In this document: positions 1 to 64,000 of the stretch, one piece after another
How positions within the stretch are numbered: the first letter of the stretch is position 1
How the letters are laid out: the number at the start of each line of letters is the position of its first letter
NCBI GenBank assembly: GCA_963776345.1
Contig: CAVZMH010000001.1
Coordinates: 96,001-160,000 of the forward strand
Direction: 5' to 3'
DNA from: an uncultured delta proteobacterium
GTDB lineage: Bacteria > Myxococcota > Myxococcia > Myxococcales > Myxococcaceae
DNA: 64,000 nucleotides
The notes under the pieces: generated by a model
What the model saw: the letters and a program-made list of their open reading frames with translations, nothing else
The model's database searches: none
Told to the model about the DNA's origin: nothing
Program-made: the position numbers and the translations under genes

Positions 1-1446
1 GTAGGCCACCTGGGGCTTGCCGGCCACCACCTCGCAGGCGTACTCGCGGCGCATCCGCTCGATGTAGATCTCGAGGTGCAGCTCACCCATTCCGCTGATG
101 ATGGTCTGGGCGGACTCCTCGTCACGGTGCACCCGGAAGGTCGGATCCTCCCGGGTGAACCGGTTGAGCGCCTTGGAGAAGTTGGCCTGGCCGGTGCGCT
201 CCTTGGGCGCCACGGCGAGGGAGATCACCGCGTCCGGGACGTGCATCGAGGTCATGGTCACCGACAGCTCGCCGTCGGTGAAGGTGTCGCCCGAGGCGCA
301 GTCCACGCCGAAGAGGGCCACGATGTCGCCGGCGCTGCCCTCGCCGACGTCGATCATCTCGTTGCTGTGCATCCGGACGATCCGGGGAATCTTCACTCGC
401 TTCTGGTTCGACTGGTTGACGATGAAGTCGCCCTTGGCGATGCGCCCCTGGTAGATGCGTATGTAGGTCAGCTGGCCGTAACGCCCATCCTCGAGCTTGA
501 AGGCCAGGCCCACGAACGGCTTGTCCGGGTTGGACTCGAGGACGAGCTTGGCCTCGTTGTTCTTCTGGTCGTGCGCCTCGTTGGTGACGTCGCTCGGGTT
601 CGGGAGGTAGTCCCGGACCGCGTCGAGGAGCAGCTGCACGCCCTTGTTCTTGTAGGCAGAGCCGCACATGACCGGCGTCATCTTCAGCGCCAGGGTGGCG
701 CGGCGGATCGCGGCCTTCAGCTCCTCGTTGGAGATGGGCTTGTCGGCGATGAAGAGCTCGGCCAGGTGGTCGTCCACGTTGGCCACGCCCTCGATGATGT
801 CGTGGCGGGCCTGCTTGGCCTGCTCCACCAGCTCGGCGGGGATCTCCTCCTCGCGGACGTGCTCGCCGTTCTCTCCGTCGAAATAGTAGGCCTTGCCGAC
901 GATCGGGTCGACGATGCCCTGGAACCGGTCCTCGTTGCCGATCGGGATCTGCAGCATCACCGGGTGGTGGTTCAGCTTCTCCTTGAGCTCGGCGGCCACC
1001 CGGGCGTAGTTCGCCCCGGCCCGGTCCATCTTGTTGACGAAGGCGATGCGCGGGACCTTGTAGCGGCGCATCTGCCGGTCGACGGTGATCGACTGAGACT
1101 GCACGCCGGACACCGAGCAGAGGACGAGGATCGCCCCGTCGAGCACCCGGAGGGCGCGCTCCACCTCGATGGTGAAGTCCACGTGGCCCGGGGTGTCGAT
1201 GATGTTGATGTTGACGTCCTTCCACAGGCAGAACGTCGCCGCGGACTGGATGGTGATGCCCTTCTCACGCTCCAGGTCCATCGAGTCCATCTTGGCGCCG
1301 ACCCCGTCCTTGCCACGGACCTCGTGAATCTCGTGGATCCGGCCGGTGTAGAAGAGGATGCGCTCGGTCAGCGTGGTCTTCCCACTGTCGATGTGGGCCG
1401 AGATGCCGATGTTGCGAACGCGTTCGATGGGGATGTTGGACGCCAT
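1..1446 (-). CDS. fusA: Elongation factor G (3' end runs off the window)
   Basis: Minus-strand translation from ATG at 1446: [35 protein letters not shown]...[12 protein letters not shown]...[24 protein letters not shown]...NKMD; G1-G4 motifs of EF-G. Not in the ORF track because its stop is outside the window. Confidence 0.95.
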
Positions 1447-1616
1447 GATGTGTGTCTGCTTCCTCGACGACTGCTTGGAGGGGGGAGGCCCGCCCTTCGA
1501 TGCGACGGGCGGCGGCCCTGTACTGCCGAACGGGCCCGATTGCCAGCGCCCGAGGAACCTAACGCGGCCGAGACATCACGCAAACTGATGCCCGGCCTGG
1601 TCCGGTGACAGAAGAA

Positions 1617-1641
1617 TTCACGATGCACCCGGCGTCGTGAA
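1617..1641 (-). terminator. Possible intrinsic terminator downstream of phhA
   Basis: Inverted repeat TTCACGA...TCGTGAA; on the minus strand it is followed by TTCTTCT, ~25 bp after the phhA stop. Confidence 0.4.
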
Positions 1642-1667
1642 ATCCACCGTCGGGACAGGAGCTTACA

Positions 1668-2528
1668 TCACTTCGCCACGCGGTCCAGCCAGCGGGTGAC
1701 CGTCCGCACGGCGTCCGGGAAGGAGGGGGCCACGAACAGGACCTCCTGGTAGACGGTGGGGTCGTACGGCCGCGCGGTCATCTGCTCGATGTTCAGCGGG
1801 ACGAGCTTGGCGTGCGTCTGGAACCGCTCCAGCTCGCCGAACGAGGAGAGGAGCCCGGCTCCGTACGCCTTCAGCTGGTCGCCCTCCTTCGCCACCCCGA
1901 ACTCGAGCGTGTACCAGTAGACCCGCTCGATCTGCTTCAGGACGTCCTCGCTCACCCGGTCCGCGGCGCGGCCGAAGGCGCGGTTCAGCGCGGCGAAGCC
2001 CTCGTCGGCGAGCGTGGCGGCGTGGCCGACGAGCTCGTGCACGATGTCCGGCTCGGGCGTGTAGAGCGGCACCGTGTGGTGCCGGATGTACTGGGTGGAG
2101 AGGAACTGATCGAAGCGAAGGTTGCCCAGGAAGGCGCGCGAGGTGACCAGGCCCGCGACGGGGACCATCGAGTAGCCGGTCGTCCCGGAGAGCTTCTGGT
2201 TCACCTCGCGGAGCTGCGGGATGCGCTGCCGCGAGAAGCTGACCCGGTCCGAGCAGACGCGGTACTCGGCCGAGGCGTGCTTGCCGTGCAGCGGGGCGAG
2301 GTGCTCCCAGACCGTGCGCCACACGCCCTGCTCGGTCTCGGTGTACTGGACCTCGGGCACCGCGTCGCCGGGCCGCCAGCGGAGCGCCTGCTGCGCGATG
2401 TGGTTCCGTCGCGCGCGGTACTCCGGGTCGCGGAACCCCGGATGGTTCTGATCGAGCTGGACGATGTCCTCGGCGCCCGCGGTGGGTGCGGAGTCCGCTG
2501 CGCCAGCGAAGGGGAGACCCGGATTCAT
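1668..2528 (-). CDS. phhA: Phenylalanine 4-monooxygenase (pterin-dependent aromatic amino acid hydroxylase)
   Basis: Motifs HPGFRDPEYR, STQYIRH, YTPEPDIVHELVGH (Fe ligands), YWYTLEFG, YGAGLLSSFGE. Confidence 0.9.
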   Translation of the reverse strand: MNPGLPFAGAADSAPTAGAEDIVQLDQNHPGFRDPEYRARRNHIAQQALRWRPGDAVPEVQYTETEQGVWRTVWEHLAPLHGKHASAEYRVCSDRVSFSRQRIPQLREVNQKLSGTTGYSMVPVAGLVTSRAFLGNLRFDQFLSTQYIRHHTVPLYTPEPDIVHELVGHAATLADEGFAALNRAFGRAADRVSEDVLKQIERVYWYTLEFGVAKEGDQLKAYGAGLLSSFGELERFQTHAKLVPLNIEQMTARPYDPTVYQEVLFVAPSFPDAVRTVTRWLDRVAK

Positions 2529-2602
2529 CGTCCGGCCAATCTATCCCCTCCCACTGCCAGATGCTCCGCTCGCGGCCCGGTGCCGCCGTGCGTCGCGGTC
2601 GC

Positions 2603-3344
2603 TCAGTAGCGCACGCCCTGCGCGCCCTGCAGCATCTGGTTGGCCTGCATGAGGTAGTACTGCGCCTGCTGTGCGTTCTTCTGGACGAGCGCCGCCTCCG
2701 CCGCCTCGACCAGGCGCGCCGCCTCGGCCGCATTCCTGGCCTCGACGGGAGAGCCGGCGGCCGAGGCCGCGGCGGCCGTCTGCTGGAGCGACACACGGGT
2801 GGATTGCAGCGCCGCCGCGTTCCAGTTGCCGCTGTTCTGGAGCGACTGCATGGTGCCGTCGATCGAGCTCCGGGCGCCGTCCATCTGGGCCGCACGCTGG
2901 CTCCGCGCCTGCTGGTCGGCGAGCCGCGCCTCCTCCGAGGCCCGCTGCTGGGCGGCCATCTGCTGGAGGGCCTCGGTCTGGGCGCGCGACTGCTCGAGCA
3001 GCGCGTCCATCTGCGGGTCGCTCTGACCGTCCGTTCGGTCGGCGTGGGCCTTCTTCTTCCGCGAGGTGCCGGCGTCCGGCTTCGCGGGCTCCTGGACGGA
3101 GATGTGGGTGGGCGGCTCGGGGGGGTCGACCGCGGTCCGTGTTCCGGCATCGCGGGGGGGCGTCCCGGGGTGTCCACCATCCAGGGAGGTGTGCGGTGCC
3201 TCGCCACGGACTGACGCCGGCGTCCGGAGAGCTGGAACGAACGCCCGCGTCGGGAACCTGCGCCACCTGGGGCGCGACCCGGGGTGGGACGCCCGCGTCG
3301 GGGGCGGCGAGCACGGCGGAGAGGAGCAGCAGAGCAGTCATCAC
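2603..3344 (-). pseudogene. Secreted PDAG-repeat/coiled-coil protein split by an apparent frameshift
   Basis: Signal peptide MMTALLLLSAVLAA + PDAGV x3 in one frame; LDGG..RDAGT..PDAGT..MDALLEQ...(Q/A-rich coil, stop 2603) in another frame; switch around 3160-3215. Confidence 0.6.
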
Positions 3345-3552
3345 GCGGTGAACTTAACTCGGGGCACCGGGTCCAGGCCCGCCTCTCGAGGGACCTCGGG
3401 AGCGGGCGCCCGGTCGTCCGCGCGGCGGTACGATGGGTCGATGACGCTCTCGCCGGTGCAGGGCTCGCACGGACGACTCCGACCGGTGAATCGGCCCAGC
3501 GTCGCCGCTCCATGAGCCCCGCCGAACCCCTCCTCCAGCGCCGGCTCGGCCC

Positions 3553-4476
3553 GTGCTAGCAGGCACGCGGGTGGAGAGGCCCGCGCTCGTTCGGTCGACT
3601 GTCCTCTCCCGCGCGGCCGCCGGGGGGCTGGTCCGGCTCCTCCAGGCTCTTCCGCTCCGGGCCGTGGACGCGCTCGCCCGGGGCGTGGCGGCGCTCGCCT
3701 ACGCCCTGGGCATCCGACGGCGGGTGACGCTGGACAACCTCGCCCGGGCGTTCCCCGAGCGGTCCGAGCCGGAGCGGCGGGCCATCGCCCGCGCCGCGTA
3801 CGCCAACATGGCGCGGGTGGTGGTGGATGCGCTTCGCACGCTCGGCGCGCCGCGGGAGCAGCTCCTGGCCGAGGTGCAGGTGGACGACTTCGGTCCGGTG
3901 GAGCGCGCGCTGGCGGGCGGGCGGGGGCTGCTGGTGGCCACCGCGCACCTCGGGAGCTGGGAGCTGTTCGGCGCTGCGATGGCCCAGCGCGTGCCGCTCC
4001 ACGCCGTCGTCCGTCCGCTGCGCGGCGGGCTGAACGCCCGGCTGGTCGAGGCGCGGGAGCGGGCGGGGCTGCGGCTGATTCCGGCGCGCGGCGCGTTGTC
4101 CGGCATGGTGGCGGCGCTCCGGCGGAACGAGGTGGTGGCCATGCTGATCGACCAGGCCATCGGCGGGAAGCATGCGCTCTATGTGCCCTTCTTCGGCCGT
4201 CCGGCGGCGACCACGCCCGCGCTCTCCATGGCCGCGCTCCGGACGGGCGCGCCGACGCTGCTGGTGGTCGCGCTCCGCGAGCAGGGAAGGCTCCGGTTCA
4301 GGGTCGAGGGACCGTTCGAGGTGTCCGACACCGGCGACCGGCAGCGAGACCTCTTCACCCACACCGCGCAGGTGACGGCGGCCCTGGAGCGCGTCATCCG
4401 GGAGGCTCCCCAGCAGTGGCTCTGGCTCCACCGGCGCTGGAAACTCCAGCCCCCGGGGGTCAGCCGGTCATCGTGA
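3553..4476 (+). CDS. Lipid A lauroyl/late acyltransferase family (LpxL/HtrB-like)
   Basis: TAHLGSWE, MLIDQ, VPFFG, PQQWLWLHRRWK motifs; true start may be the GTG at 3571. Confidence 0.85.
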   Translation: MLAGTRVERPALVRSTVLSRAAAGGLVRLLQALPLRAVDALARGVAALAYALGIRRRVTLDNLARAFPERSEPERRAIARAAYANMARVVVDALRTLGAPREQLLAEVQVDDFGPVERALAGGRGLLVATAHLGSWELFGAAMAQRVPLHAVVRPLRGGLNARLVEARERAGLRLIPARGALSGMVAALRRNEVVAMLIDQAIGGKHALYVPFFGRPAATTPALSMAALRTGAPTLLVVALREQGRLRFRVEGPFEVSDTGDRQRDLFTHTAQVTAALERVIREAPQQWLWLHRRWKLQPPGVSRSS

Positions 4477-5929
4477 ACGGCAGGTCGTTGCCCCGCGTCG
4501 GAAGCCGCGACGGCGCGCCGGTCAGCACCGAGTCGATGTCGCGCGCGGCCTCGCGCCCGTCGGAGATCGCCCAGACGATCAGGCTCGCGCCGCGCCGCGT
4601 GTCGCCCACCGCCCAGACGCCGGGCCGCGAGGTCCGGAAGCGGCCATCCACCCGGACGTTCCCGCGGGCGTCGAGCGCGAGCCCGAGCTGCGACTCGAGC
4701 GCCGCCGTCTCCGGCCCGAGGAAGCCCATCGCCAGGATGAGGAGGTCCACCTGGCGGGTCGTCTCCGAGCCGGCGACCGGCGCGATGCGGGTCCGGCCCG
4801 TCTCGTCGCGGTCCAGCCGCACCCGGGCCAGCTCCATCTCCGCCAGCCAGCCGTTCCGGCCGATGAGCCGGGTGGTGGAGAGCCCGAACTCCCGCTCTCC
4901 GCCTTCCTCCTGGCTCGACGAGGTCCGGAAGACCAGCGGCCAGTCCGGCCACCAGTTCCCGGTGGCGCGGGTCTGAGGTGGCGCCGGGAGCAGCTCGATC
5001 TGCTCGACGTGCGCCGCACCCTGGCGCAGCGAGGTGCCCAGACAGTCCGAGCCGGTGTCGCCGCCGCCGAGGATGACCACGTGCTTGTCCGCCGCGGAGA
5101 GCTCGGGCGGCAACGGGGCGCCGCCCACGTGGCGGTTCTGCGCCTCCAGGAAGTCCATGGCCCAGACCACGCCCGGAAGCTCGCGCCCGGGGACGACGAG
5201 GTCCCGGGGACGCCGCGCGCCGAGCGCCAGCACCACCGCGTCGTGCTCGGCCGCCAGCTGGTCGAATCCCGGGGCCGTGCCCACGTCCACCCCGCAGCGG
5301 AAGGTCACGCCCTCGGCCTCGAGCAGCGCCACCCGCCGCTCGACCAGCGACTTCTCCAGCTTGAAGTCGGGGATGCCGAAGCGGAGCAGCCCGCCCGGCG
5401 CCGGAGCCCGCTCGTACACGGTGACGGTGTGCCCCGCGCGGTTGAGCCCCGCCGCCGCGGCCAGGCCCGCCGGACCGCTCCCGACCACCGCCACCGTCTT
5501 GCCGGTCCTGGACGCCGGAGGACGCGGGCGCACCCAGCCCTCGCGGAACGCCCGGTCGGCGAGCTCCTTCTCGATCTGCTCGATGGTGACCGGCGCCTGG
5601 TCGATGGCCAGCACGCAGGCCGCCTCGCAGGGCGCGGGGCACAGCCGTCCGGTGAACTCGGGGAAGTCGTTGGTCGACGACAGCGTGGCCCAGGCCTCCT
5701 CCCAGCGCCCGCGCCAGACCAGGTCGTTGAAGTCGGGGATGAGGTTCCCCAGCGGACAGCCCTGGTGACAGAAGGGGATGCCGCAGTCCATGCAGCGCCC
5801 GGCCTGGCGCCGGCTCTGCTCGGTCGCCTGCGGGAGGATGAACTCCCGGGTGTCGTGCACCCGCTCCGACTTCGCGCGCTTGGGCGGCGCCTCGCGCTGC
5901 CACTCCAGAAATCCGGTGACCTTGCCCAT
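4460..5929 (-). CDS. gltD: Glutamate synthase small (beta) subunit
   Basis: MGKVTGF; CMDCGIPFCHQGCP; GRLCPAPCEAAC; GSGPAG; GGGDTGSDC; GDTRRGASLIVWAI. Confidence 0.95.
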   Translation of the reverse strand: MGKVTGFLEWQREAPPKRAKSERVHDTREFILPQATEQSRRQAGRCMDCGIPFCHQGCPLGNLIPDFNDLVWRGRWEEAWATLSSTNDFPEFTGRLCPAPCEAACVLAIDQAPVTIEQIEKELADRAFREGWVRPRPPASRTGKTVAVVGSGPAGLAAAAGLNRAGHTVTVYERAPAPGGLLRFGIPDFKLEKSLVERRVALLEAEGVTFRCGVDVGTAPGFDQLAAEHDAVVLALGARRPRDLVVPGRELPGVVWAMDFLEAQNRHVGGAPLPPELSAADKHVVILGGGDTGSDCLGTSLRQGAAHVEQIELLPAPPQTRATGNWWPDWPLVFRTSSSQEEGGEREFGLSTTRLIGRNGWLAEMELARVRLDRDETGRTRIAPVAGSETTRQVDLLILAMGFLGPETAALESQLGLALDARGNVRVDGRFRTSRPGVWAVGDTRRGASLIVWAISDGREAARDIDSVLTGAPSRLPTRGNDLPFTMTG

Positions 5930-5931
5930 TA

Positions 5932-6111
5932 GTGCTCCGACCGGGGGATGGTGAACACAGCGAGGCGGCCGAGACCGAAGCGAGACGGCGCACCAGAGGA
6001 GCGAGCCGCGGAGGCGTGCCTTGCGGCACGTCGAGCAGCGGAGCGACGAGGCTGCGCGTCGCAGCGAGAGGATCGGATGCCGCAGCGTTCAGCATCCCCC
6101 GGTCGGAGCAC
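5932..6111. mobile_element. 180-bp MITE-like palindromic element
   Basis: 25-bp terminal inverted repeats (GTGCTCCGACCGGGGGATGGTGAAC at 5932-5956 vs 6087-6111; 24/25 identical), flanked by TTA direct repeats (5929-5931, 6112-6114), central hairpin CGTGCC-TTGC-GGCACG (6015-6030); no transposase. Confidence 0.85.
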
Positions 6112-10653
<4,542 letters not shown>

Positions 10654-10793
10654 TTCCAAGACCTCCCGAACGACCGGTCTGCCGCACAGCGGCAAACTCA
10701 CAGCGTACGGGAAGTGGCTGACCCGGCTCAAATGTGGGCGGCCGCCTCCGTTCACTGCCCCCGATGAGGCGGGCTTCCGCGGGCGGGCTCGAG

Positions 10794-10950
10794 GGTGTCA
10801 GACACCTCGAAAATCGGAGGAGTGACAACCGCTTGGCTGTTGTCGTCTGCCTGTTCGGCTCATGACCGAGCGGGCGTCGGCGGGCCAGGGGCGTTCCCGG
10901 GCGCACCGTGTCGTGGCGCGACAGCTCGAAACAGAGGTGTTTGACACCTC
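10794..10950. promoter_or_regulatory. Two related palindromic boxes GGTGT-N3-ACACC upstream of gltB
   Basis: GGTGTCAGACACC at 10794-10806 and GAGGTGTTTGACACCTC at 10934-10950. Confidence 0.5.
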
Positions 10951-10976
10951 CGACGGGCGGTCGGTGGCGGACCGCG

Positions 10977-11423
10977 TCAGCCGTGCGTTCGGAGAGAACG
11001 GCTCCAGAGCTCCTTGAGGTCCGCCGGGAGCTGGGACTCGACCTGGCTCGCCTCTCCCTCGCTGACCTGTGCGCGGAGCGCGTGGAACACCGCCAGGATC
11101 AGATGCTCGGCCCGGTCCGGCGGGACCCCGAGCTCCTCGGCGACCATCGCCACGAACTCGGCCCGGTCCAGCGCGCGGGGACGGACGCCGGCGTGCTTGT
11201 CACACCGGGCCATGAGATCTCGCAGGTTCGCCGGCAGCTGCGCCTCGAGGTCCTTCCCTTCCTCGGGCTGGATCCGTCGCTCCAGCGCGCAGAGCACCGC
11301 GACCGCGGAGCGTTCCGCCAGCGCCTCGGAGATCGTGCCCACGCGGCGCAAGTAAGTCATGAAGGCGGCGAACGTCTGGCTGCGCCGCGCCTCGCTCCGC
11401 TCGGCCCTCTTGCTGGCATCCAT
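10977..11423 (-). CDS. DUF2267-family protein
   Basis: Two repeats of the pattern AV(L/F)xALxxx(I/V)xxxExxxxExQLPxxLxxL; start MDASKRAERS. Confidence 0.75.
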   Translation of the reverse strand: MDASKRAERSEARRSQTFAAFMTYLRRVGTISEALAERSAVAVLCALERRIQPEEGKDLEAQLPANLRDLMARCDKHAGVRPRALDRAEFVAMVAEELGVPPDRAEHLILAVFHALRAQVSEGEASQVESQLPADLKELWSRSLRTHG

Positions 11424-11473
11424 CGGGAGACCCTCCGAGGATCCACTGCTCCCCTCGGGCGCCGATTGCAACG

Positions 11474-13081
11474 TTACATGCTCAGCCGCAGGCCCACGCC
11501 CACGTCGAGGATGGGGGCGTTCAGCGGACCGAACACCGCGTCGACGTTCGAAGGGATCCCGCTCACCCCTGGCACCGAGGCCAGCGACTGGCGCGGGAAC
11601 CCCAGTCTCAGCTCGCCGCCCGTCCGCCCGAAGTGACCCGCGACGTAGCTCTCCACCGTCAGGTAGCTGAGCACCGTCACCACGAAGTCCAGCCGGGCGA
11701 GGTAGGTCCCGTCGCTCAGGTTGCCGATGCCCGAGAGGATCCACGTCGTCTTCGCGGTCGTGTCCAGCAGCGTGGCGCTGAGCGCCAGGTAGTGCTTGCC
11801 CACGTAGAACGGCTGGAATCCGCCGACCAGGAGCAGCGTCAGGTACTCGTCCCGGGAGTAGCTGGCCGAGTTGTAGAAGTACTCCCCTCCGAACGTGATG
11901 CTCTTGTTTCCCTCGAAGTTGAGCGAGTAGGTCACTCCGCCCGCCGCCTGGATGACCGGCGTGGAACGGGGGGGAATGGTCACCGTGACCTGGTTGGTGG
12001 TGGTGACCGTGGTGCCCGGAGGGACCCCGGGCACGAGCCCCGAGACGTCGACCGGGGTGCTGAGGGCGAACGTTCGGGTGGTCGGCGAATCCAGCCCGTT
12101 CTTCCAGGCCACCTCTCCGTAGAAATCGAGGTCGCCGAGCGCCATCGTCACGTCCGCCCCGAGCCGCGACGCGCGGTTCCGCTGCGCGAGCCCGTCCAGG
12201 CCGAAGGCGCCGTTCTTGAAGGCGAACTCCGCCCGGAAAGCGCCGCCCACGTCCTGGAGCGCGGTTCCGCTCGTCCCGGTGGGGTTGATGCCCGTGCCTC
12301 CGGGGTTCTCGACCGAGCCGCTCCCCGAGTACCCGCCACCGACGTTCTGCGTCGGCTCGAACACCGCGACGGCGCTGAAGTTCCAGCCCATCCTCTCCCA
12401 CGGCACCTGCGCCCGGATCATCGTCACCCCGAGCCGCGCGTCGAAGAGGGCCAGCGGATCCCGCGGCTGGCTGGCGAGGAAATCGGTGGGGGAGAAGAAC
12501 CGCGCCACGCCCCACTTCACGTGCTGGCGCCCCACGGTGACGAACACCGAGTGGGCGATGTCGAACCCGAGCCACGCCTGATCGAGCAGCACCGCCGGGT
12601 TGCTGGCGGTGGTCGACGCCGGGACACCCGGGAGCGCCGTGCCGCCCACCGTGGCCGAGAGGAACGGGTCGTAGGTCAGCCGGCCGAGGACGAACGCCCG
12701 GAGCCGCTCGGTCGGCCGGACATCCAGGTACGCGTCGACCAGCGTGGGCGCGGACATCCGTGACTCGCCGAACGGCTGGTCCTGGCTCACCTGGAGGAAG
12801 GCCCGGGTGTAGAAGAGCCCGCCGATCTTCAGCGGATCCTCCTGAACCCGCCCGCTGGCGAACGCATCCGAGGAGGGCGCCGCGTCGAGCCCACGGGACT
12901 CCTGTGCGCCGGCCGGGGTTCCGGCGTCGGGGGCACCTCCGAACAGCGACTCCTCGCTCGGTCGAGCTCGGACACCGGCGCCCGCGTCGGCCTTGCCGCG
13001 GAACAGCGCGTCCTCGTCCGGACGCTGGGCCCGGGCCGCGAGCGAGATCGCGAGTGCCGCCACGACGGCCCAGCGTCTCAT
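11474..13081 (-). CDS. Exported probable outer-membrane beta-barrel protein
   Basis: Signal peptide MRRWAVVAALAISLAARA; amphipathic beta strands; TVGRQHVKWG; C-terminal DVGVGLRLSM; ATGA overlap with upstream gene. Confidence 0.7.
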   Translation of the reverse strand: MRRWAVVAALAISLAARAQRPDEDALFRGKADAGAGVRARPSEESLFGGAPDAGTPAGAQESRGLDAAPSSDAFASGRVQEDPLKIGGLFYTRAFLQVSQDQPFGESRMSAPTLVDAYLDVRPTERLRAFVLGRLTYDPFLSATVGGTALPGVPASTTASNPAVLLDQAWLGFDIAHSVFVTVGRQHVKWGVARFFSPTDFLASQPRDPLALFDARLGVTMIRAQVPWERMGWNFSAVAVFEPTQNVGGGYSGSGSVENPGGTGINPTGTSGTALQDVGGAFRAEFAFKNGAFGLDGLAQRNRASRLGADVTMALGDLDFYGEVAWKNGLDSPTTRTFALSTPVDVSGLVPGVPPGTTVTTTNQVTVTIPPRSTPVIQAAGGVTYSLNFEGNKSITFGGEYFYNSASYSRDEYLTLLLVGGFQPFYVGKHYLALSATLLDTTAKTTWILSGIGNLSDGTYLARLDFVVTVLSYLTVESYVAGHFGRTGGELRLGFPRQSLASVPGVSGIPSNVDAVFGPLNAPILDVGVGLRLSM

Positions 13082-13863
13082 CGGCTCTTCGACTCCAGCC
13101 AGGCCTTGGTGAAGATGTTCGCCTCGAGTGGTCTGAGATCTACCGACTTCAGCACCACGATGGTGCTGTTCGCCTTCTCCACCTCGTCGTAGATGCGGAT
13201 CTCGCCCGGGTACCAGACGTCCGCTCCCTTCGATTCGCTGAAGAGCTTCTTCCAGCTCGGGTAGTACAGCGTCCGCATCAGCCGGCCGGAGAGCGCGAAC
13301 TCCTGCCGCTTGAGCACGTTGCCCGTCGCCTGGTCCACCCAGAGCTTCAGCACCGGGAAGGCCACGTCCACCCCGGGCTTCACCTTGGACTCGATGATCC
13401 AGGTGTCGAACGCGCCCAGCTTGGCCTCGCCGGTGAAGGCGGAGGTGTACTCCTCGGCCAGCCGCGACTCGTCGAAGTCCGCCCGGCGGCTGTCGGTGCC
13501 GGCGATGCGCTCGCGCTCGGTGCGGCGGTCCCACTTGCCGGTGGTGGGGTCGTAGCTCCAGAGGTTCTTCTCCAGCCGGAGATAGCCCTTGCCCGCCTCG
13601 CCCTTGGGCTTGGTGAAGAGGATCATCAGCTTCTCGTCTGCGCTGCGCCGGTAGACGATGGCCTCGCGGGCGGTGTCGGTCTTGTCCTTCTCCTTCTGCT
13701 CGAGGTACGCGAGCGAGCGGTAGTCGCCCGAGTTCCGCTGCCGGTCGTCGATGGTCTTCACCACCTCCCCCAGCTCGGCGGGGGCGAGGGCTTTCGCCCG
13801 CACCACCGTCCAGGGCAACAGGCTCACCAGCGCCAGGGCGAGGCGGAGCGTCGTGGTCCTCAT
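13078..13863 (-). CDS. LolA-like outer-membrane lipoprotein-sorting protein
   Basis: Signal peptide; FTKPKGEAGKGYL, NLWSYDP, IAGTDSRRADF, IFTKAWLE pattern typical of LolA_like proteins. Confidence 0.75.
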   Translation of the reverse strand: MRTTTLRLALALVSLLPWTVVRAKALAPAELGEVVKTIDDRQRNSGDYRSLAYLEQKEKDKTDTAREAIVYRRSADEKLMILFTKPKGEAGKGYLRLEKNLWSYDPTTGKWDRRTERERIAGTDSRRADFDESRLAEEYTSAFTGEAKLGAFDTWIIESKVKPGVDVAFPVLKLWVDQATGNVLKRQEFALSGRLMRTLYYPSWKKLFSESKGADVWYPGEIRIYDEVEKANSTIVVLKSVDLRPLEANIFTKAWLESKSR

Positions 13864-13875
13864 GTCATCTCCCTG

Positions 13876-15177
13876 TCACCCCACCCGGTGCATGGCCGTC
13901 ACCGGCTGCATGCGGGCGGCGAGGAAGGAGGGGAACAGCGCGATGAAGGTGGTGCACCCGGCGATGAGCGCGATGGCGCCCAGCACCGCGATGGGCCGGA
14001 CCAGGAGCCGGACCTCCTCGCGCATCAGGAACAGCTGCAGCGCCACCGGCGCGTGGATGTGCGCCGCGTTCAGCCCCGCGCAGATGGCCAGCCCCAGCGC
14101 CGCCCCGAGCAGGGTGGAGAGGAGCGAGAGGGTGAAGGCCTCGGTCATGAACATCGCCAGCACCCGGGCCCGCTGCATCCCGATGGCGCGCAGCGTGCCG
14201 ATCTCCCGCGTCCGCTCGCGGATGGCGATCCACAGGGTGTTCATCAGCCCCACCGCGATGATGACCAGGAGGATGCCGATCAGCGTATACGACAGCCAGG
14301 TGATGGCGGTGACGGTCCACTGGATGAAGGAGATCTCGTCCTCCCACGAGGTCACGTCCAGCTTCTGGCCCGTCCAGCCCTCGCGGTTGACCGACTGGAA
14401 CTTGAACCAGAAGGCGCGCGGGTCGGGGTCCATGATCTGGAACCCCGCGGCAGCGAGCACCGTCCGGAGCCGCTCCTGGACCCGCGGCACGTCGCGCACG
14501 TCCTTCAGGTAGAGGAAGAGCGCCCCGGTGGCGTCCTCGTTCATCTGGTAGAGCGCCCGGAGCGAGGACTCGGGCACGAAGGTGTTCCACGAGCTGAGCA
14601 GACCGACGTTCTTGGCGACCGCGGCGATGCGGACGTCGACGGTGTTCGCCGCGCCGCGCAGCGTGTACGCGCTGAGGGTCAGCTGGTCGCCCACCCGGAC
14701 CCCCAGCTTCTTCGCCTGCTCGTCGAAGATGAGGATGGTGTTGGGCTCGGAGAGCGCGTCCAGCGAGCCCTCCTGGACCTGGATCACCCGCCGGAACCCG
14801 GGCTCGTTCCTCACCTCGATGCCGCTGACGCCCGTCTGGAGCGAGCCGGTCTCGCTCACCAGCTTGGCCCAGCCCCGGCCGCGCTGGGTCACGTAGTCCA
14901 GCTCCGGGACCTCCTTGCGGATGACTTGAAGCACCTCGCGGTAGCGGGTCACCACCGGCGAGGCCTGCCCGGCCGTCACCTTGAAGAAGCCGCCCACGTT
15001 CACGTGGCCGGTGGTCAGGGTGGTCGCCGACTCGAGGATGGTGAACCGGATCCCGTTGAGGAGCCCCACCAGGAGCACCAGGAGCGCGGTGACGCCCACG
15101 ATGGCCCCACCGAGCAGCAGGGTGCGGCGGCCGTGGTGGACCAGGTTCCGGAAGGCGATGAGGAAGAGCTGGGCCAT
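13876..15177 (-). CDS. ABC transporter permease (FtsX/MacB/LolE-like)
   Basis: IAFRNL..RRT; TGHV; IRERTREIGTLRAIG; C-terminal TM + AARMQPVTAM. Confidence 0.88.
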   Translation of the reverse strand: MAQLFLIAFRNLVHHGRRTLLLGGAIVGVTALLVLLVGLLNGIRFTILESATTLTTGHVNVGGFFKVTAGQASPVVTRYREVLQVIRKEVPELDYVTQRGRGWAKLVSETGSLQTGVSGIEVRNEPGFRRVIQVQEGSLDALSEPNTILIFDEQAKKLGVRVGDQLTLSAYTLRGAANTVDVRIAAVAKNVGLLSSWNTFVPESSLRALYQMNEDATGALFLYLKDVRDVPRVQERLRTVLAAAGFQIMDPDPRAFWFKFQSVNREGWTGQKLDVTSWEDEISFIQWTVTAITWLSYTLIGILLVIIAVGLMNTLWIAIRERTREIGTLRAIGMQRARVLAMFMTEAFTLSLLSTLLGAALGLAICAGLNAAHIHAPVALQLFLMREEVRLLVRPIAVLGAIALIAGCTTFIALFPSFLAARMQPVTAMHRVG

Positions 15178-15182
15178 GGGCG

Positions 15183-17288
15183 TCACTCGTCCGTCTGCAT
15201 CGCGCGCACCGGCGGCACGCGGGTGGCCAGGAAGGCCGGGTAGAGGGTGGAGAGGGTGGTGACCACGATGACGATCACCAGCGCGGCGAGGATGTTGGTC
15301 CCGCTCAGGGTGGGGAACAGCCGCGGGCCGGAGAAGAAGAAGTACAGGGTCTCGTTCGCCGCGGCGATCCCCCTGGCGTGGAGCGCGGCCACCGTGGCCG
15401 AGCCGAGCAGCGCGCCGGCCCCGCCGAACACCAGCCCCAGGGTCAGCGTCTCGATGACCACCATCGCCAGGATGAAGCCGCGCTGCGCCCCGATGGCCCG
15501 CATCGTCCCCACCTCGGCGGTGCGCTGGAGGGTGGCCATCATCACCGCGTTGTTGATGATCACCATCGCCACCACGAAGATGATGCCCACCGCAAGGTAG
15601 AGCACCACCCGGGCCAGGAGGATGAACTGCCCGAGGAGCCCGGCCGCCTCGCGCCACGACACCACCCGCAGGCCCAGGTTCTCGCGGTCCGACAGCGCGC
15701 GCATCTCCTTCATCGTCTCCTGGATCTTCGTCGGGTCCTTGAGGATGACGGCGGCGTCCAGCACCACCCCCTGGCCGATCTCCTTCGGATCGTAGACGCG
15801 CTTGACCAGGTCCTCGTTCCGGAGCGCCTTCGCCGAGCCCTTGAAGTTCTCCTTCTCGTCGATGAGGCCCGGGGTCGCCTCGGCCACCAGGCGGTGGCTG
15901 GTGGAGCCGAAGAGCTCTTCCTCGGCCCGGCTCCGGTCGATGTCCCGGGTGCCAGCCTCCTTCTTGATGGCGTCGATCTCCGCCTTCTTGTCCGAGCTCA
16001 GGTAGCCGTACAGCTCGCGGAAGCTGACGATGTCCATGAGGTTGATGTTCCCGGAGAGCGCCGACTTCTCCAGCCCCTTGAACTGGAACGTCCCCCACAC
16101 CTTGAGGTTGAGGCTCTGCACGTAGCCGCTTCTCGTGAAGGCGGTGATGGTCAGCACGTCGCCCACCCGAAGCCGGTACAGCTCGAGCAGCGGCGCCAGG
16201 TCCCGATAGAACACGGTGTAGCGCTCGCGGAAGTTCCGGTCGTCGGTGTCGAAGAACTGGTTGAGCAGCGCGTCCAGGTCCTTGCTCGACGAGGCCAGCG
16301 TCCGCTGGAGGACTGCCACCGCCTTCTCGGTCCGGAGCCGGTCGAGCTGGAGGAGGATCTCCCGGGTCTGCGCCCGGTTCTCGCGCACGTACCGCTTGAG
16401 CGTCTCGTCCCCGGCGATCGTCCCCCCGGCGTCCAGCGCGTCCTTGATCTTGTCCAGCCGCCGCGCCGTCTTGAGCTTCAGCTGCTCCTCGTAGACGAAC
16501 TTCGACATCAGGAAGCCGCGGTGGCCCGGAGGCACGGGCTGGCCGTCGACGATCTGCATCCGGTCGAAGTTCTTCTGGAACGCTTCCAAATCCGTGCCGA
16601 CGTAGCGCAGGCCGATGAGGTCGGCGTCCGTGAGCTGGGGCGCCACCCGGTTCTCCAGGAACTCGAGCGCGCCGTACGGGTCCCTGTCGAACCCGGCCCA
16701 GAAGGCATCCGAGGACGCCCGCTCGATGGCCGCGCGGACCTCGGGCTCGAGCGCGCCGGCGGTGTTCATCTCGTTCACCCGGGCCAGGTCGGCCAGGAGC
16801 ACGCGGACGATCTGCCGGACGTGCTCCTTCAGCGAGTCGCGGCGGGCCTCGCGCTCGGGGGTGACGCCCTGCTCCTTCTCCTCACGGACGACGTCGCGCA
16901 GCTCCTCGAGCGTGAGGTCCACCGTGTTCCCGCTGGTGACCATCGCGGCGTTGATGCCCATGGGGATGACGGCCTTCACGTTGGGCACCTTCTCGAGCAG
17001 ACCCTGGGTCCGCTCCCAGTCGGTCATCGGGCTCAGGTCCGGGTCCGCGCCACCGGTGGGCCAGATGGCGAACTCGTCCTTGCTCCGGGCGCTGTACACC
17101 TGCACGTGCCCGGCGACGCTCCCGATGATGCTCCGGCTCATCGAGCTGACCACGCTGTCCAGCAGCGCGCCTCCGACGACGACCAGGAACGTGCCGCCGA
17201 GGATCACCGCCCCGATGAGGAGGTTGATCCGCGACCGGAAGAGGTTCCGGCCGGCGATGCGGAGGAGGATGCCCTCGCGCTCCAGCAC
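15183..17288 (-). CDS. ABC transporter permease (FtsX/MacB/LolC-like) with enlarged periplasmic domain
   Basis: IAGRNLFRSR; AGHVQV; LQRTAEVGTMRAIG; LYPAFLATRVPPVRAM; GTG start at 17288. Confidence 0.88.
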   Translation of the reverse strand: MLEREGILLRIAGRNLFRSRINLLIGAVILGGTFLVVVGGALLDSVVSSMSRSIIGSVAGHVQVYSARSKDEFAIWPTGGADPDLSPMTDWERTQGLLEKVPNVKAVIPMGINAAMVTSGNTVDLTLEELRDVVREEKEQGVTPEREARRDSLKEHVRQIVRVLLADLARVNEMNTAGALEPEVRAAIERASSDAFWAGFDRDPYGALEFLENRVAPQLTDADLIGLRYVGTDLEAFQKNFDRMQIVDGQPVPPGHRGFLMSKFVYEEQLKLKTARRLDKIKDALDAGGTIAGDETLKRYVRENRAQTREILLQLDRLRTEKAVAVLQRTLASSSKDLDALLNQFFDTDDRNFRERYTVFYRDLAPLLELYRLRVGDVLTITAFTRSGYVQSLNLKVWGTFQFKGLEKSALSGNINLMDIVSFRELYGYLSSDKKAEIDAIKKEAGTRDIDRSRAEEELFGSTSHRLVAEATPGLIDEKENFKGSAKALRNEDLVKRVYDPKEIGQGVVLDAAVILKDPTKIQETMKEMRALSDRENLGLRVVSWREAAGLLGQFILLARVVLYLAVGIIFVVAMVIINNAVMMATLQRTAEVGTMRAIGAQRGFILAMVVIETLTLGLVFGGAGALLGSATVAALHARGIAAANETLYFFFSGPRLFPTLSGTNILAALVIVIVVTTLSTLYPAFLATRVPPVRAMQTDE

Positions 17289-17290
17289 GG

Positions 17291-18013
17291 TCAGTGCCCT
17301 CCGGAGACGGCGATGGCGGCCGCCGCGGTCTCGCGCCCGACGATCTTCCCGTCTGCCAGCCTCACCACTCCGTCGGCGTGGGCCATCACCTTCGCGTCGT
17401 GGGTGGAGAAGATGAAGGTCGTCCCGTCGCGCTGGTTCATCTCCTTCATCAGATCGATGATCCGCTCGCCGGTGACCGAGTCGAGGTTCGCGGTGGGCTC
17501 GTCGGCGAGGACGATCTGCGGGCTCCCCACCAGCGCCCGCGCCACCGCCACGCGCTGCCGCTGCCCGCCGGACAGCTCGTTCGGACGGTGGCGGGCGTGG
17601 TCGGCGAGCCCCACCTGCTCGAGCAGGGTCATCACCCGCGCGCGCCGCTCGTGCCCCCGGAGCTTCCCCTGGAGCAGGAGCGGGAACTCCACGTTCTGGA
17701 ACACGCTGAGCACGCCCACCAGGTTGAAGCTCTGGAAGATGAAGCCGATGGTGTTCAGCCGGAGCTTGGTGAGCTCGCGCTCGCTCAGGGCCGCGGTGTC
17801 GTGCCCGGTGACGCGCACGGTCCCCCGGGTGGCCACGTCCACGCAGCCGATGAGGTTCAGGAGCGTGGTCTTCCCGCTGCCCGAGGGCCCGGCGATGGAG
17901 ATGAACTCGCCCGGGTACACGTCGAGCGACACGCCCCGGAGCGCCGGGACCACGGTCGACCCGAGCTGGTACTCCTTCACCACGTCGACGATGCTGACGA
18001 TCGGCTCGCTCAC
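17291..18013 (-). CDS. ABC transporter ATP-binding protein (LolD/MacB-like)
   Basis: GPSGSGKTT, LSGGQRQRVA, LADEPTANLD, FSTHD. Confidence 0.93.
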   Translation of the reverse strand: MSEPIVSIVDVVKEYQLGSTVVPALRGVSLDVYPGEFISIAGPSGSGKTTLLNLIGCVDVATRGTVRVTGHDTAALSERELTKLRLNTIGFIFQSFNLVGVLSVFQNVEFPLLLQGKLRGHERRARVMTLLEQVGLADHARHRPNELSGGQRQRVAVARALVGSPQIVLADEPTANLDSVTGERIIDLMKEMNQRDGTTFIFSTHDAKVMAHADGVVRLADGKIVGRETAAAAIAVSGGH

Positions 18014-18455
18014 GGTGCTCCTCGCGCCTGGGTCGAGCGGGGCCGCCCTGCCCGCAGGTCCGTGGACGGAGCGCGGGGGTTGGCAGCCCGGTCGGGCTCG
18101 GCACGGGCAGGGTGCTACCGGGCGCCACGTCGCGCGTCAACGAGAGCCGTGCGTTCCTGCCCTCACCGCCGCCGGAGCTGGGAGCACCGCTGGCGTGGTG
18201 TGAAGTTCGGTGAAGGCGCTCGAATGCGGTGTCGGGGGGCGGGCGCGCGGGCGATCGGCGTCTCGCCGCCGCAGCCGTCGACGGGCGCGGACCCGGGTCC
18301 CGCCGCGCGGTCGCCACCGCGGAGAGACGGAGCCCGGCGCGTGCCAGCGGCCCGGAGGGTCGTCGCCCTCCTCAGCTCGGGCATGTCCCCTGCACCGGGC
18401 GACACCCTGGACCCGGACCGCGGCTGGCCGCTCCCCCCGGGTCAGGAGGTGACAA

Positions 18456-19055
18456 GTGGAGACGCCCTGGACGTCGAGCCGACCGCGGGCGCGCATCCTC
18501 CCCGCCCCCATCCTGGAGGCCCGCGACGAGGCTCGGGAGCTCCTGACCGCCGCCGAGGCGCGCGCCGCCGAGCTGGTCGCCGAGGCGGAGCACCAGGCGG
18601 AGGCCATCCGCAGCGTGGCGTGCGACGCGGGCCGGGACGAGGGTCTGGCCTACGCGCAGCGTCTACTCTTGGAGATCCGTCAGGCGCGGCTCCGCGAGCT
18701 GGAGGGAGACGGGCTCCGCCGCACCGCGATCGAGCTGGCGCTGGCGATGACCCGGCGCGTGCTCGGAGAGTCGTGGAGCGCCGACCCGGGGACCTGGACC
18801 CGTGCCCTGCTCGAGGCCGCCGAGCCGCTTCGCCGGGCACGGGCCATCTCCCTGCGGGTGGCGCCGGCGAGCGCCCCGGCGGTCCGGGCAGCGCTCTCGG
18901 CCGAGCTCACCTCGGGCGCCATCGCGCTGGTCGAGGACGGCGCCGTCGACGAGGCTGGCTGCATCGCCGTCTCCGAGTGCGGCCGGGTGGACGGCCGGCT
19001 CTCGACGATGCTCGCCGCCTTCCGTGGACCGCTGGGCGTGGAGGACCCGAGGTGA
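18456..19055 (+). CDS. FliH/SctL(YscL)-like ATPase stator protein
   Basis: AxxxA helical repeats then GRDEG; C-terminal LRVAP...EDGAVDEAGCIAVSECGRVDGRL; GGAGG RBS; GTGA overlap with the ATPase gene. Confidence 0.78.
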   Translation: METPWTSSRPRARILPAPILEARDEARELLTAAEARAAELVAEAEHQAEAIRSVACDAGRDEGLAYAQRLLLEIRQARLRELEGDGLRRTAIELALAMTRRVLGESWSADPGTWTRALLEAAEPLRRARAISLRVAPASAPAVRAALSAELTSGAIALVEDGAVDEAGCIAVSECGRVDGRLSTMLAAFRGPLGVEDPR

Positions 19056-20347
19056 GCGCCACGGCGCTCCTCGAGGCGGTGCGCTCGGTGCCGCCGTTCC
19101 GCGTGACCGGCCGCGTGGAGCTGGTCCGGGGGCTCCTCCTCGAGGCCACCCTCCCGGGGGCGCGGGTGGGCGAGGTGGTGACCGTCACCGGCGCTCGCGC
19201 GCAGGTGCTCGCCGAGGTGGTGGGATTTGCCGGGGCGCGGGTGCAGCTGCTCCCGCTCGGCAGCGCCGCGGGCCTGGGCGAGGGCGCCGAGGTGGACTGC
19301 CGTGGCGAATCGCTCACCGTGGGTGTCGGGGAGGCGCTGGTGGGCCGGGTGCTCGACGGGCTCGGTCGTCCGCTCGATGGGCGTCCGCTCCCCACCGGAC
19401 TGCTGCGCTGGTCGGTCGACCGGCCCTGTCCCGAGCCGTTCCGTCGTGCCCGGGTCGACGTGCCTCTCCCGCTCGGCGTCAGGGCCATCGACGGGCCGTG
19501 CACCGTCGGCCGCGGGCAGCGGCTCGGTCTCTTCGCGGGCGCGGGGGTGGGGAAGTCCACCCTGCTCGGGCAGATGGCGCGGCAGACCCGGGCCGAGGTG
19601 ACGGTGGTGGCGCTGGTGGGCGAGCGGGGGCGCGAGCTGCGCGAGTTCGTGGAGGACGCGCTCGGCGCCGAAGGGCTGCGCCGGAGCGTGGTGGTGTGCG
19701 CGACGTCGGACGAGCCGGCGCTGGTCCGGCTTCGGGCAGGCTTCGTGGCCACCGCCATCGCCGAGTGGTTCCGCGAGCAGGGCGGCAACGTGCTCTTCCT
19801 GCTCGACTCGGTGACCCGGCTGGCCCGTGCGCAGCGCGAGGTGGGGCTCGCAGCGGGAGAGCCGCCCGCGCGCCAGGGCTATCCGCCCTCCGTCTTCTCG
19901 ATGCTCCCCAGGCTGCTGGAGCGGACCGGGAACTCGGCCCGCGGCTACTGCACCGCGCTCTACACCTGCCTGGTGGCGGGCGACGATCTCGAGGATCCGA
20001 TCGCCGACGAGGTCCGGGGCATCCTCGACGGCCACGTGGTGCTCGACCGACGCATCGCCGAGCGCGGGCGCTGGCCGGCGGTGGACGTGCTGGCCTCGCT
20101 CTCCCGGGTGATGCCGCAGGTCACCTCGGAGGAGCACCGGCGGCTCGCGTCGCGGCTCCGGGCGCTGCTCGCCGCCCACGAGCAGCGGCGGGACCTCATC
20201 CTCCTCGGGGCCTACGCTCCGGGGACGGACGCGCTGACCGACGAGGCCATCGCTCGCCGGCCGGCGCTCGAGGCGTTCCTCGCCCAGGGGCGGGACGAGC
20301 CTGCCGGCGCGCTGCTGGAGCGGCTCCGGGAGGCGGTCGAAGGATGA
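19052..20347 (+). CDS. FliI/SctN(YscN) family export ATPase
   Basis: GRGQRLGLFAGAGVGKST, LVGERGRE, DSVTR, GEPPARQGYPP, ILDGHVVLDR, SLSRVM, LGAY. Confidence 0.93.
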   Translation: MSATALLEAVRSVPPFRVTGRVELVRGLLLEATLPGARVGEVVTVTGARAQVLAEVVGFAGARVQLLPLGSAAGLGEGAEVDCRGESLTVGVGEALVGRVLDGLGRPLDGRPLPTGLLRWSVDRPCPEPFRRARVDVPLPLGVRAIDGPCTVGRGQRLGLFAGAGVGKSTLLGQMARQTRAEVTVVALVGERGRELREFVEDALGAEGLRRSVVVCATSDEPALVRLRAGFVATAIAEWFREQGGNVLFLLDSVTRLARAQREVGLAAGEPPARQGYPPSVFSMLPRLLERTGNSARGYCTALYTCLVAGDDLEDPIADEVRGILDGHVVLDRRIAERGRWPAVDVLASLSRVMPQVTSEEHRRLASRLRALLAAHEQRRDLILLGAYAPGTDALTDEAIARRPALEAFLAQGRDEPAGALLERLREAVEG

Positions 20348-21177
20348 GCGGTCTGGGGACGCTCCGGCGGCTCAGGAGGGACGCCCGCGACGCCGCGCAG
20401 GAGGCGTTCGCGCGGCGACTCTCGGAGCTTCGCCTGGCCGAGGAGCTCCTCCGGAGGGCGACCGCGCGCTGGGAGTCGCAGCGAGGCCGGTGCTCCGATC
20501 GCGCGGAGGCGCGGCTCTCGGTCCTCGAAGGCGGCGGGGTGGCCGGGCGCGCGGTGCTCCACGCCCGTCACGAGGCACGGCTCCGGGGTGAGCTCGAGGT
20601 CCTCGCCTTCGGGCGCGACGTGGCACGACGGGCGCTCGCGGCTCGGTCGAGTGGAGCGGACGAGGCGCGGGACACGCTGGGGCGGGCGGAGGCCACCCTG
20701 GCGGTGCTGGAGCGGCTGCTCGAGCGCCGGGAGCGGGAGGCGTGGCACCGGCGGCTCCGGCGCGAGGAACGGCTACTCGAGGAGCACGCCTCCGGCGCAC
20801 TGGATGTCGGCGCAACACCGCGCGGTCCGGACGTCCGCCTGAACAACGCCGGCAGACTGGTCGAGCTTCGTCTCGCTTCGGCACGAGTAGCGTGCGCGCC
20901 CGCCAGGTCGTCAAGCGTAGGCAACGCGGATCACGTTGACGTGTTCCGCGGGGAGCCTGCTCCAGAGCACGCGATGTCGGAACACGCCCCGGAGCCACGA
21001 TGCCTCGACGTCCTCTGCCGTCTCGACATCGTCGCGGAACGTCGGCAGTGCTCGAGGACTCGGCAGCGCGTAACTCGGGGAGACTCGCGCGGCGCCCGAG
21101 CATCCTTCTCGACCTATCCCGCCAGGCCCTTCTGCACACCTTGTCGGTGCCAGCGCAGCGCGTCCCGGCGACGATGA
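20344..21177 (+). CDS. FliJ/SctO-like coiled-coil stalk protein (first ~150 aa) with doubtful C-terminal extension
   Basis: ATGA overlap with the ATPase; LGTLRRLR start, long R/E/A coiled coil ending REERLLEE; position matches SctL-SctN-SctO order. Confidence 0.6.
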   Translation: MSGLGTLRRLRRDARDAAQEAFARRLSELRLAEELLRRATARWESQRGRCSDRAEARLSVLEGGGVAGRAVLHARHEARLRGELEVLAFGRDVARRALAARSSGADEARDTLGRAEATLAVLERLLERREREAWHRRLRREERLLEEHASGALDVGATPRGPDVRLNNAGRLVELRLASARVACAPARSSSVGNADHVDVFRGEPAPEHAMSEHAPEPRCLDVLCRLDIVAERRQCSRTRQRVTRGDSRGARASFSTYPARPFCTPCRCQRSASRRR

Positions 21178-21253
21178 GGCTCAGCCCAGGCAGAACAGCT
21201 TTCCCGCGACCGTGATTGGCACCTGCTCCCTCGTCGCGCGGGCAGTTTCCCGC

Positions 21254-21745
21254 TCAGGCCGACCGCAGCACGCCCGCCCGGAGCGGCGCGAGGTAGTTCA
21301 GGCTGCTCGTCGCCAGCGCGGCGCCGATCGCGAGGTTCACCATCCCCCGCCAGAGCGGGGGCACGCCGGCCAGCGTGAGCCCGATGCTGAGCGCGGTCAT
21401 CAGTCCGATGACCACCCAGCTCCGGGTCCCGTAGACGTGGATCGGCCGGCGCTCCTCGGTGAGTGCGGTGAGCCGGTCGATGTTCCGCCGGGCGGTCTTC
21501 CGGAGAAGAAACCGGCCCTTGGCGACGCCGATCGCCAGCGCCGCCGCCGCGACGGCCACCACGAGGCCGGGAGCAGCAGGTCCCCGCGCCGCCTGGAGGA
21601 GCCGGCCCGTTCCCAGTGAAAGGAGCACCGCGCCGCCCAGGAGCCACAGCCCGAACGCCAGCCACCCGAGCCAGCGGGGCGCGAGCCTGACGGGCAACGC
21701 CAGCAGCAGCACGGCGATGACCGGCATGATCGGCAGCGCGGGCAA
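21254..21745 (-). CDS. Hypothetical 4-TM membrane protein
   Basis: Hydrophobic segments, LWLLGG..L..G, GVAKGRFLL; immediately downstream of rho. Confidence 0.6.
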   Translation of the reverse strand: MPALPIMPVIAVLLLALPVRLAPRWLGWLAFGLWLLGGAVLLSLGTGRLLQAARGPAAPGLVVAVAAAALAIGVAKGRFLLRKTARRNIDRLTALTEERRPIHVYGTRSWVVIGLMTALSIGLTLAGVPPLWRGMVNLAIGAALATSSLNYLAPLRAGVLRSA

Positions 21746-21763
21746 TCGATCCTCCGGGGCCGC

Positions 21764-23278
<1,515 letters not shown>

Positions 23279-23471
23279 CCAGTGCTCTCGAGGGGGCTGA
23301 GAGGCGTGGCGGTGGACAGGCGGCTGAGCGCTCCTGCGCTCGAGAGCCCCCGACCGGTCCGGCATCGCCCCGGGGTTCGCCTCGCCAGCCAGCCCGGGAA
23401 GTGGGCCCGACCCGGCGAGGACAGGTCCGCTTATAGCAGAAGACGGGCCGGTTCGCTCCAGAACCGTGCCG

Positions 23472-25946
23472 TCACTGGAGCCGCAGCTCGAACGGCAGCG
23501 CGGCCTTCATCCCCGGCTCGAGCAGGAACAGCGACGGGACGCCGACCTCCCGGGCCATCCGCTGCAACGCATCGGGCTCCGGGGCGGCACGCTCGGCGCC
23601 GACGCCGAGCTGGGTGAGCACCCCGCTCTCCCCGGCGAGCGCGGCCAGCAGGCCCGTCGGGCCGCCGTAGGTGACCAGCGCCAGCTCCTCGCCCTCCGGC
23701 ACGCCCGCGCGGCGCCGCGCCTCGGCGACCGCCTCGGGGAGGCCGCCGAGCGCGTCGACCAGGCCCCGCGCCCGTGCGTCCTCTCCGGACCAGATGCGTC
23801 CGCGCGCCACCGCATCCACCTGCGCCGGGTCCATCTTCCGGCTGCGCGCCACCTCCTGGACGAAGTCGTCGTAGAACGCGTCCACCCACCGCTGCGCGGC
23901 GGCCTGCTCGGCCGGGGTCCACGGCCGGTAGAGCCCCAGGATGTCGGAGAGCGGCCCACGCTTGAGCGTCTCGACGTTCACCCCGAGCTTCTTCCCCAGC
24001 CCCTCGAGCCCCGGCTTGAGCACGAAGACGCCGATGCTCCCGGTGAGCGTGGTGGGCTCGGCGAAGACCCAGTCCGCGCCCATCGCCGCGTAGTAGCCGC
24101 CCGACGCCGCCGCCCCGCCCATCGTCGCCACCACCGGCTTCCTCGCCCGGGCGCGGAGCACGGCCCGGTACATGATGTCGGAGGCGAGCCCGTCCCCGCC
24201 GCCGCTGTCGATCCGGACCACGATCGCGGCCACACGGGGATCCGACTCGGCGTCGCGCAGCGCGCGCTCGATGGTCTCCGCGCCCGCAGACTGCGAGAAG
24301 CCGAGCGGATCGCTCCGGCTCCGTCCCCCGGTGATCGAGCCCACGATCGGCACCACCGCGATGCGCCGCGGCTCTCCCCAGCGGCGCTCCGGGGCGGCGG
24401 GCCAGTACGCGCCAACCCAGCGGCCGTCCGGCACCAGCGCCGCGCCGGCCCGGTCGAGCTGCACCGGGTCCATCACCTCGTCGGCCAGCTTCTCGCGAAC
24501 GGCCGTGCGCGGCGGCAGGAGCCCCTCCTCGAGCACCTTGCGGAAGCGCTCCACGGGGAGCCCGCGCGCCTCGGCGACCAGGCCCTCGTACCGGCGGGAC
24601 TCGACGTCGAGGAAGGCGTCGAGCGACTCGCGCTGCTCGCGGCTCATGCTCGCCCGGGTGAGCTGGTCGGGCGCGTCCTTGTACTCGCCCACCCGGGCGA
24701 CGTCCCACTTCACGCCGAGCTTCTGCATCGTCTCGCCGAGGAAGATGACGTTCGCCGAGAGCCCGTTCACGTCCAGGAAGGACTGGGGCGAGACCCAGAT
24801 GCGGTCCGCGCCGGTGGCCACCAGGTACTCCTTGTCCCCGCCCGAGAGGAGCATCGCCGCGACGCGCTTGCCGGCCTTGCGCAGCCGGATGAGCTCGGCG
24901 CGGAGCTCCTCGGCCTCGGCCATGCCGATGGGCAGCCGCTCGATCTTCACCACCAGGCCGGCGAGCGTCCGGTCCTCGGAGGCCCGCTGGAGGCGGCGGA
25001 GCAGCTTCACGTACGGGTCCTCGTCGCGGATGCCGAGCAGCCCGAGGGCCGAGCCGCCGCCGGCGAGCGCCGAGGCGAGGTCGACCAGGCCGACTCGCCC
25101 GCCGAACAGCTCGACGCCCCGGTAGCGGGAGGCGGAGACCCGGGCGGAGACCAGGTGATCGGTGCCGTCCGGACCTCCGCCGACGGCGTAGCCGACGCCG
25201 GCGTACGCGCCGTTGAGGGTGAGCGACACCTGCCAGAACCACGGCTCGCCGGCCTCGCGCCAGCTCTTGGTGACCGAGGTCCCGAGCACCACGCCGCGCA
25301 CCAGCTCGGCCTGGACCACGGCGCCCACCCGGCTCTCGCCAAGGGTGTCGAACCCCGGGAACTGCCAGTTCGCGCCCAGGGTCAGCCAGTCGCCCCAGGG
25401 CCGCACGCCAAAGGCCAGCTCCCAGGTGCGAGACTGCGCCTCGTCGCCGATGTCCTTCAGCGCGAAGCCGAGCGACAGCGTCCGGCTCGGTCGGCTGGAG
25501 AGCCCGAGGTCCCAGGTGTTCGGTCCGGGCGCGGTGCCGAGGTTCGGGGTGTAGACGTTGAAGCTGCTCCCCAGGGCCAGCCACTGGCCGCCGACGGAGG
25601 CGGTGTACGAGGTCTTGCGGTAGCCGCTGCGCTCCGAGCCGGCGTATGGCCCGCGCACCCAGTCCAGCCCGACGCCGAAGCCGAACCAGTCGAAGAAGGT
25701 GCTGCCGAAGTACAGGCCGTCCACGATCGAGTCGAGGTGGAGGTTCCGCTCGTGCTGGTAGACGAGCATCGGGCCGCCCACGAACTGGAGCCCGGCAGGG
25801 TTCACCTCCGGGGCGGTCACCTCGTCGGCGAGCGCGGCGTTGGTGGGCGGGAGCGTGGGACGGAGCTCGCCGATGGCCGAAGCCTGGGCCCGGGCGAGCG
25901 CTGGGAGGAGGAGCAGGACGAGCGCGGTGGAGCGAGTCACGCCCAC
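23472..25946 (-). CDS. sppA: Signal peptide peptidase SppA (S49) with N-terminal beta-rich domain
   Basis: GEYKDAP (Lys), RIDSGGG, AASGGYY (Ser), TGSIGV, GRIWSG; N-terminal signal peptide and ~330-aa beta-strand region with NPAGL. Confidence 0.88.
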
Positions 25947-26145
25947 TGCTTGGCCCAGTCCTGCCCGCTCGGCAGCAACAAAGCGGCCGTCGGCGGCCGG
26001 CCGGACAGTTCTTCAATCGGGCTCCGTTTCTTGCCACGTGGGTCTCGGCCGTTAGGATGCTGGCGCTGCTGCAGGGCGCTACAGGGGAGAACCGCGCGGA
26101 TTTCCTCGCCTTCTTCCCAGGCAGGCGGGCGTCCGGAGCGAGGCG

Positions 26146-28512
26146 ATGGCACGACAGAACACGGCACAGAAGGCGCGGGGAAAGGCGCCCCCCGGCGGAA
26201 ACGGCGAGCTGGCCCTGGGTGGAGGCGGCGGGAACGACACGCCCGCGGCGCTCCACGAGGAGGCGCGCCGCCGGTACCTCAACTACGCGCTGAGTGTCAT
26301 CACCTCGCGCGCGCTGCCCGACGTGCGCGACGGCCTGAAGCCGGTGCAGCGGCGGATCGTCTACGGGATGTTCGCCGACTTCCGGCTGACGCCGGACGCC
26401 AAGTACCAGAAGTGCGCCGAGGTCGTGGGCCAGATCATGGGCCGCTACCACCCGCACGGCGACCAGGCCATCTACGACGCGATGGTCCGGATGGCCCAGG
26501 ACTTCTCGCTGCGCTACCCGCTGGTGGACGGCCACGGCAACTTCGGCTCGCTCGACGGCGACTCGGCCGCCGCGTACCGGTACACCGAGTGCCGCATGAC
26601 GGAGCTGGCGACGGACCTGGTGCGTGAGATCGCCAGCGAGACCGTCCCCTTCCGGCCCAACTACACCGGGACGCGGACCGAGCCGGTCGTTCTCCCGGCG
26701 CTGGCCCCGCAGCTCCTGATGAACGGCACCACCGGCATCGCGGTGGGGATGGCCACCAACATCCCGCCACACAACGTCGGCGAGCTGTGTGATGCGCTCA
26801 CTGCGCTGATCAAGGACCCGAAGCTCGAGACCAAGGACCTCCTCAAGTTCGTGAAGGGCCCGGATTTCCCCACCGGGGCCCAGGTGCTGAACACGAAGAA
26901 GGAGCTCCGGGAGATCTACGAGACGGGTCAGGGAGGGATCCGGGTCCGCGGCGAGTGGAAGCTGGAGCAGCTCCCCCGCGGCGGGCAGCAGATCGTCATC
27001 ACCTCCATCCCCTACGCGGTGAACAAGTCGAGCCTGGTGGCGAAGATCGGCGACCTGGTGCGGGAGCGGAAGCTGGCCCCGCTCACCGACGTGCGCGACG
27101 AGAGCACCGCCGACGTGCGGATCGTCCTGGAGCTCAAGCGGGACGCGGGCGCCGAGATGGTCATGGCGTACCTCTTCAAGCACACCCCGCTCCAGACCAA
27201 CTTCAACGTCAACATGACCGCCCTGGTCCCCGGCGAGGATCCGGAGGTCGGCACCCCCGAGCGGCTGGACCTCAAGGCGATGCTCCAGCACTTCCTGGAC
27301 TTCCGCTTCGAGGTGGTCACCAAGCGGCACGAGTTCGAGCTCGCCCAGGTCAAGAAGCGACTCCACGTTCTCGAGGGTTTCGAGAAGGTCTACGACGCGC
27401 TCGACGAGATGATCCGCATCATCCGCAAGTCCGACGGCAAGCAGGACGCCGCCGGCAAGCTGATGAAGCGCTTCGAGCTGGACGCCGAGCAGGTGGAGGC
27501 GATTCTCGAATTGAAGCTCTACAAGCTGGCCCGGCTGGAGATCCTGGTCATCCAGAAGGAGGCCAAGGAGAAGCGGGCCGAGGCGGCGCGGCTCGCCGGC
27601 GTGCTCAAGGACCCGCGCAAGCGCTGGGCGGTGGTCCAGGACGAGCTCGGGCAGGTGAGGGCCAAGTACGCCGACGCACGGCGGACCAGGCTCGGCGGCG
27701 GCGGCGACGACGTGGAGTACTCGGAGGAGGCGTTCATCGCCGACGAGGACGCCCACGTGGTCCTCACCCGCGACGGCTGGGTCAAGCGGGTGCGGGAGAT
27801 GAAGGACCCGAGCACCACCCGGCTCCGCGAGGGCGACGAGGTGATGGCGGTCCTCGCCGGCTCGCTCAAGAGCAACCTGGTGTTCTTCTCCAATTTCGGC
27901 TCGGCGTACGTGACCCGCTTCAACGACGTGCCGGCGTCCACCGGATACGGGGACCCGATCCAGAAGCTCTTCAAGTTCGACGACGGCGAGCGGGTGGTCG
28001 GAGCGCTCTCGCTCGACCCGCGGCTGCCCCGGCCCGAGTTGCTGCTGGGCGTCAGCCGGCGCGGATACGGGTTGCGCTTCCCGCTCGCCCCGCACACCGA
28101 GGCCTCCACCCGCTCGGGCCGCCGCTACGCCCGGCCGGGCGAGGGCGACGAGCTCCTGGGCGTGATGCCGGTGGGCAACCGCGACCTCCTGGCGGTGGTG
28201 ACCGAGCACGCCCGGGCGCTGGTGACCAAGGCGAACGAGGTGAACGAGCTCGCCGGGCCAGGACGCGGGGTGACGGTGATCAAGGTCGAGCCCGAGGACC
28301 GGGTGCTGGCCTTCCTCTGCACCACGGACAAGGAGGCCCGGCTGGAGCTCGAGACCTCGAAGGGCAGGAAGCTGGTGCTCTCGCCGGTCAAGTACGAGGT
28401 GAGTGCCCGCGGTGGCCGCGGCCGCGAGATGGCCCGGAAGGAGACGGTGAAGCTGTTGCCTGGGCCGCTCGAGTGGACGCCGCTGCCCGAAGAGAAGAAG
28501 GAGGACCGCTGA
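26146..28512 (+). CDS. parC: Type IIA topoisomerase subunit A (topoisomerase IV-like)
   Basis: [48 protein letters not shown]; short CTD without a canonical GyrA-box at its start. Confidence 0.8.
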
Positions 28513-28513
28513 G

Positions 28514-30462
<1,949 letters not shown>

Positions 30463-30466
<4 letters not shown>

Positions 30467-30927
30467 GCGGCGAGCGGCTGGCCTTCGTCGGCGTCGACGG
30501 GCCCGAGTACGCCCAGGAGCGAGATCTGAGGTGGCGCGTGCTCCGGAGGCCGCTCGGGCACGGGCGCGACGCGGTGGCCTTCCCCTTCGAGGCAGAGAGC
30601 CTTCATCTGCTGGCGCTCGACGGCGGCCGGGTCGTGGGCTGCGTCCTGTTCCATCCGGAGGGGCCGGAGAGCGGGCGGTTGTTCCAGATGGCGGTGGAGC
30701 CGGAGCGGCAGGGCAGCGGGCTCGGGACGCGGCTGGTCCGGGCGCTGGAGCAGGAGGTCGCCGCCCGAGGGTTCCGGGAGATCACCCTGCACGCGCGGGA
30801 CGCCGCGGTCGGCTTCTACGCGCGGCTGGGGTACGTGACGTTCGGCGGGCCGTACGTCGAGGTGGGCGTCCCGCATCAGAACATGCGGCGTTCTCTGCGC
30901 TCGGCACCCGACCTCGCAGGGAAGTAG
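30463..30927 (+). CDS. GNAT family N-acetyltransferase (ElaA-like)
   Basis: [46 protein letters not shown]; apparent CTG start overlapping the parE stop. Confidence 0.8.
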
Positions 30928-31003
30928 CGGCGTGCGGTCGACGCGCTGGCGGCCCGCTTCGGGGGCTCGCGCCGGCGCCCCTGGCGAGGCTAGATCTCGG
31001 AGC

Positions 31004-32758
31004 GTGGTGAACTTCCTCGACACCGTGATCTCGGGCGGGACGGTCTTCGACGGGCGGGGCGGTCCCGGCCTGCGCGCCGACGTCGGCATCAAGGACGGGG
31101 AGATCGTCGTCCTGAGCGAGAGCCCGCTCCCGATCGACCCCGGGACGACGCGCATCGACGCGACCGGCCGGTGGGTGACGCCGGGCTTCATCGACTTCCA
31201 CACCCACTACGATGCCGAGGTCGAGCTCGCGCCAGGCCTGGTCGAGTCGGTGCGTCACGGCGTCACGACCGTCTCGATGGGGAGCTGCTCGCTCGGACTC
31301 GCGCCGGGGACGCCCGAGGACCTGGCGGACATGTTCTGCCGGGTGGAGGCCATCCCCTACGACGCCGTCCGCGCCCTGCTCGAGGAGCGCAAGGACTGGG
31401 AGACGCTCGAGGACTACCTGCACCACCTCGGCGAGCTGCCGCTCGGGCCGAACGTGACGTCATTCGTGGGCCACTCGGCCATCCGCGCGCACGTGATGGG
31501 CATCGAGCGGAGCCTCACCCGGGGCGAGCGCCCCACCGCTGACGAGCTCGCCCGGATGGAGGGCCTGCTCCGGGACGGGCTCGACGCCGGCTACCTCGGC
31601 CTCAGCATCCAGACGCTGCCCTGGGACAAGATGGGTGGCTCGCGCGACCTCCGGAGCCGGCCGCTCCCCAGCACCTACGCACGGTGGAGCGAGTACCGCC
31701 GGCTGACGCGCCTCCTCCGCGAGCGCGGCCGCGTCTTCCAGGGCGTCCCCAACGTCACCACCAAGGTGAACGTGCTGCTCTTCATGCTGGAGAGCGTGGG
31801 GCTCTTCCGCCGCGCGCTGAAGACCACCGTCATCTCGATGATGGACGCCCGCGCGACGCGCGGGCTGCACCGGATCATCGGCGTGCTCTCGCGCGGCGTG
31901 AACCGGCTGCTCGGCGGCGACTTCCGGTGGCAGGCGCTGCCCGAGGTGTTCGACCTCTGGGCGGATGGGATCGACCTGGTGGTCTTCGAGGAGTTCGGCG
32001 CCGGTGCGGCGGCGCTCCACCTCCAGGACGCGGCCGAGCGGCGGCGGCTCCTGACCGACCAGGGCTACCGCGCGCGCTTCCGGCGCGAGTGGACCAGCAA
32101 GCTGCTCCCCAAGGTGTTCCACCGCGACTTCAACCAGTCGGAGATCCTGCGCGCGCCCGACCCGGCGCTGGTCGGCAAGTCGTTCGCCACGGTCGCGCGC
32201 GAGCGGGGGCAGGACGTGGTCGACGTCTTCCTCGACCTGGTCGCCCAGCACGGCCCCGCGCTCCGCTGGTACACGGTGATGGCCAACGACCGCCCGCGCG
32301 AGGTCGAGCGCATCGTCGCCCACCCGGACGTCCTGATTGGCTTCTCGGACGCGGGCGCGCACCTGCGCAACATGGCGCACTACAACTTCCCGCTCCGGAT
32401 GCTGCGGGTGGTGCGCGATGCCGAGAGGGCGGGACGTCCGCTCATGACCCCCGGGCAGGCGGTGCGCCGGCTCACCGGAGAGATCGCCGAGTGGTTCGGC
32501 ATCGACGCAGGCGTCCTCGCGGCGGGGAGGCGGGCCGATCTCGTGGTGCTCGACCCGGAACGCCTCGGGTCCGAGCTCGACGTGCCCGTCGAGGCGCCGA
32601 TGCCCGAGTTCGGCGGATTCGTCCGGCTGGTCAGCCAGAACGGCGGCGCGGTGTCGGACGTGCTCGTCCGCGGGCGCGCGGCCATCCGGGACGGGCGGCC
32701 CACGGACGAGCTGGGCCGGGCGCACGGCCTCGGCCAGGTCCTCCGGGCGAGCGCCTGA
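31004..32758 (+). CDS. N-acyl-D-amino-acid deacylase family amidohydrolase
   Basis: VISGGTVFDG, ADVGIKDG, PGFIDFHTHYD, HGVTT, SDAGAH, GRRADLVVLDP. Confidence 0.85.
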   Translation: MVNFLDTVISGGTVFDGRGGPGLRADVGIKDGEIVVLSESPLPIDPGTTRIDATGRWVTPGFIDFHTHYDAEVELAPGLVESVRHGVTTVSMGSCSLGLAPGTPEDLADMFCRVEAIPYDAVRALLEERKDWETLEDYLHHLGELPLGPNVTSFVGHSAIRAHVMGIERSLTRGERPTADELARMEGLLRDGLDAGYLGLSIQTLPWDKMGGSRDLRSRPLPSTYARWSEYRRLTRLLRERGRVFQGVPNVTTKVNVLLFMLESVGLFRRALKTTVISMMDARATRGLHRIIGVLSRGVNRLLGGDFRWQALPEVFDLWADGIDLVVFEEFGAGAAALHLQDAAERRRLLTDQGYRARFRREWTSKLLPKVFHRDFNQSEILRAPDPALVGKSFATVARERGQDVVDVFLDLVAQHGPALRWYTVMANDRPREVERIVAHPDVLIGFSDAGAHLRNMAHYNFPLRMLRVVRDAERAGRPLMTPGQAVRRLTGEIAEWFGIDAGVLAAGRRADLVVLDPERLGSELDVPVEAPMPEFGGFVRLVSQNGGAVSDVLVRGRAAIRDGRPTDELGRAHGLGQVLRASA

Positions 32759-32866
32759 CGCGGAGCGAGACGCGGCTGGACGCCCTGCACGACGCCACGC
32801 GTCGTTGCGCCGCGGGGGCGGAGCCGATACCCGGGGCAGGCGCGTCGCCCGCAGGAGGTTCCGAAG

Positions 32867-33334
32867 ATGGCTCCCCGTCCGCCCGTTCCCCCCTTCACCC
32901 TCCAGACCGCGACCGCGAAGGTGCGCGCCGCCGAGGACGCCTGGAACACCCGTGACCCGGAACGGGTCGCCGGCGCCTACACGCCCGACAGCCGCTGGCG
33001 GAACCGCGCCGAGTTCTTCCAGGGACGCGAGGCCATCGTGGCCTTCCTCCGCCGGAAGTGGGCGCGCGAGCTCGAGTACCGGCTGATCAAGGAGCTGTGG
33101 GCGTTCCACGAGAACCGCATCGCGGTGCGGTTCGTCTACGAGTACCGCGACGACTCGGACAACTGGTTCCGGGCCCACGGCAACGAGCAGTGGGAGTTCG
33201 ACGCCGAGGGGTACATGCGCCGTCGCGAGGCCAGCATCAACGATGTGGCGATCCGCACCGAGGACCGGAAGTTCCGCTGGCCCCAGGGCCCGAGGCCGGC
33301 CGATCACCCTGGCCTCACCGACCTCGGCCTCTGA
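32867..33334 (+). CDS. DUF1348 / SnoaL-NTF2-like protein
   Basis: [51 protein letters not shown]. Confidence 0.88.
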
Positions 33335-33427
33335 GGCCCCGGCGGCACGCTGCAACCAGGCCTGGCCTGGAAGGCGCGCCCCCTCCCGTGGTGGCACAAT
33401 GGCTCCCCGGAGGTCGTCGGTCGGTCC

Positions 33428-34087
33428 ATGCCTGCTCAGCTCTTCCTGCACCAGCTCCAGCTCGGGCCGATGCAGAACTTCGTCTACCTGGTGGGCACCG
33501 AGGGTCAGCGCGACGTGGCGGTCGTCGACCCGGCCTGGGACGTGGGCGCCATCGAGAAGACCTGCACGCTCCACGGGAAGCGGCTCTGCGGCATCGTGCT
33601 CACCCACTCCCACAAGGACCACACCAACGGGGTGGGGGAGCTCCTCGGCAGCCGCGACCTCCCGGTCTACGTGCAGAAGAGCGAGCTCGACTTCTCCGAC
33701 GACCTGAGGGCGTTCACCGGCGCGCTCCGGCCGCTCGGACCCGGTGACTCGGTCCCGCTCGGGGGAGTGACCGCGAAGGTCATCCACACGCCCGGCCACA
33801 CCCCGGGCTCGCAGTGCCTCTACGCGGGGGACGCGCTCCTGTCCGGCGACACGCTCTTCGTCAACGGCTGTGGGCGGTGCGATCTGCGCGGCGGCGACCC
33901 GGGACAGATGTACGGGACGCTGTACCAGACGCTGCGCAAGCTGCCCGGCGCGACCCGGCTCTTCCCCGGTCACGACTACGGCGACGTCCAGGTCTCCTCG
34001 CTGAACCGGGAGGCGTCCCGGAATCCCTATTTTCAGTTCAAGGACTCGGCGTCGTTCGTCGCATACCGGATGCGGCCGCGGACCTGA
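33428..34087 (+). CDS. MBL-fold metallo-hydrolase (glyoxalase II-like)
   Basis: THSHKDH, HTPGHTPG, SGDTLF..GCGR, PGHDY. Confidence 0.88.
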   Translation: MPAQLFLHQLQLGPMQNFVYLVGTEGQRDVAVVDPAWDVGAIEKTCTLHGKRLCGIVLTHSHKDHTNGVGELLGSRDLPVYVQKSELDFSDDLRAFTGALRPLGPGDSVPLGGVTAKVIHTPGHTPGSQCLYAGDALLSGDTLFVNGCGRCDLRGGDPGQMYGTLYQTLRKLPGATRLFPGHDYGDVQVSSLNREASRNPYFQFKDSASFVAYRMRPRT

Positions 34088-34826
34088 CCGCCTCGAGCGC
34101 GTCGACCGGAGCCGGCGCCGCGCGACGAAGAGAGAACGACGTGGCCAGGGCCAGCACCGCCACCGAGGCGGCCGACCAGAGCAGGGACCAGACGAGCGCC
34201 GGCACGTGGGTCTGCGCGGCCAGGAGCAGCGCGTCGCTCGGCCCTCCACCGCGCGGGCTCCAGAGGTCGTCTCGGAGATCGAACAACGCGTAGAGGCCGG
34301 TGAACACGGCGACGACCATCACCAGCGCTCGGACCCCACCCGCTGGCAGCATCCGCGCGAGCACCAGCAGCACCGCGCCCATCACCAGGCAATACCCGAG
34401 GGTGAACGCGTTCCCGGCGTAGACCAGCCCCATCGCCGTCACCCACACGCCCATCGCGTAGAGCACCGCCCGGTGCAGGCGGAGGCGGAAGGCGAGCACC
34501 AGCTGGAGCGCGCCGGACACGGCGCTCCCCAGGTAGCCGGCGGAGTACACGGCGATCTGCGGGAGCCATCCCCCGGGCAGCGACGAGAGGCACTGCCCGG
34601 ACTCGTCCGCGCCCACCAGGACCCGCTCCACCCGGCCTCCGAAGAGCAGCGTCGCCAGAGCGTGCCCCGTCTCGTGCACCAGGACGACCAGGAGCCGGAG
34701 CGGCGCCAGCCAGGGAGCGTTCCAGGCCCAGAGGCCGGCAAGCAGCAGGACTGCCAGGATGGCGAGCCGCCAGGCATCGAGGCCGGGACGCGGGCGCAGG
34801 GAGGTGGGCACGGGCGGGTCCACCAT
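34038..34826 (-). CDS. M50-family membrane metallopeptidase (M50B-like)
   Basis: VHETGHALA, SAGYLGS, late SDA motif, multiple TM segments. Confidence 0.8.
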   Translation of the reverse strand: MVDPPVPTSLRPRPGLDAWRLAILAVLLLAGLWAWNAPWLAPLRLLVVLVHETGHALATLLFGGRVERVLVGADESGQCLSSLPGGWLPQIAVYSAGYLGSAVSGALQLVLAFRLRLHRAVLYAMGVWVTAMGLVYAGNAFTLGYCLVMGAVLLVLARMLPAGGVRALVMVVAVFTGLYALFDLRDDLWSPRGGGPSDALLLAAQTHVPALVWSLLWSAASVAVLALATSFSLRRAAPAPVDALEAVRSAAASGMRRTTPSP

Positions 34827-34913
34827 CCTGGACGCTCGAGGCCCCCGCTCTATTTCAACGGTGGTCCAGTTGCGCCTGGAGGCCTGCGGCGAGCCCTCTC
34901 CGGGACAGGGGGG

Positions 34914-36578
<1,665 letters not shown>

Positions 36579-36647
36579 CGAACGGCCCCCCCGTACGTGA
36601 GGGCCAAACTAACAGCGGGGTGCCCCGGAGTCCAACGGGGGCGGACG

Positions 36648-37604
36648 TCAGCGGCCCGGTCTCAGGCTCGGCTTTCCGAGATAGCCGGTGAGCTTCGCGT
36701 TGCGGTACGCCGAGTCGGCCGGATCGACCGGGAGCTGGGTGAAGCCCGCGGCGATCATCCCCATGCGCCGGAGGAAGTCGGCCGTGGGGCGTATGCGGAG
36801 CACGATGTCCGGCTCGAAGTAGGGCAGCGCCCGGGCGAGCCGCAGCGTCCCCGACGCCTGGATGTCCAGCTCGGGGCCCTCGATCCGGAGCGCCTTCAGA
36901 GTGCCGGTGCCCCGCTCGATGGGAAGCTCGGCGTCGAGCTTCCCGAAGTTGACCGGTGGCAGATCCACCGGAGTCATCTGGCCCATCAGGGGCACGGTCA
37001 CCGTCCCCCCCTTCACTTCCAGGCCGCTGCCGGAGAGCCGCAGCCTGCCGGAGGCGTGCGAGAGGTCGGGCTGGCCACTCCCCGGGCCGCTGGTGGGGAT
37101 GTCGAGCGACAGCTCTCCGTCGAGCGTGCCCACCGCGTCCACGCCGGTGAGCGCGGCCACCCCGGCCTTGCTCAGCGACAGGTGGTCGAAGTGCACCCGC
37201 AGCCGCGGGGCGCTGCCGGCGCCGATGGCCCCGCCCGCATCGCCGCCGAAGAGAGATGCCGAGAAGCCCACCCCCCAGGGGAAGATCGAGGGCCGCAGCG
37301 TCAGCCGGTCCACCCGCACCGTCTGATCCGGCGGCCCGAGCCCGTCGGGCCGCTGCCCCACCCGCACGCCCCGGGCGCTCACCCCGAGGAACGCCGGGCC
37401 CATCGAATCGATGCGCACCCAGAGCCCGGCGGCGTCCGCCTCGGCGGCGATCCGGGCCCGGACCGCGTCGTACGGGAAGGTGAGCGCGAGGAAGAGCGAG
37501 AAGAGGAACACCCCCACGCCTACCCAGGCCGCGGTGCGCTGCCAGCCGACGAGCGGTGGCGTCCTCCAGGCGCGCAAGCGCTCGGTCAGCTCGGTGAGCT
37601 GCAT
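36648..37604 (-). CDS. gspN: Type II secretion protein N (deltaproteobacterial type)
   Basis: N-terminal TM then TFPYD, beta-rich body; last gene of the gsp operon. Confidence 0.75.
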   Translation of the reverse strand: MQLTELTERLRAWRTPPLVGWQRTAAWVGVGVFLFSLFLALTFPYDAVRARIAAEADAAGLWVRIDSMGPAFLGVSARGVRVGQRPDGLGPPDQTVRVDRLTLRPSIFPWGVGFSASLFGGDAGGAIGAGSAPRLRVHFDHLSLSKAGVAALTGVDAVGTLDGELSLDIPTSGPGSGQPDLSHASGRLRLSGSGLEVKGGTVTVPLMGQMTPVDLPPVNFGKLDAELPIERGTGTLKALRIEGPELDIQASGTLRLARALPYFEPDIVLRIRPTADFLRRMGMIAAGFTQLPVDPADSAYRNAKLTGYLGKPSLRPGR

Positions 37605-38170
37605 CAGGGCGCCGCCTTCAGCCGGTACGCGGTGACCGTGGTCCAGGCGGTGAGCACACCGTCCTTGGGCCTCGGCTCGATGCGCAGGAAGGTGACCCGC
37701 ACCACGCCCGGACCCTGCTCCAGCGAACCGAGGAAGTCCACCAGCCTGGGGAGGGCAACGTCGGTGAGCGTGAGCTCCACGCTGTTCTCGACGATGCGTC
37801 CGTCGCCGACCGGGATCTCGCCCTTGGGGTTGAGCGAGGGGATCTCCAGACCCACCTGCTTCCCCTTCTCCGCCACGTAGGTGATGAGGCTCACCTCGCT
37901 GGCGGTGAGTGCCGCCTCCGCCTGCTTTCGGACACGCTCGGCCTCGGCGTACCCGGCGGCGAGCTGCTCGGCCTCGGCGAGGCGCTGCAGCTTGCTCTGG
38001 GTGCGGCGCCGGGTGGCGTCGGCCGAGGAGGAGAGAAGGAAGAGCACCAGGAAGGTCACCACCACCAGGGTGGCCCCGCCGGCGGCGCTCACCATCACCC
38101 GCTCGCGCGCGCTGAGCTTCAGGTACCAGGCCTGGAGGTCGCCCCAGAGAAGCCTGAGCCGCTCCATCAT
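37604..38170 (-). CDS. gspM: Type II secretion protein M
   Basis: LSARERVMV + TM, coiled coil, LVDFLGSLE; position after gspL. Confidence 0.8.
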   Translation of the reverse strand: MMERLRLLWGDLQAWYLKLSARERVMVSAAGGATLVVVTFLVLFLLSSSADATRRRTQSKLQRLAEAEQLAAGYAEAERVRKQAEAALTASEVSLITYVAEKGKQVGLEIPSLNPKGEIPVGDGRIVENSVELTLTDVALPRLVDFLGSLEQGPGVVRVTFLRIEPRPKDGVLTAWTTVTAYRLKAAP

Positions 38171-39744
38171 GATCCGCTCCCCGCGCTGGCGACGGCGTCG
38201 CCGCAGTCGACCTGGACGTCGAGCTGGAACTGCATCCGCGACGAATCGCGCGAGCGCTCCACCTTCCCTTCCTTCACCTCGCGGAAGCAGCGGTAGCTCT
38301 TCAGCGCCGCGGCGAGCTTGTCGATGCTGCGCGTCGTGTCGGTCTCGCCCCGGAGCTGGAGCCGGTCGAGGTCGAACACCATCTGGCTGAAGGTGACCGT
38401 CACCTCCGGCGGAACGCGCTGGGCCACCTCGGCCAGCAGCCGGGTCGCGGAGACGGGCGGCACCGCCGCCGCCGGGCTCTGCTGTCCCCGGAGGAGGTTC
38501 AGGGCCCGGTCGTAGTTCTTCTCGCATTTCCCCAGCACCCGCTGGGTGAGCGCGCACAGCCGGGCGTCCACCGCCGCCTCGCGCCGCCCGAGCACGACCG
38601 CGCGGGTGATGTTGAAGACGCAGAGCAGCAGCGCGAGCACCGCGGCGAAGGCCGCCACCCGGACCAGCCGCTGGCGGAGGTAGTCCACGTGCCCGCGGAA
38701 GGCGAACTCGCCCTGGCGGAGGTTGAAGCGCGGCGCGCGGCCGCCGGACATGGCCCCCCGGAGCGCCAGGGTGTAGGCCTGCGCGGCCCGGGGTTGCATC
38801 TCCGGCGCGACGACCGCCGTCGCGTTCGCGGGGAGCAGGAGCACGTCCGAGGGCTGACCCAGCTCGGACCCGAGGTGCTCGACCAGTCCCGGGAGCCGCG
38901 CGGTGCCGCCGGCGAGCAGCAGCCGGGCCACGGGGAGGTGCTCCCGGCCCGAGGCGGCCTTCAGGGTGGCCCGGGTCTCCCGGACGATGGAGCCGAGGGC
39001 GTGGGCCAGCGCCGTGCGGGCGCGCTCGTGCTCCGACCCGCCGCCCAGGGCGAGCGAGCCGTCGCGCTCCTTCCAGGCCTCGGCCTCGGCCAGCGGCACC
39101 TGGAACTCGGCGGCCAGGGCGCGCGAGAGGTCCCGGCCTCCGCCGGGAAAGGTGCGGGCGAAGAGCAGGCCCTCGGAGGGTCGCCCCACCGCGACGCAGG
39201 TCCGGCGGTGGCCGATGTCCAGCACGGCCACCGCGGCGCCGGGCGCCACCTCGAACCGCTCCGGCGCGGCGAGGAAGAGGTTCTGGTAGGCGATGGCGGG
39301 GTGGGTGACCACGCGCGGGTCGAGCCCGCGAACGGCGAGCGTCTTGAGCAGCTCGGCCAGCTCCTCCCGGTGCACCAGCCCGACGATCAGGTCGGTCGCG
39401 TTCGCCCGGCGCCGCGTCACCTGGTGGTCGAACACCACCTGCGAGAGCTCGAAGGGGAGCTCGCCCTCGACCTCGAAGGGCAGGGTGGCGGCGATGCGCT
39501 TGGGGTCGGTGAACGGAAGGGTGAAGGCGTGGGTCGCGAGCGAGGGGCCCGGAAGGGCGACCACCACCTGGTCCGGCGCCCAGGGGTTCTCGGCCAGGAA
39601 GACCGCCAGGGCCTCGTCCAGCGGCGCCTCCTCCGCCCGGCGGGTCTCGGCGTAGTGGAGCACGGACGTTCCTCGCCCGGTCGATTCCAGGAGAACGCCC
39701 TTGAGCGAATGACTGCCGAGGTCGAGGCCCAGCACCCGCGCCAT
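38167..39744 (-). CDS. gspL: Type II secretion protein L (PilM-like actin-fold N-terminus)
   Basis: LGLDLGSHSLK, LPFEVE, LDIGH, LAGG, FNLRQGEF then TM and periplasmic domain. Confidence 0.82.
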   Translation of the reverse strand: MARVLGLDLGSHSLKGVLLESTGRGTSVLHYAETRRAEEAPLDEALAVFLAENPWAPDQVVVALPGPSLATHAFTLPFTDPKRIAATLPFEVEGELPFELSQVVFDHQVTRRRANATDLIVGLVHREELAELLKTLAVRGLDPRVVTHPAIAYQNLFLAAPERFEVAPGAAVAVLDIGHRRTCVAVGRPSEGLLFARTFPGGGRDLSRALAAEFQVPLAEAEAWKERDGSLALGGGSEHERARTALAHALGSIVRETRATLKAASGREHLPVARLLLAGGTARLPGLVEHLGSELGQPSDVLLLPANATAVVAPEMQPRAAQAYTLALRGAMSGGRAPRFNLRQGEFAFRGHVDYLRQRLVRVAAFAAVLALLLCVFNITRAVVLGRREAAVDARLCALTQRVLGKCEKNYDRALNLLRGQQSPAAAVPPVSATRLLAEVAQRVPPEVTVTFSQMVFDLDRLQLRGETDTTRSIDKLAAALKSYRCFREVKEGKVERSRDSSRMQFQLDVQVDCGDAVASAGSGS

Positions 39745-40988
39745 CAGTCCGCCCTCCAGTACAGCACCCGCCCGAGGCCGTCCTGCTGCGGATCGGCGAG
39801 GCGGATCACCGCGGTCACCCGCCGCTCCACGTCCCCGGCCTGCCCGGTGGCCACGATGCGGAAGGTGTCGCTCTTGTCCCCGAGGAAGCTGTTGGCGGTG
39901 GTTCCGCCCACGCCCTGCCGCTGCGTCACCTGTGGGTTCACCCCGATGCCCGCCGACTGCACGATGGCGGTGAAGTCCTGCACCGAGAACCCCATCGGCA
40001 TCATCGCCTTGGCGGCGCGGATCTTCTGCACGATGCCGTCGAGGAAGATCGGGTCGTTGAGGCGCGGGTCCGGACGGGACGGATCTCCGATGCTCCGGAT
40101 CGCCAGGGCGATGAGCAGCGGGTCGTCGCTGTTCACGTTCAGGGGCGCGTTGGCATCCGGATAGACGGTGAGGCGGTCGGCGAAGGCGGCCATGAAGCGG
40201 TCGGTCACCCCGTTGACCAGGTACAGCTCCCCCAGCGAGTCGAACCAGGCGTTCTTCGGCCGGTACCGCGGCGTGTAGCGCGAGTAGAGCGCCGCCTCGT
40301 CCGAGAAGCCGGTCTGCAGCGCGACCTGTCCCAGCGCGGTCACGTTGAGCGCGGACTGGGTGTCGTCGTCGTCGACCCAGTCCTTGAGCGCGAGGAGCAC
40401 GTCGTTCGGGGTGGCGCGAACGTGGTTGGCGTCCTCGCGGTCGAAGACGAAGTCGAACCGCTTGTCGGAGACCAGGTTGTAGAGGCGCTGCACCGCGCCC
40501 TGGGCGCTGCCGGTCTGCAGGCCGGCCATGGCGTTGACGTTGAGCTTCTCCTGCTCGTCCTCGATACGGGCGTCGAAGCAGCCGGCGAAGCCGCCGTACT
40601 GGATGCGCCCCTGGTCGTCGAGCCCACCGGCGCCGGCGGTGGAGAACTTCGGGCGCCGGCCCGCGCCGGCCTGCGGCACCACCGTCTGGAGGAGGTGGCA
40701 GTCGAGCCGGGCCATCCGCCAGAGCTGGAGGTTGATCCCCGACAGTCCGCCGGGGAGCGCGCCCATGCTCCGGTCCAGCTGCTTCTGGAAGAGCAGGAGC
40801 ATGCGGGCCAGGCCCACGCTGCTCTTCGCCAGGTACTCGGCGCGGAGGCCGTCGCGCTGGTGGGTGGCCAATTCCAGATCCACCCGGGTCTGGAAGGCGA
40901 ACTCCGCCGCCACCGCGGTGAGGATGGCGATGGAGACGGTGACCATGAGGAGCGTGACGCCGCGCTGTGCTCGAGCAGGCCGTCGCAT
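39744..40988 (-). CDS. gspK: Type II secretion minor pseudopilin K
   Basis: QRGVTLLMV (no E5), IEDEQEKLNVN, DWVDDD, PKNAWFDSLGELYLVNG, LNVN, VLYWR. Confidence 0.88.
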   Translation of the reverse strand: MRRPARAQRGVTLLMVTVSIAILTAVAAEFAFQTRVDLELATHQRDGLRAEYLAKSSVGLARMLLLFQKQLDRSMGALPGGLSGINLQLWRMARLDCHLLQTVVPQAGAGRRPKFSTAGAGGLDDQGRIQYGGFAGCFDARIEDEQEKLNVNAMAGLQTGSAQGAVQRLYNLVSDKRFDFVFDREDANHVRATPNDVLLALKDWVDDDDTQSALNVTALGQVALQTGFSDEAALYSRYTPRYRPKNAWFDSLGELYLVNGVTDRFMAAFADRLTVYPDANAPLNVNSDDPLLIALAIRSIGDPSRPDPRLNDPIFLDGIVQKIRAAKAMMPMGFSVQDFTAIVQSAGIGVNPQVTQRQGVGGTTANSFLGDKSDTFRIVATGQAGDVERRVTAVIRLADPQQDGLGRVLYWRAD

Positions 40989-41656
40989 CAGAACCTCGGG
41001 ATCTCCGTGTTGAGCACGATGCGGGCCTGGGTCACGTAGCGCGCGTCGCGCTCGGTCTCGTCCAGGGCGTAGATGGAGATGCGGACCCGCACCGGGAGGA
41101 TCGATTTCTTCTCCAGGCGGCGGGTGTCCCACTCGTCGACCCAGTCCTTCTTGTCCGAGTCCCAGTAGGCGAAGTCGATGCGCTTGATGCCCTCGATCAG
41201 CACGTCCTCGGTGCCGCCGCGGTCCATGCGATCGTCGAGGAGAGAGTCCTCGCGGCGCATCAGGTTCATCCGGGTCTGGCCACCCTTGGTGGGCGCCGAC
41301 TTGGCGTAGTACTCGACCACCATCTGGTCCGATTCCTTGGCGTCGGCGTAGAGGCGCTGGTGGGCCATGGAGGTGAAGAGGAGCCGGTCGCGGGTGCCGA
41401 TGAAGTTGGTGGGCCGGTCGTTCTGGTCCCGGTAGCGCCGGAAGTCGTAGTGGTCGCTGACGAAGGCGGCGGAGATCTCGCGCACCATCCGGTCGGTGCC
41501 GGTGCGCAGGGCGCGGTAGCGGTCCGCCTCACTCTCGACCAGCTCCTTGGCCCGGTACCCGCTCTGGAAGGCGGCGGCGATGAGCGCGCCCATCATCGCG
41601 GTGATGCCCACCGCGATGACCACCTCGATGAGGGTGAATCCACGTGCGCGTCTCAC
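40988..41656 (-). CDS. gspJ: Type II secretion minor pseudopilin J
   Basis: RGFTLIEV prepilin motif; WVDEWD..LPVRVRI. Confidence 0.85.
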   Translation of the reverse strand: MRRARGFTLIEVVIAVGITAMMGALIAAAFQSGYRAKELVESEADRYRALRTGTDRMVREISAAFVSDHYDFRRYRDQNDRPTNFIGTRDRLLFTSMAHQRLYADAKESDQMVVEYYAKSAPTKGGQTRMNLMRREDSLLDDRMDRGGTEDVLIEGIKRIDFAYWDSDKKDWVDEWDTRRLEKKSILPVRVRISIYALDETERDARYVTQARIVLNTEIPRF

Positions 41657-42552
41657 GGGCGGATCGGCCTCCCCGACGGGTCGAGCGCGGTGCCGGGCGG
41701 GGTGTTGCCGCGGATGGGACCCCCGAAGATGTTCTGACCCCCGGTGTTCACCCCGGGGATGCCTCCGCCGGGGAAGGGAGGCTGGCCGGGCAGACCGGGG
41801 ACAGCGCCGGGGACACCGGGCACGCCGGGGACGCCGGTCGCTCCCGCGGACAGCGGCGCGCCCGGCGTGCCGTTCCGGTCCGAGCCCTGCCGGAGCGAGA
41901 AGACGTCGTTGACGAAGTCCACGCTCTCGGTGCGCTTGCCCTCCTTCCAGCTCACGGTGAGGTGGATCTCCCGCACGCCCTGCTGGATCTGCTGGAGGAG
42001 GATGGTCATCTGGCTCTGGGCGAGCGTGGCGAAGGGGCCGAGGGCGGAGAGCCCGGAGGCACCGGTGGCTCCCGGCGGAAGCGCGCCCGCGAGCGGGCCG
42101 GACTGCGCGCCGAGGTTGCCCAGGCTCTGCTGGAGCTGGGAGAGGTCGCCCAGCCCCGCCACCCCGCCGTCGCGCCCGCCGCCGAGGAGCGCGGCGAGCC
42201 CCGAGACGCCGTCCTTGCCCGGGGGCAGGTTGAAGAGCGACGCGATGAGCTTGTCCGGCGAGACCTCGGTGGTGCGCGGGGTGAGGATCTGCGCCTTCCA
42301 GGTGAACGCCTCCCAGCCCTCGGCGCGGAAGTCGCCCGCCACGTCGCGGTCGTCGGCGTCGAAGCCCTTGTCGTAGAGCTCCTGCTCGAGGTCGGTCATC
42401 TTCGAGCGGGCGAGCATGGTGGCGACGGTGATCCGCTTGGCGTAGGCGTGGCTGGCGATGGCGCCGGAGTTGAGGTCGAAGATGGCCATCAGCGCGAGCC
42501 CGAGGATCGCCAGGGCCACCACCACCTCGAGGAGCGTGAAGCCGCGCCTCAT
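41653..42552 (-). CDS. gspI: Type II secretion minor pseudopilin I with G/P-rich insertions
   Basis: RGFTLLEVVVALAIL; ATMLARSKM; VREIHLTVSW; G/P-rich tail. Confidence 0.8.
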   Translation of the reverse strand: MRRGFTLLEVVVALAILGLALMAIFDLNSGAIASHAYAKRITVATMLARSKMTDLEQELYDKGFDADDRDVAGDFRAEGWEAFTWKAQILTPRTTEVSPDKLIASLFNLPPGKDGVSGLAALLGGGRDGGVAGLGDLSQLQQSLGNLGAQSGPLAGALPPGATGASGLSALGPFATLAQSQMTILLQQIQQGVREIHLTVSWKEGKRTESVDFVNDVFSLRQGSDRNGTPGAPLSAGATGVPGVPGVPGAVPGLPGQPPFPGGGIPGVNTGGQNIFGGPIRGNTPPGTALDPSGRPIRP

Positions 42553-43274
42553 GACCGGGGGATCTCCGGCTCGCCGTCGACGATCGAGGTCCGGCCGGTG
42601 ATGGGCGAGACCAGCAGCGTCCAGACGTTCTTGCCCTGGCGAACGGTGACCTGGGCGCGCTCGGTGTAGCCCTGGGGGAAGAAATAGAGGTAGGCCAGGC
42701 CGCTGTCGATCTTCGCCCGCTGGTGCGAGGTCCAGACCGAGACCCGGACCCCGCTCATCTTGCGGGGCTGGATCTCCGGGGTGGTGAAGGCGGAGAACGC
42801 GGCGGCCTTCTCCACCCGGGCCTTCTCCGAGTCGAGCACGTCGAGGAGCGTGGAGCCCGTGGGTCGCGGTCCGGTCGGGGCCGCGGAATCTGCCGGCCTC
42901 GACCCGCGGTTGGCGCGCCGGTAGGCGTCGACGGCGGCCTTGGTCGCGTCGCGGATCTCCTGGTCGCGGTCCATCGCGCTGGTGACCGGCCCGCTGGCGC
43001 ACTCGGCGCGGTAGGCGAACTCGGTCGAGTCGTCGCGCGGGAGCAGGAACACCAGCCGGCAGGTGTGCCCGGTGAGCGCCGCGGTGTCGTAGAGCGAGCG
43101 CGCCGCCCCACCGAGCTCCCCCATCGCCTGGCGGGCCCGCGCGCCGGTGAGCGCACCGAGGCCGAGCACGATCGCCGAGAACAGCGCCGCCGCGATGCCG
43201 ATGGCCACGGTGAGCTCGATGAGGGTGAAGCCTCTGGAAACGCGGGGGGGCAGGGCCCATGGCGACGGGCACAC
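42549..43274 (-). CDS. gspH: Type II secretion minor pseudopilin H
   Basis: RGFTLIEL; YFFPQG; SPITGR; between gspG and gspI. Confidence 0.78.
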   Translation of the reverse strand: MCPSPWALPPRVSRGFTLIELTVAIGIAAALFSAIVLGLGALTGARARQAMGELGGAARSLYDTAALTGHTCRLVFLLPRDDSTEFAYRAECASGPVTSAMDRDQEIRDATKAAVDAYRRANRGSRPADSAAPTGPRPTGSTLLDVLDSEKARVEKAAAFSAFTTPEIQPRKMSGVRVSVWTSHQRAKIDSGLAYLYFFPQGYTERAQVTVRQGKNVWTLLVSPITGRTSIVDGEPEIPRS

Positions 43275-43283
43275 GGCTTCACC

Positions 43284-43697
43284 TCACGGCTTCGCGGCGG
43301 TCGTCGGCCGGTTCGAGATGTCGGCGTTGGCCCCGTCGCCGCCGGGCACGCCGTCCGCGCCGTACGAGGTGATGATCGGCCGTCCGCTCTCCAGCGTGTA
43401 GACGTAGTCGTTGCCCCAGGCGTCCTTGGGCATCTTGTCCAGGATCTCCATGTCCACCAGCGCCTTCAGCCCGGTGGTGGTGTCCGGGAACTTGCCCTTG
43501 CGCGCGTTGTAGAGCTTCAGCCCCGAGTCGATGTTCCCGATGTCGAGGTTGGTCCGGTCGATGCGCGCCTTCTGGAGCTGCGGGAAGACGGCGATCACCA
43601 CCGCCGAGGCGATCAGCCCGAGGATCACCAGCACCACCATGATCTCGATCAGCGTCATGCCGCGTGGGGCGCGGCGTCCCTTGAGCTTTCGCTTCAT
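43284..43697 (-). CDS. gspG: Type II secretion major pseudopilin G
   Basis: RGMTLIEIMVVLVILG; PDTTTGLKAL; PKDAWGNDYVY; SYGADG..GG.G..ADI. Confidence 0.92.
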   Translation of the reverse strand: MKRKLKGRRAPRGMTLIEIMVVLVILGLIASAVVIAVFPQLQKARIDRTNLDIGNIDSGLKLYNARKGKFPDTTTGLKALVDMEILDKMPKDAWGNDYVYTLESGRPIITSYGADGVPGGDGANADISNRPTTAAKP

Positions 43698-43867
43698 GGA
43701 GTGACTCCCTCCGCCACCGGGCGGACCTGGGGATGAAGGACCCGCCCTTGCGCACCGGGCCCGTAGAAGGCGATGCCCAGCCCGAGCAGCGCGGCCACCA
43801 CCGCGAGCACCGTCGCCGCGGTCAGCCGGGTGATCCATCTCTCGAAGCTGTCGGTCGCAGGACTCAT
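43694..43867 (-). CDS. 57-aa single-TM protein coupled between gspF and gspG
   Basis: MSPATDSFERWITRLTAATVLAVVAALLGLGIAFYG...; ATGA overlaps with both neighbours. Confidence 0.6.
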   Translation of the reverse strand: MSPATDSFERWITRLTAATVLAVVAALLGLGIAFYGPGAQGRVLHPQVRPVAEGVTP

Positions 43868-45135
43868 CGGATCGCCGTGTTGAGCTGGAGGATCGGCATC
43901 AGGATGCTGAAGGCGACGAAGGCCACCGCCACGCCCATGGCGACGATGATCAGCGGCTCCATCAACGCGGTCAGCGCGCCGATCCGCACGCTGACCTGGT
44001 TCTCGTAGCTGTCGGCGACGTTGAGCAGCATCTCCTCCAGCTGCCCGGTTCGCTCGCCGATGGCGATCATGTGGTGCACCAGCGGCGGGAACTCGCCGGA
44101 GCGCTTCAGCGGCCCGGCGATGCTCTCGCCCTCGCGGATGGCGTCGCGGGCGTTCTCCACCACGCCCGAGAGCACCCCGTTGCTGATCACGTTCTTGGTG
44201 ATGTCCATCGCGGTGAGCAGCGGGACGCCGCTCCGGAGCAGCGTGGCCAGCGTCCGGCTGAAGCGGGAGATGGCCAGCATCCGCACCAGGCTCCCGAACA
44301 CCGGGGCCCGGAGCACGAAGCGGTCCCACACCGGGCGGCCCTTCGGACCGTTCTTCCAGCGGATGAAGCCCACGATTCCGCCCGCGAGCAGCGGGAACAG
44401 CAGCCACCACCAGTCGGCGAGCACGTTGCTGGTGAAGATCAGGAGCCGGGTGGTCCAGGGCAGCGTCACCTTCATGCTCTCGAAGATCTTGGTGACCTTC
44501 GGGACCACCACGGTCATCAGCAGAGCCAGGATGCCCGATCCGATGATGCTCATGATCACCGGGTAGATGAGGGTGCCCAATACTTTCTGGCGGAGCTTCG
44601 CCTGCCCCTCGGTGAAGTCCGCCAGCCGGGCGAGCACCGCGTCCAGCGCGCCCGAGGCTTCGCCCGCGCGCACCATGTTCACGTAGAGCGAGTTGAAGAT
44701 CTTCCCGTGCTGTGCCAGCCCGTCGGCCAGCGAGCTGCCCTCGTTCACCCGGGTCTTCACCTCGGAGATGATGCGCTTGAGCCGCTCCTTCTCCGTCTGG
44801 TCCACCAGGGCGGTGAGCGCGTCGATCAGCGTCACGCCGGCGTGGAGCAGGGTGGAGAGCTGGCGGGTGAAGATGGCGACGTCGTCCGAGTTGACCCGGC
44901 CGCGCAGCAGCTTGCCGAGATGGACGTCACGGCTGCCGAGAGACGGCTTCGGCTGCGCGACCGCCGTCCCGTTGGCGCGGCGCGAGCCGGTGGACTCCCG
45001 CTCGGCCAGCACGTCGGTGAGGAACACCCCGGAGCGCTTGAGCTGCTGGCGCAGCGCGCGGCTGGTGTCCGCCTCCAGGAGGCCCTTGACCTGCTTCCCG
45101 GCGGGGGTGAGACCTCTGTACTCGAAGACGGGCAT
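43864..45135 (-). CDS. gspF: Type II secretion inner-membrane platform protein F
   Basis: MPVFEYRG, FTRQLSTLL, GEASGALD, LIYP, GERTGQL, LMEP. Confidence 0.93.
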   Translation of the reverse strand: MPVFEYRGLTPAGKQVKGLLEADTSRALRQQLKRSGVFLTDVLAERESTGSRRANGTAVAQPKPSLGSRDVHLGKLLRGRVNSDDVAIFTRQLSTLLHAGVTLIDALTALVDQTEKERLKRIISEVKTRVNEGSSLADGLAQHGKIFNSLYVNMVRAGEASGALDAVLARLADFTEGQAKLRQKVLGTLIYPVIMSIIGSGILALLMTVVVPKVTKIFESMKVTLPWTTRLLIFTSNVLADWWWLLFPLLAGGIVGFIRWKNGPKGRPVWDRFVLRAPVFGSLVRMLAISRFSRTLATLLRSGVPLLTAMDITKNVISNGVLSGVVENARDAIREGESIAGPLKRSGEFPPLVHHMIAIGERTGQLEEMLLNVADSYENQVSVRIGALTALMEPLIIVAMGVAVAFVAFSILMPILQLNTAIR

Positions 45136-45141
45136 CGGACG

Positions 45142-46899
45142 TCAGATGTCTTCCTGGGTGACGCTCAGCACCTCGGCCAGGGTGGTCTCTCCGGCCAGGA
45201 CCTTGCGGGCCCCGTCGTCGAGCAGGGTGCGCATGCCCCTGTGCACCCCTGCCCGCTTGATGCTGGTCGAGTCCACGTTCTTCAGCGCCAGCTGGCGGAT
45301 GTCGTCGTCCACCAGCAGGAGCTCGTAGATGCCGGTCCGGCCGCGGTAGCCGTTTCCGCAGACCTCGCAGCCCTTCGCCCGGTAGATGGGGGGGTTCCCG
45401 GCCTTCGCCACCGCCTCGGGCGTGAGCCCCACCTCCTTCAGCTCCTCGGCGGTGGGCCGGTACGCCTCCCGGCACTCCCGGCACACCCGCCGGACGAGGC
45501 GCTGGGCCATCACCGCGGTGAGCGACGAGGCGACCAGGAACGGCTCGACGCCCATGTCCACCAGACGGGTGATGGCGCTGGCCGCGTCGTTGGTGTGGAC
45601 GGTGGAGAAGACCAGGTGGCCGGTGAGCGAGGCCTGGATCGCGATCTCCGCCGTCTCCCGGTCGCGGATCTCGCCCACCATGATCACGTCCGGGTCCTGG
45701 CGGAGGAAGCTCCGCAGCCCCGCGGCGAAGGTGAGGCCGATCTTGGGGTTGATCGCCATCTGCCCGATGCCCTGGAGCTGGTACTCCACCGGGTCCTCGA
45801 CGGTGAGGATGTTCAGGTCCGGGGTGTTGATCCGGCTCAGCGCCGCGTAGAGGGTGGTGGTCTTCCCCGAGCCGGTGGGGCCGGTGACCAGGATGATCCC
45901 GTGCGAGCGGCGGATCACCGCGTCCATCCCGTGCATCGTGTCCTGGGACATGCCGATGTCCGTCAGGTCGAGCAGGGTGGTGTTCTTGTCCAGGAGCCGC
46001 ATCACGATCCGCTCGCCAAAAGTGCAGGGGATGGTGGAGAGGCGGATGTCGATGTCGCGGCCGGCGAGCTTGATCCGGATCCGGCCGTCCTGCGGGAGCC
46101 GCTTCTCGGCGATGTTCAGCTGCCCCATCACCTTCACCCGGCTGACGATGCTGTTCTGGTAGCGCTTGGGCGGCTTGATGATCTCCTGAAGGACGCCGTC
46201 GATCCGGAAGCGCACCAGCAGCTCGCGCTCCATCGGCTCGATGTGGATGTCGCTCGCCCGCTCCTTCGCCGCGCGGAAGAGCAGCGAGTTCACCAGCCGG
46301 ATGATCGGCGCCTCGTCGTCGGTGTCGAGGAGGTCCTGCGGCTCCTCCAGCTCGTGGGCCAGGCTCTGGAGGTCCTGGGCCTCCATCTCGCCCACCAGCT
46401 GCTCGGCCTCGTTCACCGCCCGGTCATAGACCGCGTTGATCGCATCGACGATGACCGCGCCGGTGGCCACCCGGGGTGAGATGTTGCGCTGGAGCAGCAT
46501 CCGGGCGTGGTCCAGCACCGTGGTGTCCAGCGGGTCGGCCACCAGCAGCGCCACCGACTCGCCGTCCAGCCCCAGGGGGAGGATCAGCGTCTGCTTGGCG
46601 AAGTTGATCGGCACCTGGCGAACCAGCTCGGCGTCCACCGCGTCGAGCGAGACCTGGGCGACGTAGGGCAGGTCCAGCTGCAGGGCGAGCGCCTTCGCCA
46701 CGTCCTCGGCCGAGACCGCCTTCCGGGCGACCAGCACCTCGCCCAGCCGCCCGCCCTCGTCCGCCTGGGCGCGGAGCGCCTCCTCCAGCACGGCCTCGCT
46801 CAGGCCGGCGACGGCGCGGAGGATCTCCCCGAGCGGACGGCCGACCAGCGAGGTCTGCGCGGGAGGGGGAACGGAACGGAGCTCGACGGATTCACGCAT
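45142..46899 (-). CDS. gspE: Type II secretion ATPase E
   Basis: ASDIHIEP, PQDGR, GPTGSGKTT, EDPVE, LRQDPD, TGHLV, CxxC/CxxC zinc motifs. Confidence 0.95.
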   Translation of the reverse strand: MRESVELRSVPPPAQTSLVGRPLGEILRAVAGLSEAVLEEALRAQADEGGRLGEVLVARKAVSAEDVAKALALQLDLPYVAQVSLDAVDAELVRQVPINFAKQTLILPLGLDGESVALLVADPLDTTVLDHARMLLQRNISPRVATGAVIVDAINAVYDRAVNEAEQLVGEMEAQDLQSLAHELEEPQDLLDTDDEAPIIRLVNSLLFRAAKERASDIHIEPMERELLVRFRIDGVLQEIIKPPKRYQNSIVSRVKVMGQLNIAEKRLPQDGRIRIKLAGRDIDIRLSTIPCTFGERIVMRLLDKNTTLLDLTDIGMSQDTMHGMDAVIRRSHGIILVTGPTGSGKTTTLYAALSRINTPDLNILTVEDPVEYQLQGIGQMAINPKIGLTFAAGLRSFLRQDPDVIMVGEIRDRETAEIAIQASLTGHLVFSTVHTNDAASAITRLVDMGVEPFLVASSLTAVMAQRLVRRVCRECREAYRPTAEELKEVGLTPEAVAKAGNPPIYRAKGCEVCGNGYRGRTGIYELLLVDDDIRQLALKNVDSTSIKRAGVHRGMRTLLDDGARKVLAGETTLAEVLSVTQEDI

Positions 46900-46909
46900 G
46901 ACGGGTTGG

Positions 46910-49597
46910 CTAACGGCTCTGACCCCCGGGCTGCACCTTCAGCCGGTCGTCGGTGGGGGGCGCGGGCGCGGTCGGGGCCGGAGGAGGCGCGGACTGCGGC
47001 GCCGTGCCCGGCGCGGGAGTCACCGTGCCCGGCGGCCCGAGCGGACCCGCGGGGGCGGGCGCCGGCACCGGCTGGCCGGACTGAAGCAGCTGCTGGCCGA
47101 TGCCCGCCGGCGAGGTCGGGGTGCCGGCCGGCGCCGGAGCCGCGCCCTGGCCCAGCGTGCCGGGGCGGAACACCTGCTCGCCCGGCAGCCCGGGTCCGCC
47201 GTTCTCGACCTTCATCTCCTCGCGCATCACCAGCTGGTTCATCTTCGCCAGCGGTCCCGGCTTGCGGCCGAAGTCGATGGGCACGTCGTAGCCCGGCACC
47301 TGCCCGTAGAACTCCTCCACGAAGCGCTGCCGCTCGGCCATCTTCTTCTCGAAGATGCGCCGGAAGTCCGAGGCGTCCCGGATGATGTACGGGGTCAGGA
47401 AGAGCAGGAGGTTCACCTTCACCTTCCGGCGGGTGGTCTCGCGGAAGAGGTAGCCGAGGATGGGGATGTCTCCGAGGATCGGCACCTTGCCGATGGACTC
47501 GATGGTCCGCTCCTGCATGATGCCGCCGATCACCACCGTCTCCTGGTCCTTGGCCACCACCGTGGTCTTGGCGGTGCGCTTGCTGGTGGTGGGGCCGAGC
47601 ACCGGGTCGGTGGAGGCGATCTCCTCGGTGCTCTCGTTGATGACCATCCGGATGTAGTCGCTGGCGTTGATCTGCGGCTTGATGTTGAGCTTCAGCTCCA
47701 CGTTCTGCCGGTTGATCGGCGCGTAGTAGGAGCCGATGCCGCCAAGCAGCGAGCCGGCGCCGGCCAGCGAGCCCGTGGGGAGCGTGGTGCCGGTGCCGGT
47801 GGGGAGCTGGGGCGCGAAGCCGGCCTGGAACGGAACGTTCTGGCCGACGGTGATCTCCGCCTCCTCGTTGTCGCTGGTGAGGAGATGGGGCGTGCTGAGC
47901 ACGTTCACGTCCGAGCTCTGCTGCAGCGCGTGCAGGACGATGCCGAACGAGGGGATGGAGAGCCCGAGCTTGTCGAACGCCGGGATGGTCGGTCCCTGCA
48001 GGCCGGCCAGGAACCCGCCGTACGACGCCAGGTTGGTCAGCGAGAACGAGGGCGGGACGCCGCTGCTGGTGTACTTGGTCCCCACGATTCCCGCGGCCTG
48101 ACCCTGCGAGGTGTTGACGGTGTAGCCCTGGTGGAGGCTGATGCCGAACTCGGTGTTCCGGTCGAGGTTGACCTCCATGATCACCGCCTCGACGAAGACC
48201 TGCCGCCGCGAGATGTCCAGCTTCTCGATGACCCGGACCAGGTTCCGGTAGTCCGACTGGCTGGCCACCACCACCAGCGAGTTGGTCGCCTTGTCGGGCG
48301 AGATCTTCACCTCGCCCTGGAAGAGCTCGGCCGCGGTGACCCCGCCCGGTGCTCCGGGGCGCACCGGCGGCGGCGCCACGCCGGGGATGTTGGGCCCCGG
48401 CTGGCTGCCGCTCCGGGGGCGGTTGGCGGTGCCCTGGGCCAGCGACTGGAGGGTGGCGGCGATGTCCTCGGCGTTGGCGTTCTGCAGCCCGTAGACGTTG
48501 ATCCGTCCCTCGCCGCTGATCGGAACGTCGATCTCCCTGATCAGCGCGTCGATGCGCTCGTTGGCCGCGGGGGTGGCCACCACCACCAGCTTGTTGGTGC
48601 GCTCGTCGGCGATGAGGGTGGTGACCGTGGCCGGACCGCCGGGCGTGGCCACCCCCGGGGTGCTGCCGGCCGGCGCTGCGGGCACTCCAAGCACCGGGGT
48701 GGGGGCCACGGTCAGCCCGGGGCGCGCCCCGGGTCGGTTGGCCTTGGCGTCGAACAGCTTCTGGATGGTGGCGGCCAGGTCCTGCGCCGAGGCGTAGCGG
48801 ACCTGGATGACCCGCATCTCGTCCGAGCTGGAGCGGCTGTCCAGCTGCTCGATGATCCGCTCCAGCCGGTGCATGTTCGAGCCGATGTCGTTGACGATCA
48901 GCGTGTCCGGCTGGAAGGGGATGGTGTCGCCGTTCTGGCTCACCAGCTGCTGCACCACGCCCCGCAGCGGCTCGAGGTCCGCGTAGCGGATCTTGAACAT
49001 GCGGGTGAGCATCTGCTCGTTGGTGGTGTACGGCTCGTCCGAGCCGACCACCGGGATGTTGTTCTGCTTGGCCTTGGCCTTCTCCACGATCTTGGAGAAG
49101 CGTCCGTAGGGAACGACCGCCAGCTGGTTCGCGTCCAGCGCGGCGAGGAAGGCGGCGTAGAACTCCTCCGGGCCGACGTCCACCTTCCCGTTGTCCGGGC
49201 CGATGATGGAGATCTTGCCTCGCACGTTGTCGCCGAGGATGAAGGTCCGGCAGGTGGCGTTGGAGACGGTCTGGACCAGCTTCTCGATGTCCACCTTGTC
49301 GAAGTAGACGTTGAAGCGCGCCTTCTTCCGGACCTCGGAGCAGTTGGGGGTGGTGGACGCGGTGGTGGCCTCACCGGCGGGCACCGCCGACGGCTGTCGG
49401 CCCGGCGGCTGGGCCGGCGCGGCCACCGGGGCGGGCGCGGGCTGCGCGGCGGCCGGCGTCGTGGGGACTCCGGCGGGGGTGGGGACCGGCCGTCCGCTCC
49501 GCATCGGGCCCGGAGGCGAGGCCGGCGGCGGTTGGGGCGGCGGTGAGCCGGCCTGGGCGAGCAGGGCCAGCGCAAGGCAAGGCAGGAGAGCGCTCAT
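46910..49597 (-). CDS. gspD: Type II secretion secretin D
   Basis: Signal peptide, N domains (ADERTNKL, PDKATNSL), QVFVEAVIMEV, KVPILGDIPILGYLF, LLLFLTPYII. Confidence 0.94.
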   Translation of the reverse strand: MSALLPCLALALLAQAGSPPPQPPPASPPGPMRSGRPVPTPAGVPTTPAAAQPAPAPVAAPAQPPGRQPSAVPAGEATTASTTPNCSEVRKKARFNVYFDKVDIEKLVQTVSNATCRTFILGDNVRGKISIIGPDNGKVDVGPEEFYAAFLAALDANQLAVVPYGRFSKIVEKAKAKQNNIPVVGSDEPYTTNEQMLTRMFKIRYADLEPLRGVVQQLVSQNGDTIPFQPDTLIVNDIGSNMHRLERIIEQLDSRSSSDEMRVIQVRYASAQDLAATIQKLFDAKANRPGARPGLTVAPTPVLGVPAAPAGSTPGVATPGGPATVTTLIADERTNKLVVVATPAANERIDALIREIDVPISGEGRINVYGLQNANAEDIAATLQSLAQGTANRPRSGSQPGPNIPGVAPPPVRPGAPGGVTAAELFQGEVKISPDKATNSLVVVASQSDYRNLVRVIEKLDISRRQVFVEAVIMEVNLDRNTEFGISLHQGYTVNTSQGQAAGIVGTKYTSSGVPPSFSLTNLASYGGFLAGLQGPTIPAFDKLGLSIPSFGIVLHALQQSSDVNVLSTPHLLTSDNEEAEITVGQNVPFQAGFAPQLPTGTGTTLPTGSLAGAGSLLGGIGSYYAPINRQNVELKLNIKPQINASDYIRMVINESTEEIASTDPVLGPTTSKRTAKTTVVAKDQETVVIGGIMQERTIESIGKVPILGDIPILGYLFRETTRRKVKVNLLLFLTPYIIRDASDFRRIFEKKMAERQRFVEEFYGQVPGYDVPIDFGRKPGPLAKMNQLVMREEMKVENGGPGLPGEQVFRPGTLGQGAAPAPAGTPTSPAGIGQQLLQSGQPVPAPAPAGPLGPPGTVTPAPGTAPQSAPPPAPTAPAPPTDDRLKVQPGGQSR

Positions 49598-49599
49598 GG

Positions 49600-50490
49600 T
49601 CAGCGGACGTTGTAGGTCTTGCGAAGCGAGGAGCCGTTCCGGTCGAGCTCGATGTCGATGCGGTTGGTGTCTTTCAGCTTGGTGTAGACCTCGAGCGCCT
49701 TCTCCGGGCTGTTCATCTCGAAGCCGTTGATGCGCTTGATGACGTCCCCGTTGACGATCCCGATCTTCGAGTAGAGCGAGTCGGGTCGGATGGAGAAGAG
49801 CTTGAACCCCTCGGCCTGCCCGTCCTTGAAGGCGGGCACGATGCGGGCCTGCATCGCCAGGTCGTTCAGGTTGGCCAGCGCCCGGTCCACCTCGCTCTTC
49901 GGGACGTTGTAGTTGTTCTCGTCCAGCGCCTGGATGCCCGCGCCGATGGCCGGCTCGCCCACCGGGCGGGTGGCGGCGATCGGCGGCGGCACCGGCGCGC
50001 CTTCACCGGCCTCGGCGCCGATGTACTCGCGGCGTCCGTTGTTGGCGATGATGATCCGGTCGCGCTGGATCTGCAGCACCTCGGCGTTCTGCACCCTGTC
50101 GCCCACCATCACCGTGGAGGACCTCTGGTTGCTCAGGTCGAGGAGGGAGCCGATCGACCAGCCGGGCGCGGTGCTGACCAGCGTGCCCAGCAGCTTCACC
50201 CGGAGCGAGGTCCGCACCGGCTCGGCGCTCATGTCCGGCTTCTCCTGCTCCTCCAGCGACTCCGGGCTGGGCAGCGGCAGGTTGGTGAGCTGGGCGAGCT
50301 TCGGCAGGTCCAGCGCGGCCGGCGCCTCTGCGGCGACCGTCCGTCCGGCGCCGCGGGCCGCCGGAGCGGAGGGGGCGGGGGCGATGGCGGCCTCGAGGAA
50401 GAGGTTGACGGTCTTCGCCGCGAGGAGCGCCGCCAGCGCCACGAAGCAGAGGTTGACCGCCCAGAAGTACTTCCGGATCACGAGTTCCAT
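49600..50490 (-). CDS. gspC: Type II secretion protein C with PDZ domain
   Basis: Start MELVIRKYFW + TM; KLLGT; ARIVP..GFKLFSIRPDSLYSKIGIVNGDVIKRING PDZ. Confidence 0.9.
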   Translation of the reverse strand: MELVIRKYFWAVNLCFVALAALLAAKTVNLFLEAAIAPAPSAPAARGAGRTVAAEAPAALDLPKLAQLTNLPLPSPESLEEQEKPDMSAEPVRTSLRVKLLGTLVSTAPGWSIGSLLDLSNQRSSTVMVGDRVQNAEVLQIQRDRIIIANNGRREYIGAEAGEGAPVPPPIAATRPVGEPAIGAGIQALDENNYNVPKSEVDRALANLNDLAMQARIVPAFKDGQAEGFKLFSIRPDSLYSKIGIVNGDVIKRINGFEMNSPEKALEVYTKLKDTNRIDIELDRNGSSLRKTYNVR

Positions 50491-50523
50491 GTGGGTGGCC
50501 CACGGCGGGGCCAGGACACCGTC

Positions 50524-50540
50524 AGCAAGCCCGGTGCCAG
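50524..50540 (-). promoter_or_regulatory. sigma54 -24/-12 promoter of the gsp operon
   Basis: Minus strand CTGGCACCGGGCTTGCT matches YTGGCACG-N4-TTGCW with correct GG-N10-GC spacing, 33 bp upstream of the gspC ATG. Confidence 0.85.
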
Positions 50541-50619
50541 CGGCGAAGCGCCCGAGGACAGCCGGGTTTCCCCGCAACCTTCCCGGTCAGGGGGCCTCGC
50601 CGGGAGGAGCCGCGGGCCG

Positions 50620-50636
50620 GTGAGACAAAATGTCAC
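50620..50636. promoter_or_regulatory. Candidate upstream activator site for a sigma54 activator
   Basis: AT-rich imperfect palindrome GTGAGACAAAATGTCAC (core GACA-AAA-TGTC) ~80-95 bp upstream of the -24 box. Confidence 0.5.
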
Positions 50637-50684
50637 TCCTCCGGCCGGTGGCCCGGGGCGGAACGTCAGCGCGCCCGTGGACGC

Positions 50685-52067
<1,383 letters not shown>

Positions 52068-52278
52068 CGGGAGACCGAGGAGTGTACCGCAGACTCGTCC
52101 GCGCGCCGGACCGCCGCTCGCTCGGGAGGGCGACCTCCCGCCCCGAGGTCAGTCGGCGCGCAACCCGGTGACCCTCGCGCGTATTCCCTGGCGCGGAGCG
52201 TCCGCTGTTTTCTTTCCGCGGGGTGCGCAGGCCTGCGAGAGTGGTGGGAGGTCACGTCCTCACCGGAGCACCGCTCGC

Positions 52279-53058
52279 ATGCCGCGCCTCGCCGCCCTCT
52301 CGTCCCTGCTCCTCCTTGCACTGGGCCTCGCCTGCGAGTCCGGTCCGCCCGCGCCGGCGTCCGTCCGCATCGCGCACTTCGTGCCGGACGTTCCGGGCAA
52401 CGGGGCGATCGACGTCTGCCTGAAGCCGGACGGGACGGCGGCGTTCTCGACGAGGTTCGTGCAGCAGGGCGGGCTGACCTTCGCCTCGCTCTCGTCGCGG
52501 ACCGACGTGGACGCCGGGACCTACTCCCTCCGCGTGGTGGGCGCATCGGCGACCGACTGCTCGACCTCGCTGAACGGGCTGGGCGACGTCGGGGGCATCG
52601 CCCTCGGGGAGGGTGGGGCGTACACCGTGGCGCTGGTCGGGCTTCTCGGTGGCACCGGCAACGGATCGGTGGCGGTGAGGACCTACGTCGACGACACCGC
52701 TGCGCCGGCGAGCCCGGCGGTCAAGCTGAGGTTCGTGCACGTCTCGCCCGAGCTGGGCGGCGTGGACCTGGGCGCGCTCTCCGGCGCCACCTTCCTCCCG
52801 CTGAACCCGGCGGTGACGCTCGGCTACCCGGCCGACTCGCAGTACTTCGTCTACCCCGGCGGGGTCACCGGGGCGAACCTGGCCATCGTGGACACCGGGA
52901 CCACCAACCTGCGGCTCTCCGGCCAGTTCAGCGTGCCCGGCGGAACCGCGGACAGCGTGTTCATCGTGGGCCGGCCGACCCAGACCTCGGGCGACCCCCG
53001 GCTCTCGTTCCTGCTCTGCCCCGAGAGCGGAACGCCGAGCTGCCTGCGCTTCCCCTGA
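52279..53058 (+). CDS. DUF4397-like lipoprotein
   Basis: Lipobox-like LALGLAC; VRIAHFVPD..IDVC and LRFVHVSP..VD repeats. Confidence 0.75.
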   Translation: MPRLAALSSLLLLALGLACESGPPAPASVRIAHFVPDVPGNGAIDVCLKPDGTAAFSTRFVQQGGLTFASLSSRTDVDAGTYSLRVVGASATDCSTSLNGLGDVGGIALGEGGAYTVALVGLLGGTGNGSVAVRTYVDDTAAPASPAVKLRFVHVSPELGGVDLGALSGATFLPLNPAVTLGYPADSQYFVYPGGVTGANLAIVDTGTTNLRLSGQFSVPGGTADSVFIVGRPTQTSGDPRLSFLLCPESGTPSCLRFP

Positions 53059-53061
53059 CGC

Positions 53062-54045
53062 TCACTCGGACTCGACCGGTCCGCCCACCCGCTGGATGTC
53101 GGACTCCTTCACCTTCTCGGCGTTGAAGCGCTCGGCGGCGCGGGTGAGCTTCTCCAGCGTGGCGTCGAACTCCGGCGGCGCCGAGCCGGGCTTCATGAAG
53201 CGCAGGTAGTTGATCCGCGCCACCACGAACGGCCTGAGGTACGGGCTGGTCATCCCCCGCGCCTTGAGCCGGCTCACGGCCGCGGTGACCGCGTCGTCCA
53301 GCTTCAGCACCGCCGCGGCGCGCTCCTCCCGGATGGCCAGCGCCTCGGCCAGCGGCTCGTCGAGGAACCCGTCGATGCGCCTGACGATCGGGTGGTAGGC
53401 GCCGCCCGACAGCCGCGGGCGCTGCTCGTAGGCCGCGCCGAGCGTGGCGAACGCCGGCTCCTCGAGGAGCGGGGCCACGTCCAGCTCGGTGCCCTTCCTC
53501 GTCTCGATCAAGCCCCGCAGCATGCGGATGACCTCCAGCGAGCGCTCCTTCAGGTTGTGCGCCTTCTCGGTGTTGAGGGCGAGGATCTGGAAGGCCACCT
53601 CGGGCTCGGGGAGCAGCAGCGCGAGCACCGTCTTGCCCCCGAGCGCCCGGATCGCCGCCAGCCGGTGGTTCCCGTTGGGGGTCCAGTAGCTGCCCTCGTG
53701 CCGGACGGCGATCAGCGGGTCGAGGAAGCGGTCCACCCGCTCCATCGCCGAGACCAGCCGCTTGACGTGCGGCTCGGAGAGGTCGCGCTGGTACGGGGTG
53801 GGCTGGACCTTGTCCACCGGGAGGGCGGCGAACAGCACCGCGTGTCCCCCCAGCGGCTCGCGGTAGACGGCGAGCACCCGCCCGCCGTCCGCCTCCACCT
53901 CGGCGGCCAGCGCCCGCGCCGCCTCCGGGATCTTCTCCCCGGTCTCGGGGGGAGAGAGTCCGCGCTGGGCGGGCGTGGCCTTCTTGCGGCGCGGGGTCTT
54001 GCGCTTCCGGGCAACCTGTCGGGCGGTCCTGGAGGTGGCGGGCAT
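53062..54045 (-). CDS. Stand-alone ParB/Srx N-terminal-domain protein
   Basis: VQPTPYQRDLS, FLDPLI, TPNGNHRL, ALNTEKAH; basic N-terminal tail; start MPATSRT. Confidence 0.75.
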   Translation of the reverse strand: MPATSRTARQVARKRKTPRRKKATPAQRGLSPPETGEKIPEAARALAAEVEADGGRVLAVYREPLGGHAVLFAALPVDKVQPTPYQRDLSEPHVKRLVSAMERVDRFLDPLIAVRHEGSYWTPNGNHRLAAIRALGGKTVLALLLPEPEVAFQILALNTEKAHNLKERSLEVIRMLRGLIETRKGTELDVAPLLEEPAFATLGAAYEQRPRLSGGAYHPIVRRIDGFLDEPLAEALAIREERAAAVLKLDDAVTAAVSRLKARGMTSPYLRPFVVARINYLRFMKPGSAPPEFDATLEKLTRAAERFNAEKVKESDIQRVGGPVESE

Positions 54046-54099
54046 GGTCGGGAGGGTGGGAGATTGCCGCGCTCCGGGGTCCCGGGTCGAGGAGCTCGA

Positions 54100-54543
54100 A
54101 TGCGGGTGTCGACGATCGCGCTGGTGCTGGCCGGGCTGGCCGCGGTCGGAGCGGGGCTGTGGCTGCTCCGGCCCCCGCCGGCCTCCCCGGAGGAGCAGGT
54201 CCGCGCCGCGGTGGAGTCCATGGCCAGGGCGGCGCGTGCCCACGACGCCGCCGGCGTGCTGGAGCACGTCTCCGAGACCTTCCGGTCGCCCGAGCTCGGG
54301 GGCAAGGCCGAGCTCCGGGGCTACCTCCTCGGCGAGCTGCTGCGGGGCGGGGTGGTGGAGGCCCGGGTGCTGGATGCCCATGTGGAGGCGCTGCCCGAGG
54401 GACAGGTGCACTTCACCGGGCGCCTCCTGCTCGGGCGGACCTCGGGCGGGCTGGACCTGGGGCAGCGGGCCGTCGAGGCCACCTTCGCCAGCGAGCAGGG
54501 CACCTGGCGCGCGGTGCGCGCCCACGTCGAGCCGGTGCGTTAG
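54100..54543 (+). CDS. Membrane-anchored NTF2/SnoaL-like protein
   Basis: N-terminal TM; SPEEQVRA..MARAARAHDAAGVLEHVSETF; E.G.WR end. Confidence 0.6.
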   Translation: MRVSTIALVLAGLAAVGAGLWLLRPPPASPEEQVRAAVESMARAARAHDAAGVLEHVSETFRSPELGGKAELRGYLLGELLRGGVVEARVLDAHVEALPEGQVHFTGRLLLGRTSGGLDLGQRAVEATFASEQGTWRAVRAHVEPVR

Positions 54544-54999
54544 CTACACGCCACTGAGGATCTTCCAGCCGTCGGCCTCGAGCTTGAGCTCCATGCGCTT
54601 GATGTCCGACTCGGTCATGCTCTTGCCGCCGAGCTTGAACTGCGAGACCCAGGTGTAGACCGCGCTCGCCCGGTCTCCCTTCACCTCGATGCTCTTGATC
54701 TCGATGCGCACCGCCACGTCCTGCAGCTTGGCCAGGCGCTGCGGCAGCACCGTGCGCAGCCGCTGCAGGTCGATGTCGTCGTCCGGGTTGAGCGTTCCGG
54801 CGTTGTCCCGGAAGGCCGGGTCGACCAGCGCCAGGATGGCCTGCGCGTCGCGCGCCTCGAGCGCCGAGTTGTAGCGCGAGATGACGTCGATGATCGCCCG
54901 GGTGTCGCCGGTGTCCTCGAGGTCGGTTCCGGGGATGCGGCGCGGACCGCAGCCGGCGAGGCCGAGCAGCGCGAGGAGCGGGACGAGCGCGCGCCTCAC
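54544..54999 (-). CDS. NTF2-like lipoprotein
   Basis: Lipobox LAGC; YNSALEARD..ILALV; DGWKILSG; GTGA overlap with upstream gene. Confidence 0.7.
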   Translation of the reverse strand: MRRALVPLLALLGLAGCGPRRIPGTDLEDTGDTRAIIDVISRYNSALEARDAQAILALVDPAFRDNAGTLNPDDDIDLQRLRTVLPQRLAKLQDVAVRIEIKSIEVKGDRASAVYTWVSQFKLGGKSMTESDIKRMELKLEADGWKILSGV

Positions 55000-55523
55000 G
55001 CCCGCCCCGCCCGCACCTCGGCCAGGTACCGGTTGAGCACCGGCGCCTCGGCGTCGAGGATCTTCAGGCCCTCGGAGTGGATCAGCCGCTCGGCGATCAT
55101 CGCCAGCGGCTTCAGCAGGAAGGGCAGCTGCAGCTTGATCTCCCCATCGAGCGTGCGCTCGGTCCGTCCGCCCGAGGGGCGGAGCCGGAGCGTCCCGGTG
55201 TTCACCAGCATCCTCGAGATGGAGTGGCTGGTCGGCACGTTGCTGAAGGTCATCTCCTTGCGATTGCGGTCGTAGGTGGACTGCTCCACGAAGGCGAACC
55301 ACTCCGGGGGCACCTGCTTGGGGCCCACCGACGGAATGACGGGGCGGGGCCGGTAGCGGACCCGCCGGCGGACCAGTGGACCTTCCTCGGTGCGCTCCAG
55401 TGCCTGGACCTCCAGGAGGACCCCGTGGTGCTGCAAGAGGTAGTCCAGGTAGCTCTGGTCGAGCATCGCCCGCTCGACCTCGTCCACCGTCCCGTCCAGG
55501 AACTGCCGCTTTTCGAAGCGCAT
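54996..55523 (-). CDS. DUF2505 / SRPBCC-like protein
   Basis: MRFE...; FVEQSTYD; GEIKLQLPFL..IAERLI pattern. Confidence 0.6.
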   Translation of the reverse strand: MRFEKRQFLDGTVDEVERAMLDQSYLDYLLQHHGVLLEVQALERTEEGPLVRRRVRYRPRPVIPSVGPKQVPPEWFAFVEQSTYDRNRKEMTFSNVPTSHSISRMLVNTGTLRLRPSGGRTERTLDGEIKLQLPFLLKPLAMIAERLIHSEGLKILDAEAPVLNRYLAEVRAGRA

Positions 55524-55536
55524 GCGGCGCCGCGGC

Positions 55537-57867
55537 TTAGCGGAAAGGCCCTCGGGGCACCAGGGGACCGTTGAACGCCCGCTCCTCGAAGACGCAGCGG
55601 GACTGCCATTCTGTCACCTCGGCGCGCATGGCCTCGGACAGATCCGGCATTCGGCCCAGGTCGGAGCGGACGGCCGCGCAGTCACCCGCCCGGTAGTGCG
55701 CGGAGACCAGCAGCCGCCAGGCCTCGCGGTGGACCTGCTCGGGGAGGGTGGTGGAGAGCGCGCGGCCCAGGGCCTCGCCGGCCTCGCCCGGGATGCCCAC
55801 CGCCAGCAGCCGCCGGCCGAGGAGGTAGTTCACCACCCCGTCCTCCGGCGCGAGCTGCCGCGCGCGCTCGAGCGTCCAGAGCCGCAGCTCGTCGGTGCTG
55901 GCCTCGAAGTAGGCGTGGAGCGCGGGGCCGATGCGGACGTCGGAGAGGGCAGCGCGCTTCACCTCCGCCTCCCGCTCGAGGTCCCGCCCCGGACGCAGCG
56001 CCGCGGCCCGCGCGAGCGAGGCGCCCGCGGCCTGGAGGTCACCGTTGCTCCAGGCCAGGTCGGCCCGGGCCAGCGCCACCTGCGCCTCGAGCGAGGGCAG
56101 CCCCGAGACCAGCGCCTCGGCGCGCTCGAGCACGTCGGCGGCCTCGGAGGGACGGTCCATGCGCCGGAGGAGGCTCGCCTCGCCGAGCAGGAAGTCGGGC
56201 TCGGCGGGCTGGAGCCGGGCGCAGGCGCGGAAGAGCTGCAGCGACCGCGACGGGTTGGTGGTGGCGGTCGCGCGCGCCTCCTCGGCCAGCGCCGCGACCT
56301 CACGCACGCAGGGGCGTTGGAAGAGGCTCGGCGCACGGAAGCGGGCGAAGGCCCGGTTCACCGCGCTGTCGTCCAGCGGGAGCGCGTCCAGCATCCGCTC
56401 CCACCCGGCGATCAGCGTGTCCAGGCTGCGGCCGTAGGCGGCGGCGAAGTCGCCGTGGGCCAGCAGCCGGTGGAGCCGGTCCGTCCCTTCCGTGTCCTGG
56501 AGGTAGCGGAGGAAGCTCCCCGCGGCTGCGTAGGCCCGGGCCGGCGCGGCGCTCCAGAATCCAGCCGGCCCGAGGAGCGACCGGAGATCCGGCATCAGGC
56601 CCTGCCGGCGCATGCCCGCGGCCCACTGGTGCAGCGTCAGCTCGCCGGTGGGGTCGTCGGCGGCGACCGCCACGCCCTCCACCACGCCCATCACCGGGAG
56701 GATCCACCGGGAGGTCACCCGGAACGGCCCGCTGCCGAACGCGCCCGCGGCGACGTGGGCCAGCTCGTGCTTCATCGTGGGATGCGGGAAGGGCGCGTCG
56801 TTGAGGAACACGCTCCCGAGCCACGGCTTGGCGAACTGCGTCCCGCCGGCGCCGACCCAGCGCTGCTTCTCCTCGGGGGAGCGGAACACGTAGACCCGCA
56901 CGCTCGCCGGCGGCGCGCCGAAGAACCGCGCGAGTTGCCAGAGGCGGAACTCGACGTCGTGGCGGAGCCGCTCCACCTCCTGGGGCGGCTTCTCGCGTGG
57001 ATAGAAGATCTCCGCATGCTCGGTCTCGGTCCGTCCGCCGAGCACCGCGCGGACCGCGGCGTCGGAGCTGCGGAACCCGAGCCGCACCGCACTCACCTCG
57101 AGCCCGGCGACGGTCAGGGCGAGCAGGGCCAGGGTGGTCAGCACGCGAGAGCGGTGGCGCGGATGGGTGGGTCCGGGCGCTGGAAACAGGGCCGCGGCGC
57201 AGGTGACGAGCACCGCCGCCCAGAGCACCGTCTCCAGCCGGAACCAGGCGAGCGCGGCCGGGATGCGCAGGGCCTCGTCGTAGAGCGGCCCCGGGAACAG
57301 CCCGAGGAAGAAGTTGAAGACGAAGACCTGCGGTCCCTGCACCAGGGGCCACACCGTCCAGGCCAGGGAGGCGAGCAGGAGGACCCCGTAGAGGCCGACC
57401 CAGCGGGCGCGAGCGGGGAACGCGGTGCGGCAGAAGACCCCCGCCGCGGCGGCCAGGAGGGCCGCGGGTGCCACCAGGAGCGGAAAGAAACCGGCCTGCG
57501 CGAATGGACTGCACCGGGTGCCGAGCGTGGCGCGGAGCACCGCGGCGACGAATGGCACCGCCGCCGCGGCCCAGAGCACCCCCGCGGCCGCCCCGGTGGC
57601 GCGGACGGCGGCGGTGAACGGGCCCGGTGGCCGGACGCGCGGCACGCTGGGGCGCGGCACCTTGCGCAGCTCGTCGGCGGCGCCAGCGCCCGGCCAGCCT
57701 CCGAGGAGGGTGCACAGCGCCGACACCGCCAGTCCCAGCTCCAGCCCGGGGAGCTCGAACAGCGGCAGGAGCACCAGGGCCGAACCGCCGAGCGCCACCG
57801 CGGCGGCCGGAAGCCACCCGGCGGGTCGTCGGAGCAGATCCCGGGCCGTGCGCACGACGGGGGGCAT
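55537..57867 (-). CDS. Multi-TM membrane protein with HExxH zinc-peptidase domain and TPR-like C-terminus
   Basis: ~7 hydrophobic segments, GPLYDE, KHELAH...VEGVAVA, AY..AGSF..YL, Ala-rich helical repeats. Confidence 0.75.
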   Translation of the reverse strand: MPPVVRTARDLLRRPAGWLPAAAVALGGSALVLLPLFELPGLELGLAVSALCTLLGGWPGAGAADELRKVPRPSVPRVRPPGPFTAAVRATGAAAGVLWAAAAVPFVAAVLRATLGTRCSPFAQAGFFPLLVAPAALLAAAAGVFCRTAFPARARWVGLYGVLLLASLAWTVWPLVQGPQVFVFNFFLGLFPGPLYDEALRIPAALAWFRLETVLWAAVLVTCAAALFPAPGPTHPRHRSRVLTTLALLALTVAGLEVSAVRLGFRSSDAAVRAVLGGRTETEHAEIFYPREKPPQEVERLRHDVEFRLWQLARFFGAPPASVRVYVFRSPEEKQRWVGAGGTQFAKPWLGSVFLNDAPFPHPTMKHELAHVAAGAFGSGPFRVTSRWILPVMGVVEGVAVAADDPTGELTLHQWAAGMRRQGLMPDLRSLLGPAGFWSAAPARAYAAAGSFLRYLQDTEGTDRLHRLLAHGDFAAAYGRSLDTLIAGWERMLDALPLDDSAVNRAFARFRAPSLFQRPCVREVAALAEEARATATTNPSRSLQLFRACARLQPAEPDFLLGEASLLRRMDRPSEAADVLERAEALVSGLPSLEAQVALARADLAWSNGDLQAAGASLARAAALRPGRDLEREAEVKRAALSDVRIGPALHAYFEASTDELRLWTLERARQLAPEDGVVNYLLGRRLLAVGIPGEAGEALGRALSTTLPEQVHREAWRLLVSAHYRAGDCAAVRSDLGRMPDLSEAMRAEVTEWQSRCVFEERAFNGPLVPRGPFR

Positions 57868-57896
57868 CGGATCTCCGTATACTGCCCGTCCCTCCC

Positions 57897-58279
57897 GTGA
57901 CGGAACCGAAGACCGAAGGGCGCACCTACCCGAGGGCGCCGATCGAGCTGAAGGTCGACTACAAGAAGCTCAACAGCTTCTTCGCCGACTACACCCGGAA
58001 CATCAGCAAGGGCGGCACCTTCATCAAGACGCGCAAGCCGCTCCCGGTCGGGACCCGCTTCCTGTTCAAGCTGTCCATCCCCGCCCGGGAGGACCCGTTC
58101 GAGCTGCTGGGGGAGGTGGCCTGGAGCAGCGGCGAGGGCGACGACGCGGGCATGGGCATCCGGTTCGTGTACGAGGACGACACGCAGCGCTTCGCCTTCG
58201 AGGACGTGGTGGAGCGCCTGATGAGCGAGAGCCTGGGCCGGGAGCTGACCCTCAGGCTCCTGAACAAGGCTGGGGCGGG

Positions 58280-58283
<4 letters not shown>
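57897..58283 (+). CDS. Single-domain PilZ protein (myxobacterial TIGR02266-type, PlpA-like)
   Basis: RTYPR (RxxxR) and NISKGG (D/NxSxxG) c-di-GMP motifs, GEVAW, GMGIRF. Confidence 0.85.
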
Positions 58284-58795
<512 letters not shown>

Positions 58796-58798
58796 GCG

Positions 58799-59314
58799 TC
58801 AGGTCCCGCCGTCGCCGCGGGCGCAGAAGAAGGCCGAGCGGCTGTTGTTGAAGTACTCCTGGCACTTCACCGGGTCCTTGCAGATCTCGGCGATGGTGTC
58901 GTTGTCCAGCACCAGCGGCCGGCAGCTCATCACCAGCGACGGATCGTTCTGGAGATCCTGGAACTGCGGGGTGCAGCCGCCGGTGCTGCCCTGTGCGCAG
59001 GCGTGGCTGCAGTAGCCGGTGGCCGGATCGGCCAGCACCGCGGGATTGGCGGTGGCCTGCGCCAGCACCGCGCTGACCCCGTTCTGGTCCAGCACGCAGA
59101 CCAGGTCCTCGCACTCCACCGAGCCGAAGCTGAGGAAGTCCTTCCCCGCGCTGAGCTCGGCGACGATGACGTTGGTCGGGCCACCGTCCGGCAAGGCCTT
59201 GAGGAGATGACAGTTGGGCTTGCCGAGGTCGGTGTCGGCCTTGCACGCCATCATCGAGACGGCGACTGCGGTTGCGACGGCCAGGGGCAAGCGCGCGCGG
59301 AGGGATGCAACCAT
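58799..59314 (-). CDS. cglC: Cys-rich gliding-motility lipoprotein CglC/GltK-like
   Basis: Lipoprotein signal (MMAC), DFLSFGSVECEDLVCV, GYCSHAC, FFCARG; divergent from gltBAC as in the myxobacterial G2 cluster. Confidence 0.75.
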   Translation of the reverse strand: MVASLRARLPLAVATAVAVSMMACKADTDLGKPNCHLLKALPDGGPTNVIVAELSAGKDFLSFGSVECEDLVCVLDQNGVSAVLAQATANPAVLADPATGYCSHACAQGSTGGCTPQFQDLQNDPSLVMSCRPLVLDNDTIAEICKDPVKCQEYFNNSRSAFFCARGDGGT

Positions 59315-59516
59315 TCGCCCCGGCACGGTAGCACAACGGTTCCGGAGGTCAGCTTCACCCGTCACGCGGTGTGCGGCGCCGTGTCTACGAACGTCCCACC
59401 TTTCGCCCGGGCGACACGCACTTCCGCGAGAGCGGAACGATGGTAGAGTCCGCGGCTGCGTTGCCAACGACGGATGCGACACGCCGCACCGTAGTCCCGG
59501 ACGGAGATTCTTCACC

Positions 59517-60398
59517 TTGACGCGACCTCTGGCAGCGGTCACGTGCCTGCTTCTCATGCTGTCGGCGCAGCAGGTGCGCGCGCAGGCCTCGTCACCACCC
59601 CCGCCGGCGACGGCGACCCCCCCGGCTGCGCCGGAGAAGCCGCCCGAGCCGACCACCGAGGGGCTGGGCCTCGACCTCACCGAGGAGGCCAAGAAGCCGG
59701 CGCCGTCGACCGTGGCGCTGCCCAGCGACAAGGTGAAGACCGACGCGCCAGTGCTCGACGAGCAGTCCCTGGTCGAGGACGACCGGGTGAAGAGCATCCA
59801 GCGGAAGGTCTTCCTCAAGACCCACCGCTTCGAGCTCCTCCCCACCATCTTCGTGTCGGTCAACGACCCGTACTACTCGAAGTGGGGCGGGAGCCTGCGC
59901 GGCTCGTTCTTCCTCTCCGACACCCTGGCGGTGGCGGTGCACGCGTCGATCTACGACCTCCTGCCCACCGACGACGTGCGGACGGCGAAGGCGAACTTCC
60001 AGAGCCGGATCTTCTACTCGGTGCCCAAGTGGTCGCTGCTCGGCGCGGTGGAGTGGAGCCCGATCTACGGCAAGGCCACCATCTTCAACAGCATCATCCA
60101 CTTCGACGGGTTCATCCTCGCGGGAATGGGGGCGCTCTGGAGCGACACCTCCTCCACGCCACTGGACAGCAAGAACCCCTCGGGGTCCGCGCGCGGGCCG
60201 AACATCGCCGCCGAGTTCGGGATCGGATTCCGCTTCATGACCACCGACTGGCTGAGCGTGAACCTCGCGCTGATCGACACCAGCTACGTGGACCAGCCGG
60301 CGGGTACCAACAAGGGGGCCATCCAGAACATCCTGGCCCTGAATGCCGGCGTGTCGCTGTTCTTCCCGTTCCGTAGCACCGGGAGGGAGTCCGAGTGA
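59517..60398 (+). CDS. Outer-membrane beta-barrel, gliding GltB-like (unrelated to glutamate synthase gltB)
   Basis: Signal peptide, DRVKSIQRKVFLKTHRFE, SVNDPYY, WSPIYGK, C-terminal GVSLFFP; TTG start inferred. Confidence 0.75.
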   Translation: MTRPLAAVTCLLLMLSAQQVRAQASSPPPPATATPPAAPEKPPEPTTEGLGLDLTEEAKKPAPSTVALPSDKVKTDAPVLDEQSLVEDDRVKSIQRKVFLKTHRFELLPTIFVSVNDPYYSKWGGSLRGSFFLSDTLAVAVHASIYDLLPTDDVRTAKANFQSRIFYSVPKWSLLGAVEWSPIYGKATIFNSIIHFDGFILAGMGALWSDTSSTPLDSKNPSGSARGPNIAAEFGIGFRFMTTDWLSVNLALIDTSYVDQPAGTNKGAIQNILALNAGVSLFFPFRSTGRESE

Positions 60399-61162
60399 GC
60401 GCCCGACGCCTCGTGCTCCTCCTGCTCGCGCTCGCGCCGGTCGCCCGGGCGCAGGACCTCGCCCCCTCCAGCGAGGCCGGGGATACCGCCGCGATGGACC
60501 GGGACATCGGTCCGCTCAAGGACCGCGTACCGCCGGTGACCGGGTACACCTTCCTCATGGCGCGGCGGTTCGAGATCGCGCCCACGGTGAGCATCAGCTT
60601 CCGCGACGCCTTCTGGAGCAAGTACGTGCTCGGGGCGACCGCGACCTACCACTTCAACGAGACGCTGGCCCTCGCGCTCCGCGGCGGGTACGCCATCACC
60701 TCGATCAGCGGCTCGGCGCAGATCTGCCCGCCGGGCGAGGCCTGCCGCAAGCCCACCGTGGAGGAGCTGGACGGCAAGGGGCCGGGGCAGATCAAGATGG
60801 TCACCGCGCTCGACGTGGAGTGGGCACCGCTCTACGGGAAGATCTCGCTGCTCGCCGAGGGCTTCGCGCACTTCAACCTCTACCTGATCGGCGGGCCGGT
60901 CGCGGTGATGTACCAGGCGCCGAAGGATCTGAGCGCGCCCGGCAGCGACGCGGCCTGGGCGCTGGGAGGCGAGGCGGGGCTGGGGATGCGGTTCGTCTTC
61001 AACCGCTGGATGGCGCTGCGCTTCGAGCTGCGGGACATGATCTACCGGGAGAAGACCGTGGGGGCCACCGAGACCACCGGGGCCTCGTACCAGATCCGCA
61101 ACCAGCTCTTCTTCGACATCGGGCTGTCGTTCTTCTTCCCCAACAACTTCAACGAGGGCTAG
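60395..61162 (+). CDS. Outer-membrane beta-barrel, gliding GltA-like
   Basis: DRVPPV..RFE, RDAFWSK, WAPLYGKISL, RFELRD, GLSFFFP; paralogous to the preceding gene. Confidence 0.75.
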   Translation: MSARRLVLLLLALAPVARAQDLAPSSEAGDTAAMDRDIGPLKDRVPPVTGYTFLMARRFEIAPTVSISFRDAFWSKYVLGATATYHFNETLALALRGGYAITSISGSAQICPPGEACRKPTVEELDGKGPGQIKMVTALDVEWAPLYGKISLLAEGFAHFNLYLIGGPVAVMYQAPKDLSAPGSDAAWALGGEAGLGMRFVFNRWMALRFELRDMIYREKTVGATETTGASYQIRNQLFFDIGLSFFFPNNFNEG

Positions 61163-61177
61163 GGAGGGGTCGCCGAC

Positions 61178-63076
61178 ATGTTCCGCTCGCTCCGCCCCGT
61201 CGCCCTCGCGCTCTCGGTCCTGCTCGCCGGAGGCGCGCTGGGGCAGACCTTCCAGGGTCTCGACTCCCCGCCGCCGCCGCCGAAGAAGAAGACCAAGCCC
61301 AAGAGCACCTCGAGCACCGCCACGCCGGCGCCGGGGACCAGCACGCCGGCGGCGTCCTCGGGCGCGCAGGACATGGGGCTGGACCTGTCCACGCCCGCGC
61401 CGGCGGCCAAGCCGGCTCTCCCGATGCCGCCCCCGCCCCCGTCGAAGAAGGGGACGGCGCCGACCACCACCTTCGAGGCGCTGGACGTCACCGGGCGGAC
61501 CGCGGACCGGCAGCGGCTGGAGGCGGCCAACGCGTCGTTCAACCGCGGCGAGTACGACAAGGCGGCGCTGGCGGCCTGGGAGCTGATGAACGACCCGAAG
61601 ATGGCGCCGCTCCAGCTGGAGTCGCAATATCTCCTCGGGAAGACGCTGTACCGCATGGCCCAGTACCACGCGGCGCTCGGCGAGTTCAGCCAGATCCTGG
61701 CCAAGGGCAAGGACACCCGGTTCTTCAGCAAGTCGCTGGAGTGGCTCTTCTTCATCAGCCACAAGACGGTGAACGAGTCGGTCATCCTCGACGAGGTCGC
61801 GCGCTACGCCAACGCCGACTGGCCCGAGCGGTACCAGGACGAGTTCCACTACCTGCTGGCCCGTTACTACTTCGTGCGTGGCCGGGCGCTGGACACGGTG
61901 GAGCAGAAGGGCGAGGCCGGGAAGAGCTTCGAGGACGCGCGCAAGCTCAGCGCGCAGATCCCGAAGAGCGACCGCTTCTACGGCCAGGCCAAGTACCTCG
62001 AGGGTCTCACCTGGTTCCGCGACGGGAACATGCCGCACGCGCTGGAGGCGATGAAGGAAGTGGTCCGGGTCACCCGGCCCGCCCCCGAACGGAGCCCGGC
62101 GGAGGCGAAGGTGGCGGACACGACCCGCGACCTGGCGTTCATGCAGCTGGCGCGCATCCACTACGGGGCGCGGCAGAACCGCTACGCGCTCTACTATTAC
62201 GCGAAGATCGAGCGCGGGAAGCCGCAGTGGCTGGAGGCGCTGTTCGAGTCCGCCTGGGCCAACTACCGCATCGGGCAGTACGAGCAGGCGCTGGGGAATC
62301 TCATCACCCTCTCCAGCCCCTTCTTCCGCGACGAGTACTTCCCCGAGGCGCTGATCCTCAAGGCGGTCATCTATTACGAGAACTGCCGCTACGCCGAGTC
62401 GACGGCGATCGTCCAGGAGTTCGAGCGGCGGTACAAGCCGGTCTACGACGCGCTGGAGAACCTGACCCGGAAGAACATGGAGGCGGCCGACTACTACGCG
62501 GTCCTGGCCGACATCCAGAAGAAGAACCGGGCGGCGAAGAAGGCGGGCCAGAGCCCGGACCTGATCCTCGAGCGGGTGCTGAAGCTGGCCCTGAGCGACA
62601 AGGACCTCAAGAACACCAACGAGTCGATCATCGAGCTGGAGAACGAGCTGGACTCGGAGAAGAGCCACCCCAGCCTGAACAACACCGACCTGGCGCGGCA
62701 CCTCCAGGACTTGCTCAAGAAGCAGCGGTCGGCGCTGATCCAGAAGGCCGGGCTGATGGCCCGGGCGAAGCTGGAGCAGGAGCAGACCGAGCTCCGGACG
62801 CTGCTGGGCAACGGGGAGCGGATCAAGTTCGAGACCACCACCAAGGAGAAGGAGTTCCTGGAGGAGCAGCTCCAGGCGGGTGGCCGCCGGGCGATCATCA
62901 AGAAGTACCGGTACTCGGTGGCGGTGAACGACGATCAGCTCTACTGGCCCTTCCAGGGCGAGTTCTGGCGCGACGAGCTGGGCACGTACCAGTACACGCT
63001 CACCAAGGGCTGCATCGAGCGGAAGACCGCGAACCAGAACGTGTCGGAAGCGGGCGCGCCGGCGACGCCCAAGTAG
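61178..63076 (+). CDS. gltC: TPR gliding-motility protein GltC-like
   Basis: Signal peptide, P-rich linker, TPR repeats, C-terminal YWPFQGEFWRDELGTY..C; follows the two barrels. Confidence 0.75.
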   Translation: MFRSLRPVALALSVLLAGGALGQTFQGLDSPPPPPKKKTKPKSTSSTATPAPGTSTPAASSGAQDMGLDLSTPAPAAKPALPMPPPPPSKKGTAPTTTFEALDVTGRTADRQRLEAANASFNRGEYDKAALAAWELMNDPKMAPLQLESQYLLGKTLYRMAQYHAALGEFSQILAKGKDTRFFSKSLEWLFFISHKTVNESVILDEVARYANADWPERYQDEFHYLLARYYFVRGRALDTVEQKGEAGKSFEDARKLSAQIPKSDRFYGQAKYLEGLTWFRDGNMPHALEAMKEVVRVTRPAPERSPAEAKVADTTRDLAFMQLARIHYGARQNRYALYYYAKIERGKPQWLEALFESAWANYRIGQYEQALGNLITLSSPFFRDEYFPEALILKAVIYYENCRYAESTAIVQEFERRYKPVYDALENLTRKNMEAADYYAVLADIQKKNRAAKKAGQSPDLILERVLKLALSDKDLKNTNESIIELENELDSEKSHPSLNNTDLARHLQDLLKKQRSALIQKAGLMARAKLEQEQTELRTLLGNGERIKFETTTKEKEFLEEQLQAGGRRAIIKKYRYSVAVNDDQLYWPFQGEFWRDELGTYQYTLTKGCIERKTANQNVSEAGAPATPK

Positions 63077-63089
63077 TCCGCTGCCTTCC

Positions 63090-63313
63090 GTGAGCATCGC
63101 ATCCGCCCAGTGGGCTGCATTCGCTCGCTAGGTCGCCCGCAATCGCCGGCTCTGGCCTACCGAAGTTTCGAACCGCAGGAGAGGCTGGAGCGCGACAGGT
63201 TGCTCGTGGGAGTCAACTGGAGCGGTCGCCGGGCGAATGGCTACGAGGTGTCTCCAGCCGATGTCCGCGCTCGGATCGAATTCGAGCTGGGTCGGATGGA
63301 GGACGCGGCGTAG
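63090..63313 (+). pseudogene. DUF2750-like gene remnant
   Basis: GTG-SIASAQWAAFAR*(TAG 63129)VARNRRLW, then in another frame AYRSFEP..LERDRLLVGVNWSGRRANGYEVSP; much shorter than a full protein. Confidence 0.55.
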
Positions 63314-63601
63314 GTCACGCCGGTCCCTGGCCGAGAGCCGGCGGCCCGCGCGTCGATTGGACAGGAAACGTGCCTGACTACTTCCGGGAAATAGACAGGT
63401 GACTTTCCTGACCAGTCGGCTGCTTCGCGGGACCCGCCCGCTGCGGTCGCGGAGCCCGGCTGCGGCGCGAGTCCGGTGGGTCCTCAGGGGCACACGCGGC
63501 GAGCGGGCGAGCGCCCGAGCCGCTCCCGCGTCTCTCGTCCTCCGGGGTGCGGATCGGGCTCGGTCCGCAGGCCGGGACTCCACTAGGATGCGCGGGCCTC
63601 C

Positions 63602-64000
63602 ATGCCGCCCCGCGCCACCACCATCGCCTTCGACGTCATGGGCGGCGACCACGGGCCGGCCGAGGTGGTGCGGGGAGCGGCCGCGCTCTCGCTCGAGGCG
63701 CCGCACGTGCACGCGCTCCTGGTCGGCGACGGCCAGCAGATCGACCGGGTGCTCGCCGAGACCCGTCACAGCGGTGAGCGGATCAGCGTCCACCACGCCC
63801 CGGACTTCGTGGGGATGCACGAGAAGCCCTCCGAGGCCCTGGGCCGCACGCCCAAGGCCTCGATCCTCGTCGCCACCCAGCTCGTCGCCGACGGCGAGGC
63901 CGACGCCCTGGTGACCGCCGGGAACACCGGGGCCGGGGTGCTCGCCTGCTCCCGCACCTTCCGCCTGATCCCCGGCGTGCGGCGCGCGGCCCTGGCGGCC
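63602..64000 (+). CDS. plsX: Phosphate acyltransferase PlsX (partial)
   Basis: MPPRATTIAFDVMGGDHGP..LVGD..VGMHEKPSEAL..ADALVTAGNTGA..IPGVRRAALA. Confidence 0.88.
   Translation, partial: MPPRATTIAFDVMGGDHGPAEVVRGAAALSLEAPHVHALLVGDGQQIDRVLAETRHSGERISVHHAPDFVGMHEKPSEALGRTPKASILVATQLVADGEADALVTAGNTGAGVLACSRTFRLIPGVRRAALAA

Follow-up and report, generated by a model that had tools for sequence, protein, structure and literature searches.

A family of inverted-repeat elements at stop/start junctions of Myxococcota operons, probably tolerated through ribosome restart

The window, i.e. the whole stretch of 64,000 nucleotides that was analysed, carries on its minus strand the genes gltB and gltD, both of which passed the NCBIfam cut-offs (Table 1). 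A preliminary description of this DNA had placed a 180-bp MITE between the two genes, with a TAA on both sides, and the sequence confirmed this element at 5932-6111. Its 25-bp terminal inverted repeats, identical at 24 of the 25 positions, were also as described, and so was its frame of 60 codons, which begins with a GTG, ends in a TAA overlapping the gltD ATG, and is stop-free on the plus strand as well. The 3′ end of gltD overlaps by 17 bases (4460-4476) with the 3′ end of a convergent gene (3553-4476) resembling a lipid A acyltransferase.

Table 1. Genes and element features at the gltB-gltD junction (positions in the window).
Feature	Position	Strand	Basis and remarks
gltB, glutamate synthase large subunit	6112..10755	-	NF008730, 1789 bits; stop TAA 6112-6114, preceded by GGT
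gltD, glutamate synthase small subunit	4460..5929	-	TIGR01317, 623 bits; ATG 5927-5929
MITE-like element, 180 bp, GTGC...GCAC	5932..6111	-	sequence
5′ terminal inverted repeat, 25 bp	6087..6111	-	sequence; relay ORF starts at its outer end (GTG)
3′ terminal inverted repeat, 25 bp	5932..5956	-	sequence; 24/25 match
GGAGGG, Shine-Dalgarno-like, near the end of gltB	6116..6121	-	sequence; function inferred
GGAG within the 3′ inverted repeat, predicted new Shine-Dalgarno site	5935..5938	-	5 nt before the gltD ATG
Relay ORF, 60 codons, GTG to TAA	5929..6111	-	predicted; stop overlaps the gltD ATG (TAATG)
Second TAA, stop of the relay ORF	5929..5931	-	apparent 3-bp duplication, at gltB-gltD only
Central hairpin, GTGCC-GCAA-GGCAC	6015..6030	-	stem covaries, loop sequence varies

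The similarity of the two arms extends to 32 nt at 91%. The element has a G+C content of 72% and a C-rich sense strand (74 C, 55 G). Frames 0 and 1 are stop-free on both strands, and frame 2 contains an early TGA on both. Among 20,000 base shuffles, 47% were open in the relay frame and 15% on both strands, so the openness of this single G+C-rich copy is unremarkable. In the empty allele, the GGAGGG near the end of gltB, with a computed duplex of -9.8 kcal/mol, precedes the gltD ATG; in the filled allele it is found 4 nt upstream of the element's GTG. As RNA, the element is predicted to fold at -106.8 kcal/mol (z = -8.2), and none of 200 shuffles was equally stable. Searches of Rfam (no match at E ≤ 1), of NCBIfam with five frames of the element (no match) and of a plasmid collection (element not found) were negative; two Pfam matches were both below cut-off and were taken as chance.

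The central hairpin, which may resemble the cores of RPE-like repeats, is present as described earlier and its stem covaries. The role suggested for its GNRA loop did not hold, because the GCAA loop occurs in only one of 27 aligned 180-bp copies, the one at gltB-gltD. In these 27 copies, compensatory changes affect 17 of 50 predicted pairs, located in both the central hairpin and the terminal stem; DNA-level conversion between the arms can also produce such changes.

The gltB-gltD element is not a single copy, a case that the preliminary description had left open. Five copies were found in its own genome (G000). Four are full, namely the one at gltB-gltD, one of 180 bp at recO-glyQ, one of 180 bp before a gene for an ABC ATPase, and one of 240 bp inside a transporter operon. 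The fifth has collapsed to 33 bp at hscA-fdx (L323, C13:68497-68529). The element was present in all 12 relatives of the same genus and in 27 of 60 relatives overall; among the matches listed, the named records with full-length copies were Myxococcaceae, Myxococcales or Myxococcota bacteria. From 80 loci we obtained 67 copies with both ends, 64 of them in the genus, and 14 loci lacked an end pair. The family shows inverted repeats, shortness, absence of a transposase, dispersed copies and empty orthologous sites. By structure, the element is a MITE, probably of the IS630 type.

In a tree of the 64 copies, 34 of the 61 inner branches were open. Copies from the same site grouped for L014/L094/L110, L008/L085 and L083/L114, and other same-site copies did not group. 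At three sites (L030/L101; L081/L092/L107/L117; L006/L097), species differed in both the length variant and the orientation of the copy. This suggests inversion, conversion or repeated insertion at one site. At hscA-fdx, collapsed copies of 33, 27, 66 and 18 bp were found in four species (L323, L337, L339 and L341, respectively), all running from GTG to stop in frame, and nine other genomes of the genus have spacers of 0-4 nt there.

The flanks of the copies indicate the target site. Among the 67 copies, the commonest flank pair was CTA..TAG (12 copies); an A was found at position -1 in 60 and a T at +1 in 64, and intact TA..TA flanks were retained in only 13. For co-directional copies, the 3′ flank was TAG in 29 of 39, and a whole stop codon stood directly before the GTG in 14 of 39. 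At recO-glyQ, the filled allele equals the empty allele of G003 plus 182 bp, with a clean duplication of TA. In G032 and G047, CTA..TAG flanks predominate among the homogeneous copies, and in one of these genera different ends surround the same core. IS630 elements duplicate a TA target (PMC2170065). The family probably duplicates TA at CTAG, as IS630 elements do, rather than TWA. A model without duplication, in which the element is 182 bp with A...T ends, fits some sites (L008) and is indistinguishable from TA duplication followed by drift at flank identities of 77-96%. The flanks were probably remodelled after insertion.

There are 1121 CTAG tetranucleotides in 5.1 Mb; of the 1110 that were scored, 362 end a coding-like frame. 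Because CTAG is both rare and often a frame end, an element seeking it would be steered to stop codons without any further mechanism. The element lies at stop/start junctions, as described earlier, and a preference for CTAG would suffice to account for the suggested targeting of stop codons.

The gltB-gltD site itself has a more complex history. Six of the seven runs compared carry an empty allele, GGC TGA TG, which is 183 bp shorter. In three of these (X2, X3, X7), 236-295 bases of flank show only 3-5 differences from the window. The seventh, X1, contains both filled junctions with one difference each and may be the source sample. Near-identical strains thus differ in whether this site is filled or empty. 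The earlier expectation that removal of 183 bp would restore TAATG was correct in length, but the real empty alleles read TGATG. The empty allele lacks a TA, so the filled allele is not a product of simple insertion into it. In the two comparisons of TGATG-type junctions, filled alleles exceed the summed length of element and empty site by 3 bp. Furthermore, TAA accounts for 86 of 3100 stops in G000, yet it flanks the gltB-gltD element on both sides.

The empty junctions that the preliminary description had expected in relatives were found, again as TGATG instead of TAATG. Among eight other species with an intact gltB-gltD junction, TGATG occurs in G003 and G009. The junctions of G007 and G012 read stop-GCGGAGCACTC-ATG and G010 has a shorter form, all of which match the right end of the element; G005, G008 and G011 have short spacers. 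In G007 and G012, the stretch with the GGAG of the 3′ inverted repeat is thus all that is left of the element. From these sequences, we infer an old insertion at gltB-gltD that later collapsed or was exchanged by recombination. Three gltB-gltD junctions (L032, L033, L034) retain only the last 7-9 bases of the element, so that GGAG or GAG stands five bases upstream of the ATG.

We examined the ends of 32 IS630 loci to identify a candidate mover; the ends were not callable in 20 of them. The best match among the 12 loci with callable ends was an IS630 in G007, which ends in TA-GTGCCCCG, lies at CTAG in both copies, and shares with the element the outer 8 bp and the CTAG context. The two copies (L121, L122) are ~1.16 kb long; one has an unbroken frame of 382 codons, and the other differs by one base and has a split frame. 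No cognate transposase was found in G000: neither PF13358 nor tblastn detected an IS630 transposase in this genome, which is 98% complete. Likewise, no transposase was found within exact-end pairs in at least 120 loci carrying the exact end pattern, and no autonomous partner in 30 order-level loci. Two Streptomyces loci gave IS630 matches, outside any matching pair of ends. Judged from the ends, the family was likely spread by an IS630-type transposase, although the match is of only 8 bp and G000 has no such transposase.

We compared the length and reading frame of the copies between different gene contexts. Flanking genes were called by codon score without use of the element, and the calls are our own. 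The 64 copies in the genus comprised 36 co-directional, 8 convergent, and 20 unclear or divergent copies. The length was a multiple of three (3n) in 35 of the 36 co-directional copies versus 3 of the 8 convergent copies (Fisher p = 0.0003), and counted by site in 21 of 22 versus 3 of 8 (p = 0.002); shared ancestry of the copies inflates the significance of both p-values. Among the unclear or divergent copies, 15 of 20 were 3n. A founder of 180 bp is 3n by descent, and therefore selection is tested by the length variants alone. Ten of the 11 distinct lengths other than 180 bp were 3n; the exception, 236 bp, stops 7 nt into the next gene. The length check proposed earlier thus turned out positive, and at the level of the family these data support the earlier view of a non-autonomous element whose frame is kept so that coupling may be rebuilt.

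The position of the stop is conserved as well. The sense frame from the GTG was open in all 36 co-directional copies. In 33 of them it terminates no more than 6 nt from the right end, versus 9 of 36 for the antisense frame, and in 33 the relay stop lies between -8 and +15 nt of the next start. The exceptions are L090 and L093, which stop 25 nt short, and L102, which is fused to the next gene. Both orientations occur among co-directional copies, even at one site (L030, L101). At L012, the upstream gene extends 23 nt into the element. Where the flanking TAG was lost, an overlapping ATGA or GTGA stands in its place (L010, L067 and the copy on C16 of the own genome). The copies in G032 (181 bp) and G047 (180 or 181 bp) have no fixed frame, and one G032 copy is fused in frame to the next gene.

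A second set, outside the 67 copies, was assembled from truncated matches and orthologous junctions. Its 16 members are co-directional copies or remnants in which the GTG is preserved. Remnants without GTG were omitted, as were L019, L084 and L118, which were unclear or cut, the unscored L069, L071 and L113, and the convergent-like L313. In this set, 11 of the 16 end between -1 and +2 nt from the next start, and three, whose right end is missing, continue in frame into the downstream gene. Of the remaining two, L077 terminates at the flanking TAG, without a called start, and L350 terminates 10 nt beyond a TTG. Every one of the ten shortened copies that retain both ends is 3n (144, 126, 126, 123, 117, 66, 33, 27, 18 and 9 bp), the shortest being at the ABC-ATPase site.

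In 30 copies of 180 bp we counted 190 distinct changes, which created one stop in frame 0 versus 6.6 expected, and 15 versus 17.7 in the other frames. The synonymous share was as random, with 63 of the 190 changes versus 59 expected. A functional peptide was rejected, given this random synonymous share and lengths ranging from 3 to 107 codons. Judged from these comparisons, what is kept appears to be the act of translation and not the peptide.

The two ends of the element have the same layout. Each carries an inward-reading GTG, and a GGAG or GAGG sits three or four bases in from the far end, so that both orientations offer a start codon and a ribosome-binding site. Duplication of TA at C-TAG gives a TAGTG overlap in front and an in-frame CAC TAG at the back. 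Shine-Dalgarno-like sites were found before the downstream start in 30 of the 36 co-directional copies, and before the element GTG in 17 of 36, versus 7 of 36 on the antisense side.

This layout suggests a relay of ribosomes across the insertion. At gltB-gltD, a ribosome finishing gltB would restart at the terminal GTG of the element, translate the relay ORF and thereby melt the hairpin stem, stop at TAATG beside the gltD start, and restart on gltD. The element would be tolerated at such operon junctions since the downstream gene would still receive ribosomes. The predicted fold of free mRNA leaves no unpaired base in the GTG or the GGAG of the gltB-gltD element. When 9-15 nt of the 5′ arm were blocked in the computation, the accessibility of the gltD GGAG rose to no more than 0.21, and a ribosome that terminates on gltB would therefore seem unable to melt the site sufficiently by itself. 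Translational coupling is described in PMC12548453 as most efficient at -4 to +3 nt. Counting against a relay, PMC7518266 describes lower re-initiation when a stable hairpin or other structure lies just after the stop. The full pairing of the GTG in free mRNA and the copies without a fixed frame in G032 and G047 also speak against it.

We assign a probability of about 0.7 to the reading that this is a family of inverted-repeat elements at stop/start junctions, likely spread by an IS630-type transposase and probably tolerated because ribosomes would restart in the element and be handed on to the next gene. The selected benefit would be coupling and probably also protection from polarity. More tentatively, and at somewhat less than even odds, IS630-type ends with a TA/CTAG target may form a self-contained two-way relay, with start codon, ribosome-binding site and stop codon, whatever lies between them. 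Such elements would enter core operons, and the host would trim them by threes to relays of a few codons and then to a bare ribosome-binding site.

An alternative is that translation is selected mainly to cover 180 nt of otherwise bare mRNA against Rho-dependent polarity or nucleases, with the downstream gene starting afresh at the Shine-Dalgarno site in the inverted repeat. This would account equally well for the open frame and the 3n lengths, and it agrees with the C-rich sense strand and with the action of RNase III/E on NEMIS and ERIC hairpins described in PMC2229807. It does not obviously call for a stop only a few bases from the following start, a position that is kept even in remnants of 9-33 bp, which are too short for polarity. 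We therefore regard it as unlikely to be the main explanation; protection of the mRNA and a ribosome relay are not mutually exclusive.

Less probable still is an ordinary TA-targeting MITE seen through survivor bias. Such an element would land at CTAG, its founder would by chance have been 180 bp and G+C-rich, and without any translation the hairpin would bring stop and start together. The frequency with which CTAGs end coding-like frames, the 47% openness of shuffled sequences, the 181-bp forms in other genera and the three species with just an SD-bearing remnant of 8-11 nt at gltB-gltD all agree with this view. It fails on the length variants and shortened copies, of which 10 of 11 and 10 of 10, respectively, are 3n at co-directional sites, whereas 5 of 8 convergent copies are not. 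The IS5/PIF-Harbinger-like element with a 3-bp TWA duplication, here of a stop codon, that the preliminary description had favoured is very improbable: it would suit the TAA/TAA flanks at gltB-gltD, TGA/TGA in L117, the whole stop codons directly before GTG and the 3 extra bp at both TGATG-type junctions, but only 2 of 67 copies show a duplication of 3 bp, most of the homogeneous G032 and G047 copies are flanked by CTA..TAG, recO-glyQ has a clean TA duplication, the empty gltB-gltD allele has TGA and not TAA, and the best match of the ends is to an IS630.

The proposed relay can be compared with several known repeats. MIRUs insert at start codons with a -4 nt spacing, and their internal ORF is coupled to the downstream gene, such that insertion was proposed to be nearly harmless (Supply et al. 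1997, as given in PMC12548453). Like MIRUs, the element is a short mobile repeat at gene junctions with an internal ORF that ends at the downstream start. In contrast to MIRUs, as compared by description only, it has 25-bp inverted ends, TA/CTAG flanks and both orientations. Its insertions also follow another rule, with the TAG end mostly at -1 to +4 and a -4 spacing in only 3 of 36 copies.

RUP (linked to IS630-Spn1), Correia/NEMIS and ERIC elements, in the account of PMC2229807, likewise have lengths of 100-200 bp, terminal inverted repeats, TA flanks, a long RNA stem and co-transcription, and RUP is tied there to an IS630 by its similar ends. These elements are described as A+T-rich, whereas our element has its high G+C content and a frame constrained by gene context. 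Unlike our element, RUP has stops in all six frames, and the ORFs of RUP, NEMIS and ERIC are described in the same source as gene fusions, whereas those of our element run from stop to start as putative relays. According to PMC2170065, ISY100 of the IS630 family duplicates TA, and in 3 of 39 insertions a TA on one side was paired with a lone A on the opposite side, which resembles the conserved A at -1 of our element. Our element differs from IS630 elements in having no transposase gene, and matches the IS630 of G007 in the outer 8 bp alone.

Short ORFs of integron attC sites and ORF-11 of attI1 are also described as crossing a stem-loop, with termination-reinitiation to the next gene and little importance of the peptide (PMC8876359). 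The attC sites of that account are recombination sites of gene cassettes, whereas our element is a dispersed inverted-repeat transposon. Rickettsia palindromic elements (RPEs), which the preliminary description had named as precedents, are palindromic repeats with open frames, but they represent another arrangement: in PMC2229807 they are fused in frame inside protein genes, whereas the classified copies of our element lie at gene ends. Insertion within genes as in RPEs was not seen among the classified copies; three truncated copies are fused to gene starts. Chunjie elements, as reviewed in PMC3184786, differ in being A+T-rich and in having 9-bp repeats. A search of the open literature, covering few subscription papers, found no description of this element family. 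The relay lifestyle has a precedent in MIRUs; what seems to be new is the signal of selection and the two-way design of IS630 type.

The family serves as its own control, in that copies between co-directional genes preserve the frame and copies between convergent genes have lost it; for MIRUs, the relay was a proposal from layout. Moreover, the copies form a natural deletion series from 107 to 3 codons in which the geometry of the junction is kept and the peptide is free to change. The frame contrast and this deletion series provide comparative evidence, at the level of sequence, of selection on translation itself. Pairs of filled and empty gltB-gltD alleles within one species offer natural material to compare re-initiation with RNA unfolding through the 25-bp stem. 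If the two-way relay holds, operons would repeatedly have acquired intergenic spacers and Shine-Dalgarno sites from transposon ends. The results are also a warning that such inserts get annotated as hypothetical small proteins or false N-terminal extensions.

Several minor observations concern related sequences. At ~2600-2630 of the window lies an empty site, where G006 has a 180-bp copy (L002) directly on a TAG stop. Tandem copies, 0-4 bases apart, were found in G006 and G002 (L061, L064, L068, L074), several of them at contig ends. The 16-base end of the element, among the matches listed, also occurs on unrelated short elements (L123-L242) in Elusimicrobia, Actinomycetota and Acidobacteriota, with lengths that are not limited to 3n. 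In other families, the same core is found within other inverted ends, in L017 and L280-L287 (G047), and in L015, L023, L024 and L292. The G047 ends start with GGAGG and have a GTG five bases further on, which would be a different possible design of a relay.

Follow-up and report, generated by a model that had tools for sequence, protein, structure and literature searches.

A lone SctL-SctN-SctO ATPase module in an uncultured Myxococcaceae genome is likely a detached part of a needle-less type III secretion system

What does a type III secretion ATPase module do where no secretion machine surrounds it? The window, a 64,000-nucleotide stretch of DNA from an uncultured member of the Myxococcaceae, carries three overlapping open reading frames (ORFs) on one strand (+) in the order sctL, sctN, sctO. 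The flagellar FliH-FliI-FliJ proteins and the F1/V1 ATPases share a stator-hexamer-stalk architecture, and the triad has the same three-part make-up and gene order. A sequence-only reading of the window described these genes as an orphan module, and within the window the description holds: the 48 other called ORFs gave no match to T3SS gate, ring, or flagellar families at E ≤ 1e-4. The features of the locus are as follows.

13078..18013, minus strand: divergent flanking operon (Pfam matches), conserved left neighbour outside the T3SS, comprising the next three entries
13078-13863, minus strand: LolA-like gene (Pfam match)
13876-15186 and 15183-17288, minus strand: two FtsX/MacB-type permease genes (Pfam matches)
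17291-18013, minus strand: ABC ATPase gene (Pfam match)
18379..18394, plus strand: candidate sigma-54-type -24/-12 promoter element, GGGCAT-N5-CTGCA, ~62 nt before the sctL start
18456..19055, plus strand: sctL, a fliH-like stator gene, 199 aa, with a PF02108 FliH match, directly upstream of the ATPase gene
19052..20347, plus strand: sctN, FliI/YscN-family ATPase gene, 431 aa
20344..21177, plus strand: sctO, a yscO-like stalk gene; frame open to 277 aa, conserved part ~20344-20790 (150 aa)
20787..21263, no strand: genome-specific insert stretch standing in place of 104 bp of intergenic DNA in a same-genus genome (G007), ~370 extra bp
21254-21745, minus strand: gene for a 163-aa membrane protein (Pfam match), conserved right neighbour outside the T3SS
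21764-23278, minus strand: rho paralog (Pfam match), conserved right neighbour outside the T3SS
23472..25946, minus strand: S49 peptidase gene, a synteny marker on the far side of the triad site

The sctL stop codon and the GTG start of sctN overlap as GTGA, and the sctN stop codon and the ATG start of the third ORF overlap as ATGA, in keeping with the coupled FliH/SctL-, FliI/SctN-, and FliJ/SctO-like genes first described. ORFs were called with our own crude GC3-based script, so start codons in the window are approximate. Both flanks named in that description, the ABC operon (13078-18013, minus strand) and rho (21254-23278, minus strand, with the membrane protein gene), are present. A type II secretion system (T2SS) cluster occupies 36651-50490 of the same window, 16 kb from the triad.

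SctN scored 531.6 bits against the TIGR01026 FliI/YscN model (cut-off, 379.5), which places it in that family, and it is the only gene in the whole genome to pass that cut-off. Against the narrower SctN equivalog TIGR02546 it scored 561.7, under the cut-off of 604.75; PF18269 (T3SS_ATPase_C) matched at 5.9e-21, and F1 alpha/beta models matched more weakly. Among solved structures, its closest relative is a T3SS ATPase (9.7e-118). Alignment to a solved T3SS ATPase showed AGAGVGKS, GERGRE (at residue 190), and LFLLDS (at 248), which we take to be the P-loop, the catalytic Glu box, and Walker B, respectively, to be intact, as the first reading had proposed for Walker A and the other ATPase motifs. 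In a phylogeny, the check suggested at the outset, SctN fell inside the Myxococcota nonflagellar T3SS (NF-T3SS) clade with support of 100/99, beside a small group of further NF-T3SS ATPases and separate from the flagellar FliI proteins; the stem branch of the genus is long (0.33 to 0.43). SctL reached 42.6 bits against PF02108 FliH (cut-off, 24.1; E = 7.1e-11), which assigns it to the stator family, and 50.2 bits against TIGR02499 SctL, below the equivalog cut-off of 78.7. It is 70 to 73% identical among same-genus genomes and can be aligned with the SctL proteins of two genomes of other genera (G046 and G116) and of family f7.

The third ORF appears recognisable as a diverged sctO by profile-profile comparison alone. 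Its sole family match was to TIGR02473 FliJ, at an E value of 0.005; it had no Pfam match, and a BLASTP comparison with the YscO-like proteins encoded in G046 and G053 returned no significant alignment. The third genes of the lone triads in those two genomes match PF16789 (9.9e-30 and 1.8e-21, respectively). A first hhalign comparison with YscO-like proteins, made with thin profiles, gave a probability of 5.6%, while richer profiles (five same-genus SctO copies plus that of G116 versus six YscO-like members of PF16789) gave 92.5% with an E value of 4.8e-07 over 145 columns. The predicted fold is a two-helix hairpin (helices 3-60 and 65-151; pLDDT, 78.7), for which Foldseek found no match in the PDB. 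Since the hits of a wide fold search (VIA) were all generic coiled coils, among them those of axonemal proteins, of an antifreeze protein, and of FlgN (Z up to 8.9), the modelled fold is compatible with the YscO/FliJ stalk family and is not diagnostic of it.

The end of the module, originally placed at 20800, was right for the conserved part of sctO and too short for the frame. In relatives the frame ends at 143 to 157 aa; here the genome-specific 20787..21263 stretch has removed the stop codon that they have, and the frame stays open to 21177. The stretch is single copy in the genome (blastn against G007, G010, L019, and the whole genome), and GC3 in the sctO frame falls from ~0.9 to ~0.7 past 20800. 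The frame beyond the conserved part may not encode a meaningful protein. At the same spot, the same-order locus L018 carries a 5.5-kb insertion.

The arrangement around the triad is conserved and old. ABC operon, L-N-O, and rho paralog occur in the same order in 7 other genomes or contigs from 4 genera: the FtsX-ABC pair lies directly upstream of a lone triad in L018, L019, G007, G010, G046, and G116, and the rho paralog lies downstream in these and in G053, whose upstream flank is cut off. The genes between sctO and rho differ between genera. SctN orthologues with 84 to 93% identity were found in 11 of the 12 other same-genus genomes, the exception being 66% complete. The dN/dS values were 0.09 to 0.135 for SctN, 0.25 to 0.38 for SctL, and 0.23 to 0.25 for SctO, compared with 0.10 to 0.14 for rho and 0.11 to 0.42 for the gate genes described below. 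The triad is thus under purifying selection, with none of the values near 1 that had been proposed as a mark of decay.

These data bear on the idea that the triad is a decaying relic, without present function, of a lost cluster of the type called T3SS* in Myxococcus. The rest of such a cluster is indeed missing at the site, the sctO stop codon has been lost in this genome, and SctL and SctO have diverged far from their family models. However, all dN/dS values lie within 0.09 to 0.38, that of SctN being on a par with rho, no frame or ATPase motif is broken, the start and stop codons still overlap, and the triad has been kept in those 11 same-genus genomes and in three further genera. The selection data already contradict the relic reading, and we give it almost no credence.

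The genome does encode an export gate, on another contig. A six-frame search of the genome found a single FHIPEP gene, at C19:210858-212882, in an operon with the order SctQ (FliMN_C), FliO, FliP, Bac_export_3, Bac_export_1, Bac_export_2, FHIPEP. The only YscJ/FliF gene (sctJ) of the genome is on the same contig, 17 kb upstream. The locus as a whole starts with two small genes, of which one is SctI-like, and sctJ, continues with sctQ-fliO-sctR-S-T-U-V, and is interrupted after sctJ by 17 kb of genes for cytochromes and copper oxidases. SctU keeps its NPTH motif and SctJ has a lipobox. The locus lacks exactly sctL, sctN, and sctO. The orphan reading had looked to a cluster elsewhere without just these three genes as the finding that would count against it, and C19 carries one. 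A possible abutment of the triad contig (C1) and C19 was rejected because both loci are far from contig ends, the triad by >114 kb and sctV by >160 kb. In G007, of the same genus, the gate locus is contiguous and lies on one contig with the triad, 298 kb away. All nine gate loci of this type (A type) that were fetched, from this genome (G000), G007, G017, G021, G025, G030, G036, G046, and G116, are without L, N, and O; beyond sctV there is an HU gene in 8 of 9 and a BrkB gene in 7 of 9. The SctV of this genome falls inside the A clade (99*, quick tree), apart from the B and C clades.

Since the genome does have an export gate, on a different contig, the module is likely no orphan but a detached, working part of a needle-less myxobacterial T3SS. 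This supports one of the two original proposals, that it might be a detached part of such a system. We estimate at about 0.8 the probability that the triad, as the genome's only type III ATPase module, powers the single ATPase-less gate in trans.

The distribution of gates and ATPases is consistent with this. Exactly one SctN (≥60% identity) was present in 19 of 19 genomes with an A or B gate, all at least 90% complete and drawn from a 41-genome sample, and 9 of 9 single-gate family genomes had one SctN. Family genomes have one or two Myxo-type gates and one Myxo-type SctN only. All seven family genomes without SctV also lacked a T3SS ATPase, their best matches being 35 to 37% identical and ATP-synthase-like. 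Within genus g56, one genome (G116) has gate and ATPase, and the other five have neither. A-type SctV was found in 11 of the 12 other same-genus genomes (the exception is 68% complete) and B-type SctV in none of the 13 genomes of the genus. Family f7 likewise combines a coupled lone L-N-O triad with an ATPase-less A locus.

The first reading had also offered a free-standing, F1-like unfoldase or chaperone-release module serving another machine; this could be, for example, the T2SS of the window or the type IV pilus. The distance between triad and gate (298 kb in G007, another contig here), the T2SS cluster in the same window, and the long SctN stem branch, which could reflect a change of partner, would fit such a role. 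However, the genome's gate misses exactly these three parts, gate-less family genomes were without the ATPase in every case with co-loss inside g56, and no triad without a gate was seen among genomes at least 90% complete. Nor is any alternative partner syntenic with the triad, since the genes between sctO and rho vary between genera. The unfoldase role is not supported by these data, and we consider it very unlikely.

The site of the triad links it to a larger cluster. In Myxococcus-like genomes, the interval from the ABC operon to the S49 peptidase gene holds a complete T3SS*-type cluster (locus B). The FtsX-ABC pair lies upstream of full locus B in G017, G071, and L022, and an S49 peptidase orthologue is found 13 kb (G017) or 18 kb (G021) past its sctV; because of this peptidase and the shared ABC operon, both flanks of the triad are those of a T3SS*-type cluster. 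A search of the intergenic DNA around lone triads for locus-B pseudogene remnants gave noise alone (all E > 0.04). Approximately unbiased (AU) tests on SctN rejected two groupings, both named after the trees had been seen: one that joins the genus to the family-level ATPases of locus B (P = 0.0035) and one that unites every lone triad in a single clade (P = 0.0026).

Components of an injectisome or flagellum were sought in the genome, which is 98.4% complete. The best match to the SctF needle family PF09392 had an E value of 1.0, and the flagellar rod family PF00460 had no match in the genome, with control genomes matching. Its two secretins are the GspD protein of the T2SS cluster and the PilQ protein of the pilMNOPQ genes, leaving no dedicated T3SS secretin. 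The system therefore differs from injectisomes, which have the SctC secretin and SctF needle, and from flagella in its lack of a rod gene and the nonflagellar position of its SctN. Together, SctRSTUV and SctJ, the absence of secretin, needle, and rod, and the grouping of SctN and SctV with Myxococcota are the features of a Myxo-type needle-less NF-T3SS.

Such a system was described in Myxococcales in 2012 (Abby & Rocha 2012, PMC3459982), and our best reading is that the present one is a dispersed member of this known kind. As characterised in that paper, the 'Myxo' NF-T3SS has an export gate, an ATPase, SctJ as a small inner ring, and a gene resembling that of the inner rod, is without secretin, needle, or flagellar rod genes, and is vertically conserved within the group, all of which resembles what we find. 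Its table gives the suffix '-s' to the systems of Anaeromyxobacter and to one from M. xanthus, and '-a' to others; '-s' may mean scattered. The host here, in contrast, belongs to an uncultured genus outside that study, and the ATPase module lies at least hundreds of kilobases from the gate, at the site of other genera's long cluster. The Chlamydiales also have a working NF-T3SS with core genes spread over several loci, but according to the same paper theirs has a secretin and needle, injects host cells, and belongs to another phylogenetic family (PMC3459982).

The T3SS* of Myxococcus xanthus (mxan_2434-2464) is described as working together with the Tad-like Kil system in two reviews (Herrou 2025, PMC12075869; Kaimer 2023, PMC10433427). 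T3SS*-type clusters resemble the window locus in their SctN, 62 to 66% identical to that of the window, and in L-N-O order and the flanking ABC operon and S49 peptidase gene. They differ in forming one large cluster, whereas the window site holds L, N, and O only; in G017 the cluster also encodes SctI-like, SctJ, FliG-like, SctP-like, FliM/N-type SctQ, FliO, RSTUV, and TPR chaperone-like proteins, to which the same reviews add SctD (PMC12075869, PMC10433427). The genome studied here has no B-type SctV, its sole FHIPEP protein being of A type. Nor is the link to Kil drawn in the first reading supported for this genus: T3SS* is Kil-coupled, but RcpC/CpaB (PF16976), the one Kil/Tad marker searched, had 0 matches in three genomes of this genus (G000, G007, and G010), compared with 6 in G017 and 4 in G021, both Myxococcus-like. 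A second M. xanthus cluster, T3SS(2) (MXAN_5643-5654), has 12 genes and is reported to be dispensable for prey killing (Wang 2023, PMC10196010). The A-type locus, with 11 to 12 genes here and in G017, may correspond to T3SS(2), judging by gene count alone.

In the mechanism we propose, SctL would anchor a hexamer of SctN on the A gate's SctQ platform, with SctO serving as the stalk that faces SctV. No needle gene, dedicated secretin, or Tad/Kil partner was found, and the machine would carry its substrates over the inner membrane alone. Export through flagellar-type gates is possible without the ATPase, so the co-retention of gate and ATPase is not strict proof that the gate depends on it. The A gate might instead run on proton-motive force alone, the triad having a regulatory or chaperone role in the same pathway and never docking at the gate; this would suit both the known ATPase-independent flagellar export and the consistent absence of ATPase genes from A-type loci, including those of genomes that have their one Myxo-type SctN inside a different cluster. 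On the other side, this genus, G046, G116, and G036 have no second gate besides the A type that the triad could serve, yet the triad is strongly constrained. We regard this alternative as unlikely and favour a triad that powers the A gate.

That reading removes an apparent oddity, in that the locus is not an ATPase without a machine, and lets it serve as a natural experiment for the needle-less T3SS of myxobacteria: where the predation-linked cluster is absent, its ATPase module alone stays, alongside a gate that never encodes one. It also supplies concrete, testable grounds for regarding the second myxobacterial T3SS, so far poorly studied, as functional and ATPase dependent, and it suggests that T3SS* ATPase mutants of Myxococcus may show the effects of two systems at once. 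There is a caution for secretion-system callers too: as they score single loci, both halves here would be reported incomplete. More tentatively, at somewhat less than even odds, one SctL-SctN-SctO module may be the shared engine of two paralogous needle-less gates across the Myxococcaceae. The 'second' T3SS, which lacks an ATPase, would never have had one and would borrow that of the T3SS* cluster. More than once, in several Kil-less lineages with small genomes, this cluster would have been reduced to exactly the engine, since the second gate needs that engine. M. xanthus mutants in sctN, or in the T3SS* cluster as a whole, should in that case be disabled in the second system too, which would have a conserved role independent of Kil and predation.

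A scan of positions 17900-21400 for sigma-70 promoters and terminators found nothing. The element at 18379..18394 may function as a sigma-54-type promoter, to judge from its match to the consensus: it fits 8 of 11 positions in this genome, against a background in the window (128 kb, both strands) of 37 matches at ≥8/11 and 2 at ≥9/11. None was found before the triad of G046, while a 9/11 match stands at the same distance in G007, G010, L018, and L019, and another nearer the start in G116. Among the sequencing runs listed as containing this sequence, none was of RNA; those of DNA are coded as soil, peat, and wetland metagenomes.

The genome under study (5.1 Mb, 72% G+C, 24 contigs, 98.4% complete) carries in the window (C1:96001-160000) three overlapping genes on one strand, between an ABC operon and rho. 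Coordinates and family matches agree with the sequence-only reading, which had noted the triad at this place. Window ORFs were called with an in-house, GC3-based caller; the remainder of the window holds housekeeping genes and a T2SS cluster.

18456-19055, + strand: sctL, PF02108 (FliH) match above cut-off
19052-20347, + strand: sctN, FliI/YscN family match above cut-off
from 20344, frame open to 21177, + strand: putative sctO, assigned by profile-profile comparison and predicted fold
left of the triad, - strand: ABC/FtsX/LolA-like operon (family matches)
right of the triad: small membrane protein, rho paralog, and S49 peptidase (family matches)
36651-50490, - strand: T2SS cluster (family matches)

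The sctN start overlaps the sctL stop in GTGA, and the third gene starts in an ATGA overlap at 20344. SctL exceeds the PF02108 cut-off yet falls below that of the NCBIfam SctL equivalog. SctN scores 531.6 bits against a FliI/YscN family cut-off of 379.5 and includes the T3SS ATPase C-terminal domain; alignment with a solved T3SS ATPase matches its P-loop, GERGRE box, and Walker-B-like LFLLDS, bearing out the earlier view that the ATPase motifs are intact. For the third gene, the sole family-model match was to FliJ (E 0.005); a Pfam search gave no match, pairwise BLASTP against YscO-like proteins returned nothing, and a first profile comparison with YscO-like proteins reached 5.6% probability. 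A second comparison, in which the query profile comprised five same-genus copies plus that of G116 (genus g56) and the target comprised six proteins, among them PF16789 members from neighbouring genera, gave 92.5% probability (E 4.8e-07, 145 columns), and structure prediction returned a two-helix hairpin (pLDDT 78.7). On the basis of the second comparison and the predicted hairpin, we call the gene, with this caveat, a putative, strongly diverged sctO. In relatives, sctO stops after 143-157 codons; here the frame continues to 21177 across a 370-bp single-copy insert, within which GC3 falls. A sigma-54-like -24/-12 element lies ~62 nt 5′ of sctL, at a position kept in four same-genus sequences and closer to the sctL start in G116; we regard this candidate regulatory site as a lead only.

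A genome-wide six-frame search found a single FHIPEP (SctV) gene, on contig C19, at the end of an operon in the order SctQ, FliO, SctR, SctS, SctT, SctU, SctV. The NPTH site is present in SctU. Upstream of the operon, at 17 kb, is a lipobox-bearing YscJ/FliF gene, preceded by two small genes; one of these is a homologue of the SctI-like gene found in the long cluster of G017, a Myxococcus-like genome. This gate locus contains no L, N, or O gene, and the window SctN is the only FliI/YscN-family ATPase above cut-off in the genome, in keeping with the earlier suggestion of a detached part of a T3SS-like system. The same reading had described an orphan module without an export apparatus, which is refuted by the test that this reading had itself set, because the C19 T3SS locus lacks just L, N, and O. 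The triad is >114 kb from both ends of its contig, C1; in the same-genus genome G007, a single contig holds both SctN and SctV, 298 kb from each other.

Searches of this genome found no needle gene, no flagellar rod gene, and just two secretins, one of the T2SS and one of pilMNOPQ. In a careful tree, SctN falls within a Myxococcota clade (support 100/99) whose neighbour is a small clade of further non-flagellar systems and which stands apart from flagellar FliI. Abby & Rocha 2012 (PMC3459982) describe a "Myxo" system, secretin-less and needle-less, that combines a gate, an ATPase, SctJ, and an inner rod and is conserved in all Cystobacterineae; the supplementary table marks Anaeromyxobacter systems and one M. 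xanthus system "-s" and others "-a". The system studied here fits that non-flagellar kind in a dispersed, needle-less form. The sequence-only reading had also drawn a link to Kil, the Tad-like partner apparatus of the M. xanthus predation-linked needle-less cluster (T3SS*). Such a partnership seems unlikely here, because searches of three genomes in the genus for RcpC/CpaB, the single Tad marker used, gave no match; two Myxococcus-like genomes carry 4-6 copies.

G017 and G021, both complete and Myxococcus-like, each encode three SctV and two SctN proteins. Across the family, gate loci are of three types.

Locus A: two small genes, J, small ORF, Q, FliO, R, S, T, U, V, then HU and BrkB; without L/N/O
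Locus B: TPR chaperone-like, SctI-like, SctJ, FliG-like, SctL, SctN, YscO-like, SctP-like, FliM/N-type SctQ, FliO, RSTUV; full cluster
Locus C: more distant system with its own ATPase

The SctV tree (A clade, 99*) and HU/BrkB synteny identify the C19 locus as a locus A orthologue. L, N, and O are missing from all nine A-type loci fetched (G000, the genome under study, and G007, G017, G021, G025, G030, G036, G046, and G116). Locus C occurs in two genomes of the genus (G003 and G010) and is missing from G000. At L146 (G010:C140) and G003:C149 it encodes an SctL-SctN pair of its own along with SctQ, R, U, and V, and its SctN groups with a Myxococcales MAG, outside the Myxo clade.

Among 12 other same-genus genomes, 11 have an SctN orthologue and 11 an A-type SctV; the genomes missing them are 66% and 68% complete, respectively. 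In a 41-genome sample, exactly one SctN (≥60% identity) was found in 19/19 genomes with an A or B gate that were ≥90% complete. In the family survey (n = 151, ≥90% complete; G074, flagged unpublished, was used in this count only), SctV was present in 144 genomes, and all seven without it also lacked a T3SS ATPase. Single-gate genomes of the family had one SctN in 9/9 cases. Within genus g56, gate and triad are both present in G116 and both absent from five other genomes. Because of these counts, we conclude that gate and ATPase module travel together, with one module per genome that has one or two Myxo-type gates. Nei-Gojobori dN/dS values against G007, G010, L018, and L019 were 0.09-0.135 for SctN, 0.25-0.38 for SctL, 0.23-0.25 for SctO, 0.10-0.14 for the rho paralog, 0.09-0.175 for the ABC ATPase, 0.11-0.28 for the C19 gate genes, and 0.42 for SctJ.

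In L018, L019, G007, G010, G046, and G116, an FtsX-ABC pair is the direct upstream neighbour of the lone triad (L-N-O without an adjoining gate), and a rho paralog lies downstream in these and in G053. In G017, G071, and L022 the same pair directly precedes locus B in its full form; among six further locus-B stretches, three leave the flank uncovered and three cover ≥2 kb without the pair. An S49 peptidase follows B-type sctV at 13 kb in G017 and 18 kb in G021. The FtsX-ABC pair and S49 peptidase are common to triad and locus B, and the triad therefore occupies the locus-B site. No gene remnants were found in the DNA flanking the triad. In the SctN tree, locus B forms a monophyletic clade (100/99) that includes families f2 and f4 as well; below it branch the lone triads (g56 with G000's genus, then g40, then g33). 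AU tests rejected a grouping of G000's genus with the family's locus-B ATPases (p 0.0035) and a single clade of all lone triads (p 0.0026), both groups having been named after the trees were seen. A history in which the B gate was lost from around L-N-O more than once would, under vertical descent, be favoured over later build-up of locus B, because the A/B split precedes the f1-f7 divergence in the SctV tree (a quick tree with long branches flagged). Family f7 (G030 and G036) combines a coupled lone L-N-O with an ATPase-less A locus; its triads (L136 and L138) are flanked by rpoC and a sigma-factor gene before and RNase D after. This sigma gene encodes 246 aa (sigma-70 family, regions 2-4) and may regulate the adjoining module.

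Beyond the observed parts list, integrity of the parts, co-occurrence, and selection, textbook family roles suggest how the pieces would work. SctL dimers would anchor an SctN hexamer on the SctQ platform below the A-type gate, SctO would form the central stalk touching SctV, and ATP hydrolysis would release chaperones and drive substrates towards the SctRSTUV channel and into it. Since neither a needle nor a dedicated secretin was found, the export endpoint would be the periplasm or inner membrane.

M. xanthus has two clusters, T3SS* (mxan_2434-2464) and the 12-gene T3SS(2) (MXAN_5643-5654), the latter reportedly uninvolved in prey killing (PMC10196010 and PMC12403147). We infer that the A-type locus, with 11-12 genes, corresponds to T3SS(2), and that locus B, whose position in G021 is compatible with mxan_24xx, is the T3SS* cluster (PMC12075869 and PMC10433427). 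The literature covered, which leaves out the primary study (Thiery 2022), yielded no statement that the second cluster is ATPase-less or shares the T3SS* ATPase. The Myxo-type needle-less T3SS is an already known kind, to which G000 adds a dispersed example; what would be new is a single ATPase module that serves an ATPase-less gate and is the sole remainder of a T3SS*-type cluster in several genera.

Several further features of these loci were observed. Between sctJ and sctQ, G000 alone has a 17-kb opposite-strand block (C19:189660-206687; L017, L010, and L013) encoding cytochrome c-like, SCO1/SenC, LolA-like, 2542-aa Big_9/cadherin-like, two multicopper-oxidase-like, and multihaem cytochrome proteins; G007 lacks it, and its gate locus is contiguous. 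The G000 SctJ ORF (L017:16461-17660, C19) has 399 aa; SctJ in G007, G017, G021, G025, G046, and f7 has about 250-270 aa, with a separate small ORF (88-157 aa) behind it, so that the G000 form resembles a fused or frameshifted version of this pair. A sigma-54-like element, TGGCCC-N5-CTCGCA (9/11), ~16 nt 5′ of the called sctQ start (L013 ~4656-4671, C19; same place in L103 of G007), reflects either a miscalled start or chance. In G025 (L143, f2) the locus B stretch ends after sctN, with B-type sctV on a separate contig, and in G039 (L142, f4) an opposite-strand gene lies between sctN and sctO of locus B; T3SS loci seem to rearrange readily in this group.

Two rho paralogs occur in G000. The window copy (21764-23278, - strand) has a long Pro/Ala/Gly/Asp-rich N terminus and a weak Rho RNA-binding match, with 82-94% identity across genera; the C19 copy (L011:10551-12143) has Rho_N and Rho_RNA_bind. 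One lies beside the triad and the other 8 kb past sctV, and each T3SS piece therefore has a rho-like neighbour. The T2SS cluster (36651-50490, - strand) looks complete, with GspC, D, E, F, G, pseudopilins, K, PilM-like L, and M. A sigma-54 activator lies on each side of it (at 34914-36578, with FHA domains, and at 50685-52067), and there is a PilZ gene at 57897-58283.
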